Source of the DNA: an uncultured Verrucomicrobiae bacterium
Lineage (GTDB): Bacteria; Verrucomicrobiota; Verrucomicrobiia; Limisphaerales; Palsa-1400
Assembly (NCBI GenBank): GCA_963764165.1
Contig: CAVXRD010000002.1
Span: 352,001-416,000 of the forward strand
Direction: 5' to 3'
Length of the DNA stretch: 64,000 bases
Made by a program: the position numbers and the translations under genes. Under the pieces are notes generated by a model. It worked only from the letters and a program-made list of their open reading frames with translations. It searched no databases and was not told the origin of the DNA. This document shows, piece by piece, positions 1 to 64,000 of the stretch (positions are counted from its first letter, which is position 1; each line of letters opens with the position of its first letter).

Positions 1-1395
1 GCCGCGATAGCGGATGGCCGTCGCGCCGCTTTCCGCGCTGTCCTCCGCCCCTTCCACCGAGCGCCACAAGGCCGTCTGGCCACCAGCGATGATTCCCTGC
101 ACCCACTCCGGCGGGACGCGAAAAGTCGGCGGGCATTCCGAGGCATCGAGCACACCCAGGCGCCCGCTTGTGCCGGCGCCGACATAAATCACCCGGCCGC
201 CCTTTTTGAGCGATGCCACAATCAAATTGACGCCCTTGGCAATTTTAGCGCGCTCGGCAAAAATTGCTTTGCCAATTCCAGACTCCTCTTCGATCATCAA
301 TTCAACCGCTTTGCTGACGGGGAGGCGGTCGAGTTTGAGCGAGCGCGGATTGCGTTGTTCCGTCGGCGAAAGATCGCGCGACTTCGGAACGATGATGCCG
401 TCCAGTATGGCCTCATGCGCCTTGGAAGAGATCTTCGCCCCGGCGGCAAAATGGCTTCGCGCCAATTCCAACGCGCCGCGCGCGCTCTCGCCTTCCAGCG
501 GCGCGATGGTTGCCATGGGCCGGAGTTTGCGGATTTCTGCGCCGACATTTTTTGCAAACCCGGGTTGCTGCAGCAGCACGCTCCCCGCCAAAACGAATTG
601 GACCGGCGCACCGGGCTTCACCAATTTTTTCGCGCAGCTTGCGGCGTCCCGGGCCAGCGAGTCGGCGGCGCCCTTCAAAATATCCCTGGCAATTCTGTCG
701 CCTTTGGCGGCGGCGTTGAAAACTTGAATGGCGAGAATCGCGATTTCTGGTTTTTCGGCCGTTTTGACCCAGTCAATCAAATCTTCCGGCTCGTTCAACA
801 GCAGGGCTTGGAGGATGTTCTGCCCGAGCGCCGACCATTCGCCATCACGGTCGAGGTAATACACCGCTGCCTTGAGCCCGCGCAGCCCAATTTCATAGCC
901 GCTGCCCTTGTCGCCAAGAATATGGCCCCACCCACCGACGCGCGCCGTCTCGCCAGAGGCCGCGCGGCCATAACAACACGAGCCGGTGCCGCTGAGAATA
1001 AGCACCTGGGCGGCGGGTTGCTTTTTGCCGTCGAGGGTGGCGGCCGCCAGCGCGGTTTCGAGATCGTTGGTGGCGTAACACGGCACGCCGGGCCAAATCT
1101 TGGCCGCGGCGGCGCGGATGCGTTCGCGATCCGCTTCCGTTCGCGCCCCCGCCATGCCGATGGCCATGCCACCAAGCGGCTGGCCGGCCTTTGCGCTCAG
1201 CGCCGAGATTCCTTTGAAATGCTCGAGCAGCGCAACGTCGTCCAGCAGCCGGAGATTGGCCGGGCCGAAGTCGGCGCGCAGGCAATTTTGCCCGCCGGCA
1301 AGGGCGAGGAGCGCGGTGGAATGAGTGCCGCCGCATTCGATTCCGAGGAGCGCCGGCGAGTCGTTGGAACACTTCTTCCGCAAATTTGTAGTCAC
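1..1395 (-). CDS. murQ: BadF/BadG-type sugar kinase fused to N-acetylmuramic acid 6-phosphate etherase (3' end outside window)
   Basis: Absent from the ORF track because it runs off the edge. Manual minus-strand translation gives GTG at 1395, N-terminal LLGIECGGTHS (BadF/NagK phosphate loop) and, in the same frame, GGRVIYVGAGTSGRLGVLDASECPPTF...GIIAGG...VEGAED (MurQ signature). Confidence 0.9.
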   Translation of the reverse strand, partial: MTTNLRKKCSNDSPALLGIECGGTHSTALLALAGGQNCLRADFGPANLRLLDDVALLEHFKGISALSAKAGQPLGGMAIGMAGARTEADRERIRAAAAKIWPGVPCYATNDLETALAAATLDGKKQPAAQVLILSGTGSCCYGRAASGETARVGGWGHILGDKGSGYEIGLRGLKAAVYYLDRDGEWSALGQNILQALLLNEPEDLIDWVKTAEKPEIAILAIQVFNAAAKGDRIARDILKGAADSLARDAASCAKKLVKPGAPVQFVLAGSVLLQQPGFAKNVGAEIRKLRPMATIAPLEGESARGALELARSHFAAGAKISSKAHEAILDGIIVPKSRDLSPTEQRNPRSLKLDRLPVSKAVELMIEEESGIGKAIFAERAKIAKGVNLIVASLKKGGRVIYVGAGTSGRLGVLDASECPPTFRVPPEWVQGIIAGGQTALWRSVEGAEDSAESGATAIRYRG

Positions 1396-1484
1396 TGAAT
1401 TTTTCAGGGTGGGCATCATGTAGCACGCCCGAATTTTTTTTACCATGCTTTTTCGCGACCCGGGCATATATTTGAGTCTAAGTA

Positions 1485-1565
1485 AGGTAGGGACGGCTCG
1501 CCGAGCCGTCCGGTTGCGCGTGGATAACACAACGGCCCGGACGCCTCGGCGAGGCGTCCCTACCT
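1485..1565. repeat. GTAG-type REP doublet (inverted pair)
   Basis: GGTAGGGACGGCTCGCCGAGCCGTCC ... GGACGCCTCGGCGAGGCGTCCCTACC. Each unit is a hairpin with a GTAG foot. Same family at 9973-9999 and 51337-51510. Confidence 0.85.
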
Positions 1566-1584
1566 CAAACCACAAAAGAACGCC

Positions 1585-1803
1585 ATGACGCAGACGGAAC
1601 AGGAAATTCTCGACACGCTGGTCAAGCTGGAGGACGCGGCGGGGCGGATGGCCACCAGCCAGCCGAAACCGGACCTTCGCCCGCTTTTCAAGCGCCTCGA
1701 CGAACTGGCCGCGCAATTGCCCGCCGATGCGCCCGGGGATTTGCGCCATTATTTGCAGCGCAAGAGCTACCAAAAAGCCCGTGCCTTCCTCCAGGAACGA
1801 TAA
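1585..1803 (+). CDS. small hypothetical protein (72 aa)
   Basis: ATG start, helical protein-like composition (DLRHYLQRKSYQKA), fills the gap before mnmE. Confidence 0.7.
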   Translation: MTQTEQEILDTLVKLEDAAGRMATSQPKPDLRPLFKRLDELAAQLPADAPGDLRHYLQRKSYQKARAFLQER

Positions 1804-1819
1804 CATTGCGACTTCGGCG

Positions 1820-3178
1820 CTGACGGACACCATCGCCGCCATCGCCACTCCGCTGGGGCAAGGTGGGATTGCGATGATCCGGCTCTCCGGGCCAAATTCC
1901 CTCGCCATTGCGGATGCGGCATTCGAGCCGCTCGGCCAGTCCGCAAAACCGAGTGCCGCGCCATCGCATACGATTCATTACGGACGCATTATCCGCGGCG
2001 GGCGCGTGATTGACGAAGTTCTTCTCGGCGTCATGCGCGCACCGCGGACGTTCACGCGAGAAGACGTGGTGGAAATCACCTGCCATGGCGGCTTGCTGCC
2101 CGCAAAGCTGACGCTCGACGCCATTTTGGAAAGCGGCGCGCGGCTGGCCGCTCCCGGAGAATTTACCCGACGCGCCTTTCTCAACGGCCGCATCGATTTG
2201 ACACAAGCAGAAGCTGTTGCGGACATTATCAGTTCGCGCACGGAACTGGCCGCCACCGCCGCCGCCGAGCAATTGGCCGGCACGCTTTCGCGGCGCATCA
2301 ATGCATTGCGCGACGAATTGATGAAGTCGCTCGCTCACATCGAGGCGCACATCGATTTTCCCGACGAAGATATTGCGCCTGACACGCGCGAAAAACTTGT
2401 TAACCGCTTGCAGACCGCGTTGGCGAGCATGGACGAATTGCTGCGCACAGCCAACGAAGGGCGCGTTTTGCGGCGCGGCGTTCGCGCGGCAATTCTGGGC
2501 CGGCCAAACGTCGGCAAATCGAGTTTGCTCAATCAGCTTTTGGGGCGCGACCGGGCCATCGTTTCGCCCATTCCGGGAACGACGCGCGACACGATTGAAG
2601 AGACGGCGAACATTCGCGGCATCCCCGTCGTTTTTATTGACACGGCGGGCTTGCGCGACACCGAGGATGAAATCGAGGCGGAAGGCGTCCGCCGCACGCG
2701 CGCGACGGCGGCCTCCGCGGAATTATTGATTCACGTGCTGGATGCTTCCGAAACGCTGGGCGAATGGGACGAATCCTTGCTGAGGGAATCGGCCGCCCGC
2801 AAGCGACTGCTCGTGTGCAACAAGGCCGACCTTTCACGCCGCCTCGAACTGCCCGGCGAATGGGAGTCCCTCGATGTTTGCTGCCTGACTGGAACCGGGG
2901 TCGAGGAATTAAAGGATGCCATTCGGGCGGCGGTTGTTTCCGGGGAGATTGAGGCGGAAATGCTGCAAGTCATGATCAACTCACGCCACGAGGATGCGCT
3001 GCGCCGGGCGCGGGCTGGCACGGACAACGCGGCGATTGGATTGCGCTCGAACATGGGATTGGAGCTGGTTGCCTTTGATTTGCGCATCGCCGTCCAGGCG
3101 GTCGGCGAAATTGTCGGCAAGACGGCGACGGAAGATTTGCTTGACTCGATCTTCAGCCAGTTTTGCATCGGCAAATGA
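1820..3178 (+). CDS. mnmE: tRNA modification GTPase MnmE/TrmE (start uncertain)
   Basis: DTIAAIATP, GEFTRRAFLNGRIDLTQAEA, GRPNVGKSS, DTAGLR, C-terminal FCIGK. No in-frame ATG/GTG near the conserved N-terminus; CTG 1820 or ATT 1805 are candidates. Confidence 0.95.
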   Translation: MTDTIAAIATPLGQGGIAMIRLSGPNSLAIADAAFEPLGQSAKPSAAPSHTIHYGRIIRGGRVIDEVLLGVMRAPRTFTREDVVEITCHGGLLPAKLTLDAILESGARLAAPGEFTRRAFLNGRIDLTQAEAVADIISSRTELAATAAAEQLAGTLSRRINALRDELMKSLAHIEAHIDFPDEDIAPDTREKLVNRLQTALASMDELLRTANEGRVLRRGVRAAILGRPNVGKSSLLNQLLGRDRAIVSPIPGTTRDTIEETANIRGIPVVFIDTAGLRDTEDEIEAEGVRRTRATAASAELLIHVLDASETLGEWDESLLRESAARKRLLVCNKADLSRRLELPGEWESLDVCCLTGTGVEELKDAIRAAVVSGEIEAEMLQVMINSRHEDALRRARAGTDNAAIGLRSNMGLELVAFDLRIAVQAVGEIVGKTATEDLLDSIFSQFCIGK

Positions 3179-3927
3179 GCGGAGCAACCGTCCAAAACGA
3201 CTTCGTCGCAAGTGCGCGCCGCGAAATTCTGGCACACGGCATCGTGCCTGACGCTCTGCTCGCCCGCGATTTCGACACGCCCGCATTCGGCTTCAATCTC
3301 GCCTGCGCGTGGCCGCTGCCCTCCTCCGCCAAAGCGAGCTACGAGCAATTGGCCGAACGCCTGCGCGCTCTTGGGCCGGAAGTTTACATTTACCCTGCCT
3401 GGCAAATTCATGTGACCATTGCCACTTTCATCAATTTCACCCTGCACAAAAACATCGCGCCAGAGAGGAAGACGCAATTGGAGTCACTCATGCCACCCGT
3501 CAAAGAGATGCTCAGAGATGTGGTGAAAATTGCGCCGTTTGAATTGGTTTTTGGCAAGCCGGTGCTGACGCGCAAAGCCGCCATCCTTCCCATTACTGAT
3601 TCAGCAGGCGCAATTTCTCACATAAGGCAAAAAATTCGGGAGGAGCTGGCGGGTGATGCGGCGTTGAGCGCGGAACTGAATCGCGGCGGCATTAACATTC
3701 CCGGGATTGTTCACACCACCATCATGCGATTCCAATCCACGCCGTCGAATCTTCCAAAATTCCTGGCTGAATTCGACGAGGTGGCGGCGGAGACCCAGCC
3801 ATTCCCCGTCGCCATCGACGAATTATTGATGACAACCGAGACAAAGATTTACATGCGCGAAGGGGAAATTGCGCACCGGTTTCCGCTGAGCGAAAGGCTC
3901 CGCAGCGACAATGAAAATTTGTTTTAA
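3175..3927 (+). CDS. 2H-phosphoesterase (2'-5' RNA ligase-like) family protein
   Basis: Two H-x-T motifs (IHVTI, VHTTI). ATG 3175 overlaps the mnmE stop (ATGA). Confidence 0.65.
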   Translation: MSGATVQNDFVASARREILAHGIVPDALLARDFDTPAFGFNLACAWPLPSSAKASYEQLAERLRALGPEVYIYPAWQIHVTIATFINFTLHKNIAPERKTQLESLMPPVKEMLRDVVKIAPFELVFGKPVLTRKAAILPITDSAGAISHIRQKIREELAGDAALSAELNRGGINIPGIVHTTIMRFQSTPSNLPKFLAEFDEVAAETQPFPVAIDELLMTTETKIYMREGEIAHRFPLSERLRSDNENLF

Positions 3928-4029
3928 AGATCTTAACAGAAGCACGCGAAGAGCACGAAGAAGGAACAAAACTCAATTTGCGCCCTGCTCATTTCGCCCC
4001 CTTTGCGTCCTTTGTAAGCTTCTGTTGGC
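3927..4029. repeat. imperfect palindromic intergenic repeat with 9-nt periodicity (AACAGAAG family)
   Basis: AAGATCTTAACAGAAGCACGCGAAG...CTTTGTAAGCTTCTGTTGGC. Inverted homolog at 47739-47830, half copies at ~7168-7190 and ~29515-29547. Confidence 0.65.
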
Positions 4030-4085
4030 ACTGCTTTGAGTTGCCTGTTTGATTTGACACGCATTGGATTCAGCCCGAGCTGCGC

Positions 4086-7000
4086 CTACCTGTTTTCAGG
4101 TTTGACAAATTTGAACAGCGGGACGGGATCCTTTTGCACCTGGTAGCCTCCAAAAGCATATTCCCCAACCCACAGGTTTGGCCCGCCTAGAAGGTGGCGG
4201 ATTTTTTGGACGCCAATTTTCCAACGGTCGCCGAGGTCGGGATGCCGAAGCTGGCGGAAGTCCGTGCCCCAAATCCACAGGGAGCCGTCCGATTTTTGAC
4301 CAATGACGGAACCGAAGCTGCCCCAGACGTCCGCCCAATCCGAATCCGTTCCAATTCGCTGGCGTGGCCCCAGCGAGGCGCTCGTCATCGGCCAACTGGA
4401 AATTCTCCTCCACAGCGTTCCGTCCGGATGAACTTCAAATAACGCGGGCTGCCAGTTTGCAGTCATGACCTGGCCCATCACGGGCTTGAAACTGGCTGAA
4501 AGCAACTGGCCGACGGCGGCAATCGGTGCGTCTGGCCCAGGAAGTCTCGCGGGCGGCCAAAAGCTCCACCACTCACCGGCGCCGTTGAGCAAGAAGCTGG
4601 CACCGCCGCTCATTCCGACCCAGTTTGATTCCAGACAAGCCTGCGTGGGGACGAAATTCGTGGATTGCGACCAAACTCCCGCGCTAAAATAGTTAAACAG
4701 GCCCCATGTCCACAAGGTTCCGTCGTCGCGAATGGCAAGAATTCCGTAGCTGGCCGCGCCAAGAACCTTCCAATCGTGCCGGTCGCCGATTTGCGTGATG
4801 TCATGTGTCACGGGGACAAAATTGGTTTGGTAGGTGGGGCGAGGAGGCTTCCCACCCTTCCAAAAAAACGAAGATCGATTTGTCACGATGGAACCGATTT
4901 TCGGAGCATCGACACCTAATCCAAGCTGGCCGCGGTCATTCTTGCCCCACCCCCAGAGCGTTCCATCCCTTTTTCGGGCAATTCCAAAATCGTTGCCAAT
5001 CCTCGCTTCGCTCCAATCCCGATTCGTTCCCAGTTGGACCGGCTCGGATTGGAAATTTGTCCAATGCCATAAAGTCCCATCGGTGCGGACACCAAGCCCA
5101 TCCTGGACTCCCATCGAGACCGAAGCCCAATCGTGGTTCGTGCCCACTTGCACGGGTTCAGAGGGAGTGGCACGCTCCCCATAATTAGAACGCGTCCAGC
5201 GCCACAACGTTCCATCCGGCAGGATGAACGAAATATCACGCTGGCCCCAGAACAGGCGCACGGGGCCGTTGCTTTGGCCCAGTGGCACGACGAGTGGCGG
5301 CGGAGGAACGACACGCAAGGCGCGGTTCAACAAAAACACTCCCAGCCCCAGCACGATCAAGGCTATTGCCGCCCGCCTGACAACGCGGCGGAATGGCATC
5401 CTCGACTTTGGTTTTTCCGCCGCTTTGGCCAGCGCAATCGCCGCCGCCTCTCCTTCGGTTGCGGAAAGCGCGAGCGGGCGGAAAGCAGTTTGCATCCGCC
5501 GCCGCGCCTTCCGCCAGCAAATCGCGTCAATCGCAATTCCAATCGCCAGCCACCAGGCTATGTCATATCCCAGCGGCGGCTCCCATTCGTCGCGGAAAAA
5601 GAACAGCACCACCAGGCGCGTTCCATAGGCGACGGCGCCAAAAATAATCCACGGCAGAGATAAAATCAGGGCCGTCGATTTTCCGGTGGCCCGCGAATGG
5701 GTCTTTTCTTTGAGCGACGACGCCATCGCCACCCATCCAATGGTCAGCATGTCCACCACCAGCATTAGAATTCCAGCGAACATCAGCCAGCGAAAAGTCA
5801 TAACCTCGTCGCGGTGCGGATTGCGGACGAGGGTAAACATCAAAATGACCTCTACGACGACCGTTACAACAACGGGTCTGAGAAATTGCCGCCGCAGCGC
5901 GTCCCATTGTCCTCGCAAGATTTCGCCTGTCGTCAATGGCGTCGAAAGGAGCAGTTCGAATGCGCCAGAACGCTTGTCCTCGGCCAATTGATGCCCTGCT
6001 TCCGAGATCATCCAAAATTTCAGCAATCCATTCAGGAGGAACGCGTAGAATAGGTTCGAGGCCTCATCGATATGGCCAATGAGGTGGACCGTGAGAAGCC
6101 ACAAACCCCCGAGGCCCAGCATCGCCAGCCACACGTAGCGTCCTTTTGTATGGGGCCGCGCGGTCAGCCAAAGATAGGCGTCGATGTCGAGCATCCGCTT
6201 GCGGAAGGCGCGCGCGGCGGCGGCTCTGCCCTCGCGCCACCAGCGGCGGCGGTGCTGGCTTGCCATCCGCTTCACAGTTTGGGGTGTCATCGGTTTGTCC
6301 TGCCACGAAGTCGGCGCAATCTGGCTCGCCTTTCGGATCAAGACCAGCGACCAGCAAAAAATAAGCATGAGCGAGCGCCAGAAGTGTTCCGGAGCCCCTC
6401 TGTATTGAGTGGCAAAACTGTGGACATAAGTGTAGACAGGGCACGGGTAGAGGAAGAAATCGCCAGTCGCGCTCGCGAGCGCGGAAAAAAACCAAGCCGC
6501 AGGACTTGAGAACGGGTGAAACGGATTGTGCCCGAGCGCGGAAATGATTGCCCACAGCAGCGGCGGCGCGGCCGCAAACAACAACATCAGCCCAAAATTC
6601 GCCCCCATCGACCGTTCGTGCTCTTTGCAAAGGGCTGAGGCGTAGATTCCGATTGAAGTGGAGAAAAGGAAGGTGGTGAGGAGCACGGCCACCATCCGCC
6701 AGAATTCGCCGCCGGTCATTCCGCCGGCCAGCAGCGGCACGGCCATCAGCGGGAACACGGCAAGAAGCCCATAAAGCCCGTTGAGCGAGGTGGCGGCCAT
6801 CTTGCCGAGGACGACGTCGTAGCCCGTCAAATCTGTCAAGAATAACAATCCAAACGTCCCATCGCGCTTCTCCTTGCTGAGGCAATCGGCGGTTGAGACC
6901 CGCCCGGCCACCAGGCAATAGAGCATGCAAATGGCTGAAAGAGTGTAAAATAAATTCCTCCCGATGGCCACCGTTGGATCAAAGGCGCTGATGCAAGCCA

Positions 7001-7112
7001 AGACGCCAAAGGCGACCGTGGCCGCGCCCGCAATTTGAAGGCGCATCATGAACGTTCCGCGCCGCCTTGAGGCCACGCGCAATTCCCGCTCAACGATGGG
7101 AAGAAAGGTCAT
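4086..7112 (-). CDS. ABC-2-type permease-like membrane protein fused to a C-terminal RCC1-repeat domain
   Basis: MTFLPIVERELRVASRR, two EKRxGxxxLLxxTxL motifs, many TM segments. C-terminal DGTLWxWG, GQLGLG and QIG.D.DW RCC1-like repeats. Confidence 0.8.
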   Translation of the reverse strand: MTFLPIVERELRVASRRRGTFMMRLQIAGAATVAFGVLACISAFDPTVAIGRNLFYTLSAICMLYCLVAGRVSTADCLSKEKRDGTFGLLFLTDLTGYDVVLGKMAATSLNGLYGLLAVFPLMAVPLLAGGMTGGEFWRMVAVLLTTFLFSTSIGIYASALCKEHERSMGANFGLMLLFAAAPPLLWAIISALGHNPFHPFSSPAAWFFSALASATGDFFLYPCPVYTYVHSFATQYRGAPEHFWRSLMLIFCWSLVLIRKASQIAPTSWQDKPMTPQTVKRMASQHRRRWWREGRAAAARAFRKRMLDIDAYLWLTARPHTKGRYVWLAMLGLGGLWLLTVHLIGHIDEASNLFYAFLLNGLLKFWMISEAGHQLAEDKRSGAFELLLSTPLTTGEILRGQWDALRRQFLRPVVVTVVVEVILMFTLVRNPHRDEVMTFRWLMFAGILMLVVDMLTIGWVAMASSLKEKTHSRATGKSTALILSLPWIIFGAVAYGTRLVVLFFFRDEWEPPLGYDIAWWLAIGIAIDAICWRKARRRMQTAFRPLALSATEGEAAAIALAKAAEKPKSRMPFRRVVRRAAIALIVLGLGVFLLNRALRVVPPPPLVVPLGQSNGPVRLFWGQRDISFILPDGTLWRWTRSNYGERATPSEPVQVGTNHDWASVSMGVQDGLGVRTDGTLWHWTNFQSEPVQLGTNRDWSEARIGNDFGIARKRDGTLWGWGKNDRGQLGLGVDAPKIGSIVTNRSSFFWKGGKPPRPTYQTNFVPVTHDITQIGDRHDWKVLGAASYGILAIRDDGTLWTWGLFNYFSAGVWSQSTNFVPTQACLESNWVGMSGGASFLLNGAGEWWSFWPPARLPGPDAPIAAVGQLLSASFKPVMGQVMTANWQPALFEVHPDGTLWRRISSWPMTSASLGPRQRIGTDSDWADVWGSFGSVIGQKSDGSLWIWGTDFRQLRHPDLGDRWKIGVQKIRHLLGGPNLWVGEYAFGGYQVQKDPVPLFKFVKPENR

Positions 7113-7205
7113 TCCTGGCTCGCGAGATTTTCGCCCTGACGCGACAGCATGTCAACTATTGACAAAGAGCCAACAGAAGGAAACAAAGGCGGGCAAACTG
7201 CGCCA

Positions 7206-7387
7206 GATTTAATCAGGAACGGCCGAACTCAGGAACGGAGGCCCCAGGGCATTTTCCACGCGATGGGAACGATGCGAGTCAGGGGAAATATGCCGGTGGC
7301 AAACACGTCCGCTGGACCACGAATAAAAGGGGTGCGCGAAATCAACTTCAGCCTCTTTTCCTGAGTTCGGTCCTTCCTGATTAAATC
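7206..7387. repeat. 182-bp element bounded by 30-bp inverted repeats (MITE/REP-like)
   Basis: GATTTAATCAGGAACGGCCGAACTCAGGAA (7206-7235) vs TTCCTGAGTTCGGTCCTTCCTGATTAAATC (7358-7387), 2 mismatches. Another right-end copy at 29869-29902. Confidence 0.75.
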
Positions 7388-7407
7388 ACTCCCCTCCCCT
7401 TCCGGTC

Positions 7408-7524
7408 TCAGGGAGCCACGAAGGTGCGATAGAGGACGTAAAGGACGGCCCCTTCCGCCGCCACAAACAAACCAAAGGACAGCGGCGGCAGAACGCGAGT
7501 TCGGATAAACTCAATTATTTGCAT
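7408..7524 (-). CDS. putative 38-aa single-pass membrane peptide
   Basis: Manual translation MQIIEFIRTRVLPPLSFGLFVAAEGAVLYVLYRTFVAP*. Below the ORF-track cutoff, downstream of lnt. Confidence 0.4.
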   Translation of the reverse strand: MQIIEFIRTRVLPPLSFGLFVAAEGAVLYVLYRTFVAP

Positions 7525-7623
7525 AAACCGACCTATGATTGCAATCATAGCACGAACAATGCCAATGACAAGGGCAATTCTGACCATCAGTAGTGCGCTT
7601 GGGAGAGACTCGAAAGAATCTGA

Positions 7624-9312
7624 TCAGATCTCGACAGGGTCTCGCCCCACCCATTGGGAACGCCTGAAACTGAGCAGAAGCACCCAGCCGGCGATGCCCG
7701 AGCACGTCCACGCGAAGACGTCGCCATGCCGGGTGTAATAGGTCATGCCGCGGTTTTCCGCGCTGCGCAGCGGAATCGCGGGCGTCAGATAGCCTGGCCC
7801 GTAAATGTCGTTCCCTTGGTGCAAATATTCGCGGAGGCGGCCGGCGGAATCGATCCAGCACGTCAAACCATTATTGGAGCAGCGCAGGAGCGGGACGCCA
7901 TTTTCGACCGCCCGAAACACCGCCCCGGCCGCCTGCTGCTTTTGCTCGGCGCCAGCTCCGAACCAGCCATCGTTTGTCAGGTTGATGAGAAAATCCGTGT
8001 CACCATCGACGTGCTCGCGCGCTTCCTGCGGGAACATATCCTCGAAGCAAATCAGCACTGATGTTCGCGCCGAGAGGCCCGTCAAATCGAACGGCACCGC
8101 CCGGTCGCCCGCCGTAAAACCGCTGCCGATGGGAGTCAGGATTTTCAGGAACGGCAGCCAGCGCACAAGCGGAATGTACTCGCCAAAAATGACCAGACGC
8201 CGTTTGTGGTAGGTGGCCTGAAGGTGCGCCTCCGGATCAATCAGCAGGCTGGCATTGTAAGCCGCCTCCTCCCCTGACGGAAGCGCCTCCTCGGAATCGC
8301 CGCAGAGAATCAGCCACGCCGAATGATCCGCCAGCAATTCCCGAATGCTCCGCCGAATCAACTCGCCGACAGTCGCTTCGTCCTGGGGGCCGTAATCGGG
8401 CAGCGCGGATTCCGGCCACAAAATAAGGCGGGGCTTCTCAGCCAGCGCTTTCCGCGACAACTCAAGGACTTTCAGGAAACCATTCGTATTCTCTTTCGGA
8501 TCCCAGATTAATGTCTGCGGAATGCTGGGCTGGATGAGTGCGACTTTTATTTCGCGCTCCGGCTTCGGAATGCGGTCGCCAACTTTCAACATCCCGTAGG
8601 CGCCATCGCAAGCCACCGCCAAGAGCGGAAGAAATGCCTGGCTCCAGATTGAGATGGTGGAGGGCTTGCGCCACAAGCCGACGAGCGCGCTGGCAATGGC
8701 AACGGAGAACCACGCCATCAAGAACGAGACGCCGTAAACGCCCGTCACCGACGCCATTTGAATCAACGGCAGCATGGCGGATTGCGAGTTGCCCAAATAA
8801 TTCCACGGGAATCCGCTGAGGAACAAGCCGCGCATGAGTTCCAGCCCCACCCACCCTGCCCCGCACACCAACGCCCACTGCACCCGCCGCAGTCCAGCCG
8901 CAGCGAGAAATTCATCCGCCCGCTGCGTCAACGATAATTCCGCGCCGCCGGGTTTCACCGGAAAAATCCGCCAGGAAAACCACACCCACAATCCAAAATA
9001 GATTCCGCAATACCCGCTCAACGCGATCCAGGCGAGCCCGGGCGCGATCGGTATTCCGTGCCAGGCAAATGGCATGGCCAGCAGCCAGTAAATGGAACTC
9101 AGAAAATGAACTGTCCCTCCAAAAAAACCGATCCTGAAAGCGCGCCAGCCGCGTTCGCCCAGCGCGGCGAAAAGAAGCAAGCCTGGCCCCGCCCAGGCCG
9201 CGCCGGCAATTTCCCACGGGGAGAACCCGGCGCTCATCATCAAGCCGGCCAATGCCGCCAGACCATAACGCGCCTTCACCGGCCATCTTGACTGAGAATT
9301 TTTCGATGCCAC
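7624..9312 (-). CDS. lnt: apolipoprotein N-acyltransferase
   Basis: GFPWNYLG, WPESA, YHKRRLVIFGEYIP, LICFED, TNDGWFG, RAVENG (nitrilase E-K-C triad). Confidence 0.95.
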   Translation of the reverse strand: MASKNSQSRWPVKARYGLAALAGLMMSAGFSPWEIAGAAWAGPGLLLFAALGERGWRAFRIGFFGGTVHFLSSIYWLLAMPFAWHGIPIAPGLAWIALSGYCGIYFGLWVWFSWRIFPVKPGGAELSLTQRADEFLAAAGLRRVQWALVCGAGWVGLELMRGLFLSGFPWNYLGNSQSAMLPLIQMASVTGVYGVSFLMAWFSVAIASALVGLWRKPSTISIWSQAFLPLLAVACDGAYGMLKVGDRIPKPEREIKVALIQPSIPQTLIWDPKENTNGFLKVLELSRKALAEKPRLILWPESALPDYGPQDEATVGELIRRSIRELLADHSAWLILCGDSEEALPSGEEAAYNASLLIDPEAHLQATYHKRRLVIFGEYIPLVRWLPFLKILTPIGSGFTAGDRAVPFDLTGLSARTSVLICFEDMFPQEAREHVDGDTDFLINLTNDGWFGAGAEQKQQAAGAVFRAVENGVPLLRCSNNGLTCWIDSAGRLREYLHQGNDIYGPGYLTPAIPLRSAENRGMTYYTRHGDVFAWTCSGIAGWVLLLSFRRSQWVGRDPVEI

Positions 9313-9388
9313 AAAAACGCCGCCATTATGTTTCCGCGGAAATCGAAAGCGAGTTTACATTTGACGGCCGCCAGCCCATCCTTTGCCA

Positions 9389-9877
9389 ATGCGCCAAATC
9401 ACCGCGCTCGTGATTTTGAGTTTTGCTTTGCTTGCGCCCGCCGTTGACGCGGGCGAGGGCAAGGTCGTCAAGGTTTTGCCCCAGTATTTGGATAAGCAGG
9501 GCCGTTACGCTCTTTCGCCCAGCCTCTATGAACGAGACGCCTATCAGGCTATTTTGAGGAAGTCTCCCGGGAACCAGGGAGGTGTGCGCCTCGCCGTGGA
9601 ATGGAAGGCGAAGAAAGTCGACTGGACTCATTTGACGATGCGGGCGGAAATGCGCTGCCTGACCAACGACACCCTGCAAACTGTCACTTTGCAGCAGCCC
9701 GTCGTCAAAACTGGCTGGCTTAATAATTGGTCTGAATTCAGGATCACGGGCGACAAATATAAGAAATTCGGACACTTGGTGGCCTGGCGCGTCACACTTT
9801 GGGACGGCGACAAGCAGCTCAGCGCGATGGAGTCGTTCCTTTGGAGCGGCGTGGATCCCAAGAATCTGACGCCCTGA
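9389..9877 (+). CDS. exported hypothetical protein
   Basis: Signal peptide MRQITALVILSFALLAPAVDA; motif LSPSLYERDAYQAILR. Confidence 0.75.
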   Translation: MRQITALVILSFALLAPAVDAGEGKVVKVLPQYLDKQGRYALSPSLYERDAYQAILRKSPGNQGGVRLAVEWKAKKVDWTHLTMRAEMRCLTNDTLQTVTLQQPVVKTGWLNNWSEFRITGDKYKKFGHLVAWRVTLWDGDKQLSAMESFLWSGVDPKNLTP

Positions 9878-9972
9878 TTCCTGGCAGGTACGCCTTTGGG
9901 AAGCCGAAGTTCGGCCCGAGGCGTCCGAGGTCGTGGCATTATTCGAGCGCGTTGGGACTTGCGAATGTCCCC

Positions 9973-9999
9973 GGACGCCTCGGCGAGGCGTCCCTACCT
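9973..9999. repeat. GTAG-type REP unit (degenerate partner at ~9886-9926)
   Basis: GGACGCCTCGGCGAGGCGTCCCTACCT, identical to the right unit of 1485-1565. Lies between convergent genes. Confidence 0.85.
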
Positions 10000-10005
10000 T
10001 GGAAG

Positions 10006-11715
10006 TCAGGCTGGCGGCGCCAGTTTCTCCGTCACTTTCGCCAATGCCTCTTCTACCTTCACAGGTGTCAACACACCGCCGCGCATCTTCAATTCCACTT
10101 CTCCCTTGGCCAGTGATTTCTCGCCAATGCCGACGCGGATCGGGAAGCCGATCAATTCGGAGTCCTTGAATTTCACTCCCGGGCGCTCGTCCCGGTCGTC
10201 CATGATGACATCCACGCCGCGAGCCGTTAAATCAGCGTAAAGCTGCTCCGCCAGCTTCATCACGGCGCCGTCCGGCGCAATCGAAAGCGGTGTCAAACAC
10301 ACTGTATAGGGCGCGACGCTGAGCGGCCAGATGATGCCGTCCTTGTCATTGGACTGCTCGATGATGGCTTGCATCGTGCGGGTCACGCCGATGCCGTAGC
10401 AGCCCATGATGGCCGGGCGTTTCTGGCCGGTTTCATCGAGAAACATCGCGTTCAACGCCTCGCTAAATTTGGTGCCGAGCTTGAAAACGTGACCGACTTC
10501 GATGGCGCGGCGAATATGCAGGGGCTGGCCGCAATTGGCGCACGGCTCGCCCGCTTTCACGAGGCGGAAATCGCTCCACTTTTGCACCGTGATGTCGCGC
10601 CCGATGTCTACTTGACTCAAATGAAAACCGTCTTCGTTCGCGCCCGTCGTCATGTTGGCCGCGCCGCGCAGCGTCTCATCCGCATACACCGGCGCATGAG
10701 TCACGCCGACCGCGCCAAGGCTGCCGGGGCGCGCCTTCAGCAAGGCCGCGATTTCCTCCGCTTCGGCGGGGCGGAATGTGGCGGTGCCGAGGGCCCCCGC
10801 AAGCTTCGTTTCGTTTAATTGATGATCGCCGCGCATCAAAATAAGCGCCGGCTTGTCCTCGACAATGTAGACGAGCGTTTTGATCTGGCGATCCGCCGCC
10901 ACCGAATACGGCGCGCGGCTCAAGGCTTCAATAGTGACCACGCCCGGCGTGGCAAATTTTTCCGGCGCGCCGACGGATGTTGATTCCGTTTTCGAAACGC
11001 GGCTGGTGGCTTTTTCAACGTTGGCCGCGTATTGGCATTGCTCGCACCAGGCGACTTCGTTTTCGCCGGTTTCGGCGGGAACCATGAATTCGTGCGAAAA
11101 TTTTCCAGCCATGATCCCGGTGTCCGCCTCGACCGCCATTGTCTTCAATCCGCACCTCTGGAAGATGCGGGTGTAGGCGTCATACATTTTTTTGTAGCTG
11201 ACCAGCGCCGCTTCGTCCGTGGTGTCGAAGCTGTAAGCGTCCTTCATGATGAATTCCTTGGCGCGCATGAGGCCGAAGCGCGGGCGGATTTCGTCGCGGA
11301 ATTTCGTCTGGATTTGGTAGAAATTTTTTGGCAATTGGCGGTAGGAACTCAATTCGCCCGCCACCAAGGTGGTGACGACCTCCTCGTGGGTCGGGCCGAG
11401 CACCCATTCCTTGTTGGCCTTGTCGCGGGCTTTGAAAAGAACGCCCCGCGCCGTTTCGTAACGGCCGCTCTGCTGCCAGATTTCCGGCGGCTGAAGGGCG
11501 GGCATGAGAATCTCGAGGGCGCCCGTCCGATCCATTTCCTCGCGCACGATTTTTTCCACTTTGCGCAGCGCGCGCAGTCCGAGCGGGAGAAAAATGTAAA
11601 GCCCGCCGGTCAATTTCCGGGCCAATCCGGCTCGCAAAAGCAGCTTGTGCGAAATGATCTCGGCTTCCGCCGGGGTTTCTTTCAGAGTCGGAATTAAAGC
11701 CTGGCTCCAACGCAT
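10006..11715 (-). CDS. proS: proline--tRNA ligase (bacterial type with editing insertion)
   Basis: MRWSQALIPTLKE, GPTHEE, KFRDEIRPRFGLMR, IEVGHVFKLG, MGCYGIG, GVKFKD. Start set at ATG 11715. Confidence 0.97.
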   Translation of the reverse strand: MRWSQALIPTLKETPAEAEIISHKLLLRAGLARKLTGGLYIFLPLGLRALRKVEKIVREEMDRTGALEILMPALQPPEIWQQSGRYETARGVLFKARDKANKEWVLGPTHEEVVTTLVAGELSSYRQLPKNFYQIQTKFRDEIRPRFGLMRAKEFIMKDAYSFDTTDEAALVSYKKMYDAYTRIFQRCGLKTMAVEADTGIMAGKFSHEFMVPAETGENEVAWCEQCQYAANVEKATSRVSKTESTSVGAPEKFATPGVVTIEALSRAPYSVAADRQIKTLVYIVEDKPALILMRGDHQLNETKLAGALGTATFRPAEAEEIAALLKARPGSLGAVGVTHAPVYADETLRGAANMTTGANEDGFHLSQVDIGRDITVQKWSDFRLVKAGEPCANCGQPLHIRRAIEVGHVFKLGTKFSEALNAMFLDETGQKRPAIMGCYGIGVTRTMQAIIEQSNDKDGIIWPLSVAPYTVCLTPLSIAPDGAVMKLAEQLYADLTARGVDVIMDDRDERPGVKFKDSELIGFPIRVGIGEKSLAKGEVELKMRGGVLTPVKVEEALAKVTEKLAPPA

Positions 11716-11984
11716 AATAATAATTCTGTTTCCAGCGCTCGCGCCGGTGATTCGTTCCGCCGCCATCACATTGCAGCGAACGTTGATTGTGTCCCCGCCG
11801 TTCTTTCCGTCGCAAGACAAAACCGAACATGGGCGAAGGAATGGGAAATCAGACAACGCCCGGCATGGGAAAACAGCCGCAAGCGGGAAATGTTACCGGC
11901 TTGTTGCCGCCATGCAGCCGCGCCGAAAAACGAAATGATAAGATGGTTTGAGGCAAAGGTCGTTTCGGGCTATGCTCGCCGGGA

Positions 11985-13514
11985 ATGTCTGATCTCATCG
12001 CCATTGTCGGTCGTCCGAACGTCGGAAAATCGGCCCTGTTCAACCGCATTGCCGGACGCCGCATTGCCATTGTCCACGACCAGCCGGGAGTGACGCGCGA
12101 CCGCGTCACGGCCGAGGTTGAATGGGAGGGACGCCCGTTCACGCTCGTTGACACGGGAGGCATCGGGCTGGTCCACGGTGAGAAGGCTGCTGATGTCATT
12201 ACTCAGGCTGCTTTCGAGCAAGTCCAGATAGCGATTGAGGCGGCGGCGGTCATTATTCTTGTTGTCAACGTCCATGAAGGCGTCGTTCCTCTCGACAAGG
12301 AAGTGGCTGAGAAATTGCGCCGGGCCAAGAAGATCGTTTTGATGGCTGTCAACAAGGTGGACAATGACCGGGACGACGTCGGCGCGGGCGAGTTTTCCGA
12401 ATTGGGCTTCGACAAGATTTTTCCCGTCAGCGCCATTCATCAACGCGGCATTGACGCGCTGATGGGCGCCGCGATGGCCGCCCTGCCCCCGGCGGCTGAA
12501 TCCGAGGCCATCGCCGCCGCCGAACCGCCGTTGAAAATCGCCATCGTGGGCCGGCCCAATGTCGGCAAATCGTCGATCATCAACAAACTGACGAATTCCG
12601 AGCGCGTCATCGTTTCGCCGATTGCTGGAACCACGCGCGATTCGGTGGATGTGCCGTTCGAAGTCGAAACGGACGGCGTGCGTCAAAAATATCTTCTTAT
12701 TGACACTGCGGGTGTGCGCAAGGCCGCGCGGGTGGATGATTCCATCGAGTTTTTCAGCGTCAAACGCACGGAGGAATCCATTGCCCGCTGCGATCTGGCC
12801 CTGCTGGTGCTCGATGCATCCGCCGGCATCACGCAGCAGGACAAGAAAGTGGCGGATAAAATCACCGAGGAGCGCAAAGCGTGCATCCTGGTCATCAACA
12901 AATGGGACCTTGCCACTCCCGGCCTCGAACATGGCCGGCGCGAAATGGCGGCGGAGCGCCGTGAAGGTTACCGAGAAGGCCAGGCCCGGGCGTTGACGAC
13001 GCTTTCCGAATTTGCAACTTGGGTGCAGGAGCAGTTGTTCTTCCTTGATTACGCACCGGTCATTTTCACTTCTGCGGAAACGGGGTTTCACCTTGATCGC
13101 CTGCTCGAATCGATCCGCTACGTCGTCTCGCAGCTTAAGCAAAAAGTGCCGACGTCGATCCTCAATCGCACGCTGAACGACGCCATCGAACGGCGGCAGC
13201 CGGTCAGTTCGGCGGGACATCGGTTAAAGTTTTTTTACGCGACGCAAATCAAACCCGCTCCGCCGACCTTCCTGCTTTTCGTGAACCGCACCGATTTGCT
13301 TTCGGACCAATATCGGAAATACCTGTCGCAGGAAATGCGCAAGGCGTTTGGTTACGAAGGCTGCCCGATTAACTTCGTTGCCCGGGAACGAGAAAGAACC
13401 ATCGAGCCGGTTCGGAAATTCCGGCCGGCGGCGGACAAGGGATTCAGCGGGCCAAAAATTCAGCGCCGCTCCAAAAATACCCAGCGCCCGCGGCGCGGGG
13501 GGCGGACCCGGTAA
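11985..13514 (+). CDS. der: ribosome biogenesis GTPase Der (EngA)
   Basis: Two GRPNVGKS GTPase domains, PGVTRD, GTTRD, KH-like C-terminus (PPTFLLFVN). Confidence 0.97.
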   Translation: MSDLIAIVGRPNVGKSALFNRIAGRRIAIVHDQPGVTRDRVTAEVEWEGRPFTLVDTGGIGLVHGEKAADVITQAAFEQVQIAIEAAAVIILVVNVHEGVVPLDKEVAEKLRRAKKIVLMAVNKVDNDRDDVGAGEFSELGFDKIFPVSAIHQRGIDALMGAAMAALPPAAESEAIAAAEPPLKIAIVGRPNVGKSSIINKLTNSERVIVSPIAGTTRDSVDVPFEVETDGVRQKYLLIDTAGVRKAARVDDSIEFFSVKRTEESIARCDLALLVLDASAGITQQDKKVADKITEERKACILVINKWDLATPGLEHGRREMAAERREGYREGQARALTTLSEFATWVQEQLFFLDYAPVIFTSAETGFHLDRLLESIRYVVSQLKQKVPTSILNRTLNDAIERRQPVSSAGHRLKFFYATQIKPAPPTFLLFVNRTDLLSDQYRKYLSQEMRKAFGYEGCPINFVARERERTIEPVRKFRPAADKGFSGPKIQRRSKNTQRPRRGGRTR

Positions 13515-13999
13515 TGCAACCATCGACTGAGAAAGATTCCATTTTCATGCGCGCCGCCATTGCGCTGGCGGCGGAACACATGCGCGCCAAAGATGGCGGG
13601 CCATTCGGCGCCGTTATCACTCGCGGCGATTCCATAGTCGCGCGAGGCTGGAACAAGGTGACTTCGACGAACGACCCGACGGCGCACGCGGAGGTTACGG
13701 CCATCCGCTCCGCGGCGACGGCGTTGAACACGTTCGTCTTAGGCGGCTGTGTGCTTTACACAAGTTGCGAACCGTGCCCGATGTGCCTTGGAGCGGCTTA
13801 CTGGGCGCGGGTCGATCGCATCGTCTTTGCCGCCACGCGGGCGGACGCTGCCGCCATTGGATTTGACGACGCGCACATCTATCAGGAATTGACTGTGCCG
13901 CTCGCGGCGCGAAAACTGCCCATTCACGAATGGCTGCGCGAGGAGGGCGTGGCTGTCATGCGCGAATGGTTCGCCACACCCGATAAAACATTGTATTGA
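13514..13999 (+). CDS. guaD: guanine/nucleoside deaminase (cytidine deaminase fold)
   Basis: GGPFGAVI, DPTAHAEV, SCEPCPMCLGA, IGFDD. Start overlaps the der stop. Confidence 0.85.
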   Translation: MQPSTEKDSIFMRAAIALAAEHMRAKDGGPFGAVITRGDSIVARGWNKVTSTNDPTAHAEVTAIRSAATALNTFVLGGCVLYTSCEPCPMCLGAAYWARVDRIVFAATRADAAAIGFDDAHIYQELTVPLAARKLPIHEWLREEGVAVMREWFATPDKTLY

Positions 14000-14042
14000 C
14001 TGCCGGGTATGTGCGCGAAAGTTTTGATGCTTCCCAAAGCCC

Positions 14043-14151
14043 TCGGAGATACGGCTGTGTCGAAGATCAGCCGCAGCAACGTCAAAACCTAGAGGCGCGT
14101 TAGTTTAATCGAATGCTGCTGCGGCTGGTCTTCGACACAGCCGCGCTCCGA
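14043..14151. repeat. GGAG-type REP doublet
   Basis: TCGGAGATACGGCTGTGTCGAAGATCAGCCGCAGCA ... TGCTGCGGCTGGTCTTCGACACAGCCGCGCTCCGA, an inverted pair between convergent genes. Confidence 0.8.
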
Positions 14152-14158
14152 CAAAAAT

Positions 14159-15667
14159 CTACGCCGCAGCAGCGAATTTTCCCGTCAAATAATTGACGTG
14201 GTCGCTTATGCCAGTCGGCTCCCCGGTGGCGAGCCGGATCAGCTCTCGCGGATTGTAGCGCGATCCTTTGCGATGAATCTTATCCTGCAGCCACGTCAGC
14301 AGCGGCTTGTATTCCCCGCTCGCCAATTCGCCGGCCAGCGACGGATTATCTGCGGCCGCGCGGCGCATCAATTGCGCGGCATTCAAGTTGCCGAGCGAAT
14401 ACGTCGGGAAGTAGCCAATCAGCCCGATGGACCAATGAATATCCTGCAGGCAGCCCTCGGAGTCCTTTGTGACCTTCAACCCGAACATTTTCTCGAATTG
14501 CTCGTTCCAATAAGCGGGGATGTCGGAAGTCTTCAATTTTCCCTCAGCCAAATTCACTTCGATTTCGAACCGCAAAATGATGTGCAGATCGTAAGTCACT
14601 TGGTCCGCCTCCACGCGAATGAAACTCGGCGAAACCCGGTTGACCGCCGCGGAAATTTGCTCGGGGGAGAATTTCTTCAAACCGGGAAGAAACTCGCAGG
14701 CCATAGAATGCCAATGCTCCCAAAAGGCGGGCGCGCGGCCCACATGATTCTCCCAAAGGCGCGATTGAGATTCGTGAATGGCGAGCGAAACCGCGGAACC
14801 ATTCGGCGTGCCGTAATCGTCCTGCACCAATCCCTGCTCATACATCCCGTGTCCCGCCTCGTGGAGGACGCCGTAAAGCGATTGGGCGAATTCGCTTTCG
14901 TCATAACGCGTCGTCAAACGGCAATCCCCTGCTCCGACGGTTGAGCAAAACGGGTGCGTCGTGGTGTCGATGCGGCCCGCTTTGAAATCGAACCCGATCG
15001 CCTCCGCCACTTTGCGATTGAAGGCTTGCTGGGCGGCGACGGGATATTCGCCCTTGAGCAAATCCTTGGGCACCTCGGCGGATTTGGCGACCGCCGGCCC
15101 CAGGACGCGCTCGATGGCGGGACGCATCTCCGCGAAAAGCTGGCGCAACTGCGACGCTTTCGCGCCAGGCTCGTAACCTTCAATCAGCGCGTCATAAGGC
15201 GATTCCTGGTAGCCCCAGCAATCGGCCATCTTGCGTGTCAAGTCGAGGATTTTGTCGAGGTGCGGTTTGAAGATGGAAAAATCCGATTGTTGACGCGCCT
15301 GCCGCCACGCCTCGCGCGAGTGGGCGCGCACGCGCTCCAGCTTTTCAATCAGCCGCGGCGGAACTTTGGTGGCGCGGTCGTATTGGCGGCGCCATTCGCG
15401 CAAATTTCCCGCCTGATCGGAATCCGGCGCAAATCCGTGCTGCTCGCATTCAGAAATCCATTGGCCGACTTGCTTGGCAATAAATTGGCGGTGCGAATAA
15501 CCCGACAGCCACGCCAGTTGCTCCGCGCGGTAGGGCAGCGATTTCGCGGGCATGTAGGTTTCCTGATCCCACGTCAGGACGCTGGCGGCGCTGGTGGCGA
15601 GCGCGATTCCGCGCGCGCGCTGCAGCAGCTTCTTATAAGCGGCAGGAGCTTCGGGCAATGTCGACAT
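14159..15667 (-). CDS. carboxypeptidase M32 (Taq type)
   Basis: HPF, HEAGH zinc motif, HESQSRLWEN, IRVEAD, GCLQDIHW, GYFPTYSLG. Start at ATG 15667. Confidence 0.95.
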   Translation of the reverse strand: MSTLPEAPAAYKKLLQRARGIALATSAASVLTWDQETYMPAKSLPYRAEQLAWLSGYSHRQFIAKQVGQWISECEQHGFAPDSDQAGNLREWRRQYDRATKVPPRLIEKLERVRAHSREAWRQARQQSDFSIFKPHLDKILDLTRKMADCWGYQESPYDALIEGYEPGAKASQLRQLFAEMRPAIERVLGPAVAKSAEVPKDLLKGEYPVAAQQAFNRKVAEAIGFDFKAGRIDTTTHPFCSTVGAGDCRLTTRYDESEFAQSLYGVLHEAGHGMYEQGLVQDDYGTPNGSAVSLAIHESQSRLWENHVGRAPAFWEHWHSMACEFLPGLKKFSPEQISAAVNRVSPSFIRVEADQVTYDLHIILRFEIEVNLAEGKLKTSDIPAYWNEQFEKMFGLKVTKDSEGCLQDIHWSIGLIGYFPTYSLGNLNAAQLMRRAAADNPSLAGELASGEYKPLLTWLQDKIHRKGSRYNPRELIRLATGEPTGISDHVNYLTGKFAAAA

Positions 15668-15731
15668 GAGGGAAATCTCGCTCGTTTCCCGCGTTACCTC
15701 AAATAAAATTCCATCCCCCAATCAGGGGATG

Positions 15732-16316
15732 CTATTTGATGCCGTCAAGGGCGAGGTTCAACCGGAGGACATTAACCCCCGGTTCCCCAAGAAAGCCGAG
15801 GCCGGGCTGATCCGTGTATTCGACAATCAGCGCCTTCAATTCCTCAAGCTTCAGCCCCCGCTCTTTCGCCACGCGTGGCGCTTGCAAGGCGGCGTTTTCC
15901 GGGCTGATGTGCTGGTCCAATCCGCTCGCCGAACCGGTGACGGCGTCGGCGGGAACGGAAGCGTTCGTGGCCAGGCCGTTTTGCGAACGGTAATCCGCGA
16001 TATTCTGCGTGATGGAGTCGGCGAGCTTCCTGGACGTCGGGCCGAGGTTGCTTCCGCTTGAGCTGGTTGGATCGTAGCCGTTGTCGCCAGCGGAGGACGG
16101 GCGCGGATGGAAGTATTTCGCGCCGGTGAAATTTTGCCCGATCAACTTCGAGCCGCGAATGGTTCCACTTTTGTCAATAATAAGACTGCCGTCGGCCTTG
16201 TCGGCCCATGCCCGCCCGAGTCCGAAGACTAACAGCGGATACAATCCGCAACATACCACCGCCAGCACAACCGTGCTCATGACGGCGCTTCTGAATTGAT
16301 TGAGGAATTCTTTCAT
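15732..16316 (-). CDS. kdpC: K+-transporting ATPase subunit C
   Basis: GSKLIGQNF, YFHPRPSS, SGSNLGP, SASGLD, VNVLRLNLALD. Confidence 0.95.
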   Translation of the reverse strand: MKEFLNQFRSAVMSTVVLAVVCCGLYPLLVFGLGRAWADKADGSLIIDKSGTIRGSKLIGQNFTGAKYFHPRPSSAGDNGYDPTSSSGSNLGPTSRKLADSITQNIADYRSQNGLATNASVPADAVTGSASGLDQHISPENAALQAPRVAKERGLKLEELKALIVEYTDQPGLGFLGEPGVNVLRLNLALDGIK

Positions 16317-16318
16317 AA

Positions 16319-18361
16319 TTACGCCCATTTCAAAGCTGTGATCACCACGTCGATAATCTTGATGCCGACGAACGGAATCACGATGCCGCCCAAGCCGTAG
16401 ATAAGAAGGTTGCGCTGGAGAATGGCCTCGGCCCCAATCGGCTTGTAGGCCACGCCGCGCAATGCCAGCGGAATCAGCGCAATAATAATGAGCGCGTTGA
16501 AGATGACCGCGCTCAAAATGGCGCTGCTGGGGCTGTGCAGCGACATCACGTTCAGCGGAGCGATGGCGGGAAAGGTTCCCATCAGCATCGCAGGGACGAT
16601 GGCGAAATATTTTGCTATGTCGTTGGCGATGCTGAAGGTGGTCAGCGAGCCGCGCGTGATCAAAAGCTGTTTTCCGATTTCCACGATCTCGATGAGCTTC
16701 GTTGGATTGCTGTCGAGATCGACCATGTTGCCGGCTTCGCGCGCGGCCTGCGTGCCGGTGTTCATCGCGACGCCAACATCGGCCTGGGCCAGGGCGGGCG
16801 CGTCGTTGGTGCCGTCGCCCGTCATCGCAACGAGGTGGCCGGCGGCCTGCTCCTCGCGGATGCGCTTGAGTTTTTGCTCCGGCGTGGCCTGGGCCATAAA
16901 ATCGTCCACGCCGGCTTCGGCGGCGATGGCGGCAGCGGTGAGTTGGTTGTCGCCCGTGATCATCACAGTGCGAATTCCCATTTTCCGCAACTGCGCGAAC
17001 CGCTCTTTGATGCCGCCCTTGACGACGTCCTTGAGCTGCACGACGCCAAGAACATCGCGCCCTTCCGCCACCACGAGCGGCGTGCCGCCCGCGCGCGAAA
17101 TGTCCTCGACCGCGGAGGTGACGGGCGCGGGAAACTTTCCGCCCGCGTGGTCGACGAAAATGGAAATCGATTCCGCCGCGCCTTTGCGAATGCTTCGCGC
17201 CAATGATCCATTCACGGCGGGAAAATCAACACCGCTCATTCTAGTTTGCGCAGTGAATGGAACAAACGTCGCGTGCGGTTGCGCCACTTCGCGCCCGCGC
17301 AAATTGAATTTCTCCTTCGCCAGCACGACGATGCTGCGGCCTTCCGGCGTTTCGTCCGCCAGCGACGCAAGTTGAGCCGCATCGGCGAGGCGTTCAGGCT
17401 TTATGTTCGGGGCAGGAATGAAGGCAGTCGCCATGCGGTTGCCGAGCGTGATGGTTCCTGTCTTGTCAAGCAGAAGAACGTCCACGTCTCCCGCCGCCTC
17501 CACGGCGCGCCCGCTGACGGCCATGACGTTGCGGCGAATCAGCCGGTCAATCCCGCTGATGCCAATGGCGCTTAGCAATCCACCGATGGTCGTCGGTATC
17601 AAGCAAACCAATAACGCCACAAGCACAGGCACGGAAAAATCCGTATTCGAATAAGCGCCAAACGCTTTCAACGTCACGCAGACCAGGAGGAAGATGATGG
17701 TCAGTGCTGACAATAATATAGTGAGCGCGATTTCGTTGGGTGTTTTCTGCCGGCGCGCGCCTTCCACCATGGCGATCATGCGATCCAGGAACGTGTTCCC
17801 CTTCTCCGACGTGATGCGAATCACGATGCGATCACTCAGAACGCGAGTTCCTCCGGTAACCGCGCAGCGATCACCGCCGCTCTCGCGAATAACGGGCGCA
17901 GACTCGCCCGTAATAGCCGCTTCGTCAACACTCGCGATGCCTTCAATCACGTCGCCGTCGGCGGGAATGACGTCGTTGGCCTCGCAGACGACGAGATCCC
18001 CTTTGGCCAGGTCCGTCGCGGGGACGCGTTCTTCGGTATTATTGCGAAGGCGCCGGGCCATCGTGTCCTTGCGGCTCCGGCGAAGGCTGTCCGCCTGGGC
18101 TTTGCCGCGGCCTTCGGCAACGGCTTCCGCGAAATTGGCAAAGAGCACGGTAAACCAAAGCCAGAGCGCGAGTTGGAAAATGAAACCGCGCTCTGCTGGG
18201 GCGCCGGTGAAAATGGCGATCGTGGTCAGCGCCGCGCCAACCATCGTGACGAACATCACCGGATTGCGAACCATCACGCGCGGGTCAAGTTTCTTGAACG
18301 CGTTGATGACCGCCGGCCCGGCGATGGTCCAGTCAAATAAAGAGGGGGCTTTTTGCGTCAT
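16319..18361 (-). CDS. kdpB: K+-transporting ATPase subunit B
   Basis: [34 protein letters not shown]. Confidence 0.98.
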
Positions 18362-18365
18362 AGGA

Positions 18366-20201
18366 TCAATAAAGTTTGCCGGCGTTGGTCAGGAAATGCT
18401 CGATGATCGGCCCGAGCGACAGCGCAGGCAGAAAATTCAGCGCGCCCACCAGCAGAATCGTGCCGAGCAGCAGCACCACGAACGTCACGCCCGAGCAGGG
18501 AAAAGTCCCCGCGCTGGGGGGCGAAATTTTCTTGGCGGCCAGCGAGCCAGCCAAACCCATGATTGGAACGATCATCAGGAATCGCCCCACCAGCATCGCG
18601 ATGCCAAGCGTCGTGTTGAGCCACGGCGTATTCGCGCTCAAGCCGGCAAAGGCGCTGCCGTTGTTTCCATTGGCGCTGCTGAAGGCGTAGAGAATTTCGC
18701 TCAGTCCGTGCGGGCCGGAATTATTCAGCGCATCCGTCCCCCATTTGCTGACCGAAGCCCAAGCTGCGAAGCCGAGGATGGACAGCGCCAGCACCAGCAG
18801 CGCGAGCATCGCCATTTTCACGTCGTAGGATTGGATTTTCTTGCCGAGATACTCAGGCGTTCTGCCCACCATCAAGCCCGCGATAAACACCGCCAGCACG
18901 ACGAACACGAGCATTCCGTAAAGCCCCGCGCCAACACCGCCAATAATGATTTCGCCCAATTGGATATTGAACAGCGGCACAAATCCACCGAGCGCGGTGA
19001 AGGAATCGTGCATGGAATTGACAGCGCCACACGAAGCATCCGTGGTGACGGTGGCGAAAAGCGCCGAGTTGAAAATGCCGAAGCGAACTTCCTTGCCTTC
19101 CATATTGCCGCCGGACGCCATCAATCCAAGATTCTGATGGATGGGATTGCCTCTCGCCTCAGCCCACCAGCAAAGCGCAAGCCCCGCGATGAACAACACC
19201 ATCATCGCCGCCCACACCGACCAGCCGTGCGCTTGATTTTTTGTTTGACGGCCGAGGTAATACGTCAACCCGCTGCCGATGGCAAAGATCGAGAGCATTT
19301 GCAGAAAATTCGAGAGCGGCGTCGGATTCTCGAACGGATACGCGGCGTTGGCATTAGTATAGCCGCCGCCGTTGGTGCCGAGCATTTTGATGGCGACTTG
19401 CGAGGCCATCGGCCCTTGTGGAATCGTCTGTTCCTCCACTTTTTGATCCACCATGACAGGCGTGTTGGTCATCACGGTTTTGCCGTCGACGGTGATGGCC
19501 GTATTCGTCATCACAGGCTGGCCTTTTTCATCGGTCTTGGGAACTTGGATGGTGTAGGCTTCGGTCAATTTGACTTTAGTATAACCCTTGAAGTTTTGAA
19601 TCATGCCCTGCGAAATCAACACGGCCGCGAAGACTATGCAAACAGGCAGCAGCAAATAGTAGGTGACGCGAACCAGATCCACCCAGAAGTTGCCAAGCGT
19701 TTTGGCGGTATGCCGCGCAATGCCACGAACCAGGGCCGCTCCCAGCGCAATTCCCACCGCGGCCGAGGTGAAATTATGAATGACAAGCGCCACCATCTGC
19801 GAAAAATAGGACATTGTGCTTTCGCCGGAATAGCTCTGCCAATTGGTGTTGGTGGTGAAACTCACAGCGGTATTGAAAGCGAGATCAGGCGTGAGATTGT
19901 CGAAGCCCTGCGGATTCAGCGGCAGATATTTTTGCAGCCTCAAAATGGCGTAAGTGAAAAGGCAGCTTACGAGGCTGAAGAGCAGCATGGCAAAGGTGTA
20001 GAGCTTCCAATCGTGCTCCTTTTCCGGGTCGACTCCCATAAGCCAATACGTCAGGCGCTCGAGCGGCTTGAAGATCGGATCCAGCCAGGTTTTGCCCCTG
20101 GCATCAAGAACATGGCCGAGGTAGAGGCCGATCGGCTTTGTGATCACAGCCAGCAAGCCTACAAATAGAGCCAATTGCAACCAATCAAGGGGGCGCGACA
20201 T
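18366..20201 (-). CDS. kdpA: K+-transporting ATPase subunit A
   Basis: [35 protein letters not shown] selectivity motifs. Confidence 0.98.
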
Positions 20202-20208
20202 AATATCC

Positions 20209-20292
20209 TTAGAATTTTTCCGGCCGAAGCATGGCGACCAGCAGGTAGATGAAAAGGAGCACCGACACGATTCCTACAATGAGATTCCACAT
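20209..20292 (-). CDS. kdpF: K+-transporting ATPase subunit F
   Basis: MWNLIVGIVSVLLFIYLLVAMLRPEKF, with the KdpF YL...L.PEKF end, directly upstream of kdpA. Confidence 0.9.
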   Translation of the reverse strand: MWNLIVGIVSVLLFIYLLVAMLRPEKF

Positions 20293-20315
20293 AGAGGTTT
20301 CCACATGCGAGGAAG

Positions 20316-20399
20316 CTAGAGCTTCTCGCAAAAGCGCGTATACAACGCAGCGATCGCAAAGAATGCAATGATCGCCCCGACAAAAATGAAGTCGTTCAT
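20316..20399 (-). CDS. 27-aa hydrophobic peptide upstream of kdpF
   Basis: Manual translation MNDFIFVGAIIAFFAIAALYTRFCEKL*. Single TM helix, first ORF of the kdp operon. Confidence 0.7.
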   Translation of the reverse strand: MNDFIFVGAIIAFFAIAALYTRFCEKL

Positions 20400-20454
20400 A
20401 GATTTGCGCGGGTAACGCGCCAATTACTATTGTCAAAATGACACTGGAAGCGGA

Positions 20455-20500
20455 AAGGCGTTAGTTAAAAGGCGGAGCGGGAGCGTTAAAAACTTATTAA
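20455..20500 (-). promoter_or_regulatory. possible KdpE-type operator / promoter region
   Basis: T-rich direct repeats on the minus strand (TTTTTAACGC...TTTTAACTAACGC) about 60-100 bp upstream of the kdp operon. Confidence 0.35.
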
Positions 20501-20609
20501 CGCAGAAGTCGGGGAGACGCGCGCCTGACGGCGACAGCTTCTTCGCAGCGCAGGCTCCCAAGTCTGCCGTATTGCGGATTTGCGAAAAGAGGCGCTTCTC
20601 GAGCCGAGG

Positions 20610-21205
20610 TCAGGAAGCCGTGCGATAGGCCGCGCTTGCGCTTACCGCGACGGAGATAAGGCAAATGATCGGGAAAACTCCGTAAATCAAATACAGCGTC
20701 AAGGTTGTGGCCAAAACCGCGAAAACAGCCGCGACAGCCCCGAGGGAGGAATCCTGTCCGCGGGCCATGGCGCGGGCAAGCAGACCGTGCCAAAACCAAT
20801 TCCCGCCCCAAGAAGAGGAAAGCGAAAACCCATCCAAACGGAAAGCGCGAACATAATCCCGCCGCCCACAGCGCTGCCAATGAAGGCTCCAAGAACCCCC
20901 ATCCCGAAACTATACTCCCCCTTCGCCCTGGCAGCCGTGGCTGGCATGGCCATGCGCGGCGCGGCGGCAATAGGCGGCGGCGCGGGCACGGCGGGAGCCG
21001 CCGCCGCGCTCAAACTTAAAGAGGGCTTGGCTAGCACTGGCGCGGGCGCGGGAGCCGCGGGCATTTGGCCCAGAATTGTGTTTGCCGCAGCCGTCCCATC
21101 GACACCGCACGAGGGGCAGGCGACGGCAAATGGCATTTGGTTTCCAACTGGGGTGACGTCGAATTTATAATTCTGTCCGCAATTGCAAGCTACTTTGAGT
21201 TCCAT
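20610..21205 (-). pseudogene. Zn-finger (CxC/CxxC) membrane protein with a 1-nt frameshift near 20785
   Basis: ORF 20699-21205 (CNCGQNYKFDVTP...CPSCGVDGT) continues in the frame of 20610-20837 (GLLARAMARGQDSSLGAVAAV...) if one base is restored at GGC ACG G[G]T. Confidence 0.7.
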
Positions 21206-21231
21206 TGGTGACGTTGGTTATAAAGCGCGAA

Positions 21232-21260
21232 GATGCTATCAGCCCCTGGAGCATTCGTCA
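21232..21260 (-). promoter_or_regulatory. sigma70-like promoter
   Basis: TTGACG-17 nt-TAGCAT on the minus strand, upstream of ATG 21205. Confidence 0.55.
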
Positions 21261-21327
21261 AGGTAATTTCGCAAATTGTGGGAACCACCGAGACGGGTAA
21301 CAGTTGCTTTGGCGCACGGTGAACCAT

Positions 21328-21390
21328 GGGTGCAGGACAAAATTCTTCCGCCGTTGCCGCTCTTTTCGTGAAGAATTTTGTCCTGCACCC
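21328..21390. repeat. perfect 21-bp inverted repeat with a 21-nt loop
   Basis: GGGTGCAGGACAAAATTCTTC (21328-21348) / GAAGAATTTTGTCCTGCACCC (21370-21390). Confidence 0.85.
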
Positions 21391-21430
21391 GGAATCTGTT
21401 TACCAGAACGCCACCCATAGCATGCTGGGA

Positions 21431-22321
21431 CTAATCCGCCAGCCCATCATACGGCTTTTGCCGCATCACATTGCCGACCCGGATGTAATCTGATTTCAGC
21501 GCAGGCGTGACTGGAGTGACGCCGGTGCCTTCCGGCACGGTGGTGAGCATGGGAGCCTTCCAGTGCCAGTATTCCACATGGCCGTCTGCAAAGGAAAAAT
21601 CGGCGCCCTGGTCATGGCGATTGGACGGCATGTCCCACCAATTGCCATAATCATAGTTGATCATCGGGTAGCCAAATTGGTCATCTTCCAAAGTCTGCTC
21701 ACTTTCATCGAGAAAGACGAAGAGCCGCGATACTGGCGGATTAGTCACTTGCGAGAAGCTGCTGAAGCACGGCTGGGTCGCGTCGACTGCGTACCCGGAG
21801 TCGGGGTTCACAACAAACCCCAGCCCATTGACTGACTGGCTCATGTTGTAGCTGCGAACGCGCTGAAAGGACAGCGGATTGCCGCTGGCATCGACCACCG
21901 TCGACTTGTCGGAAGGACAATGATAGATTCCCGTCGACTTGTTGTACGGGTAAAGAAGTCCTGTTTGCAGATTGGCCGTGTTCGTGTCGAGCAGCGCATT
22001 GCCATTGCACCAGGAGGTGGACGAAAAGTCGGACACTGTGATCGTATAAATCCAATTATTCGGCGCGAAAATTCCTTTGTCGTCGTCAGCATACATTTCC
22101 CAGCACAGAGTCAATTGGCGGAGGTTGCCGATGCAATTGGCGCGCTGGCCTTGTTCCTTCGCCTTGGCGAGGGTCGGAAGAAGCAACGCGGCGAGAATGG
22201 CAATGATCGCGATGACCACGAGCAATTCGATGAGAGTGAAGCCTGCCTTCCGCATGTTCCCTGCGGTTGATCCCTGCTGGGGTTTTGTGAGGCGGCTGTG
22301 CATTAGCCTTTGGTGAGTCAA
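21431..22321 (-). CDS. prepilin-type N-terminal cleavage/methylation protein with H-X9-DG domain (DUF1559-like)
   Basis: [45 protein letters not shown]. True start probably ATG 22303 or 22255. Confidence 0.9.
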
Positions 22322-22368
22322 GCTAATCAGGACTTGGCGATGGAATCAAGATAAATGTATTTCTGCCT

Positions 22369-23325
22369 TCAATCCGCCGTCCCATCCTCGGGCTTCATCC
22401 GCATGGCGTTGCCGACCCGGAGGTAATCAGGCCATTGCGCCGGCAGCACTAACTGGCAGACCGTCCGGGCCGGGATCGTGTCCAGCATCGGCGCCTGCCA
22501 ATGCCAGTATTCGACATGGCCGTCGGCGAAGGAAAAATTGGCGCCTTGCCCGTGCCAATTGGCGGGCATGTCCCACCAATACCCGTAATAGCCGTCGTTC
22601 ACCATGGGGTAGCCAAATTGCGGGCTCATCGACGTCCCTTCGTTTTCATCCACAAAGACAAACAAGCCCGAGGGAGCGGGATTCGTAATCGCTGACATTT
22701 TCGCAAAGCAGGGCTGGGTGGCGTCAACCGCCTCGCCGCCGTTAAAGCTCGGATCCACCATCATGCCAAGCCCGTTGACAGATTGGCTCATGTTGTAGCT
22801 GCGCGTCCGCAATTTCGGCAACGAATTGCCCGACGCGTCCGAAATCGTTGAAACGTCCGCCGGACAATGATAAATGCAGGGTGACTTATTGTAAGGATAC
22901 AACAGCCCGGCCTGTATGTTCGCGGTGGTGGCGTCGACAGAGGCGTCACCGTTGCACCACGACAAACTTTCGTTCACGCCACCGCCCGCGCCAATATATG
23001 CGATCCAATTGTTGGGCGCGAGAACGCCCTGATTATCATCGGCGTACATCTGCCAGCAAAGATTGAGCTGCTTGAGATTGCCGGCGCAGCTTGCGCGCCC
23101 CGAAAGCCCCTTGGCTTTGGCGAGAGTGGGGAGGAGCAGTCCCGCCAGGATGGCAATTACAGACACCACGACGAGCAACTCAATCAGGGTGAAGCCTGCG
23201 GATCGCTGATCAGGCCGGCGGCAATCTGGCTCCGGTGAATATCGACGGTTCCACCTTAACCGCATTCGCCTTGCGACCAAAAACAATGACCGGGAACAAC
23301 CAGTCGTTCGGGGGGTGACGGACAT
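22369..23325 (-). CDS. prepilin-type H-X9-DG protein, tandem paralog of 21431-22321
   Basis: [52 protein letters not shown]. Start uncertain. Confidence 0.9.
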   Translation of the reverse strand: MSVTPRTTGCSRSLFLVARRMRLRWNRRYSPEPDCRRPDQRSAGFTLIELLVVVSVIAILAGLLLPTLAKAKGLSGRASCAGNLKQLNLCWQMYADDNQGVLAPNNWIAYIGAGGGVNESLSWCNGDASVDATTANIQAGLLYPYNKSPCIYHCPADVSTISDASGNSLPKLRTRSYNMSQSVNGLGMMVDPSFNGGEAVDATQPCFAKMSAITNPAPSGLFVFVDENEGTSMSPQFGYPMVNDGYYGYWWDMPANWHGQGANFSFADGHVEYWHWQAPMLDTIPARTVCQLVLPAQWPDYLRVGNAMRMKPEDGTAD

Positions 23326-23489
23326 CGGACCTAACTATCGAACCTAAGCAGATAGAGTTTTTTCCTAACTGGGCCTAAGCTAATCCCTGATGCGCGATCC
23401 GTCAAGGGGAATTTTTGCAAAGTTTGCGCTTCTCACAAATCCTTGGTGCCTATGGGCCTTTGCCTCGTGGCCCGTTGGCGTTAAAACCT

Positions 23490-23640
23490 ATTTCGCAGTA
23501 TTCGTCCAGAAATCGGGCTGAAAAGGTGCCAATAGTAGTTTCAGAGGTGGGGCAGTTTGACCAGTTCGCCGTGCCCGTCAGCGAAGTTCATGTTAATTGC
23601 GCCCGGCAGGGGCTTGCCATGCTGCCATCTGCCCGCCGAG
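23490..23640 (-). pseudogene. orphan 3' remnant of a prepilin H-X9-DG gene
   Basis: Translates [34 protein letters not shown], nearly identical to the C-terminus of 24910-25938 but with TGG->TGA. Confidence 0.85.
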
Positions 23641-23643
23641 GCG

Positions 23644-24846
23644 TCACGGTAGCGTAAAAGTTAGCCGGAAAAATCGTGCGGTCGTGTCATTTGTGACGAT
23701 CACTTGTTGCTCCCAATTGGATACAGTCGACGCCATCGAAACATTTGTCCAGATGTTGGCCGATAAATCGACCGCTCGTTGCAATGCCCAGCCTTTCGAG
23801 GGGGCAGTCCATGATAATACAACATTTGCTCCAACAGGTTGAAACTTCAAACTCGGAGGCCATAAAGCGATGAAAAGGCCGCCTGTGCCAAGCGCCCCGC
23901 AAATCCGGGTTCCATCTTGAGAGATAGCGATCGCCGGTCCACCGTTCGTTAAAGCGAGATCCTGACCCCATGTCAATCCATAGTTGGTTGAGGTATAAAC
24001 TCCATAAGGAGTCCCTTCCGATACTGACGCGGGGCATGAAACCAACCGAGCACCGTCCGCAGCACTTGCATCGGTCCACTCCCAAGTTGCTATGCTAGAC
24101 CGGGTCCAGTTGGACCCGGAATTTGTCGATACGAGAATCCCGTAGTTGTCTTCAACTGCGCTCAGCTTCATCCCGTCAGCCGATATGGTTGCCGAATTGT
24201 ACTGGCTGTCGCTGTAGGGGTACTTCTGGAACCATGATATTCCGCCGTTAGTAGACAAAAGTAAAGTGCCACCGGAACCGAAGGAGATTAGTTGCTGTCC
24301 CATCCAATCGCTGCCAAAAGGCACGTTTCGGGACAACGGCTGCCAAGTTAATCCACGGTTTGTCGAGAGGTTTAAATAATCGCCATACCACGCAAACAAA
24401 TGCGTTCCATCCCCCGAAAACATCACTACCGCCGGTTTGAACAAGGAACTTGCACGATTCGTCACCCAAGTAACGCCCGAATTCGTGGAGAGGAGAACGC
24501 CATTGATGGCGGGGTGTGCCAGGGCAATTAGCGAGCCATCCGGCGAGACGGCCACATTCATTCCGGCACTGATTGGAACACTGAATGAATTCCACGACCT
24601 GCCAATATTCGTTGAGACGCAAACCACGCCCGTTGTTGCTCCGATAGTCATGCCGCACCCCGCAATGGTTGCGCCGTCCGCCGACATGGCAACGTCGGTT
24701 ATTTGCAAATTCGGCGTGTTGGACGATAAAATCATAGTTTGGGCTGACACGGAAGCGCACGCTGCGGCTCCTATTATGGCCACCCACTGGAGGATCTGGC
24801 CGATTCCTTGGCCCTTCTCAATCTTCGATGTTTCCAAGCGGGGCAT
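23644..24846 (-). CDS. secreted BNR/Asp-box (STNxGxxW) beta-propeller protein with C-terminal ...FFRL module
   Basis: Signal peptide ending ASVSA-Q, six STNxGxxW repeats, tail VVLSW...LQRAVDL...WTNV...RFFRL. Promoter TTGTCA-16-TATAAT just upstream. Confidence 0.8.
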   Translation of the reverse strand: MPRLETSKIEKGQGIGQILQWVAIIGAAACASVSAQTMILSSNTPNLQITDVAMSADGATIAGCGMTIGATTGVVCVSTNIGRSWNSFSVPISAGMNVAVSPDGSLIALAHPAINGVLLSTNSGVTWVTNRASSLFKPAVVMFSGDGTHLFAWYGDYLNLSTNRGLTWQPLSRNVPFGSDWMGQQLISFGSGGTLLLSTNGGISWFQKYPYSDSQYNSATISADGMKLSAVEDNYGILVSTNSGSNWTRSSIATWEWTDASAADGARLVSCPASVSEGTPYGVYTSTNYGLTWGQDLALTNGGPAIAISQDGTRICGALGTGGLFIALWPPSLKFQPVGANVVLSWTAPSKGWALQRAVDLSANIWTNVSMASTVSNWEQQVIVTNDTTARFFRLTFTLP

Positions 24847-24909
24847 GATTGGCGGATTTATTATACGTGACGTTCCTTAATTGACAACCATTCGTTATTC
24901 CAAGGTTTG

Positions 24910-25938
24910 TCACGGTCCGGTGACAAGGGCTGGGTTCCAACCGAGGTGCCAATAATAATTCCAGAGGTTGGGCAATTTTACCAGTTCACCGTGCCCGTCA
25001 GCGAAGTTCATGTTGATTGCGCCAGGCAGGGGCTTGCCATGTTTCCAGGGAACGCTCCCTGTTGCCGTCCGCCCGCCGTGCCGCTGAATCGTGCAGCAAG
25101 CCATTCCATCCCGCGCAACCCCCATCGGGTCTGGTTGGCCCACGTAAAGGTCGTTGGCGGCGGTGTCAGTTTCCAGCGGTACACAAACGATATAATTTTG
25201 GTCAAAAAAAATTGGGGTCTGGGAAGGCTTCTGAACCGCTGTTATTTTGTTAAAAAAATACTCAGGCCCAATTCCGTAACCAAAAGCCGGGGGGCCTTGG
25301 GTCACAAATTCAGTGAACCAGCCATTTTGTCCGTAACTCCCGATTTGCGAGCCAATAGTAGTTCCCCCATAAGTTACCCACGACAAACTCGCGGTTCCGT
25401 TGGTTTCGACAAGCGCTAACGAGCGAGGGTTTGTCGAAGGACAGATTCGCACTGCGTCCCCAATCCCATAACTAATAAGAGCCCAATTCCAAGATTCGCC
25501 TACATTGGGTACATAATCAGAAATTAAAGGGTTGTTGTAGGGGAATCCGCCCGTCGAATCGTTCAGATACATCAGTCCAGCCGCAGTGATTTGTTTGACA
25601 TTGTTCAAACAAGCCGTCTCTTGAGCTTGTATTTTCGATTGAGCCAAAGCTGGTAATAACAGCGCCGCCAAGATGGCGATGATTGCGATGACGACCAGAA
25701 GCTCAATGAGGGTGAAAGCTCGGGCAAATGCGCTTTTGGCCCGTGCAGCCCTATTGGATGGCAAAATATCGTTCATCTGCAACGGAACAACTTGGCTGAG
25801 CCTGGCGAATACACAAGTTCTGAATGGCCGAGACGATTTCATTATTTCATTGGGCGCAAATCCGATTTTGTGAACCCCCCTGTTTGCGCGGCTCGGCTGG
25901 AGCCGCGGCGTCAAAAACAGATTTGCACGCAATTTCAT
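24910..25938 (-). CDS. prepilin-type N-terminal cleavage/methylation protein with H-X9-DG-like domain
   Basis: [42 protein letters not shown]. Start uncertain. Confidence 0.9.
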
Positions 25939-25945
25939 GCTTTGG

Positions 25946-28900
25946 CTAAGGACATTGCTGGAATGTGTTGGTCCATACGTAAGCGTTGGTTGTGATTAGT
26001 ATAAAGCCTTGTCCAACAGCAAGTTCAGGATCGCCATTAGACCACGACCCCGAGGTAAATGTGTGGGAGGTATAGGACTGATTGGTTACATTTAGCAGTT
26101 TGATGACGTCCCCATTGTGGGGAATATAGCCGGTGATGTTGGTGATATTCCCAGCGATTGGAATGGATGCGCTTAAGTAATTCGTTGAATAAAGATTTGT
26201 TCCTTTGGGCCGGATCTGGAAGACTTGCTGCTCCCGTACCAAGCCGTTGAACCAGATGGTGAACGGACTGCCAGTGGGGTTGACCATGAGCGCCCCAGCG
26301 CCCGGTAACATTGTCACATTCCCGCCACCGTTCCACTGAACAGCTCCAAGACCCACGTTCGTATCGCCAATAAACCCAGCCCCATTCCACTCGTAAATCT
26401 CCACCCCGGACTGGGCGGAATTCCATGCGTTCAAGACGCCAAACAAAGCGTAAAGGGTGTTCATTGGAAGGGGCAAGCCGCCTCCGTCATACAGCACCCC
26501 GTCGTCCACTTGATACAACGGGTCGGCGATCAAGTTCGTTGCGGAGGCGTACCCCAAGGGAAGGTAGGGCGGGTTCGTGCTGCTGACGTTGGTGTCGGAA
26601 GCAATTGTCAAGCTAACATAGCCAAGGACCTTGGAACAGCAGCCACCATTTCCCACCAGATAGAATTTCGACGCGTTGGTGGCGTTTGTGTCGACAAAAG
26701 AGGCGTTGCCGGTCACAGAATCCATGGCGAGGTTCGTTCCTATCTGGATCCAGTTTGTCACAGCCAAATTGGTGGAGGCGAACACGTTCCAGTTGCTGCT
26801 GCCGGGCGTGCCAGTCATGCTGAAGGAGAAATTGCCCGATTCGTCGTTGTCGCCGCTGAAGACGAAAGGGGCGCCGCAATAGGTGGCGATGTTCGTCGTC
26901 GGCGTCGACTGCCCTGTGTGCGCGGGGTCATGCTGGAACATAGGCCAGCTCGCGTTGGTGGCCAGCGGTGACGATCCCCAAAAACAATACAGATTGCCAT
27001 CCTCGCCCGCGACCACAACCGAACAGTCCGGCAAAATGACTGGGCTTGAATAAATTGGCATGCCGACGTTTGTCGACCAGATGACCCCGCCGTTCGTGTT
27101 GATGGCGTAGAACGTGCCGTCCGTTGCTCCAAAATAGATGGTGCCGTCCGCAGCCAGCGCGGGTGTGTCACAAATTGTGGCGCTGTTCGTAAATACCCAA
27201 TTTGTGCTCCCATCCGCATTTAGGGAAATAAGCCCACCCCCTGCGGATCCAGTGTAGATCACGCCACCTTGGCTGACCGCAGGTTGAGGGGGAATGCCGC
27301 TGTTGCTAATCTTTAGGGGGTATATCCTTTAGGGGGTATATCCATTTGACTGATCCGTCGGGGTTAACGCAATGCAAATATGAGGCGCAAAGGTATGTGG
27401 CATAAAAATAATTCCAAGTAACCAGGATGGACCCATCTGGCGCGATGGCAGGTCCCGGAGATGGATCCCCTGCTGGGACAGGAAGAAACCACTTCAGTTG
27501 GCCTGAAGAAGTGAGCGCATCGAGCCTATACCCTTCCGACAAAAAATAGACTGTGCCGTCCGCGCCGATGATCGGGCTGCCATCGGCATCTCCCCCATCG
27601 CCATGATAGAGGTCTTGTGGTTGGAAAAACCAATTGGTGGTTCCGTCGGGGTTAAAAGCAGTCAGTCCGGAGACGATGGATGAGCTGCCGTTGGGTTCGT
27701 CAGAAGTAGCGTATATCAGGCCGTTCGTGCCCAAAGCGGGGGTGGAATAAAGGGATACATTCTCACCAGCAAGGCTGTTCCAGTTGGTTCCGAGCATGGG
27801 GCTGTAGGAGTAAAGATTCCCATCATAGGAGCCTGCGTAGACTTTGCCTTGCGGGCCAATTGCGGCAGAACCCTCAAATTCGCCTTCAGCCGACGACGGA
27901 ACGTCCGTTGCGCTGTTGGTCCAAAGCAGATCCCCGAAAATCGGGTCAACCGCGAAAGTATTGGTGCCGCCGGTCGTGATGTAAAGTGGCCCCAAGGGGC
28001 TAACGGCAGGCGACGAGTCGAAGCCATCGCCAACGTGGTCGATGTAATAGGTTGGATTGAGCAAGTTGGTCACCCATTTCAATGTGCCGTTCGTCGGTCC
28101 CGGGCCTTTTTGCGCGATGAAATAAAGATCCGTGGCATCCAGGATTCCGATGGGATAGGCCGGGGTGTTGGTGCCGACAGCGCCCTGGAGCGATTGGTTT
28201 GTAACCCACGGGCCAAGGAGATTCGTGGCTGCCAACAGCAGATAGTTCGTCCCGTTGGTTGTGTTGATAAGGTTCACCGCCACCGCATGGTTGGAATTTG
28301 TCCAGGCGATAGCCAAATAAAGATCGTTGGTGTTATAGGTTGGACTCGGCGGTAAAGCCCCTCCGCCGCCATTAGTCCCGCCATCAACCGGAGCGGGCGG
28401 TGCGTCATCATCGAAATGGAATCCCCCGCCACCCGTCACACCACCCAGCCAGGTGTAATACGAGTTCGTGTCCGCCGACCACGAGTAAGTCAGCCAATCC
28501 GGAAAAAAGTGTTCCACATTCGTGGTATCGAATTCAAGATAAGGAATCGTCCCCCGAAATTGTTCATAACCCAAATTGTCGGAACCAAGGAAAAATCCAT
28601 TGGTCACCGTGTTGGTGGCTGGAATTATGGTTACCGGCCCGCCAGAGGCGGCCCATTGCCCGTCCAAGGCCAGCCATGTTGCCGTCCCATAATAATAGAC
28701 TCCGATTTCATGAAGGGAGTTGCTCGCCCACGAAATAGGCGCGCTGACGTAATTGGTCGTGACGGAATTGCTGACGCCACCGAAGCAAATGTTTGTTCCT
28801 CCCGCATCGACATAAAGACTCCAAAGGCCATTTGGCGAACCGGAGGAAAAATCGCCAGCGGCGAGCAAATAACCTCGTTGTCCCGGCCCGAAACCGAGCT

Positions 28901-29285
28901 GATTTGTGTCCGCAGAGGCCCAGTCTGGCACAGCTTGGAGAAAAATGACGCCCGTCCCGAGGTCGACATCCACAAATCCATTTGTTTCAACAATTCTGTA
29001 TTGAACGCAGGCGGGAATCTCGTTGGTGGTATCGAGCCAGAGCGCTTCCGCGCCCCAGAAAGGAATGACATAGGCATTCGTCTCCGTTATGGGTGCGTAG
29101 CCGGAATCCGAACTGAAAGTGGACTGAAAAGAGTAGCTGTCAAGAATACTAACGGGAATGGGTGGAGGCTCGATTTGCGCAAACAAAGCCTTGGTTGTGA
29201 GCAAAAGAAAAAAGGCCGAATGCAGTCCGACCCGATAAAGCGATTGCTTGTGGTTGTTCATAAGAAGCATTCCCGATTTTAACAA
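25946..29285 (-). pseudogene. large secreted LamG-like + PQQ-type beta-propeller protein, split by a 16-bp tandem duplication
   Basis: ORFs 27306-29285 and 25946-27262 share SSPA/TPAL..DGTIY PQQ-like repeats. Removing one CTTTAGGGGGTATATC copy (27311-27342) fuses them in frame (WIYPLKISNSGIPPQPAVSQGGVIYTG). Confidence 0.85.
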
Positions 29286-29698
29286 TCCAACAAATTAGCG
29301 ACTGCTAAAAACCTTCCATTTCGCCATCTGACGCTGATTCAAAGCGCTTTGCAGCCTTTCCCGCGGGCCGGGACGCGACCGTAATTTGTATCCGGACGAG
29401 AGCCTTGCGACAAAAACCGAGACAATGAGTCTCAAATTCGCGCCATGTTGTCAAGAGTTTTCCCAAAATCGCAAATTGAGGGCGGCTTCAAAATAGGGGG
29501 CGTGGGACAAATTTCTTCGCGACTTCGTGATCTTCTGTTAAAAGTCTTTTTTGGGGGTTGCCGCCAGCATGCCGCGCATGTGCCTTGCCGGGCCAACCGG
29601 AAACGGCAAGAGGATTGAACAACAAGCACGCCAAGGCCACGAAGAGTCTGTCGTCAACGCCCTGCCAGTGGAATTCAATTGCCTCCAGTCGGAGCAAA

Positions 29699-29785
29699 TG
29701 TAGCGGGTCTGTAGCGGCTTTGTAGCCACAAATGTAGCGGTTTATCTGGTTGATAATCAATAATGTAGCGGGTGTAGCGGGTTTT
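29699..29785. repeat. six TGTAGC(GG) direct repeats around an AT-rich TTGATAATCAA palindrome
   Basis: TGTAGC at 29699, 29710, 29721, 29733, 29764 and 29773. Confidence 0.75.
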
Positions 29786-29896
29786 TCGAGATTATATGCG
29801 CATTCAATGCTTGGCCCCATCCTTGCCTCCCTGCGCCACGGCATCCTTGCGTCGAAATCCCCTTGGGTCTCTTTTCCTGAGTTCGGTCGTTCCAGA

Positions 29897-30291
29897 TTCA
29901 ATTTCCCAATTTTTTCGTCAAAAATCGTGCCGAAAAACCTATGGTAGGTTTTCCAACCCGCGCCGTCCGTGCCAAAGTGCATCGGTGCTGATGCAAGCTC
30001 GATTATTTATGATGTTCTGCTTGAGCCGCGGTCTCGGTGCTCTGTTGTCGGAACCACAGAGACGTAGTTTCCGCCGCCCTCCGACGGTTCCACAACGTTT
30101 CCAGCCGAATGAAATAAGGCCAACGCCACCTGAGAGGGCGCGTTCAAGCGGGTTTCGCCGGAAAGAATCGTTGCACCCTATTGCACTCTATTGCACCTAC
30201 CGTTTTCAGCGCCCGAATTGCACTCTCCAAAACAGGTTTCCAGCAAGGGCTGGCGCGGACATTCTCATTCCACTGAAAAAACAGCGAGGAG
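29897..30291 (+). repeat. dispersed non-coding element, copy A
   Basis: Shares collinear blocks with the reverse complement of 46671-47000: AAAAATCGTGCCGAAAA..CT.TGGTAGGTTTTCC, TTGCACYCTA x3, AAAACAGGTTTCC.GCAA, AAAACAGCGAGGA. Confidence 0.8.
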
Positions 30292-30441
30292 CCTGCGCAA
30301 ATCCATCAAATATTCGTTTCAAGTTCGTCTCCAGTTCAACCGATGTGTTTACCGCAACGCAAAATGAAATCCTCGGACGCGAGGCTTGCGGTGGTTTCGT
30401 GGCTCTGGTAGAACGAGCTTGTCCGGCAAACTGTCTGATAT

Positions 30442-31536
30442 ATGGCCAGAATTGACGCCCTTTTTAACTTAATGTACGAGCAGAAGGCTTCCGATCTGCA
30501 TCTTTCCTCGGGCAGTCCGCCAATTCTGCGCATTAATGGCGAGCTTACCCGCGTCGATTCCCCTCCGCTGGAGGACGACCAACTGAAGGTCATGCTCTAC
30601 GAAATCGCGCCGGAATATAAGATCAAGACATTTGAAGAAACGGGCGACGTCGACTTCGGCTACGAGATTCCGAACGTGTCGCGTTTCCGCGCCAACTTTT
30701 TTACGCAAAAATACGGCATTTCGGCCGTTTTCCGCCAAATTCCCAGCAAGGTGTTGTCATTTGAGGATTTCGAAAAGTTTGACGCGCCGCTGCCGCCGGT
30801 GCTCAAGAAATTTGCCATGCTGCACAAGGGCCTTGTCGTGGTCACCGGGCCGACCGGCTCCGGCAAGTCCACCACCCTGGCGGCCATCGTCGATTACGCC
30901 AATAAAAACCGGCGCGACCACATCATCACGGTGGAGGACCCCATCGAATTCGTGCATGAAAGCAAAAGCTGCCTCGTCAATCATCGCGAAGTCGGCCTGC
31001 ACACGAAATCGTTTACGGCGGCCTTGCGCGGCGCTCTGCGCGAAGATCCGGACATCATTCTCGTCGGCGAATTGCGCGATTTGGAAACCATCGAATTGGC
31101 GATCACGGCGGCCAGCACGGGCCATCTTGTCTTCGGCACCCTGCACACGCAAAGCGCAGCCAAGACGGTGGATCGTATTATTGACGTCTTCCCGGGCGAC
31201 CAGCAGAACAAAATTCGCGCCACGCTGTCGGAATCGCTGAAGGGGGTCGTGGCGCAAAACCTGTTCAAGCGGATTGATCGCAAGGGGCGCGTGGCCGCGC
31301 TGGAAATCCTGCTTTTCAACACCGCCGTGGCCAATCTCGTTCGCGAAGGCAAGACCCACCAGATCCCGGGCATGATCCAGATCGGCAAGAAACACGGCAA
31401 CACGCCGCTGGACGACTCGATCATGGACCATCTCAAGATGAGGCGGATTTCCCCGGAGGAAGCCTACGACAAATGCATCGAGAAAAAGAAGTTCCGCCCC
31501 TTTCTCGCGCATCCTCCGGAAGAAGATGAAATGTAG
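30442..31536 (+). CDS. pilT: type IV pilus retraction ATPase PilT
   Basis: ASDLHL, GPTGSGKSTT, TVEDPIE, ALREDPD, GHLVFGTLHT, ANLVREGK. Confidence 0.95.
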   Translation: MARIDALFNLMYEQKASDLHLSSGSPPILRINGELTRVDSPPLEDDQLKVMLYEIAPEYKIKTFEETGDVDFGYEIPNVSRFRANFFTQKYGISAVFRQIPSKVLSFEDFEKFDAPLPPVLKKFAMLHKGLVVVTGPTGSGKSTTLAAIVDYANKNRRDHIITVEDPIEFVHESKSCLVNHREVGLHTKSFTAALRGALREDPDIILVGELRDLETIELAITAASTGHLVFGTLHTQSAAKTVDRIIDVFPGDQQNKIRATLSESLKGVVAQNLFKRIDRKGRVAALEILLFNTAVANLVREGKTHQIPGMIQIGKKHGNTPLDDSIMDHLKMRRISPEEAYDKCIEKKKFRPFLAHPPEEDEM

Positions 31537-31555
31537 AAGCGAACCGTTTTGATTT

Positions 31556-32779
31556 ATGCGTCGCAGTGAACTTGATTATATTCTGACCACCATGCTCGGC
31601 GTTGGCCGGCAGACGGATACCGCCATCCGCCGCCGCACCGATGTTTCGGACTTGAATTTCACCGTCGAAAAACCGTTGCAGGTCGAGCAGAACGGGGAAT
31701 TGGTGCCTGTCATTTGCAATCCGTCCTTTGACCGGCTCACGCCCTACCAAACGGAAATGATCGCGTTGAACCTGATCAACGGCAGCCCGCGGCTGACGGA
31801 GGATCTGCTGCGCACCGGCTCATGCGACGCCTCCTACAGTGTGGCGGACAAGCTGCGTTTCCGCGTCAACATTTTCAGCCAGCGCGGCAAGTATTCCATC
31901 GTCATGCGGAAGTTGAACACGGAGATTCCCTCGCTGACGCAACTGAAGCTGCCGGAGATATTCACGCAGGTGACGAAGGAAAAAACCGGCCTCGTGCTGG
32001 TGACTGGCGCGACCGGCTCCGGCAAATCAACCACCCTCGCGGCGGTGCTGAACGAAATCAACACCAACAAAGCCGTCCACATCATTACGCTTGAAGATCC
32101 CGTCGAATTTGTGCATCCGCACAAAAAGGGCACTTTCAACCAGCGGGAAATGGGCGGCGACTTCAGCAACTTTGCCGCGGGCTTGCGGGCGGCGTTGCGC
32201 CAGGCGCCAAAGGTCGTGCTGGTCGGCGAAATGCGCGACCGTGAAACAGTGGAAATCGGATTGAGCGCGGCGGAAACCGGACACTTGGTCTTGAGCACGC
32301 TGCACACCATTGACGCGGGGCAGACGATCAACCGCATTCTCGGCATGTTCGAGACGGAGGAACAGGAGCAGGTGCGCGTGCGCCTGGCGGACACCTTGCG
32401 CTGGGTCATCAGCCAGCGCCTTGCCCCTCGCGTCAACGGCGGGCGCCATGCGCTGCTGGAAATCATGGGATCAAATTTGCGGACGCGCGAAACAATCATC
32501 CATGGCGAGAGCGAGGGAAAGAGCTTTTACGAGATCATCGAGGCCAATCACACTTTCGGCTGGCGCACCTTTGACAGCGCGTGCCTGGAAGCCTACGAAC
32601 ACGGAGTCATAACGGAAGAAACCGCGATGGTTTATTGCAGCAAGCGCGGGGCGCTCTCGCGCAACATCGACAAGGTCAAGAAGGCCCGCGGCGAGGTCAC
32701 CCCCAGCACGGATTTGAAGATGAAAGAGCCAGGCCGCCCGACGGCGCCGAATTTTCCGAGCACGTTCAAATTGAAATAG
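31556..32779 (+). CDS. second PilT/PilU-family ATPase
   Basis: GATGSGKSTT, TLEDPVE, ALRQAPKVVLVGEMRD, GHLVLSTLHT. Confidence 0.9.
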   Translation: MRRSELDYILTTMLGVGRQTDTAIRRRTDVSDLNFTVEKPLQVEQNGELVPVICNPSFDRLTPYQTEMIALNLINGSPRLTEDLLRTGSCDASYSVADKLRFRVNIFSQRGKYSIVMRKLNTEIPSLTQLKLPEIFTQVTKEKTGLVLVTGATGSGKSTTLAAVLNEINTNKAVHIITLEDPVEFVHPHKKGTFNQREMGGDFSNFAAGLRAALRQAPKVVLVGEMRDRETVEIGLSAAETGHLVLSTLHTIDAGQTINRILGMFETEEQEQVRVRLADTLRWVISQRLAPRVNGGRHALLEIMGSNLRTRETIIHGESEGKSFYEIIEANHTFGWRTFDSACLEAYEHGVITEETAMVYCSKRGALSRNIDKVKKARGEVTPSTDLKMKEPGRPTAPNFPSTFKLK

Positions 32780-32783
32780 TTTT

Positions 32784-33245
32784 ATGGAAGATTTTGATAT
32801 CATCGGCCCGAATGATGAACCGGCGCTGGTCGCCGTCAGCACGCCTGAAGTAATTGCCATTGTCAAACCCGCCCTGGCTGAGATTGGCTACAAGGTTCAC
32901 ATGGCCGAGCACTTCGAGCAATTCGAGACTCGTTACAGCCAGATCAATTATCGCGTCGTTGTCATAGAGGAATTTTTCGCGGGTTCCGATTCGCTGGTGA
33001 ATCCCACCCTGCAAATGGTGCAGGATTTGCCGATGCCGCTGCGCCGGCACGCCGTCTTCTTTCTAATTGGGCAAACGATGGAAACACTCAATGCGCTTCA
33101 AGCCTTCGCGGCCAGCGTGCATTGCATGATCAATTACGCGGAGTTGCATATGTTCCCCGACCTCGTCCGCAAAACGGTGACGGAAAATGACATGTTCCTC
33201 ACCACCTACCGCGACACGCAGCGCCGCGTGTATCAGAAGGCGTAA
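32784..33245 (+). CDS. hypothetical protein, degenerate receiver-like fold, co-transcribed with the pilT pair
   Basis: Operon spacing of 4-13 bp and an alpha/beta pattern. Fold assignment is inference. Confidence 0.7.
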   Translation: MEDFDIIGPNDEPALVAVSTPEVIAIVKPALAEIGYKVHMAEHFEQFETRYSQINYRVVVIEEFFAGSDSLVNPTLQMVQDLPMPLRRHAVFFLIGQTMETLNALQAFAASVHCMINYAELHMFPDLVRKTVTENDMFLTTYRDTQRRVYQKA

Positions 33246-33258
33246 TTGACAGCGCGCC

Positions 33259-34008
33259 ATGCCACGACCACGGCTGGACCAGGCGCTCGTTGAGCGCGGG
33301 CTTTGCCCGACGCGCGAAAAAGCCAAGCGCGCCATCCTTGCTGGCAAAGTGCGCGTCGGCGGTCAAATCGCCTCCAAGCCGGGCGATCTCGTGCAGCCCG
33401 ACGCGGCCATCTCCCTCGAGGAACCGGAAAAATTTGTCAGCCGCGGCGGATATAAATTGGAGCATGGGCTAATTCATTTCGGCCTCAAGCCGGAGGGTTT
33501 GACCGCGCTGGATCTCGGCGCGTCCACAGGCGGATTCACGGATTGCCTGCTCCAGCACGGCGCAATGCGCGTTTACGCGATTGATGTCGGCAAGGGCCAG
33601 CTTGCGTGGAAACTTCGCACGGACGCGCGGGTGGTTGTCATGGAACAGTTGAACGCCCGCCACCTCACGCGCCGGGATTTTCCGCCGGAATTCGCGGGGG
33701 CGGATTTGATCGTGGCGGACTGCTCGTTTATTTCACTGCAAAAAATTCTTCCGCCCGCCGTTGCATTGCTGGGCGAATCCGGTAAAATCCTTGCCCTGGT
33801 GAAACCCCAATTTGAAGCTGGCAAAGCGGAAGCCGGACGCGGCAAGGGCGTCATCCGTGATCCGGCCATCCACGCTCGCGTGCTGGATGAATTGAAAACT
33901 TTCGCCACCGGGGCGGCGCGATTGCGCTGGGTGGGCGAGACGGCTTCGCCTCTCCTGGGCCCGGCGGGCAACAAGGAATTCTTGGTTTTGCTTGAAAAAG
34001 AACGCTGA
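33259..34008 (+). CDS. tlyA: TlyA family rRNA 2'-O-methyltransferase
   Basis: S4 domain RLDQALV, VSRGGYKL, DLGASTGGFTD, LVKPQFE, GNKEFL. Confidence 0.95.
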   Translation: MPRPRLDQALVERGLCPTREKAKRAILAGKVRVGGQIASKPGDLVQPDAAISLEEPEKFVSRGGYKLEHGLIHFGLKPEGLTALDLGASTGGFTDCLLQHGAMRVYAIDVGKGQLAWKLRTDARVVVMEQLNARHLTRRDFPPEFAGADLIVADCSFISLQKILPPAVALLGESGKILALVKPQFEAGKAEAGRGKGVIRDPAIHARVLDELKTFATGAARLRWVGETASPLLGPAGNKEFLVLLEKER

Positions 34009-34876
34009 CAAATTGCGCCGCGTCGGACTGCTGGCCAACTTCGAGAAACCCTCCACCCGCGATGTTGTGCGCGAAGCCGCGGAAATCGTGAAGGCGGCGG
34101 GCCGCACGCTCGTGGCCGAATTGCAGACCGCGCATCACGTCGGTTTGAAGTGCGAGACCTTCGCCGACGCGGCATCGCTGGCGCGGCACACGGATTTGCT
34201 CCTGGTCTTCGGCGGCGATGGCACGATGCTCGGCGCAATTCGCGACACGTTCGGCTCGGCCACGCCGATTCTCGGCATCAACACCGGGCGTCTTGGTTTC
34301 CTGACCATCCTCTCTTCCAAAGATCTCGCCGAGGGGCTCGCGAAAGTTTGGGACGGCGACTTCGTTCTCGAATCGCGCGCGTTGCTTCAGGCCACCGGGC
34401 GCTGCCAGGGCGATCCAATCAATATGTCCGCCTTGAACGACATTGTCATCAGCCACGGCGCGGTTTCGCGGTTGATTGAATTGCATGTCTTTGTCAACAA
34501 CAAGGAACTGACTTGTTATCGTGGCGACGGATTGATTGTCAGTTCCCCAACTGGCTCGACCGCCTACTCGCTTTCGGCCGGCGGGCCGATCATCAGCCCG
34601 GGCGCGGAGGTGATTGCGATCACGCCGATTTGCGCTCACGCTCTTTCCAACCGCGCGGTGGTCATTCCGCTGAATTCGGTTGTCAAGGTGAAATTGCTGA
34701 GCAAGGACATGGAGACGATCATTGCCGCCGACGGGCAAATTCAGGCGAATCTTGGCGCCGGGGACGTGATCACAATCCAGCGCAGCAAGCGGCAGGCGAA
34801 ATTGCTGCACCCGGGAGAAACATCGTTTTTTGAAACCGTGCGCCACAAGCTCCATTGGCGCGGATCGTCGGTTTGA
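33992..34876 (+). CDS. nadK: NAD(+) kinase
   Basis: GGDGT, GINTGRLGFL, ALND, DGLIVSSPTGSTAYSLSAGGP. Confidence 0.95.
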   Translation: MKKNADKLRRVGLLANFEKPSTRDVVREAAEIVKAAGRTLVAELQTAHHVGLKCETFADAASLARHTDLLLVFGGDGTMLGAIRDTFGSATPILGINTGRLGFLTILSSKDLAEGLAKVWDGDFVLESRALLQATGRCQGDPINMSALNDIVISHGAVSRLIELHVFVNNKELTCYRGDGLIVSSPTGSTAYSLSAGGPIISPGAEVIAITPICAHALSNRAVVIPLNSVVKVKLLSKDMETIIAADGQIQANLGAGDVITIQRSKRQAKLLHPGETSFFETVRHKLHWRGSSV

Positions 34877-34899
34877 CCGCTCGTTAAGAAAGGAGACAC

Positions 34900-35916
34900 A
34901 TGGTTCGACTCAAAGACATTGCGGCGCAGGCCGGTATTTCCATCATGACCGTTTCCAAGGCGATGGGCGAGGCAACGGATGTCTCGCCCCAAACCCGCGC
35001 GCGGGTGCGCTTGCTCGCGCAGCAAATGGGCTATGTGCCGAATTCCATGGCGCAGGGCCTTCGCAATCGCAAGACGCGCCTGCTCGGGCTTGTGCTGTCC
35101 ACCGTGGCCAACCCGATTTTTGCGCGCACGATTTCGGCCATCGAGCAAGGCGCGTTCGAGTGGGGTTACGAATTGATATTGACGCATACGCTCAACGATC
35201 TGGAACGGGAGGAAGCGTGCATCCGCCGCCTGCTGGCCCGCCGGGTGGAAGGCATGTTTGTGTTTCCGATTTACCGCCTCGCGCCCACGTCGGAGATTTA
35301 TAACATTCTGCAATTGCGCCAGACGCCGACGGTCGTTCTTGGCCACAGCGCACCGTTTTGTTCGGCCTTCCACAACGTCGAGTGCGAGGACCTTAACGGA
35401 AGTTACCAAATGACGCGGCATTTGCTGGAGATCGGCCATCGCAGCATTGCGTTCTTCGGCGGCCCCACTGGCGCGCCTTGGGCGGTGGATCGTTTGGAGG
35501 GCTACCGGCGGGCGCTGCGCGACCATCAAATCGAGCCTGACGACCGCTTGATTTTCACCGCCGGCGCGGGGATGGAGGACGGCGAAAAAACCGCGCTGCA
35601 AATGCTGAACGAATCCGTTTCCGTGACGGCAGTTCAAGCTGTCAACGATTTGGTGGCGATGGGCGCGGCGAATGTCTTCCTCAACCAGGGTTTGAAAATT
35701 CCAGCGGATCTTTCGGTTTGCGGCTTTGGGAATTTATTGATGAGCGAGCATTTCCGCGTGCCGCTGACGACGATGCGCCAGCCCAAGCTGCGGCTCGGTG
35801 TGGCCGCCATGGAAATGATGCAGAAACTTCTGCGCAATGAACGGGTCGAGTCCCGCCGAATCACCGCCGACTTGATCGCCCGCGCCAGCACGGCTCCGCC
35901 GAGAACTCAGCCGTGA
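34900..35916 (+). CDS. LacI family transcriptional regulator
   Basis: LKDIAAQAGISIMTVS HTH, GYVPN..A..L hinge, PLTTMRQP. Confidence 0.95.
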   Translation: MVRLKDIAAQAGISIMTVSKAMGEATDVSPQTRARVRLLAQQMGYVPNSMAQGLRNRKTRLLGLVLSTVANPIFARTISAIEQGAFEWGYELILTHTLNDLEREEACIRRLLARRVEGMFVFPIYRLAPTSEIYNILQLRQTPTVVLGHSAPFCSAFHNVECEDLNGSYQMTRHLLEIGHRSIAFFGGPTGAPWAVDRLEGYRRALRDHQIEPDDRLIFTAGAGMEDGEKTALQMLNESVSVTAVQAVNDLVAMGAANVFLNQGLKIPADLSVCGFGNLLMSEHFRVPLTTMRQPKLRLGVAAMEMMQKLLRNERVESRRITADLIARASTAPPRTQP

Positions 35917-35933
35917 CAATTCATTTGAGAAAA

Positions 35934-36081
35934 GGGAGCGCGACAGTCTCGGTCGCCGCCAATCGGCGTCTCGCCGACTGGCCCGTTCCGGAACAAGTTC
36001 AGGTCAGTATTTAGTGAGCTTCGTGAACGCCAATGCCTTCGGCGGGACGCCGAAGGCAGCGGTCGAGACGACCGCGCTCCC
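35934..36081. repeat. GGAG-type composite REP doublet
   Basis: GGGAGCGCGACAGTCTCGGTCGC...TCGGCGTCTCGCCGA / TTCGGCGGGACGCCGAA...GCGGTCGAGACGACCGCGCTCCC, between convergent genes. Confidence 0.8.
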
Positions 36082-36098
36082 AATTCAACTGCATCGCA

Positions 36099-36950
36099 TC
36101 ACGCGTAGAGCGCCGCCTGCACATCGCGCACGACGACGCTCATGTAGGGATAACGCTCCTCCATGTCCGCATCGAGGCACTTCAATATGACTTTTTCCAT
36201 CGCGGCGGGAATGTCGGGATTCAATTCACGCGGTGGGATCAATTCGAGATTCAATTGCTTGCGCAAGATTTCGTCCGGCGTGTCGCCGGGGAATGGTTTG
36301 GCGAACGTCAAAAGCTCGTAGGCCGTGGCGCCAAAGGCGAAGATATCCGCGCGCTGGTCGATGGCTTCATGCTGCAAATGCTCGGGCGCCATGTAAGCGG
36401 GCGTGCCGGGATTGCCGGACATCTTTTTGGGTTTCTCCGGCTTCGGCTGGGCGAGATCGAAATCCACGAGCCGCAGCTTGGCGTTGCGCGTGACAAGAAT
36501 ATTTTCCGGCTTGAAATCCAGATGGATGAATCCGCTGTCATGCACCTGCTCCAACCCCAGCGCCATGTCGATGATGAGCTGCGCCGCATTTTCACCCAGC
36601 ACTTCATCCGAGCGCGCCATGCGCAGTTTCAGATTCGCGCCCTCGACATATTCCATCAGCAAATACGGCTGGCCCTCGATTTTCCCGTGCTCGAAATAAT
36701 TGACGACGTATTCGTTGTGATGAATTTTGGAAAGCACCTCGCAGCCGTTGTAGAAGCGCTTGCGGTCGGTGAAATTGAACAGCGAATTGTCAATCATCCG
36801 GCGCAAGGCAAAGTGCTGCCGTTGGGCGTCGGTGGCCAGCCAGATTTCGGATAGCCCGCCCTTGTTGATCAATTCATCAAGATGAAAGCGCCCAAAGCGC
36901 CCCGGCTGGGGCTCTGGCGCATCATCTCGATCTGATTTCCCAATTGCCAT
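36099..36950 (-). CDS. Hanks-type Ser/Thr kinase-like protein with non-canonical motifs
   Basis: MEYVEG, HLDFKPENIL, DFD, GTPAYMAPE, ADIFAFG. Start ATG 36950. Confidence 0.9.
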   Translation of the reverse strand: MAIGKSDRDDAPEPQPGRFGRFHLDELINKGGLSEIWLATDAQRQHFALRRMIDNSLFNFTDRKRFYNGCEVLSKIHHNEYVVNYFEHGKIEGQPYLLMEYVEGANLKLRMARSDEVLGENAAQLIIDMALGLEQVHDSGFIHLDFKPENILVTRNAKLRLVDFDLAQPKPEKPKKMSGNPGTPAYMAPEHLQHEAIDQRADIFAFGATAYELLTFAKPFPGDTPDEILRKQLNLELIPPRELNPDIPAAMEKVILKCLDADMEERYPYMSVVVRDVQAALYA

Positions 36951-37194
36951 AAAATGGGTGGCATTATGCCACAACACGCGCAAATCACATGCGAAAATTG
37001 AATTTTTGGCAAGGCTTCTTGAGTCGGAAAGGGGAGAAATTTTCAACAAGCCGGAAGCGCAACCTGCGCAAGCCAATCTTGCAGGTACAGCTCAAACGCA
37101 ATACGATCGTCGCCAATGGCAATCGTGGCTACACCTGATGGCAGAGGGCGAAACACCCGCTTGGTGGCAGTTGTCAGTGTTCCTCTTGGGAATT

Positions 37195-38228
37195 ATGAGC
37201 CTTGAACCTTCATTTCGCTCCCTATTTAGACGCAGCCGTTTTGCGCGCGCGGAAGAAGACGAGGCTTCGGGACAGCTGCAGAATCAAAAGGAGATGTTTG
37301 CCGTGGCAGCCGTTGCTTTCACCCTCAAGTACGACGAAAAATTTCGAAAATACTTCTTTCGCGAGATTTGCGGATTCGAAGAATCTGTGAAACAACCCGG
37401 TGCAATAATCGAGGTTCAAGCTCACCACCACTCCGACTTGGTGATCAAACAGAAGCCGAGTTCGTTGTCCGTTATCGAGTTTAAGATAGGCGCGAAGCTG
37501 AGGACAAACAGAACCCAAAACACAAAGAGGCATTCTTCGCGAACGGTGGTTACGGAAATCAGATCGTCCGAGAGTATGTTGGGTTTGCCCGAAAACGCTA
37601 CGTCGTGTTAAGCAATTCTGTAAAATTTGACTCGGGAGAATGTGTCGGCTTGTTATACGCCTCACGAACATGGAGGGATCTTATTGGTGACAGTGAAAGC
37701 GCGGGCGGATTGTGGGCCGACCTCTGCAATTCGCTTGGCGAACTCGGCGTGAACGCCTTCCGTTTTCACAAATTTAAAGATATGAAAAACGCACAATACA
37801 CGAGATACGCAGTGGAGATGCACGAAACACTGTCGGACGTCGCATCGGACTTAAAACTCCGCAACAGCGGCGAGAGCATTAAAGAGGAAGGAGACAGTGC
37901 TTGGTACGGGCGCTATATTCCCGCGAGACTTGCCAAATTCAAGCGGTTGGAATCCCTCGTGAAACCAAAACAGCAACGACTCGGCTGGTTTGGATTCCAG
38001 TGTGGGCCAAGCACAGGCGAGAGGGCATTCAGTTTTTTCTGCAGTTCTAAAGAGTCAGCAAAAGAGACGTTTGCTTTTATCGAAAAGTGCGTTCGCAATG
38101 GTCCAGCGGGGGAAACTGTCATTGATGACAGTGAAAACGCCGTCTACTTCCAAGATGGCAAATCTGAAACTGCGACTGGTGATAGAGCTTGGTTTGGAAG
38201 CGTCTTCGAGGCCGTAAAAGACAAATGA
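37195..38228 (+). pseudogene. PD-(D/E)xK nuclease-like protein with a 1-nt frameshift near 37500
   Basis: SDLVI...VIEFKIGAKL, then continues in the frame of ORF 37605-38228 as EDKQNP...GGYGNQI. Visibly lower GC. Confidence 0.6.
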
Positions 38229-38264
38229 ACAACCGCTTTCTCCGCCAAAAAATCGCCGCTCCTC

Positions 38265-38921
38265 GATGCCGAAGGCATCCCAGCTTGTAGCCGGTGGTTG
38301 AGCGCCAGCGATACCACCGGATAACGCATTTAATAACCCATGCACTCCGGCAGGAGTGCCAGCCATCCGCAAACATGCCATCAACCCATACACATCTTCT
38401 GTATCACCTGATCTTCGCCACCAAAAATCGGCAACCGTTGATCGCAGATGCCTGGCGCGCACGGTTGCATGAATACTTGGGCGGCACAGTTGCCGGATTG
38501 GGTGGGACACCGCAGGGCGTTGGCGGCGTCGCTGATCATGTCCATGCCTTGGTGGCGTTAAAGCCAACGCATTGCCTTTCGGATTTCATGCGTGAATTAA
38601 AGAGATGTTCGTCGCTATGGGTTGCGGAAGAAATCGGCGTTAAAGGGTTTGCGTGGCAGGAGGGTTACGCGGCCTTCACCGTTAGCGCATCGGCGAGCGA
38701 AGCGGTGCAAACGTACATCCGCACACAGGAGGAACATCACCGGCGGAAAACATTCCGCGAAGAATTGGTGGAGTTCTTGGAAAAATCTGGCGTGAAATAT
38801 GACGCTCGGTATCTCGATTGAGCTGGCACCGCTCTCAGGGTGCGGAAAATTTAAAACATTCGGATCCGGTGGTATCACTTACGCTCAACCACCGGCTACA
38901 AGCTAACATCCCTCCGGGATG
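38265..38921 (+). mobile_element. IS200/IS605-family (RAYT-like) element with ~100-bp inverted multi-hairpin ends
   Basis: Left end 38265-38363 and right end 38822-38921 are inverted homologs (AGCTTGTAGCCGGTGGTTGAGCG...GATACCACCGGA) flanking tnpA. Confidence 0.85.
38375..38821 (+). CDS. tnpA: Y1 HUH transposase
   Basis: YHLIFATKNR, DHVH (HUH), FAWQEGYAAFTVS, YIRTQEEHH. Confidence 0.95.
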   Translation: MPSTHTHLLYHLIFATKNRQPLIADAWRARLHEYLGGTVAGLGGTPQGVGGVADHVHALVALKPTHCLSDFMRELKRCSSLWVAEEIGVKGFAWQEGYAAFTVSASASEAVQTYIRTQEEHHRRKTFREELVEFLEKSGVKYDARYLD

Positions 38922-38988
38922 GGGCGCAATTGCACTCCAGCCAAATCGGACTGCTGTTAAACTAGTCTAAATCGTGTAGGATAAAATT

Positions 38989-39189
38989 ATGGCGAACGTT
39001 CCTAAATCGGCAGCAAAGGTTAAATTCGGTAAACGCCTCGCCACTGAAGTTGAGCGAAGTCTCGCCGACATTAGACGCGCAGCAGAGGGTTTGGAAGCGC
39101 TCCAAAATGAAATTGCCGAATCGCCCAACGGGAAAAAATCGTTTTCTTGGAAAGATTTTAAATCGGCGGTTGAAGAAGGACGCAAGTGA
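38989..39189 (+). CDS. small hypothetical protein (66 aa) between two right-end repeats
   Basis: ATG preceded by AGGA; helical, AT-richer ORF. Confidence 0.55.
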   Translation: MANVPKSAAKVKFGKRLATEVERSLADIRRAAEGLEALQNEIAESPNGKKSFSWKDFKSAVEEGRK

Positions 39190-39230
39190 GGGCACGTTTC
39201 ATTGGCGTATCTTCTGCCCAGTCGCAAGGT

Positions 39231-39329
39231 GCTGGCACCACTTTCAGGGTGCAGGAAATTTGAGGCGTCGGGTCCGGTGGTATCGCTGACGCTCAACCAC
39301 CGGCTACAAGCTAACATCCCTCCGGGATG
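39231..39329 (+). repeat. second direct copy of the tnpA right-end repeat
   Basis: GCTGGCACC...CAGGGTGC...TCCGGTGGTATC...ACGCTCAACCACCGGCTACAAGCTAACATCCCTCCGGGATG matches 38822-38921. Confidence 0.9.
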
Positions 39330-39409
39330 TTCTGCCACGCAGTTTCCGCGCACCAGCGCAAGTGAGCGACATCCTCGAACCATCTGACCTATAATTCCCA
39401 TTCTTCCCA

Positions 39410-42274
39410 TTATTTCTCATCCCTGTCCGACCTTCGTTGCGCTCGGCGCTTCGCGTCCAGCAGGCGGCTGGTGACATTGGCTTGCTCTTTGGTAGGGGGC
39501 TTTGAACCGGGGACCGAGGGCGCAGGTACGTTTTCGCCAGATTGCGGGGCGGGCTTGCCGGTGTCTTGAACTTCGATTTTCTTTTCAGGTTCGAACAGGG
39601 TCGGGCTTGGCTCGATGGCTGTGCGCTCGAGGCGGACTTTGCCGCGGCGGGTCAGCAAGGCGGACAAGGATTCGTCGGCTTCCTTCGGGCGGGCGACGCC
39701 CTTCCACGGCATCAAAATGCGGCGCAAGCTCCTTGTCGCCTTCAGCCATTCTTCGCGGTCGATTTGGATGCGGCGGACGGCGACGTCGAATGGGAAAAGC
39801 AGAATGGCAAATTTCAACAGCCAATCGCGCAGGTCAAATGGTTGAAAGGTCTCGATGCGATCGTGCGAAAATGGATTATCCGTGTCCGGGTCGAGGATTT
39901 TTCCAGCGCCGGTATCCGCGAGGCGGTGAAGCAGCGATGTGTTCGGGCCGGAATCGTCGAATTCCGGCGAATAGTTGACACTCAAGCCCAGCGCCTGGGA
40001 TTGGCCAGTGCCGCGGTCAACCAGGTTCATCAGGTAGGCGCCAACTTCCTTGGTCGGAAAGGTCGCGTCGTAATGGCCGGGGCCGGTTTGTTCCAATTGC
40101 AAAACCTGCTTATCCCCTTTCGGGCTGACGGCGAGCAATTGCAGATTCAGAAAATTCCGGTAATGGCCGTCCGCATCAATCGCCTCGACGCTCACGTGCC
40201 CCTCGCCTTTGTCCACCGCGACTTCCGTGTTGAAGTCCGCCGCATCGACGCGCCGCAAACTCCATTGCGCCGTCTGCTGCCAGAATTGCTGGAACTTCGC
40301 CCACGTCAGCCAGCTCGGCGCCCACTTCGCCCGCGCGTCCGAGGTGAACGCGACTGACCGGCCCAGGCCGTAATTCCAATGCGCGAGCAGCGGGTCGCCC
40401 TTGTCCGTGACGAGCGGCACTTCAGCGCGGCTTTTTGGCGTGGTGCAGACGTAGCCGAGCAACTGCGGAAATTCCGTCGGGCCAATGCCTTTGATGATTT
40501 CGCTGGAGGCCTTCTCCTGGGGCTTGAACGGCGCTTCAAAAATGGCCGACTTCAAAATCACCGATGCTTCCTTGACGAAAATCTGCGGCAAGTCCGACGC
40601 GGAATCGACCGCCCAAAATCTCCCGTGCCCTTCGGCGGCGAGGTACGACATCGTGTCCGGCGAAACGTGCCCGCCGATCATCACGGTGCTGATGGTAATT
40701 TTATGTGTGACAATGTCCTGGATAAGCGTCTTGGACGGCGCGCCGGGATCGCCATCGCTGAACACGATGAGGTGCTTCAAGCTGGCGGTGGATTTGGCAA
40801 GCGCCTCGTAAGCCGATTGCATTGGCGCCTGGAAATCCGGCATGTCGCCCGGGTTCATGCCGTTGATCTGGCGGCCCATGTATGTTTTGTCACCGACTTT
40901 CCCCAGCGGGAATTGCCAGTGAATATTGCCGTCCCACAATACAATGCCCATCTCATCCTGCGGGCCGAGCGCCTGCAGCGCCGCGTAGGCAATGTCGCGC
41001 GCCCAGCCGTTGCCTCCGGGAAATTCCGTGGCATGGCACACGATGGCCAGCGCGCCGTTCGGGAGAACTTTCTTGCTGTTCAATTCCATTTCCACCGGCA
41101 GCGCCGTTTCCAGTGGCGTCCCGCGATATCCTCCGGCCGCAAACGTTTGGTCGCCGCCGATGCAGACGAGGCCGCAGCCGAAATCGCGCACGGCGCTTTC
41201 CAGCAAGCGCATTGAATCCAGCCCAAGATCGCCCGCCGACATGTTGCAGAGAAAAATCGAATCGTAGCTCTGCAATTCGGCCAGGGTCTGCGGGAATTTG
41301 TCTGTCAAATGCACATCAAGCTTGCCGGCTTCAAGGGCCGACGCCAATTCGGTGTCGTGCTTCGGGTCGCTCGAAACAATCAGGACGCGCGGGTTGCCTC
41401 GGACGGTAGCGAAGGAAGTGGCGTGGTTGTTTTGCGGAATCGTGTCTCCGGGCGCGTCGAGTTGAACGTCGTATTTGTAAAAGCCGGGCTCGGTCAGCGT
41501 CTGCGGAAATGTGTAAAGGTTTTTGCCCCCGTTCAGTTGCACTTTTTGTTCGCCGAGCGAGCCATCGTTCAAATAAAGCCGGATCGTGGCGGTTTGCGCC
41601 GTGTCGGCTTGCGCGAAGATTTTAACATCGAAAGTCTGGCCCTTCTTGACAGTCGTCGGCAGCGTCAATTTGCGGATCGAAACGTCGTTGCCGCGGCTCG
41701 TGCCGAGCGGGACAACATCCAGGGTGACGCCCAGCGGAAGCGACGCGGTCAAGGCGGACATGGCATCGCCCACGTTTTCATTTCCATCGGACATCAGCAC
41801 GAGGCGCTTCTGGCCGGTTTCGGGAAAGGCGGCGGTGCCGAGGCGAATCGCGCTCGCAATGTCGGTGCGCTCCACGCCGACGACGGCCTGAATCTGGCGC
41901 AAATCGACCTGCGCGTTGGGCCGCGCCTCAATGGCGGCGTCCGCGCCAAAGACCAGCACGCCCGCGATGTCGTTGGCTTTCTTGTCTTTGACAGAGCGGT
42001 TGACGAACGCTCGCTCGGCATCCTGCTGGACAGACGGCACACTTCGAGACCTGTCAAGCATGTAAAAAACAGTCATTCCCTGCTGGGGTTTGCGCCATTC
42101 CAATCCCGCCGCGGCAAAACACAAGGCCAGCAGGACCAGCACGCGCAGCAAAAAGGCCGTCCAACGCCGCCATGTGCCAATTTGAACGTCCGACTTCCAG
42201 AAAAGCCACGCCGTCCAAGCCAGCGCGGGAGGCAGCGCCAGCAACCAGAGTGGGTTGGAAAATTGGAAGCTCAT
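39410..42274 (-). CDS. membrane vWA + glutamine-amidotransferase-like domain protein
   Basis: BatA-like N-terminal TMs, MIDAS DRSRS, SDGNEN, GGYRGTPLETALPV, second vWA FSDG, YGLGRSVAFTSD. ATG 42274 overlaps the upstream stop. Confidence 0.85.
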   Translation of the reverse strand: MSFQFSNPLWLLALPPALAWTAWLFWKSDVQIGTWRRWTAFLLRVLVLLALCFAAAGLEWRKPQQGMTVFYMLDRSRSVPSVQQDAERAFVNRSVKDKKANDIAGVLVFGADAAIEARPNAQVDLRQIQAVVGVERTDIASAIRLGTAAFPETGQKRLVLMSDGNENVGDAMSALTASLPLGVTLDVVPLGTSRGNDVSIRKLTLPTTVKKGQTFDVKIFAQADTAQTATIRLYLNDGSLGEQKVQLNGGKNLYTFPQTLTEPGFYKYDVQLDAPGDTIPQNNHATSFATVRGNPRVLIVSSDPKHDTELASALEAGKLDVHLTDKFPQTLAELQSYDSIFLCNMSAGDLGLDSMRLLESAVRDFGCGLVCIGGDQTFAAGGYRGTPLETALPVEMELNSKKVLPNGALAIVCHATEFPGGNGWARDIAYAALQALGPQDEMGIVLWDGNIHWQFPLGKVGDKTYMGRQINGMNPGDMPDFQAPMQSAYEALAKSTASLKHLIVFSDGDPGAPSKTLIQDIVTHKITISTVMIGGHVSPDTMSYLAAEGHGRFWAVDSASDLPQIFVKEASVILKSAIFEAPFKPQEKASSEIIKGIGPTEFPQLLGYVCTTPKSRAEVPLVTDKGDPLLAHWNYGLGRSVAFTSDARAKWAPSWLTWAKFQQFWQQTAQWSLRRVDAADFNTEVAVDKGEGHVSVEAIDADGHYRNFLNLQLLAVSPKGDKQVLQLEQTGPGHYDATFPTKEVGAYLMNLVDRGTGQSQALGLSVNYSPEFDDSGPNTSLLHRLADTGAGKILDPDTDNPFSHDRIETFQPFDLRDWLLKFAILLFPFDVAVRRIQIDREEWLKATRSLRRILMPWKGVARPKEADESLSALLTRRGKVRLERTAIEPSPTLFEPEKKIEVQDTGKPAPQSGENVPAPSVPGSKPPTKEQANVTSRLLDAKRRAQRRSDRDEK

Positions 42275-44598
42275 TTGCGGATGAATTTTTGCACCCGGTT
42301 GTTCAACGCATCGCAAACGTATAAATTGTCATGAGAATCGAAGGCAATGCTCCACGGATTGCTGAACTGGCCCGGGCCGCCGCCCGGCGAGCCGAGGATT
42401 TCCACCGTCCTGTCATTCGAGTCAATAATCTGAATCCGGCTGTTGCCAAACTCGCAAACAAACTGGTAGCCCTTCGAATCCAGCCGAATGTCGTAGGGAT
42501 AGCTGAACTCGCCGCTGCCAGAGCCCGCCTTGCCGTATTGGCGTTCAAACTTCCCCTCCCCGTCAAAAACCTGAATGCGATGGTTGCAGGAATCCGCCAC
42601 GTAAATGTTGTCGTTGGTGTCAATGCCAAGGCCCTCCGCGCGATTGAATTCGCCCGGGCGGTCGCCCAATTTCCCCCATGTTCCCAGGCACTTTTCGCCA
42701 TGGGAGGTGAAATGCTGGACGCGTTCGGATTCGGTGTATTCACAGACATAAAGATCGCCCTTCTTATTGACACACGCCGCGCGGGGCATTCCCAACTGGC
42801 CAAAGTTGGTGCCCTTGACGCCAAATTGCGCGTCGAGCTTGCCTTCAGGGGAAAAGAAATTGACGCGCGAATAGTGCGGTTCCACCAGAACGATGTCGCC
42901 AGTTTTGTCAGTACACATGCCCTTGGGCCTGCCCTTTTCGATTTGCGGCATCTGCCATTCCATCAGGAATTTTCCGTCGGGCGAAAATTTCTGGACGCGG
43001 CCCGTCATGTCGATGACGAAGAGATTGTCCTTGGTGTCGAGGGCGACTGAGCGGGGTTTGTTGAATTCACCAATTCCCGCGCCCCGCCCGCCGATGATTT
43101 CCACGCGGCTGAAGAACTTGCTGTCAACAGGAGCGCTTTTCCGATCATCCACCGAGCAGGAAGCCACCAGCGGAACAGCGACCGCCAGCGCCACCGCAAA
43201 CCCCACGCCGCGAAAAGACCGCGTCTTTGCGAACATCAACCAAAATCCCCAAAACGCGAGCGGAACGAGCGCCAGCAGCAGCAGCAGCAGGCAGAGCGCG
43301 TTGACTTGCGAGTTGTGACCGTAGTGAAGCAAATTGAAAATTCTTAGCGACAGACTCTCGCCGCCCGGCGGCACGATCAGCACGAGCGTTTCCACGTCCC
43401 ACAGGCATAGCAGATAGGTGACATACCACGCCGCGCCGACTTGGGCTGACGCCTGCGGCCAGTGAACATGCCGCAGCGTTTGCCAGAAATTCGCGCCTTC
43501 CAATCGCGCCATCGCCAGCAATCCGGCATCACCGGTGCGCAGCGCGCGAGCCACAATGTTCCAGCCGAGCGCGGCATAGCGGACGACATAAGCGAGAATG
43601 ACGATCCCCGCGCTTTGGTAAAACCCCTCAGTGCCGGGCCGATTAAAAATCCAAATCAGCGCGATTCCAAGCAACACGCCCGGGACAAAAAATGGCAGCC
43701 ATAACGCCGAATCAAGCCGCCAGCGCCACGTCAACAACGCAATAAGGATAACGCCCGTTGCGGAAAGGATCGAATATTCCAGCGAATGCGCAATGGCCCA
43801 GTGTCCGGCTTCCGTTGCCGTTACAAATTGCGACCATGTGTTCCGGCTTTGACACAATTCCCAAAGAGGAACCGCCAGAGAAAATGCGGCCAAGACGACC
43901 GCAGCCGCCGCCCCCGCCCAATGCCATCCGCCTCCGAGCTGCCGACGCAAGGCTGCCGCCTCGGCTGGTTTTGCCTGCCACGACCACGCGTTGTCGCCGC
44001 CGCGAAAACTCCACATGAGCACCAGCGGCGCAAGCACCAGCGGCCAGCACAATTCAATTGCAGATGCATAGTCAAACGTCGTGTTAAACCGCACCCACAC
44101 TTCCGCCGGAAAAACCTTCACCTGCAAAATGGCGGGCACGGCGAAATTGTTAAGCGCCATGACCAGCGTCAGAATGGAACTTTGCACGAGCGCGGTGCGG
44201 GCCAGCGGCAGCAGCAGCCACCGCAGCAAAAAACGCCCTTCCAATCTCGGATCAACTTCCAGTTGCACGGCTTGGACGCGCCGCCACGCGGCTGTCACGA
44301 ATAAAAATGAGATGGGCCAATTGAGGAGCATCAGAGTCCAGGCCGCCCCGCCCATTGAGTAAATATTGACCGGCAGCCATTCCCGCCAAATGCCTCGTTC
44401 GCCGAGCAATTCAATCCAGCAATTGACGACAAGAAACGGCGGGAGAACCAATGCCACCACAGCCGCAGCCAGAAACAGTCCGCGCGCGCGGCCCGCGCAA
44501 CTCGCGAACCACAGCGCCGCCAGCGCCCCGCCCAACACGGCGAGGAAGGCCGAAACTCCGCTCACCAAAAGACTGTTGCAGACCAGCGGCCAGTTCAA
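42271..44598 (-). CDS. FbpB/ThiP-like ABC permease fused to an NHL-repeat beta-propeller
   Basis: Two permease halves (LVLPPFL...NNFAVPAIL; VPGVLLGIALI...ARLEGA), then FNKPRSVA, VADSCNHRIQVF, FSYPYDI NHL repeats. TTG 44598 overlaps the upstream stop. Confidence 0.85.
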   Translation of the reverse strand: MNWPLVCNSLLVSGVSAFLAVLGGALAALWFASCAGRARGLFLAAAVVALVLPPFLVVNCWIELLGERGIWREWLPVNIYSMGGAAWTLMLLNWPISFLFVTAAWRRVQAVQLEVDPRLEGRFLLRWLLLPLARTALVQSSILTLVMALNNFAVPAILQVKVFPAEVWVRFNTTFDYASAIELCWPLVLAPLVLMWSFRGGDNAWSWQAKPAEAAALRRQLGGGWHWAGAAAAVVLAAFSLAVPLWELCQSRNTWSQFVTATEAGHWAIAHSLEYSILSATGVILIALLTWRWRLDSALWLPFFVPGVLLGIALIWIFNRPGTEGFYQSAGIVILAYVVRYAALGWNIVARALRTGDAGLLAMARLEGANFWQTLRHVHWPQASAQVGAAWYVTYLLCLWDVETLVLIVPPGGESLSLRIFNLLHYGHNSQVNALCLLLLLLALVPLAFWGFWLMFAKTRSFRGVGFAVALAVAVPLVASCSVDDRKSAPVDSKFFSRVEIIGGRGAGIGEFNKPRSVALDTKDNLFVIDMTGRVQKFSPDGKFLMEWQMPQIEKGRPKGMCTDKTGDIVLVEPHYSRVNFFSPEGKLDAQFGVKGTNFGQLGMPRAACVNKKGDLYVCEYTESERVQHFTSHGEKCLGTWGKLGDRPGEFNRAEGLGIDTNDNIYVADSCNHRIQVFDGEGKFERQYGKAGSGSGEFSYPYDIRLDSKGYQFVCEFGNSRIQIIDSNDRTVEILGSPGGGPGQFSNPWSIAFDSHDNLYVCDALNNRVQKFIRK

Positions 44599-46430
44599 AC
44601 AGTCCTCCGATGGTAATACCACCACTCGAACATCAGCACGGCCAGCGCGCCCATGGCAATCCAGCGCCAGATTTCGACGCTCGCCTGCTTCATTTCCGTC
44701 GCGCCGACCTTGTTGAATTTTCCAAAGTTCAATTCATCGCGCGGCTTGGTGTTGCTCTCGGCGGCGTCCAGCACGTTGACGCAAAAATCGACTTCGTTGG
44801 TCCCGGCGCGGAGACGATACATGCCCTGCTTGTCCGTATGGCCAAAAATAATTTCGCGGTTGCCGTTCACTGAAACGGATTCCTTTATTCCACCGGGAAG
44901 CGTGATTTCGGCGTTCGTAACGGCCTGGCCTGCGCCAAACTTGAACGGATCGCCTGCGTGCAGCATTAACTCCTGCGATTTCGTCGCCGCGGGATTCAGC
45001 CAGCCAATCGCGTTGGCCATGAACATCGGGAACGAAGCGCGGCGCGGCCACGTGCTTTGCAGCGTATCAAAACCGATCCACAAAATTCTCTGGTGCGAAA
45101 GTTCGCCCGCCAAAATCAGCGGCGTCTCCTGCGCTTCGACCAGCGGCACCGCCCAGCCCGGCATCTTCACGCCCATCGTTTCGGCGATCCCCACGTTGTC
45201 GAGATTGATGTAGCGCAGCAGCGGATGCGTATTTTTCCAATCGACGATGGAGGGGTTTTCCACGTTCGTCGAACCGTCCGGAAACAAATTTGTATTCACC
45301 ACATGCACCAGGAGCAAATTCGCCTTCGGCCAAACGGTGGGAGTGACGTCATCAAGCACCACCAAATCCTGTCCCGGCGCGCCGTCCGCGGTGTCCTGTG
45401 CGATCGTCAAATCCACACTCGCGGCGGCGTGCAGCGCCTTGGCCATGAAATTATTCCCGCGCGTCACCAGCAGCACTTTGGCCGGCTGAGGGAGGAGGCT
45501 CACCATCGACGCTTGATTGTCCGCCGCCAGATCGTCCTTCGCATCGATGCGCACGGTGAAAATGCCGTTGCTCTCCTGCGTGGCGGAAAAAACCTGCGGC
45601 GATGTCTCTCCCGCCGGAATCGTCAGCGGCCGAGTGTCAACAACTTCGCCGTTAAATAAAAGTTCCAGCGCCGTAGTCACCGGGTTGGTGGTGAAATTGA
45701 CGATGCTGGTGTAAATGGCGCGCTCCTTGTGGTTCTCCGGGCTGTCGCGAATATCGAGTGTCGTGATGCCGACATTTTCACACCGGCGCCCGAGCCGGTG
45801 ATAGACGACGTGCAAATTCTTGTTTTCAAATTCGCTCAAATCGCCCGCCGCGCCGTCGCTGAATAGATCGATCTGCGCATCGTGCTTGTCGCGCACCAGC
45901 GTGTCGGCCAGCTTGAGCGCCTCGGTCAGGCGCGTTGGGGAATCGGTCACCTTGCATTGCTGGAGGGCGCGGCGCAAGGCGGTTTTGTCGGCGGTGGCGG
46001 ATTGCTTGACTTCGGTATTCCCAGCGGCCAGCAGAATGAGCATTTGCTCTTCGTCCTTTAGCCCGTCGACCATTTTGAGCGCTTCGGCCCGCCCCTTCTC
46101 GAAACGGGACGGTTCTTCGTCAGTGCTCTGCATCGAAGCGGATGCGTCAAGAACAACCACGCGCAAATCGCCCGACGCGGTGTGCCCCGCAAAGTAAGGC
46201 CGGCTCAAGGCGAGAATGGCGAGCAGCAGCAGGAGCAATTGCAGGATCAGGAGCCAGTTATGGCGAAGGCGCTGGAACGGGGCATTGGCCTGCGTCTCGG
46301 CCATGAATTTCTGCCACAGCAAGGTGCTCGAGATGAGCTTGACCACCCGGCGGCGCTTTAAGAGGTAGAAGACCACCACCACCGGCAAAGTGGCAGCGAA
46401 CCAAAACGCTCCTGGCGACAAGAACCTCAC
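44595..46430 (-). CDS. BatA N-terminal + vWA domain protein
   Basis: YLLKRRR..ISSTLLW, LSRP, MIDAS DASASM, SDG, DDLAADN, C-terminal EWWYYHRR. Confidence 0.85.
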   Translation of the reverse strand: MRFLSPGAFWFAATLPVVVVFYLLKRRRVVKLISSTLLWQKFMAETQANAPFQRLRHNWLLILQLLLLLLAILALSRPYFAGHTASGDLRVVVLDASASMQSTDEEPSRFEKGRAEALKMVDGLKDEEQMLILLAAGNTEVKQSATADKTALRRALQQCKVTDSPTRLTEALKLADTLVRDKHDAQIDLFSDGAAGDLSEFENKNLHVVYHRLGRRCENVGITTLDIRDSPENHKERAIYTSIVNFTTNPVTTALELLFNGEVVDTRPLTIPAGETSPQVFSATQESNGIFTVRIDAKDDLAADNQASMVSLLPQPAKVLLVTRGNNFMAKALHAAASVDLTIAQDTADGAPGQDLVVLDDVTPTVWPKANLLLVHVVNTNLFPDGSTNVENPSIVDWKNTHPLLRYINLDNVGIAETMGVKMPGWAVPLVEAQETPLILAGELSHQRILWIGFDTLQSTWPRRASFPMFMANAIGWLNPAATKSQELMLHAGDPFKFGAGQAVTNAEITLPGGIKESVSVNGNREIIFGHTDKQGMYRLRAGTNEVDFCVNVLDAAESNTKPRDELNFGKFNKVGATEMKQASVEIWRWIAMGALAVLMFEWWYYHRRTV

Positions 46431-46670
46431 TGATTAAAAAAAGCTTAAAGACCGGCTGTCAAAGTTCAAGGTTCAAGTGGGGGCGACGCCGGAACCGTCA
46501 ACAACACGCCTCTCAATTGCGCCTCGCCCTCCTGGCAAATCAGCGCGTCCGAATTCAAGCTTAGACAGCCCAACCCGCCCTTTGTCACAATAATAATAAC
46601 CATGTGATCCCCAAAAAATGGCAACATCCGTTACACCGTTGATTGTCAGGCATTTAGGCGGCGACATAGA

Positions 46671-47000
46671 GTTCCTCGCTGTTTTCGGTTGAATGGCGAT
46701 CTCCGCGCAGCATTTGCCGGAAACCTGTTTTAACAGCACAAGGCTGGGTGCAAGAGACGGCTCAAAAAACGCAAAGTGCAATAGGGTGCAATAGAGTGCA
46801 ACGGTCTCCTTCCGGTGAAGCCCCGTCGGAGGCCTCCAATAACAGGGCAACAGACTGCGGCGCATGAACACGAAGCGCCGCGCTGCGCAGCCTCCCTCAA
46901 TATGACCTTGCTTATGCATGAACGCATTTTGCCCCGGCAGGGGCTGGACGGAAAACCTACCAGAGTGTTTTCGGCACGATTTTTTGGAGAAATATTGAAA
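46671..47000 (-). repeat. dispersed non-coding element, copy B
   Basis: Collinear with 29897-30291. GTGCAA at 46748, 46776, 46786 and 46796. Confidence 0.8.
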
Positions 47001-47188
47001 AAAACCAAACAGGAGTGGTTTTTGGATGTTTACAGCGGAGTGCTGATTGGTCTTTGTTTTCCTCTGCGCCCTCATCTTCTCTGCGCGAGATTTCTTGTCC
47101 CTCTCGCAATGCACACGGAGCATTTTGTCGTTGAGCGCTCCGCGCTGCTCTTGAAATTTCACCCGCGCCATTGTAGTCTGCGCCCGGT

Positions 47189-47716
47189 ATGAAAAAACTT
47201 CTGCTTGCCATCGCGTTGTTGACCATCAGCTCTGCCACGCTCCTTGCCGAACCGCCGCCCTCGTCGGACAAGGTCATGGCTGAGGTCAAACAAAAGGCTG
47301 CCGCCGAGAATAAAACAATTTTTGTCCACTTCGGCGCATCGTGGTGCATTTGGTGCAAGCGGTTGGACGCTTTTCTTGACCGGCCCGACATCAAGCCGGT
47401 ATTCGAGAAATATTTCGTTCCCGTCAAACTCGATGTGCAAGAACACGACGACAAAAAGAATCTGGAAAATCCCGGCGCGGACAAGTTGATGGCGAAGCTC
47501 GATGGCACAAAAGGCGGCCTTCCCTACTTCGCTTTCCTAACCGTCAGCGGAGAACCTATTGCCAACTCAATGAACAACGGCGACAACGTCGGCTACCCCG
47601 CTGAACCCGGCGAAATTGATTATTTCCTCAGAATTATCAAAAAGGCCGCGCCACAAATGACCGATGCCGACATTCACACGATCGAAACGGCGCTGCGGAG
47701 TTTTAAGCGCGCTTGA
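47189..47716 (+). CDS. exported thioredoxin family protein
   Basis: Signal peptide, WCIWC, GLPYF cis-Pro loop. Promoter TTGAAA-17-TAGTCT 9 nt upstream. Confidence 0.9.
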   Translation: MKKLLLAIALLTISSATLLAEPPPSSDKVMAEVKQKAAAENKTIFVHFGASWCIWCKRLDAFLDRPDIKPVFEKYFVPVKLDVQEHDDKKNLENPGADKLMAKLDGTKGGLPYFAFLTVSGEPIANSMNNGDNVGYPAEPGEIDYFLRIIKKAAPQMTDADIHTIETALRSFKRA

Positions 47717-47738
47717 GGCAGGGAATAATCAAAGAAGA

Positions 47739-47830
47739 GCCACCAGAAGGTCACAAAGGTCAGAAAGGGGGACGGACCGCAGATGAATTGCTCCCTCTTC
47801 GTTAACTTCGTTTGCTTCTGTTCAGATCTT
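47739..47830. repeat. AACAGAAG-family palindromic repeat
   Basis: Inverted homolog of 3927-4029, again between convergent genes. Confidence 0.65.
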
Positions 47831-47874
47831 CCGGCCCGCCTCTGCTAAAGGTCGTCGCGGTAAACAAGGCACAC

Positions 47875-50262
47875 TTACCTCCGCCGCCAAGGTGGCTTGC
47901 TTTTGGAACCGGGGCGCGGTTTTCCCGGGCGGTTCGTGCTGAATAGATTGGAACTGGAACTGGGGATCATCGGTTTCTTTTCCGCTGAGCCGGAAGTTCG
48001 TTCTGGCTTTCCCGAGGGTCTATCTGTTCTGCGCGGGCCTTGGTCTGGTTTTCTGGAAGGTTTATAAGTCCTGCGAGAAGTCTGCTCGGATCTTCCGAAG
48101 CGATCTTCGGTGCGGCGAGGGGGCTGCTCCATTCTTCCAGGTGCTCTTTCCGTTTTGCCAACGGTCTTCACCAATTTGAAATCCACCTGCTTTTTGAAAC
48201 TGTCCACCTTCGCCACCTGCACCATCACTTTGTCGCCGGATTTAATAACGCGGCGCGTGCGGCGGCCGGTGAGCTGGTGGCGGGATTCGTCGTAAACGAA
48301 GAAATCATCCTCCACACTCGAAAGATGCACCAGGCCGCTCATGCCGAGCGTCGAAACATCCACGAAAAATCCGAAGTTCCGCAAATCGATGACGAGGGCC
48401 GGGTAGGACTCCGGCTGGCCGCTCTCAAGCTGCTTGCGAAGATAGGCGTACATCTTGACGTCCTTGCTGTCGCGCTCGGCGTCGGAGGAATTTCGCTCGG
48501 TGTCGGAAATATGCGCCGCCATTGTCTTGAGCAATCCCGGCGGAATTTTGATGCTGTCAAAAAGAACCCGGTGGACAATCAAATCCGCGTAACGGCGAAT
48601 GGGCGAAGTGAAATGGGTGTATTTCATCTTGGCCAAACCGTAATGCCCCAGCGGTTCAAGCGCGTAGCGGGCGCGCATGAGCGATTTGAGAAAACCGATC
48701 TTCAACGCCGGCCCCACCGGAAGCGTGTCAAGATGGCGAAGCAATTTTTGGACTTCCAAACGGTCGCTCAGTTTGCCGCAGGGAATATGGTGGCTCAAGA
48801 CGTCCTGCCGATACTCCTCCAGGCGCATTTCGGCGGGAGGCTCGTGGACGCGGTAAATTGCCGGAAGCCTCAAGGCCATCAGGCGCGTTGCCACGGCCTC
48901 GTTGGCCAGCAGCATGTATTCCTCGATCAACTGGTGCGAAACATCATTCTCGATTTTTTCGATGCGCAGCACGCGGCCGTGCTCGTCAAGACGAATTTTG
49001 CTCTCGGGAAAATCAAGGGCGAGCGAACCCGCCTGAAAACGGGCCCGCCGAATGCGCTGGGCAAGCTGATGCGCGTCGTGGAGCATCTGCGCTATCGGAT
49101 CGCCACCGTCCGGCCCTTGCAGGATGGCGAAGGCTTCCTTGTAGGTGAAGCGGTGGCGCGAACGGATGACCGCCGAGTAGAATTTTGATTCCAAGACGCG
49201 GCCTTCCCCGGAGACGACAAACTCGACGCACTTGGTCAATCGATCCACTCCCGCCTTGAGCGAGCAAATCTCGTTGCTCAACGCCTCCGGCAGCATCGGA
49301 ATCACTCTGTCAACCAAATATGTGGAATTGCCGCGCTTGCGGGCTTCCTCGTCCAAGGCGGTTCCGGCGCGGACATAATGCGAAACATCCGCGATATGCA
49401 CCCACAAGCGCCATTTCGGCCCTTCGCGGCGGAGGCAAATGGCGTCGTCGAAATCCTTGGCATCATCCGGGTCTATGGTTACAACGGAGTGGTTGCGGCA
49501 ATCCACCCGGCCTGAGCATTCGTCCGGCAGCGGCTCGCCGCGCGGGCGGGATTTCGCCAACTCGGCGGCTTCCTGCAAAACGTTTTGCGGAAAGTGCAGC
49601 GGAAGATTGTATTGGCGCAGCACGGAAAGCATATCGACGCCTTCCTGATCCGCCGGGCCGAGGACTTCAATGATTTCCCCCTCAGGATTCGTATGTCGCG
49701 ATTCCCAGACGCGCAATTCCACAACCACTTTGTCGCCGATGTTCGGCGCGCGGCCGACATCCGTTGGCGGCGAAACATAAATATCGTGCGGAATGCGCGG
49801 GTCGTCGGGGATGACGAATAGGAATTGCTTGCTGCGCTGCAAGGTGCCAACGAGCTGCGTGCGAACGCGCTCCAAAATCCGAACCACCGAGCCGCTTTTT
49901 TCCCCGGGGCGTCCGCCTCCTCTGCCCACTTCGCGGCGAATGAGCACGCGATCACCGTTGAGGGCTGTGCCGGTCGCGCTTTCGGGGATGACGAATTCGC
50001 CCTGGGCGGGATCATCGGCTTCCAGGAAGCCTTTGCCTTGGCGGTTCATGCGAATGCGGCCGGGAATCAAATCAGCCTCTTGCGACGGAATATAACGCCC
50101 GCTTTTGGTGCGGACAATCTGCCCCTTGCGCTCGAGGTCGTTGAGGATTTCTTCCAGTTCCTTGTGCTGGTCTGGCTGCATCCCGAGGCGGCCAATCAAC
50201 TGGTGAATATCGGATGGCCGGTAATCCTTCCGGGCCAGCAAACGAAGAATAAGTTGCTCCAT
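47875..50262 (-). CDS. rnr: ribonuclease R
   Basis: HTH, cold-shock domains, TIDPDDAKDFDDA, HFTSPIRRYADL, S1 domain, basic tail. Confidence 0.95.
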   Translation of the reverse strand: MEQLILRLLARKDYRPSDIHQLIGRLGMQPDQHKELEEILNDLERKGQIVRTKSGRYIPSQEADLIPGRIRMNRQGKGFLEADDPAQGEFVIPESATGTALNGDRVLIRREVGRGGGRPGEKSGSVVRILERVRTQLVGTLQRSKQFLFVIPDDPRIPHDIYVSPPTDVGRAPNIGDKVVVELRVWESRHTNPEGEIIEVLGPADQEGVDMLSVLRQYNLPLHFPQNVLQEAAELAKSRPRGEPLPDECSGRVDCRNHSVVTIDPDDAKDFDDAICLRREGPKWRLWVHIADVSHYVRAGTALDEEARKRGNSTYLVDRVIPMLPEALSNEICSLKAGVDRLTKCVEFVVSGEGRVLESKFYSAVIRSRHRFTYKEAFAILQGPDGGDPIAQMLHDAHQLAQRIRRARFQAGSLALDFPESKIRLDEHGRVLRIEKIENDVSHQLIEEYMLLANEAVATRLMALRLPAIYRVHEPPAEMRLEEYRQDVLSHHIPCGKLSDRLEVQKLLRHLDTLPVGPALKIGFLKSLMRARYALEPLGHYGLAKMKYTHFTSPIRRYADLIVHRVLFDSIKIPPGLLKTMAAHISDTERNSSDAERDSKDVKMYAYLRKQLESGQPESYPALVIDLRNFGFFVDVSTLGMSGLVHLSSVEDDFFVYDESRHQLTGRRTRRVIKSGDKVMVQVAKVDSFKKQVDFKLVKTVGKTERAPGRMEQPPRRTEDRFGRSEQTSRRTYKPSRKPDQGPRRTDRPSGKPERTSGSAEKKPMIPSSSSNLFSTNRPGKPRPGSKSKPPWRRR

Positions 50263-50275
50263 AAGGTCGCCGCTG

Positions 50276-51253
50276 TTAACCAGCGAGCGCCGCCGCCATT
50301 TGCTCGTGCCCCGACATCAGGAATTCGAGGTAGGAGCAGAGACGCGCCTTCATTTCGCCGCGGGCGACGATGGCGTCAATCAAACCGTGGTCAAGCAGAA
50401 ATTCGGCGGTTTGGAATCCGGGGGGCAGTTCGGATTGCGTCGTGCTTTCGATGACGCGCGGCCCCGCAAAGCCGATCATCGCGCCCGGTTCGGCGAGAAT
50501 TAAATCGCCGACGGCGGCGAAGCTTGCCATGACGCCGGCCATCGTGGGGTTGGTCAGGACGCTGATGTAAGGAAGTTTGGCTTTCGCGTGGTAGGCGAGC
50601 GCGCCGCAAGTCTTGGCCATCTGCATCAAGCTGAACATGCCTTCATACATGCGCGCGCCGCCGCTGGTGGAAATGATGATGACCGGCAAGCCTTTGTCAG
50701 TGGCCGATTCGATCAAGCGCGTCAATCGCTCCCCCACGACCGACCCCATCGAACCACCGAGAAAGCGAAAATCCATCACGCCGAGCGCCACGCGGTATTT
50801 CCCCATCCGGCCAATGCCAGTGCAGACGGCATCCTTGAGGTTCGTGGACTTTTTGTATTGCTCGAGTTTTGCCGTGTAGGACGAGACGCCGGTAAATTTC
50901 AGAATATCGACGCTCTCCATGGAGGCGTCGCTTTCCTCGAACGAGCACGTTTCCACCAAAGTATGGATGCGCTCGCGGGCTCCGATGGGAAAATGATGCT
51001 GGCACTTGGGGCAAACCTTGAGATTGTCGTCCAGCTCCTTGTCATAAATCATGGCGCCGCATTCCTCGCACTTGGTCCAAAGACCTTGGGGAATGTCGCG
51101 TTTGCGCGATGGCGAGGAGCCGATTTTCGGCTTCTTCAGGAAAGTCGTCTGCGACTCCGGTGGCGGGGGCGTGACAGCGGGTTCGACGGTTTCCAGGCCC
51201 AGTGTCTTTTTGGTAAAGGAGGTTGTAGCCATCTTAGAATTTCGTCGTTTCAT
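50276..51253 (-). CDS. accD: acetyl-CoA carboxylase carboxyltransferase beta subunit
   Basis: LWTKCEEC...CPKC zinc finger, GGSMGSVVGE, SGGARM, GFAGPRVI. Confidence 0.97.
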   Translation of the reverse strand: MKRRNSKMATTSFTKKTLGLETVEPAVTPPPPESQTTFLKKPKIGSSPSRKRDIPQGLWTKCEECGAMIYDKELDDNLKVCPKCQHHFPIGARERIHTLVETCSFEESDASMESVDILKFTGVSSYTAKLEQYKKSTNLKDAVCTGIGRMGKYRVALGVMDFRFLGGSMGSVVGERLTRLIESATDKGLPVIIISTSGGARMYEGMFSLMQMAKTCGALAYHAKAKLPYISVLTNPTMAGVMASFAAVGDLILAEPGAMIGFAGPRVIESTTQSELPPGFQTAEFLLDHGLIDAIVARGEMKARLCSYLEFLMSGHEQMAAALAG

Positions 51254-51353
51254 TCAATATGAAACTTAGCGCATTAAACGGCTGCTTGCCAACAGTGTCA
51301 AGTTCCGCGAATCCATGCCGATGTGACGGGAAGCGAGGTAGGGACGCCTCGGC

Positions 51354-51493
51354 GAGATTGTCTCAAAACTACAAAATCCTCAAAGTGTGTCAATACTACG
51401 ACTCTCTCATTTGCGATATGGCGCATTTTTATTTTCGGCGAGGGTGTTTTTGTGGTGCTTTTTAAAGCCATTTTTGAGTTTTGAGACAGTCTC
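51354..51493. mobile_element. 140-bp MITE with IS1182-like ends inserted in a GTAG REP hairpin, 4-bp TSD CGGC
   Basis: GAGATTGTCTCAAAACT / AGTTTTGAGACAGTCTC TIRs. The flanks GGTAGGGACGCCT-CGGC and CGGC-GAGGCGTCC reconstitute the REP seen at 1539-1565 and 9973-9999. Confidence 0.85.
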
Positions 51494-51556
51494 CGGCGAG
51501 GCGTCCTGCCTTTTGCCTCGGTTTCAATCACATCTTCTGCAAGCGATCCGCCTTCC

Positions 51557-52321
51557 TCAAATTCCGCGAACCACCGTCCAAACGCAGACGTCCGCCGCGC
51601 CCGCCTCGCGCAATGCGTGGGCGCAGGCGCTGGTCGTCGCGCCTGTCGTCATGACATCGTCCACCAAAATGACGCGTTTGCCGCCGAGATTTTGGCCTTC
51701 ATTCGGGGAAAAGGCTCCGCTGACGTTTTTGGCCCTCTCCGGACGCGACAACCTTGTTTGCGTCTCAGTGAACAATTCGCGCCGGATTGCGCGGGCATTC
51801 ACCGGCAAATCCACCGAACGGCCAAGACAGCGAGCGAGGCGTTCCGCCTGATTGAATTGGCGCTGGCGCAATTTCACCGGATGCAATGGCACGGGAACAA
51901 TCACATCCCATTCGCCGCGAACCAAAGCCGGCACCGCCTGCCGCGCCAGCAAATCCGCCAGGAACGGCTCGAACCAAAGGGCGTGGGAATATTTGTAGCG
52001 ATGGATCACATCGAGAATCATGGCATTGGCACGAACAGCGGAGCGCGCGAAGCGGAAACCGAGATCGATGCCATCGCAATTCGAGCATTTGAACGAATGC
52101 GTTATATCGCCGTCGTAAGGCAGGCCGCACTGATCGCAAAAAGGCGCGGTCACGAAACGGACGCCATTCCAGCAGTCATCACCGACGTATCCCTGCCCTG
52201 CCCCCGCCCGTTCCTCCCCACAAAGCTGGCAGGCGGGCGGGTAGAAAAAATTCAGCGCGGCGTCCATCACCTGACGAATTCCAGCCGAACTTTTGCCGCC
52301 GATGAGCGCGCGTGATGACAT
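51557..52321 (-). CDS. comF: ComF family phosphoribosyltransferase-domain protein
   Basis: Double Zn ribbon, VPVPLH...RQFNQA, LVDDVMTTGAT. Confidence 0.92.
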   Translation of the reverse strand: MSSRALIGGKSSAGIRQVMDAALNFFYPPACQLCGEERAGAGQGYVGDDCWNGVRFVTAPFCDQCGLPYDGDITHSFKCSNCDGIDLGFRFARSAVRANAMILDVIHRYKYSHALWFEPFLADLLARQAVPALVRGEWDVIVPVPLHPVKLRQRQFNQAERLARCLGRSVDLPVNARAIRRELFTETQTRLSRPERAKNVSGAFSPNEGQNLGGKRVILVDDVMTTGATTSACAHALREAGAADVCVWTVVRGI

Positions 52322-52390
52322 TTAGCGCCTGAGTTTACTCACGGCGCGGTTTTTGGACAAGGAGGCATCCACCTACGTTGCGCAAAGGCG

Positions 52391-52708
52391 TCAAATAAAT
52401 TTGTTTACTATAAGGACGATCGCAAATGCAACGAGGATTAACAGTGAAACAAAAAGAAATTTCCAAGGCGGAAGTTTGTTTGGAGGCGGATCGTGCAACT
52501 CCGCGGTTTTGTTATCGGGGGTCAGCGCTTCAAAAACGCGCCTGCCAAAGGAGTTGCGGAGACCGTGGCCAGCACCAAATCCGCCGCCCGCGTCCTCGAA
52601 TCCTCTCAAGGCTTCACCAAATCCCTTTGCAAACGGAGGTATTCCGCGGCACCCCCAAAGCACGAGAGCGGCGCCCACGATTACAATTATTTCAGTCCCG
52701 CCGATCAT
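52391..52708 (-). CDS. divergent TatA/E-like protein with an extra C-terminal TM helix
   Basis: MIGGTEIIVIVGAALVLWG...IPPFAKGFGEALRGF pattern. Confidence 0.6.
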   Translation of the reverse strand: MIGGTEIIVIVGAALVLWGCRGIPPFAKGFGEALRGFEDAGGGFGAGHGLRNSFGRRVFEALTPDNKTAELHDPPPNKLPPWKFLFVSLLILVAFAIVLIVNKFI

Positions 52709-52763
52709 TTGAACTGATCGTTATCATGTCCCAATCACCCAAACCATTCAACAGCTTTTACCC

Positions 52764-53534
52764 ATGAGCTTCGCCATCATGCAGAACGGCGCCAAGCCGC
52801 CGACCGGAGATCAACTCCAAAACGTTTTCGCGCAAGTTCCCGGACTGACTTCGGTGGACGCCACACTCATGGCGAAAGATGCCCACGGCGTCTTGATGAA
52901 GGGCTTGGATGCCGAGACCGCCGGGCTCATGCGCAAAGCTTTTGCCGATGAAGGCGTTGAAACAGAAGTGGTGGATGAATCAGTGCTCATGGAGCTTCCC
53001 ACGCCCATCCAGTTAACCCGGGCCGGTTTCATGGAGCGCGGACTTAGCATTGATAATATGGCGGGGCGAATTTTGGAATTGGCATGGAATGATGTTTTCC
53101 TGGTCGCAGCCGGCCGGGTGCGCCTGGCGGAATTCAAGGAGCACATCCGGGAGCAAACTTCAGGTTTGGCCAACGATGATTACACTCCAGCACTCCAACT
53201 TGAGGCCGAAACCACGGAGGAGCAGCGTGATCACTGGCTGCTGGAAGTGATTACCACCAATGCGTCGGCGCGCTACCACATTGTTGCCGACAAGCCGGAA
53301 TCGATGCTTTTCTTCCAGTGCCTCGGAGATCGCCGCGTCAAGGAACCGCAGGGAAACCTGGAGCTGTTTCTGGCGGATCTGGCCACGCGGGCTCCGCGCG
53401 CCGTTTTGAATCACGGCGCGTTTTGCCTTCGCGGCGGCGCCTCGCGCGATTTTTTCTATCCCACCCAGACGGCATTTTACCGGGAAATTACATGGTTGTT
53501 GTGGGTGGCGTCATCCGGACGCCTTGAGGTGTAA
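52764..53534 (+). CDS. hypothetical protein
   Basis: 256-aa ORF with typical composition and no recognised motif. Confidence 0.75.
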   Translation: MSFAIMQNGAKPPTGDQLQNVFAQVPGLTSVDATLMAKDAHGVLMKGLDAETAGLMRKAFADEGVETEVVDESVLMELPTPIQLTRAGFMERGLSIDNMAGRILELAWNDVFLVAAGRVRLAEFKEHIREQTSGLANDDYTPALQLEAETTEEQRDHWLLEVITTNASARYHIVADKPESMLFFQCLGDRRVKEPQGNLELFLADLATRAPRAVLNHGAFCLRGGASRDFFYPTQTAFYREITWLLWVASSGRLEV

Positions 53535-53589
53535 ATAAAATTGCGCCGGGGCGGCCGTTGCGGAAATGGGGCGATGAGCTACATTTCAA

Positions 53590-54147
53590 GTGGTTTCAAA
53601 CAACACGATGGGTAAAAAAAGCTCAAAGAATGGAAGTGGCATGAAAGTTTTTGCTGGAATTGTCATAGGAATATTGTTGGGAGCGCTCGGCTATTATTTT
53701 GTCCAGCAGCAGGCGAGAGAGCATCCAGAGACGCAGAAACGTTTCGAGGATTCAGCGCATCAGGCAGGCGCCGCCGCCAGCGACGCGGCGCACCATCTTT
53801 CCGACGCCCTCAAGGCAAAGATGGACACGCTTGGCTTGCACAGCGATCAGATCAAGGATGAGATGGCGCGCTCGGGAAAAGTTGTCCGCAGCAAAACCAA
53901 GGAAATTGCGGGCAAAGTGGCCGACGCCACGGCCGACGCGCGCATCGTGACGGCGATCAAGGCGAAATACGCGTCCGACCCGGATGTGTCGGTCTGGTCC
54001 ATTTCTGTTTCGTGCAGTGACGGGCATGTCTCACTTTCCGGAACCGTTCCCACTGCGGACGGCATTGGAAAAGCAGTCGCGCTCGCGTTGGAAGTGGACG
54101 GTGTTCAGGACGTCAGTTCGACGGTGCAGATAAAGCCGAAGACGTAA
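53590..54147 (+). CDS. BON domain protein with N-terminal TM anchor
   Basis: DARIVTAIKAK...ISVSCSDGHVSLSGTV...VDGVQDV. Start may be ATG 53608. Confidence 0.85.
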   Translation: MVSNNTMGKKSSKNGSGMKVFAGIVIGILLGALGYYFVQQQAREHPETQKRFEDSAHQAGAAASDAAHHLSDALKAKMDTLGLHSDQIKDEMARSGKVVRSKTKEIAGKVADATADARIVTAIKAKYASDPDVSVWSISVSCSDGHVSLSGTVPTADGIGKAVALALEVDGVQDVSSTVQIKPKT

Positions 54148-54158
54148 TTGCGCGACTG

Positions 54159-54527
54159 ATGAAGGTGGTAGTTGCAATTTTTGCCGTCGCGCTTGGATTC
54201 CTCGCAATGATCGCCGGTGGGATTATGAGTACCATTGTTTGCGGACTCGGGATTTGCAGCACAGACCCAAGCTTGGGAAACTCGACTGTCTTTGCGTTTA
54301 TGTCGGGGATCATCACTCTTCTTGGAGTTGCAATGGGCAGCCTGATCGAAATGGGAAACACGCGCGCATCTCGAATTTGGTTGCCGATGCTATTTTGTTT
54401 GCCCATCTGCCTCATGGCAATTTTGATGGCCTGTTCAGGCGAAGGGGCGCGATGCGCCGCTTTGCTAGTCTGTATTGCAGCCTCTTCCGCGGTGGTTGGG
54501 ATCGTTGAAAGAGTTCGCCCTACCTGA
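54159..54527 (+). CDS. hypothetical 4-TM membrane protein
   Basis: Four hydrophobic segments, co-oriented with the BON gene. Confidence 0.6.
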   Translation: MKVVVAIFAVALGFLAMIAGGIMSTIVCGLGICSTDPSLGNSTVFAFMSGIITLLGVAMGSLIEMGNTRASRIWLPMLFCLPICLMAILMACSGEGARCAALLVCIAASSAVVGIVERVRPT

Positions 54528-54609
54528 GCACAAAAGCACGCGCCCCAGCAGCGGCCGCCATTAGCCAATCAAACACCACGCGGCAGTCGACGGTGTGAAT
54601 CCGCGCCGA

Positions 54610-57600
54610 TTATGGATAAATCAGGCGGAAGAACACTGCTTCGTCTGCAAGGCTGATTGGGATGATTTCCAAATTGGTCGCAGAGGAACCGGGAATCACC
54701 ACCCAATTTGTGCCCAGTGCATTCGTCTGGGCCTCGAGTCGAAAACCGGCGTGATCCGCAGGCCAGCTCAAGGTCACGCTGTTGGCGGAACGGAACACCG
54801 TCACATTGGTCGCGCCGGTGTTGGGAACCACAGTGACGGTGATCGTATTGGTTGAACTCAAGTGTGGATTGACCAGATCATAGGGATTGCTGTTCGACAC
54901 AACCGTCGTGATGGTGTTGGTGGTGAGTGATTGGTTTTGGGCGGGGGTCCAGGTTATGACGCCATTGCTGTTGATGGAAGCGCCAGCCGGCGGGGCCAGC
55001 AGCAGATAGCCAGCAGTGACGGAATGAATATTCGGCTCGGTCGCGCCATTGGTGATGGTGGATGGATGCTGCACGATAATCGATTTGACAGAGGATGACG
55101 GCAAGACAGGCGCAATATTCACCTCCACGACGATGACGGAAAAGGCATTGGTGGCGCTTAATGCCGGTGTGCCGTTATCCATCACGCCCACCATCACCAA
55201 ATTCGTGGATGGACTATTGGTCTGTTGAGGCGTCCAAGTAAGAATCCCGGTGGTGGGATTGACGACCATTCCGTTCGGGCCTGCGACGAGGCTATAGGTA
55301 AGAGATTGCGGCGGCGATTCCCGATCCGTCGCGGTGTTGGACTCCGTTAAGGTGGCCAGTTCATCGACTGTGTGCCAGTTGGTGCTGGAAGTGACAAAGA
55401 TTGGCCGGGTATTCAACACGGTGAGCACAAAATAACCGGGATCATAATTGGTGCTCCAGGCGTCGGCAAAAGGCAGCGCGGCGCTGGCAAAAGCCCCTGT
55501 GAAAGAGCCATAATAAAGATTGGTGAACGAGTCGCCGATGGCGGGCTGGAATCCATCGTTCAAATTGGCGCTGATGGCGCCTGTCAAAGATACGGCGCCG
55601 GCAAGCGTGACGGTGCCGTAATTGGTCAAACCATTGACGCCAAAATTTATGGTCCCATTCGTCAGGTCAACCGCGCCTTGCAAGCTGATGTCGCCGGATT
55701 CGGAGTCCAGGATGCCCGAATTGTTGAACACGACATTGGCATCAAGAGTAGTCAAGCCACTGTTGCCTGACTTGAGGAAGGTCCCGACGTTGTCAAACAG
55801 AGTTGTGCCGCCGTCGTAGCCGCCCGTGAAACTGTCGTCACCTTCCGCGTTCCAAAAGCCGTGATTGTAAATTTGCGCGTTGCTGGGGCCGTAACTGTAG
55901 ATGCCGGCATTGGTCCAGTGGACGGCGCCATTGTTGGTTAGAATCAGGCCGGTGAAACCAACGTTGCCCCCGCCTGCTATGCTCAGAACGCCATTAGTGG
56001 CAATCGTCAAAACACCTGACAGCGCGCCGCCCACCCAATTCAGCGTCCCCACAATTGTCCCGCCAAACGTCGCGCCACTCGTCAAGTAGCTGCCGAGACC
56101 AAAAAAGGTATTGGTATTGGCAAAGGAATAGCTGGAGAATTGAATGGTTCCGCTGCCGGAAGTTGCCAGGTCGCCGCCACTGCTTGTGCCCGTGCCGCCA
56201 ATGAGCAGCGTTCCGCTCTGAACATTGAAGAGGCCGGCATTGTTAAACTCGACATTATCATCGAGAGTGGTGGCGCCAGTGTTGCCGGACTTGAGAAACG
56301 TTCCGAAGTTATCGAAGAGAGTAAAGCCGCCGTCGTAGCCGCCGGTGAAGCTGTCGTCGCCCTGCGCATTCCAAACGCCGTAATTGTAAATCTGCGCGTT
56401 GCCCGGGGCATAACTGTAAATGCTGGCATTGGTCCAGTCGACCGTGCCCAAGTTAGTCAAGACGAGGCCGGCAAAGCCAACATTGCCGCCGCCCACAATA
56501 TTCAAAACGCTGTTGCTGGCCACTGTCATATTGCCAGTTATATAGCCGCCGCTCCAGGCCAGCGTTCCGATCAGCACATTTGTTCCGCTGAGCGTGCCGC
56601 TGACAAGTTGGAGATGTGGGGCTGTCAGCACGCCATCGATCGTCGTGTCTCCTGTCATTTCCACCGCGCCGCTGCCGCTGAGATCGGCGCTGTTGGCGAT
56701 GGTCATGCCGTCCAAAGCGAGCACTGCGCCGCTAACAGTGCTAAAGGATCCACTTCCGCTATTCACGCCTTCGCCCAGAGCCAGTGTGCCGCTTTCGACT
56801 GTGACGAGGCCGGTGTTGTTGAACACCACATTGGCATCAAGAGCAGTCAAGCCGCTGTGGCCCGACTTGAGGAAGGATCCAAAATTATCAAAGAGTGTTG
56901 TGCCGCCGTCGTAGCCCCCCGTGAAAGTGTTGTCGCTTTCGGCATTCCAAACTCCGTGGTTGTAAATCTGCGCGTTGCTGGGGCCATAACTGTAAATGCC
57001 GGCATTGGTCCAGTTGACGGCACCATTGTTAGTGAGAACAAGCCCGGCAAAACCAACATTGCCCCCGCCTTCGATGTTTAGGATGCCATCAGCGGCAACC
57101 GTCAAAACACCTGTCAGCGCCCCACCAACCGAATTCAACGTTCCCACTATCGTCCCGCCAAAGGTCGCGCCGCTCGTCAAGGCACTGCCGATGCCGGTAA
57201 AAATTGTTTTATTAACAAAGGTATAGTTTGGGGTGGTAAAATTGACGAACGCGCCGGCCCCCGTGGCAAAGGCGCCGCCGTTGTTGGCGCCGGCGGCGAT
57301 ATCCAAAGTCCCGCTTTGGATATCAACTGTCCCGATGTTGTCGAAGACAACATTCGCATCAAGCGTGGTGACACCCAAGGCGCCCGATTTACTGAAAGTC
57401 CCGATGTTCTCGAAGAGGGTTGTCCCGCCGTCGTAGCCGCCCGTAAAGCTGTCATCCCCCTGCTCATTCCACGAGCCGATGTTGTAAATCTGCGCGTTGC
57501 TCGGGCCGTAGGAGTAAATTCCAACATTGGTCCAATTGACCGTGCCTAGGTTGGTTAAAAGGAGGCCGGCAAAGCCAACAATGCCTCCACCCGAAATGCT

Positions 57601-58128
57601 CAAGATGCTTTGTTCGCCCACAGTCAAACTGCCGGACATGTCTCCCCCGCTCCACACCATGGGGCCTGAGCCAGTGGAGTCCCCCGCCAATTCATTGGTT
57701 CCGGCAAGGCCGCCGCCATCCAGATTGAATATGCCGTGGGAGTTGACCAGAATCAAACCGTTGACGGTTAGAGTCTGGCCGCTGGTGTAAAAGCTTTGCA
57801 TGTATGGTCCGTATTGCGCACCCACCACCAGGCCCGCCACCGTTGCATCCACGTCCAGGTAAACATTATACTCCCCAATGTTGGTGATGACCGCTGTGTC
57901 ATGCTGGCCTGGAACCACGCCCGAACTCCAATTGCTGCCCCCGCTCCAGTTGCCGCCAATGGGATTGATCCAGATGATTGAGTTTGCGCGGCTCTGAATA
58001 CCGACGAATGCCAGCAGAACTGCGATGGAGAGCCTGAGATCGATGTATTTAATAAGTTGGTTAGAGTAGGTGTCATCGAGGATTCGGAGCCATACGGTGT
58101 TCTTCCTAAGGTTATCCCTCGCAGCCAT
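54610..58128 (-). CDS. large secreted repeat surface protein (adhesin-like) with He_PIG/cadherin-like domains and C-terminal ...FFRL module
   Basis: Signal-like LSIAVLLAFVGIQSRA, four long repeats (WTNAGIYSYGPSNAQIYN...FTGGYDGGTTLFDN), LTYSL...TGILTWTP, tail VTLSWP...VFFRLIYP. Confidence 0.85.
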   Translation of the reverse strand: MAARDNLRKNTVWLRILDDTYSNQLIKYIDLRLSIAVLLAFVGIQSRANSIIWINPIGGNWSGGSNWSSGVVPGQHDTAVITNIGEYNVYLDVDATVAGLVVGAQYGPYMQSFYTSGQTLTVNGLILVNSHGIFNLDGGGLAGTNELAGDSTGSGPMVWSGGDMSGSLTVGEQSILSISGGGIVGFAGLLLTNLGTVNWTNVGIYSYGPSNAQIYNIGSWNEQGDDSFTGGYDGGTTLFENIGTFSKSGALGVTTLDANVVFDNIGTVDIQSGTLDIAAGANNGGAFATGAGAFVNFTTPNYTFVNKTIFTGIGSALTSGATFGGTIVGTLNSVGGALTGVLTVAADGILNIEGGGNVGFAGLVLTNNGAVNWTNAGIYSYGPSNAQIYNHGVWNAESDNTFTGGYDGGTTLFDNFGSFLKSGHSGLTALDANVVFNNTGLVTVESGTLALGEGVNSGSGSFSTVSGAVLALDGMTIANSADLSGSGAVEMTGDTTIDGVLTAPHLQLVSGTLSGTNVLIGTLAWSGGYITGNMTVASNSVLNIVGGGNVGFAGLVLTNLGTVDWTNASIYSYAPGNAQIYNYGVWNAQGDDSFTGGYDGGFTLFDNFGTFLKSGNTGATTLDDNVEFNNAGLFNVQSGTLLIGGTGTSSGGDLATSGSGTIQFSSYSFANTNTFFGLGSYLTSGATFGGTIVGTLNWVGGALSGVLTIATNGVLSIAGGGNVGFTGLILTNNGAVHWTNAGIYSYGPSNAQIYNHGFWNAEGDDSFTGGYDGGTTLFDNVGTFLKSGNSGLTTLDANVVFNNSGILDSESGDISLQGAVDLTNGTINFGVNGLTNYGTVTLAGAVSLTGAISANLNDGFQPAIGDSFTNLYYGSFTGAFASAALPFADAWSTNYDPGYFVLTVLNTRPIFVTSSTNWHTVDELATLTESNTATDRESPPQSLTYSLVAGPNGMVVNPTTGILTWTPQQTNSPSTNLVMVGVMDNGTPALSATNAFSVIVVEVNIAPVLPSSSVKSIIVQHPSTITNGATEPNIHSVTAGYLLLAPPAGASINSNGVITWTPAQNQSLTTNTITTVVSNSNPYDLVNPHLSSTNTITVTVVPNTGATNVTVFRSANSVTLSWPADHAGFRLEAQTNALGTNWVVIPGSSATNLEIIPISLADEAVFFRLIYP

Positions 58129-58164
58129 CCCCTCGTCCTGATCAGTCCATTAGAACGTTGCCTA

Positions 58165-59265
58165 TTGATCTCTGTATAATATAGTGACAATATCACCAAA
58201 GCTCGGCTTGCTTCCAGAAGGCAGTGACCAATTTGGGTCTGCGCCGCATCCGGCTCAGGGCCTTGCGCCCGCAATGACTCAACTTCGCCAGGTCGGCCGC
58301 GCAAAGATTGGGCAACTCGTGCTGCTTGAAGTAACCCCAGACATACTCGGTGGGATTGAGTTCGGGCGCATAGGCAGGCAGTCGTTCCACCCAGATTTTG
58401 CCTTTCAGTTGATCCACATAGTCCCGCACCAGCCGGCTGCGGTGGATGGGACCACCGTCCCAAATGACCAGAAGCTTGCCCGGGATGTGGCGTTGCAGAT
58501 GTTTCAAGAATTCGATCACCTGCGGGCCTTTGATGGTGCCGGGGTAAAGCCGGAAGTAAAAGTTCCAGACCGTCACCCCGGCGATGATCGAAAGCTTTTT
58601 CCAGTTGAAGTCGAACTGCAATACCGGGGTCTGGCCGCGCGGCGCCCAAGTGCGAACCCGGTGCGGCTTCTGGCTCAATCCGCTCTCGTCGATGAAAACC
58701 ACGATTCGCCTCTCGCGGAGGGCTTTTTTTTAAGCTGCGGCCAGCGCACTTTGCGCCAGCGGGTGATCTCCCGCTCATGGCGCTGCCGAGCCTGGGTGGT
58801 GGGCCGCTGGCAGCTCCAACCCAGCTTTTGCAGAAGCCGGCAAACATGGTCCTCGTGGTATTGGACGCCCGTCAACCGTTGGATAACGGCGGCCACCCGC
58901 CGGGTGGTCCAAAGCTGGGTGCCAAAGTCATGGGCTTCGGGTCCCTGTTTGAGGGCCCGTTCCAACTGGCGGAAGTTCTCGTCGGTCAGGCGGGGCTTGC
59001 GCCCGGCTCGCCCAGCCTTTTTGAGAGAGGGCGCGCCATGGTCCTGCCAAGCCTTATGCCAGCGGCTGACCGATTGCCGGTGGACGCCAACTTGGCGGGC
59101 GACCTCGGCCTGGCTCAAGCCTCGGTCGAAAAGTTTGACGGCTTTCATGCGCCGCCGTTCCAGTTGTGCAAACTGCGCCAAATCGCGTTTTACGCCTTTA
59201 GGATTTCCCATACCCAAAAATTAGCATAAAAACAATAATGTGTCACTATATTATGCAGAGATCAA
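58165..59265 (-). mobile_element. IS630 family insertion sequence (1101 bp)
   Basis: TIRs TTGATCTCTGTATAATATAGTGACA / TGTCACTATATTATGCAGAGATCAA, TA duplication at 58163-64 and 59266-67. Confidence 0.95.
58193..59217 (-). CDS. IS630 transposase, orfA (HTH) + orfB (DDE) joined by a -1 frameshift
   Basis: orfA 58675-59217, orfB FIDES...WDGG..H...LPAYAPELNPTE. A8G slippery run at 58723-58731. Confidence 0.93.
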
Positions 59266-59272
59266 TAAATGG

Positions 59273-60247
59273 TTACTGAAGAACAAAAGCGACCGCTCCC
59301 GCCGCGGCGGCAATCAGCCAAATAAGCGCCACGGCTGTCGGCTGCCTGAAGCCCCGCCGAACCAGCCGGTGGGATAAATGATTTGTGTCGCCCACATAAA
59401 CCGGCTTTCCCATTCTCCACCGCAAAATCACCACCCAAACCAAGTCCCCGAGCGGCACCGCCAGCACCAGCAGCGGCGTGAGGACGGCGAGGGGCACAGG
59501 ATGTTTTCGCGAGTAGAAATGAGGCAAAATCGCCAGCACCGCGAGCAGATAGCCGGTCAAATGGCTGCCTGCGTCTCCCAGGAACGACGTGGCTTTTGGA
59601 TAGTTATACGGCAAAAAGCCCACCAGCGCGCCCGCTGAAATAAATGCCATCGTGGCCACCAGATACTGCCCCTCCATGGCGGCGATCAAACCAAACCACC
59701 CGGCGCCAATCACGCCGAGTCCCGCGCACAAACCATTCATGTTATCCATGAAATTCACTGAGTTGACCACCGTCAAAATCCAAAGCGCCGTCACCGCGTA
59801 GCTGAAAACGAGGCTTGGCACGAAGAGCGTTATGCGCACGCCCGCCGAGGCGACCATGAGCGCGACGATGAGTTGACCGCCAAATTTCAACGCGGGCGAC
59901 AATTCCATTTTGTCATCCAGCAAACCGATGATGAGCATGCCCAACGCTCCGGCCACCAGCAGAACCAGCCTGGTCGAACGCACGCTGAAACCGTGTTGAA
60001 ACAAACCTGCTGCGTTGGAGTGCGGCAGCGCCATTGAAATCAACGCCCCGGCGATTAGAGGGAGAACCATGCCCGTCATCACTGCCATTCCGCCTGCGAG
60101 GGCTATTGGAGTGGAGTGGATTTTCCTGTGGCCGGGGTCGTCCATGACGCCGGTTTTTTGGCACCAGCGTTTCCAAAAAGGCATGGAAGCCGCGGTAGTC
60201 ATCGCGGCAGCCAGGCAGGCGGCGGGATAGATGAGAGCGACGTTCAC
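59273..60247 (-). CDS. MraY/WecA-family polyprenyl-phosphate sugar-1-phosphate transferase
   Basis: RKIHSTP..LAGG, GLLDD, NSVNFMDNMNGL, FLGDAGS, D.NHLSHRL. Confidence 0.92.
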   Translation of the reverse strand: MNVALIYPAACLAAAMTTAASMPFWKRWCQKTGVMDDPGHRKIHSTPIALAGGMAVMTGMVLPLIAGALISMALPHSNAAGLFQHGFSVRSTRLVLLVAGALGMLIIGLLDDKMELSPALKFGGQLIVALMVASAGVRITLFVPSLVFSYAVTALWILTVVNSVNFMDNMNGLCAGLGVIGAGWFGLIAAMEGQYLVATMAFISAGALVGFLPYNYPKATSFLGDAGSHLTGYLLAVLAILPHFYSRKHPVPLAVLTPLLVLAVPLGDLVWVVILRWRMGKPVYVGDTNHLSHRLVRRGFRQPTAVALIWLIAAAAGAVAFVLQ

Positions 60248-61407
60248 GGTCGATTCGCCTTCGCCAGCTTCTGGTAAAGCTCGTAGATTCTTTCCACCAT
60301 CGTTTCAACGGCAAAATTCCGCCGGACGAATTCCTGCCCTTTTCTCCCTAATCGCTCGCGCAGCGCAGGGTCTGCCGCCAGCATTCCAAGTTTTTCCGAA
60401 AGCGTTTTTGTATCGCCGACGTCAATAAGAAATCCCGTCTCGCCGTCGAGGCAAACCTCGGCCGCCCCATCGCAATCGAAGGCAACCACCGGCCGGGCCG
60501 CCGCGAGGGCTTGCGGCAGCGCTCGCGGCAATCCTTCGCGGCGGGAGAGATGGGCCAGGGCGTCCATCACGCCGACGTAGTTGGGAATTTCGGCCGGGGG
60601 CGCCAGTCCGGCAAAAACGACATTGCTTTGCAATCCTTCGTTCCGCGCCCGCTGCTCCAGATGGGGACGGAGCGCGCCGTCGCCAACGAAAAGGAATTTT
60701 GTCCTTGGATGGCGTCTGACAATTTCCGGCGCGGCTGAAAGCAAGTCGTCATGCCCTTTCAATTTAAACAGCCGCGCGATCACACCGACGACAAAATCAT
60801 CGGGCGCCAAACCAAGTCGTGAGCGGAAGGACAAGTCATTCCGCGCGGCAAGAAACGGCGCCAAGGGGAAGCCGCTGAAAATCCGGGTGAATTGTCCCGG
60901 ACGCCCCACTCCCGCCGCGACATATTGGCGCGTCATCGCTTCCGCCACGCTGATAAAGTGCGTCGTCGAGGAGGCGGCAATTTTCTCCGCCGCGCGAAAA
61001 AGCATATTTGACAGCGCTCCCTGAAATGGACCGAACGACGGCCCATGCACAGTATGGATGATGATCGGCACCCTTGCCTTCCTTGCAGCCAGCCTGCCGA
61101 CCAGTCCTGCCTTTCCACTGTGCGTGTGAACAATGTCTGGCGAGGCATGGCGAAACGATTTGGTGAGCTGCCTCCAGGCGGCGATGTCATTCCATGGGCT
61201 GATCGGGCGCACCAGCGAAGGGAGGATTGTCAACACTTCGGGATGCGGGCGAAATAAATCCTCCAGCGACCCCTCGGGCCCTGTCGTGGGACCGGAGATG
61301 AGATCGACTTTTAGGCCGGGATAGTTCCGAAGACCCAGAACAGTGGCAATCGTATTCTCCTGCGCGCCCCCAATAACCAACCGGGTGATGACGTGGCTGA
61401 CACGCAT
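60244..61407 (-). CDS. glycosyltransferase family 4
   Basis: ITRLVIGGAQENT, HTHSGKAG, KGH, EGLPRALPQA. Confidence 0.93.
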   Translation of the reverse strand: MRVSHVITRLVIGGAQENTIATVLGLRNYPGLKVDLISGPTTGPEGSLEDLFRPHPEVLTILPSLVRPISPWNDIAAWRQLTKSFRHASPDIVHTHSGKAGLVGRLAARKARVPIIIHTVHGPSFGPFQGALSNMLFRAAEKIAASSTTHFISVAEAMTRQYVAAGVGRPGQFTRIFSGFPLAPFLAARNDLSFRSRLGLAPDDFVVGVIARLFKLKGHDDLLSAAPEIVRRHPRTKFLFVGDGALRPHLEQRARNEGLQSNVVFAGLAPPAEIPNYVGVMDALAHLSRREGLPRALPQALAAARPVVAFDCDGAAEVCLDGETGFLIDVGDTKTLSEKLGMLAADPALRERLGRKGQEFVRRNFAVETMVERIYELYQKLAKANRP

Positions 61408-61415
61408 CCCGGAAA

Positions 61416-64000
61416 CTATTTGCTTTCGAGGCGCGCGAGCCGATTGGTGGCGGCCCGGTAGTCGGGGCCCTCCTCGGGCACGGTTTTTAGGGCTCGTTTA
61501 AGATGGTTGATCGCCTCGGCTTTGTTATTTTCAGCCTCCGCCACGGATGCGAGCCCAAATTCCTTGATGTAAGGCGCCTTGGGGAGGATTTTCCCCACCT
61601 CCTCGAAGTCCGCCCGGGCGGGCTCGAGCTGCTTGATTTCAATTTCAACCCTGGCGCGGTCCACCAGGGCGTTGTAATTCCGCGGCTGAACGTCCAGCGC
61701 CTGGTTCAAAGTCGCGAGCGCGTTGGTGTAAGCGCGAAGCTGCATCTGTATTTCTGCCTTTTTGACCAGTGCTTCAAAAATAAACGAGCTGCCATCCTCG
61801 CGTCCTGACGCCGCAATCAATTGCAGCTCTCGATCAATGCTCGACACCGCGTTTGAGAAATTGCGCGCGGATTCCTCAGGCTTGCCGGCTCGAAAAAGTT
61901 CCACCGCGTTGGCTCGGTAAAATTCCGTCAGCACGACAATCCGGCTCAAATCTTTCGGGTCCGCGGCAACGGCATCCTCCAGGATTTTTTCGGCTCGGGC
62001 CGTGTCATTCTTGGCGGTATAGGCGGCTGCTTCGCACCACATGATCTGCCACGGGCTGACCTTCCCGGAGGCTTTGACCTTGGCCAGCAGTTCCAGCGCC
62101 TGGTCTGGTTCCGGGTTGCGCCGGTAGACTTCCGTCTTGGCGAGATTGAGCATGGCCTCGGGATTGCCCGGCAGTAGTTCGAGGCAGCGCTCAAACAACA
62201 AGCTCGCCTGGTGCATATTTCCCTTCTCCGCAAAAACCTCGCCCAATTCCACGTCAAGCGCCGGTTCATCCGGCGGCCCATTCCGCCGCAATAATGTGTC
62301 CAGATTGTGGTAATAGGACAACGCCTTGGTAAAAGGCTCCACCGCTTCAATCGGCCTCGCCAGGCCTTTCTGGAGCTGCTCGTTATACTGGAGGTTGATG
62401 CTGGCAATGAAATTATTCGTATTCAGCCGCACAGCTTCGGCAAATTGATTATGCGCCTCTTTGAGATATTTCGCCTTCTGCAATTCCGTCCCCCAATAGT
62501 CCAGGGCAACGGCGCAATCCGTGGCCACCGCTTCACTATCCGGGTCCAATTTCGTTCTCTCCGCGAAATCTTTTAAGAAGCCGTTCTCGAGCCGGCCCCA
62601 GAATTCCTCGTTGGTCTTGACTTCCGAAGCCGTCACCAGCGGCGGGCGCAGCGAATTGGTGCTGTAGGGCTTCATCTCGAAAGCCAGGCCGGCCGGGCGC
62701 AAATACAAAGCCTCAAAATAATAGCCAAAACTTGGATGAAGATAATAGACCGGAAAATTCGCCGTGATCTGATACATGAAATTTATCAAGTTTGCCGATG
62801 CAAGCGTCGGAGGCAGACCCGCGATGTTGGTCGTCATCACGCTCTTCAGGCCGGAGTAACGCCCGGCCAGATACTTGATATAGTCGCGATGCTGGAAATC
62901 TGCTGTATCGATGAGGAAGTGCTCGTTCCGCAGTTTGCGGCGCTCAAAATCCGCCTGCACCAAATACAAACGCGCGGCGTCATCGCTCAGTACCACAGAC
63001 GGGCGCGAGGGCAGGCAATCCACGAGATGGTCCGCGTAGACCTTCAAGGCCTCTCCGTCGGCAGCATGAATCTTGGGGAACGTTTGCACGACCAACACCA
63101 CCGGGGCCGCAACCGCTGCGACCCAGGCCAAGCCATAAAGAACCGGGTAAAGCAGGCCTCGTATAATGCTCGGGCTTTCCCAGATCTTTATGCGGGGTTT
63201 GCCAAAAACCAGCAGCATGTAGCCGGTAAAATATCCGATCCCCAGCGCGGCTAAGTAATAAAAGGTCAGGAACGGCAGCCCCATCTCACGCATGCGGATG
63301 CTCGGGCTGTACTTGAACTCAAAAAAAGTCGCCAGCAACAGCGCCAGCATCGCGACATGGACGAGATTCAGCAGATACCTCGTGATCGTATCGCCCACCG
63401 CGCTTATTTCGCCGGCCAGCCGGGGCCACTTGATGGTCGCGAAAAAAAGCGGCACGATGGTTGGCACCGCCACCACGATCAGCATAAAGCGCGGAAAGGA
63501 TCTCAATCCATAGGACTCCGATCCCAATTCCAACTGGAGAACAGACCAAAAATCCATATGATTGTGAATTGCGGCAGCGGCTGGCAGGAGCAGGCAAAGC
63601 GGCAGGCCGGCCAACCCGCATCCAAACATTCTGACCAGAAACTTAACGTTAAAAAATCCCGCGAAACCGCGAATTGCCAACACCACCACCAGATACCACG
63701 GGAAAAAACCAACAAAGGCCCAATCATTGGTCGCCGCCAAGCCGTAAACGAAGGCCGAGCCGAGCATCCAATTGACGTTCTTCGAAACTCGATACTCCAA
63801 CAGGCAATTGACGATAAAAGCCAGGGCCAGCACATTGATCATTTCCCCGGTCGCGACAATGCTGTTTTCCCAAAACGTCAATTGCGCCCCCAGCATCAGC
63901 ACGGCGAAGAGCGCCGGCAGGATCGTCGAGCGCAGCGTCAAAATTCCGTCCGACGAATACTCGCGCTGCATCTGGTCGCGAGTGCGATCCTGGGGCCACA
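61416..64000 (-). CDS. DUF2723/TMEM260-like multi-TM (GT-C) protein with C-terminal TPR repeats (5' end outside window)
   Basis: Frame is open past 63971 (WPQDRTRDQMQRE). LTFWENSIVATGEM and AFVYGLAATND resemble the DUF2723 TFWxxA..EVY and GL...NH motifs. TPR-like helices follow. Confidence 0.75.
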   Translation of the reverse strand, partial: WPQDRTRDQMQREYSSDGILTLRSTILPALFAVLMLGAQLTFWENSIVATGEMINVLALAFIVNCLLEYRVSKNVNWMLGSAFVYGLAATNDWAFVGFFPWYLVVVLAIRGFAGFFNVKFLVRMFGCGLAGLPLCLLLPAAAAIHNHMDFWSVLQLELGSESYGLRSFPRFMLIVVAVPTIVPLFFATIKWPRLAGEISAVGDTITRYLLNLVHVAMLALLLATFFEFKYSPSIRMREMGLPFLTFYYLAALGIGYFTGYMLLVFGKPRIKIWESPSIIRGLLYPVLYGLAWVAAVAAPVVLVVQTFPKIHAADGEALKVYADHLVDCLPSRPSVVLSDDAARLYLVQADFERRKLRNEHFLIDTADFQHRDYIKYLAGRYSGLKSVMTTNIAGLPPTLASANLINFMYQITANFPVYYLHPSFGYYFEALYLRPAGLAFEMKPYSTNSLRPPLVTASEVKTNEEFWGRLENGFLKDFAERTKLDPDSEAVATDCAVALDYWGTELQKAKYLKEAHNQFAEAVRLNTNNFIASINLQYNEQLQKGLARPIEAVEPFTKALSYYHNLDTLLRRNGPPDEPALDVELGEVFAEKGNMHQASLLFERCLELLPGNPEAMLNLAKTEVYRRNPEPDQALELLAKVKASGKVSPWQIMWCEAAAYTAKNDTARAEKILEDAVAADPKDLSRIVVLTEFYRANAVELFRAGKPEESARNFSNAVSSIDRELQLIAASGREDGSSFIFEALVKKAEIQMQLRAYTNALATLNQALDVQPRNYNALVDRARVEIEIKQLEPARADFEEVGKILPKAPYIKEFGLASVAEAENNKAEAINHLKRALKTVPEEGPDYRAATNRLARLESK

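Follow-up and report, generated by a model that had tools for sequence, protein, structure and literature searches.

The proteins encoded at this locus raise the question of why the dipeptide Thr-Asn (TN) recurs in their exported parts, and whether it marks a site that is modified after export. The window, which is the whole 64,000-nucleotide stretch of DNA analysed, comes from an uncultured Verrucomicrobiae bacterium of the order Limisphaerales. The features that bear on the dipeptide are as follows.

4086..7112, minus strand: ABC-2 permease whose C-terminus is an RCC1-like domain; 6 TN, all within the RCC1 part, and 0 NT
23644..24846, minus strand: exported BNR/Asp-box repeat protein; 10 TN, 2.1 expected
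24910..25938, minus strand: prepilin-type (N-methyl) protein; 2 TN, 1.5 expected, unenriched
25946..27262, minus strand: C-terminal 438-aa portion of an exported protein; 21 TN
27306..29285, minus strand: N-terminal 659-aa portion of that exported protein, PQQ-type β-propeller; 25 TN, all T-N-(not P)-(not K/R)
27312..27343, no strand: perfect 16-bp tandem duplication causing a frameshift, a mutation or an assembly error
54610..58128, minus strand: 1172-aa exported protein, unmatched in Pfam and NCBIfam; 28 TN, 12.7 expected

Because of the duplication, a single gene of about 1,090 codons reads as two frames, 27306-29285 and 25946-27262; the homologue P0003 (1090 aa) spans both. The first-pass annotation had counted by hand about 25 TN in the N-terminal part, over half of its Asn, and about 21 in the C-terminal part. 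Both counts are correct: the former has 25 TN among 43 Asn (3.8 expected, NT 5) and the latter 21 (4.3 expected, NT 3). The maximum in 20000 shuffles of the N-terminal part is 12 TN. For 54610-58128 the enrichment stands (NT 11) and the count of about 27 becomes 28. The six RCC1 contexts quoted (GTNH, WTNF, GTNR, VTNR, QTNF and STNF) are all exact. Among cytoplasmic proteins said to have none, MnmE, ProS and the PilT at 30442-31536 indeed have 0 TN, while a second PilT has 1; Der and RNase R, given as 1-2, have 1 and 2. vWA was also listed as a carrier; the 968-aa vWA protein (39410-42316) has 0 TN. In KdpA the two loop sites lie within an insertion, 3 of its 7 TN belong to TNTNWQ/GTNGGG motifs common to the KdpA of PDB entry 6hra, and it also carries 6 NT. 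Lnt, KdpC and NHL have too few sites per small protein to count singly.

Compartment and context of the Thr-Asn excess

Topology classes were assigned by a hydropathy heuristic. Across the 1261 signal-peptide-like proteins of the genome, 5188 TN are observed and 2496 expected, and Thr-Asn ranks first of the 400 dipeptides by enrichment. The observed/expected ratio is 2.08 for TN and 0.79 for NT, so that TN in exported proteins matches neither f(T) x f(N) nor NT. The ratio is 2.06 in 1818 exported proteins and 0.98 in 2087 cytoplasmic proteins. An initial "cytoplasmic" class gave 1.29, being contaminated by exported proteins with missed signals; limited to proteins with at least 12% E+K+R it gives 0.91–1.03. 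The motif is carried by 1089 of 1699 exported proteins, with many sites per chain spread over all positions, and the genome holds about 3,950 surplus sites. Against shuffles within 10-residue windows the enrichment in exported proteins is 1.92-fold, and alternative reading frames give only 0.71–1.28. The highest loads belong to T/N-rich repeat proteins. The excess is present in every protein size class, in exported proteins that are charged and globular (981 vs 537) and after removal of repeated contexts (7401 vs 2780, unique 10-mers). It is independent of fold, as had been proposed: 155 aligned pairs of fold-matched exported homologues have 217 TN vs 92, and 352 pairs of cytoplasmic homologues show no contrast (180 vs 174). 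In the aligned exported homologues, TN sites fall in less conserved stretches.

The excess motif in exported proteins is T-N-(not P)-(not K/R), with Thr over Ser at the first position. TNP is near baseline (213 vs 202, 1.06), and TN-x-K/R shows no excess (0.68). Asn is strict after Thr (TD 0.88, TQ 0.67), and Ser-Asn is not enriched (SN 0.96). The first-pass statement that the order is T-N, not N-x-S/T, holds, with no enrichment of Asn-Thr; N-x-S/T (1.06) and D/E-x-N-x-S/T (1.00) show no selection, and D-[ST]-[AILVMT] is not enriched (1951 vs 2212, 0.88). Replacement of D by N in Asp boxes was rejected as a genome-wide rule (0 TN and 3 TD among the called genes, which do not include 23644-24846).

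The excess also follows sidedness within one chain. In Ser/Thr kinases the outer part has 49 TN vs 19.8 expected and the inner part 6 vs 6.4; in histidine kinases the corresponding figures are 36 vs 17.1 and 9 vs 9.0. These kinase-anchored tests replaced a loop-parity test on 328 membrane proteins, in which the two sides were alike (303 vs 182 and 265 vs 162) and hydropathy parity was judged unreliable. Tat-like proteins (23 vs 25), the flagellar protein FliD (8 vs 9.8) and barrel proteins are TN-neutral. In the periplasmic regions of two RND proteins TN stays at expectation (3 vs 3.3), which counts against a general periplasmic system.

Thr-Asn occurs about twice as often as by chance in the exported parts of this bacterium and of most sampled members of its order. 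At 79 loci of relatives, TN is 514 vs 256 in exported and 170 vs 254 in cytoplasmic proteins, and classmates outside the order show no excess (64 vs 72). The TN status of genomes other than the source genome comes from samples of 40–120 kb. On such samples two genomes of the order, G128 and G156, have no excess and G149 is borderline (23 vs 15.6). No clear substitute motif was found in genomes lacking the excess. A weak lead is N-x-S in G128 (68 vs 49).

Thr-Asn in two-partner-secretion adhesins

The sign of the deviation reverses in two-partner-secretion (TpsA) adhesins, giant proteins that leave the cell through a pore in the outer membrane. In 22 of them from the order, TN is 16 vs 442 expected and SN is 62 vs 305. 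TN-not-P is 11 vs 431, whereas TNP is spared (4 vs 9.9). Neither N-x-T, N-x-S nor T-x-N is purged from these adhesins, nor are N-X-S/T (1.26) and D/E-x-N-x-S/T (1.14). In 12 TpsA adhesins from classmates outside the order, TN is 124 vs 163 expected. Ratios per protein do not overlap, the highest in the order being 0.43 and the lowest among classmates 0.49. A structural turn is disfavored, because the purge is lineage-specific. Among four TpsA taken from other-class families that show TN excess, two escape the purge, which counts against the glycosylation reading given below. Gain in periplasmic domains together with purge from pore-threaded substrates makes a modification site read by an enzyme the best reading.

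Candidate modifying machinery

Three adjacent genes at the end of the window are candidates for parts of such a system.

59273..60247, minus strand: WecA/MraY-like phosphoglycosyltransferase (Glycos_transf_4) that may initiate assembly of a lipid-linked glycan
60244..61407, minus strand: GT4 glycosyltransferase, directly behind the next gene
61416..64000, minus strand: TMEM260-like (DUF2723) membrane protein with a TPR domain, 975 aa, without DSGE; candidate modifying machinery

The TMEM260-like gene starts past the window end, and its full span is G000:C2:413416-416343 (G000 is the source genome). Its product matches PF11028 with 32.5 bits, over the cut-off (atlas 0.99). Its model finds PIG-U, Pmt1, Pmt4, STT3 and ArnT as best folds (TM about 0.41–0.52, none with E <= 0.001), and a full-length fold search returns TPR matches only. 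The TN sites of the model lie partly in loops and partly in helices. A 1304-aa paralogue (G000:C4:588331-592245) has EDSGE and HPPGYP intact. Its DSGE, which we take to correspond to Asp52, the catalytic residue in the first outer loop of TMEM260, aligns to SLPV in the window protein, which retains the near-invariant acids D58, E159 and E167. When long DUF2723 genes from genomes of known TN status are compared over their first 250–380 codons, all 16 orthologue ends retain EDSGE/HPPGYP, whether or not the genome has TN excess. The long form was thus rejected as a sufficient cause, being intact in the non-excess genomes G128, G156, G190, G127, G116, G080 and G050, and its usual neighbors are housekeeping-type, non-glycan genes.

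PF11028 is found in 81 of 81 genomes of the order and in 2 of 40 other classmates. The 12 sampled genomes whose TN excess is clear or borderline all have it; among 14 control genomes, only Bacteroides thetaiotaomicron has a match. The presence of DUF2723 looks necessary for TN excess, and is insufficient. Of the 81 order genomes, 78 carry the window-type gene, and GT4 lies directly behind it in 22 of the 23 where both were found. Against this candidate, it lacks the Asp that TMEM260 requires, is kept in non-excess G128 and G156 and missing from borderline G149, and other classes with TN excess have only weak homologues of its product. STT3 (PF02516) has 0 matches in the source genome, which is 97% complete, while controls matched in 4 archaea. 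An STT3 match over the cut-off occurs in three of the 81, exactly the three that lack the window-type gene, and among 50 genomes tested none with TN excess has an STT3 match, save borderline G149. Rival GT-C or Wzy_C candidates in the source genome include 14 PMT_2 and 8 Wzy_C matches, one protein combining Wzy_C and Wzy_C_2, and further ones by architecture. PF08409 (TMTC) gave zero matches, controls included.

Nature of the Thr-Asn site

Selection for a post-export modification site, the central first-pass proposal, is well supported by the compartment limits, fold independence and the TpsA purge; the modification itself we infer. Judged from these sequence patterns, the site is very probably modified covalently, and the adduct is probably a glycan. 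If it is, Thr or Ser is modestly favored over Asn as acceptor, and the chances that a TMEM260-like (DUF2723) protein is the transferase are about even. Taken as a whole, our tentative reading, somewhat short of an even chance, is that Thr-Asn may serve a general periplasmic protein-glycosylation system as its acceptor motif. The acceptor would be Thr-Asn, and more weakly Ser-Asn, with no Pro next and no Lys/Arg two residues past Asn. The glycan, carried on a lipid, would be placed by a membrane GT-C enzyme on the hydroxyl of Thr while Sec-exported chains are still unfolded. This enzyme may be the intact 1304-aa paralogue, or the 975-aa TPR form of the window, linked to the GT4 and WecA-like genes, or both together. 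Sites would accumulate in periplasmic and surface domains, where they would serve stability or coating, and would disappear from adhesins that pass TpsB unfolded, since a bulky adduct would block passage or β-helix stacking. The O-link is favored because it is at the hydroxyl that the motif tolerates variation (T>S), because STT3 has no match in the source genome or in 78 of the 81 genomes of the order, because TMEM260 is reported to be an O-mannosyltransferase (PMC10214176), and because PF11028 marks the order and the 12 TN-excess genomes.

Known systems resemble this one in part. The general O-glycosylation motif described for Bacteroidota, D-(S/T)-(A/I/L/V/M/T/S/G/C/F) (PMC8729774, PMC12871550), is reported as used in periplasmic and inner-membrane proteins and absent from gingipains (PMC8729774). 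Both motifs are short, place a hydroxyl residue beside Asx, are confined to non-cytoplasmic proteins with a periplasmic and inner-membrane bias, and are missing from some secreted cargo. However, Asp precedes the hydroxyl there and Asn follows it here; the strong preference for T, the downstream Pro and Lys/Arg exclusions and the phylum also differ, and the motif is known here from sequence alone. N-glycosylation by PglB/AglB/STT3 at (D/E-x-)N-X-S/T shares the strict Asn, the exclusion of Pro next, Thr over Ser and extracytoplasmic restriction, but its hydroxyl lies at +2 rather than -1, N-x-S/T is neither enriched nor purged here, and PF02516 has no match. TMEM260 (DUF2723/PF11028), described as a protein O-mannosyltransferase (PMC10214176), shares with the window gene and its paralogues the family match, a GT-C-like fold and a C-terminal TPR, and with the 1304-aa paralogue EDSGE/HPPGYP. 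It differs in serving, in that account, one domain type (IPT) and not a linear motif (PMC10214176); the window form lacks the motif Asp and is grouped with the GT4 and WecA-like genes, and the activity of bacterial members is putative. PglL/PglS/TfpO are likewise periplasmic and transfer en bloc from a lipid carrier to a hydroxyl (PMC12645811), and the source genome has its Wzy_C plus Wzy_C_2 protein. PglL, however, is described as having no defined sequon, preferring Ser and acting in disordered regions (PMC12645811), whereas the T-N motif is sharp, shows no enrichment of Ser-Asn (SN 0.96) and runs across folded domains.

The literature searched gave no account of a T-N motif, which likely marks a previously undescribed sugar-attachment signal. 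A 2025 review presents Bacteroidota as the sole example known of bacterial O-glycosylation directed by a motif, with its transferase undiscovered (PMC12871550). If true, our reading would add a second such system and would define the chemistry at the surface of an order that is widespread and mostly uncultured. Bacterial TMEM260-like proteins would become testable transferases and may bear on the Bacteroidota question, and a two-residue tag could be used in glycoengineering. The TpsA purge also offers a general single-gene assay that reveals the modified motif of a genome without proteomics.

The most durable alternative, though unlikely, places the glycan on the Asn amide, with a non-STT3 GT-C enzyme reading the hydroxyl at -1 and not +2. 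The Pro exclusion after Asn, as reported for N-X-S/T (PMC8342417), and the swap with STT3 fit an N-link at least as well; strict Asn and the lost O-mannosyltransferase Asp, with D58, E159 and E167 retained, point the same way. Against it, the swap may reflect just one or two events, as two of the three genomes share a genus; among the 50 genomes tested, those with TN excess have no STT3 match apart from borderline G149; and the family precedent in the cited account is solely O-linked (PMC10214176). A fuller version, in which Limisphaerales and several other Verrucomicrobiota lineages N-glycosylate Asn of (T/S)-N-(not P) without STT3, through the window TMEM260-like/TPR protein (with a rebuilt active site) fed by the GT4 and WecA-like genes and displaced by STT3 where lost, seems improbable.

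About equally improbable is a non-sugar covalent adduct in the periplasm, such as phosphoglycerol, phosphoethanolamine or an acyl group. Any site-specific periplasmic enzyme would fit the sequence statistics, and none of the glycan genes follows the motif without exception. On the other side, the order abounds in GT-C genes, and the near-total purge suggests a bulky adduct. The N-linked sugars on HMW1 and EtpA are monosaccharides. These TpsA-type proteins are reported as secreted with small N-linked sugars (HMW1, PMC4550697; EtpA, PMC11463764). It is quite unlikely that T-N is bound, without being modified, by a periplasmic factor for chaperoning, retention or sorting, with gain in retained or folded-route proteins and loss in TpsB substrates; this would account for compartment limits and purge without chemistry, but the two-residue core, sharp single-position exclusions, many sites and 30-fold purge look enzymatic. 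A structural, compositional, repeat-family or DNA-level artefact (β-turns, T/N-rich repeats, codon-pair bias) is very improbable: some TN are conserved structural motifs as in KdpA, the richest proteins are repeats and the classes are heuristic, but the excess withstands the shuffle, frame, repeat, size, charge and fold-matched controls, is missing in classmates, and reverses sign in the TpsA of this order alone (ratio 0.04), a lineage-specific purge that contradicts it.

Thr-Asn counts in the window and across the genome

The T-N excess is genuine and large, and selection has acted on it in both directions. The first-pass annotation counted TN by hand, and its counts are correct: the 659-aa ORF (27306–29285), the 438-aa ORF (25946–27262) and the 1172-aa exported protein (54610–58128) contain 25, 21 and 28 TN, with 3.8, 4.3 and 12.7 expected. 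The maximum in 20000 shuffles of the 659-aa ORF is 12. The first two ORFs are halves of a single gene; one 1090-aa homologue covers both, and a perfect 16-bp tandem duplication (27312–27343) shifts the frame and splits this gene of about 1,090 codons. The duplication is either a true mutation or an assembly error. Other examples offered in the annotation hold less well. KdpA is weak, with three of its seven TN sites common to a solved KdpA chain, the 968-aa vWA protein contains no TN, and a prepilin counted into the TN-rich region shows no enrichment. At 23644–24846, six Asp-box-like repeats read S-T-N-x-G-x-x-W, each with an in-built TN site; Asn here replaces the Asp of most other Asp-boxes in the genome. 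An ABC-2 permease carries an RCC1-like domain fused at its C-terminus (4086–7112). Between the WecA-like gene and the 1172-aa protein lie two short ORFs (58193–59229) that, by eye, resemble pieces of an insertion-sequence transposase.

The window is G000:C2:352001-416000 of genome G000 (7.0 Mb, 97% complete). A self-trained hexamer model called 5246 genes in this genome, of which 4257 were kept for analysis. Proteins were assigned to topology classes by hydropathy heuristics rather than by a trained predictor, and expected counts come from the composition of each protein unless otherwise stated. The comparison proposed in the annotation, TN against composition and against NT in exported proteins, came out in its favor: in 1261 signal-peptide-like proteins TN ranks first among 400 dipeptides (5188 vs 2496 expected), while NT is at 0.79, SN at 0.96, TD at 0.88 and TQ at 0.67. 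Adjacency is required (T-x-N 0.95). The excess persists at 1.92 against 10-residue window shuffles and is absent from the five other reading frames (0.71–1.28). TN exceeds NT in 668 of these proteins and falls below it in 189. The 888-aa exported protein of L176 (G000:C2:1794434-1797100) has a reversed bias, 26 NT and 7 TN with 9.1 expected, and zero matches in a Pfam search. Charge-filtered classes give 2.06 for exported (n=1818) and 0.98 for cytoplasmic proteins (n=2087). The exported excess is present in every size class (1.77–2.25), and unique 10-mer contexts give 7401 TN vs 2780.

Within single chains the excess lies on the outer side only. The 16 Ser/Thr kinases have 49 TN outside, with 19.8 expected, and 6 inside, with 6.4 expected. 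The outside and inside figures for 17 histidine kinases are 36 vs 17.1 and, respectively, 9 vs 9.0, and those for 11 other bitopic proteins are 31 vs 12.6 and 2 vs 5.7. Against this sidedness, a cruder loop-parity test gives no inside/outside contrast, and two RND periplasmic regions have no TN excess.

Motif and lineage limits

The excess in exported proteins is limited to T-N-(not P)-(not K/R), 7218 vs 3283. TNP is at 213 vs 202, and TN-x-K/R at 123 vs 182 (cytoplasmic baseline 0.78). At N+2, A, V, I, L, F, P and T are favored and Asn is close to baseline. Seventy-nine loci of relatives replicate this pattern: their 206 exported proteins have TN 514 vs 256, TNP 19 vs 14.4 and TN-x-K/R 9 vs 16, and cytoplasmic TN is 170 vs 254. 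Neither canonical N-x-S/T (1.06) nor the Bacteroidota motif (0.88) is enriched in this genome. Samples of G128, a low-GC Limisphaerales member with no TN excess (L108–L109, L143–L146), have exported N-x-S at 68 vs 49, which weakly suggests a possible shifted motif.

In samples of 40–120 kb from 34 genomes, seven of 12 members of the order have ratios of 1.47–2.08, one is at 1.20 and four (G128, G156, G190 and G127) are at 0.71–1.08. Nine genomes from other orders of the class are at 0.65–1.27; in other classes, 6 of 13 are enriched (1.45–2.35, p <= 0.03). Across 155 pairwise alignments of exported homologues, this genome has 217 TN against 92 in genomes without excess, with similar N and T counts, the figure of 92 being partly circular because that group was chosen by its own low TN. 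The 352 cytoplasmic pairs have 180 and 174 TN. Flanks of TN sites in this genome are less conserved (0.32 vs 0.39). Seven records titled Bifidobacterium or Bifidobacteriaceae (L016, L022, L028, L034, L266, L272 and L301) hold 42–59% identical relatives of Limisphaerales genes, and these titles look mislabelled.

Export route and the nature of the motif

Twin-arginine proteins are neutral for TN, both the 35 strict ones (23 vs 25) and the broad set of 65 (54 vs 60). So are 15 barrel-like proteins, at 48 vs 46, and the flagellar group: FliD has 8 TN where 9.8 are expected, and two flagellin-like genes have 3 where 5.2 are expected. In this order, two-partner-secretion adhesins (TpsA), which are threaded through TpsB, are purged of TN. 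The genome has two, each adjoined by a TpsB: one has 0 TN where 34.7 are expected, the other has 1, a TNP, where 12.6 are expected, and SN is zero in both. One locus, L171 (G000:C2:2479059-2494793), places a 2400-aa TpsA and its TpsB between a kinase-like gene and type VI secretion-like genes, by eye. Unlike the homologue-pair group, the TpsA groups were set by taxonomy. PF05860 matches occur in 29 other genomes of the order; 20 of these contributed one TpsA apiece, chosen by score and length ahead of counting. Nine genomes and second copies were excluded, and one gene is cut at 20 kb. Twelve came from 10 of 11 genomes of other orders in the class (G039 was excluded for short frames) and eight from other classes. 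TN is 16 vs 442 and SN 62 vs 305 in the order, compared with 124 vs 163 and 88 vs 161 in the rest of the class, and per-protein ratios of the two groups have zero overlap. NT is similar in both (0.66 and 0.63). In the order, TN not followed by Pro is at 0.03 and TNP at 0.41; TpsA shows no purge of N-x-T, N-x-S or T-x-N. Of the eight from other classes, two are purged (0 vs 4.8, 0 vs 9.2), two from families with TN excess (L224 of G062, L226 of G110) are not or only mildly purged, and in four from families with no assigned TN status the purge is absent or mild. In G062 and G110, a recent acquisition or loss of the system may account for the retained sites. Because kin are not independent, the order and class results count as a few contrasts between lineages rather than as 34 separate ones.

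For gain in Sec-exported domains, neutrality where the periplasm is bypassed or the protein arrives folded, and lineage-limited loss in unfolded chains threaded through a pore, the best explanation is an enzyme in the periplasm that would add a bulky group. Judged from sequence, the pattern appears to work like a motif-directed general glycosylation system. Bacteroidota O-glycosylation is the closest published pattern; periplasmic and inner-membrane proteins are favored there, and the motif is missing from gingipains (PMC8729774). By their defining motifs, the T-N case falls outside both the STT3 and the Bacteroidota systems. Three features speak for a hydroxyl acceptor: Ser is tolerated for Thr, STT3 is absent and the TMEM260 precedent is O-linked. 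Three others speak for the amide: Asn is strict, Pro is excluded and there is a swap with STT3. The full-text matches listed, among which subscription papers are mostly not covered, contain no description of a T-N motif or of protein glycosylation in this order, and the string "Verrucomicrob" is absent from PMC12645811 and PMC12871550.

Candidate enzyme

A PF02516 (STT3) profile search of the genome gives zero matches. There are three matches to PF11028 (DUF2723, the TMEM260 family), 14 to PMT_2 and eight to Wzy_C, besides further GT-C-like architectures. All 81 genomes of the order have PF11028, as do 2 of 40 others of the class. The long form keeps EDSGE intact in all 16 ends inspected, with or without TN excess, and its usual neighbors are housekeeping-type genes. 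The third paralogue (L001, G000:C1:270700-272064; 493 aa) has EQSGQ in place of EDSGE and is probably inactive. Both the atlas and a profile alignment class the 975-aa window form (from 61416 onward) as TMEM260-like; its top fold matches are GT-C structures, non-significant. Its gene is present in 78 of 81 order genomes, with the GT4 of the window directly behind it in 22 of the 23 where both are found; here a WecA-like gene follows the GT4. The three order genomes without it are exactly the three with STT3 over the cut-off; two have no TN excess and one is borderline, and their small samples show no clear excess of N-x-S/T.

STT3-family genes in the three order genomes
G127:C39:6382-7368, STT3-family gene
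G190:C22:14617-15099, STT3-family gene
G149:C36:67762-68199, STT3-family gene in a frame of 1628 aa, possibly a fusion

Several observations count against the window protein. It lacks an Asp at the position that we take to be equivalent to the one needed by TMEM260. The requirement in TMEM260 is described in PMC10214176. The gene is retained in G128 and G156, which have no TN excess, and the GT4 in all four neutral order genomes. Homologues are weak or not found in the enriched genomes of other classes, and one neutral genome is among those with a homologue. The window protein is a lead for the T-N enzyme, not an assignment.

A second copy of this TMEM260-like/TPR form (L128, G000:C2:776801-779983) is flanked by very TN-rich secreted proteins, near polysaccharide-type glycosyltransferase genes. 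At L177 (G000:C1:704733-710336) and other places the genome also has an expanded family of PMT-like membrane proteins with TPR, about eight paralogues with three in tandem, and their architecture recalls TMTC.
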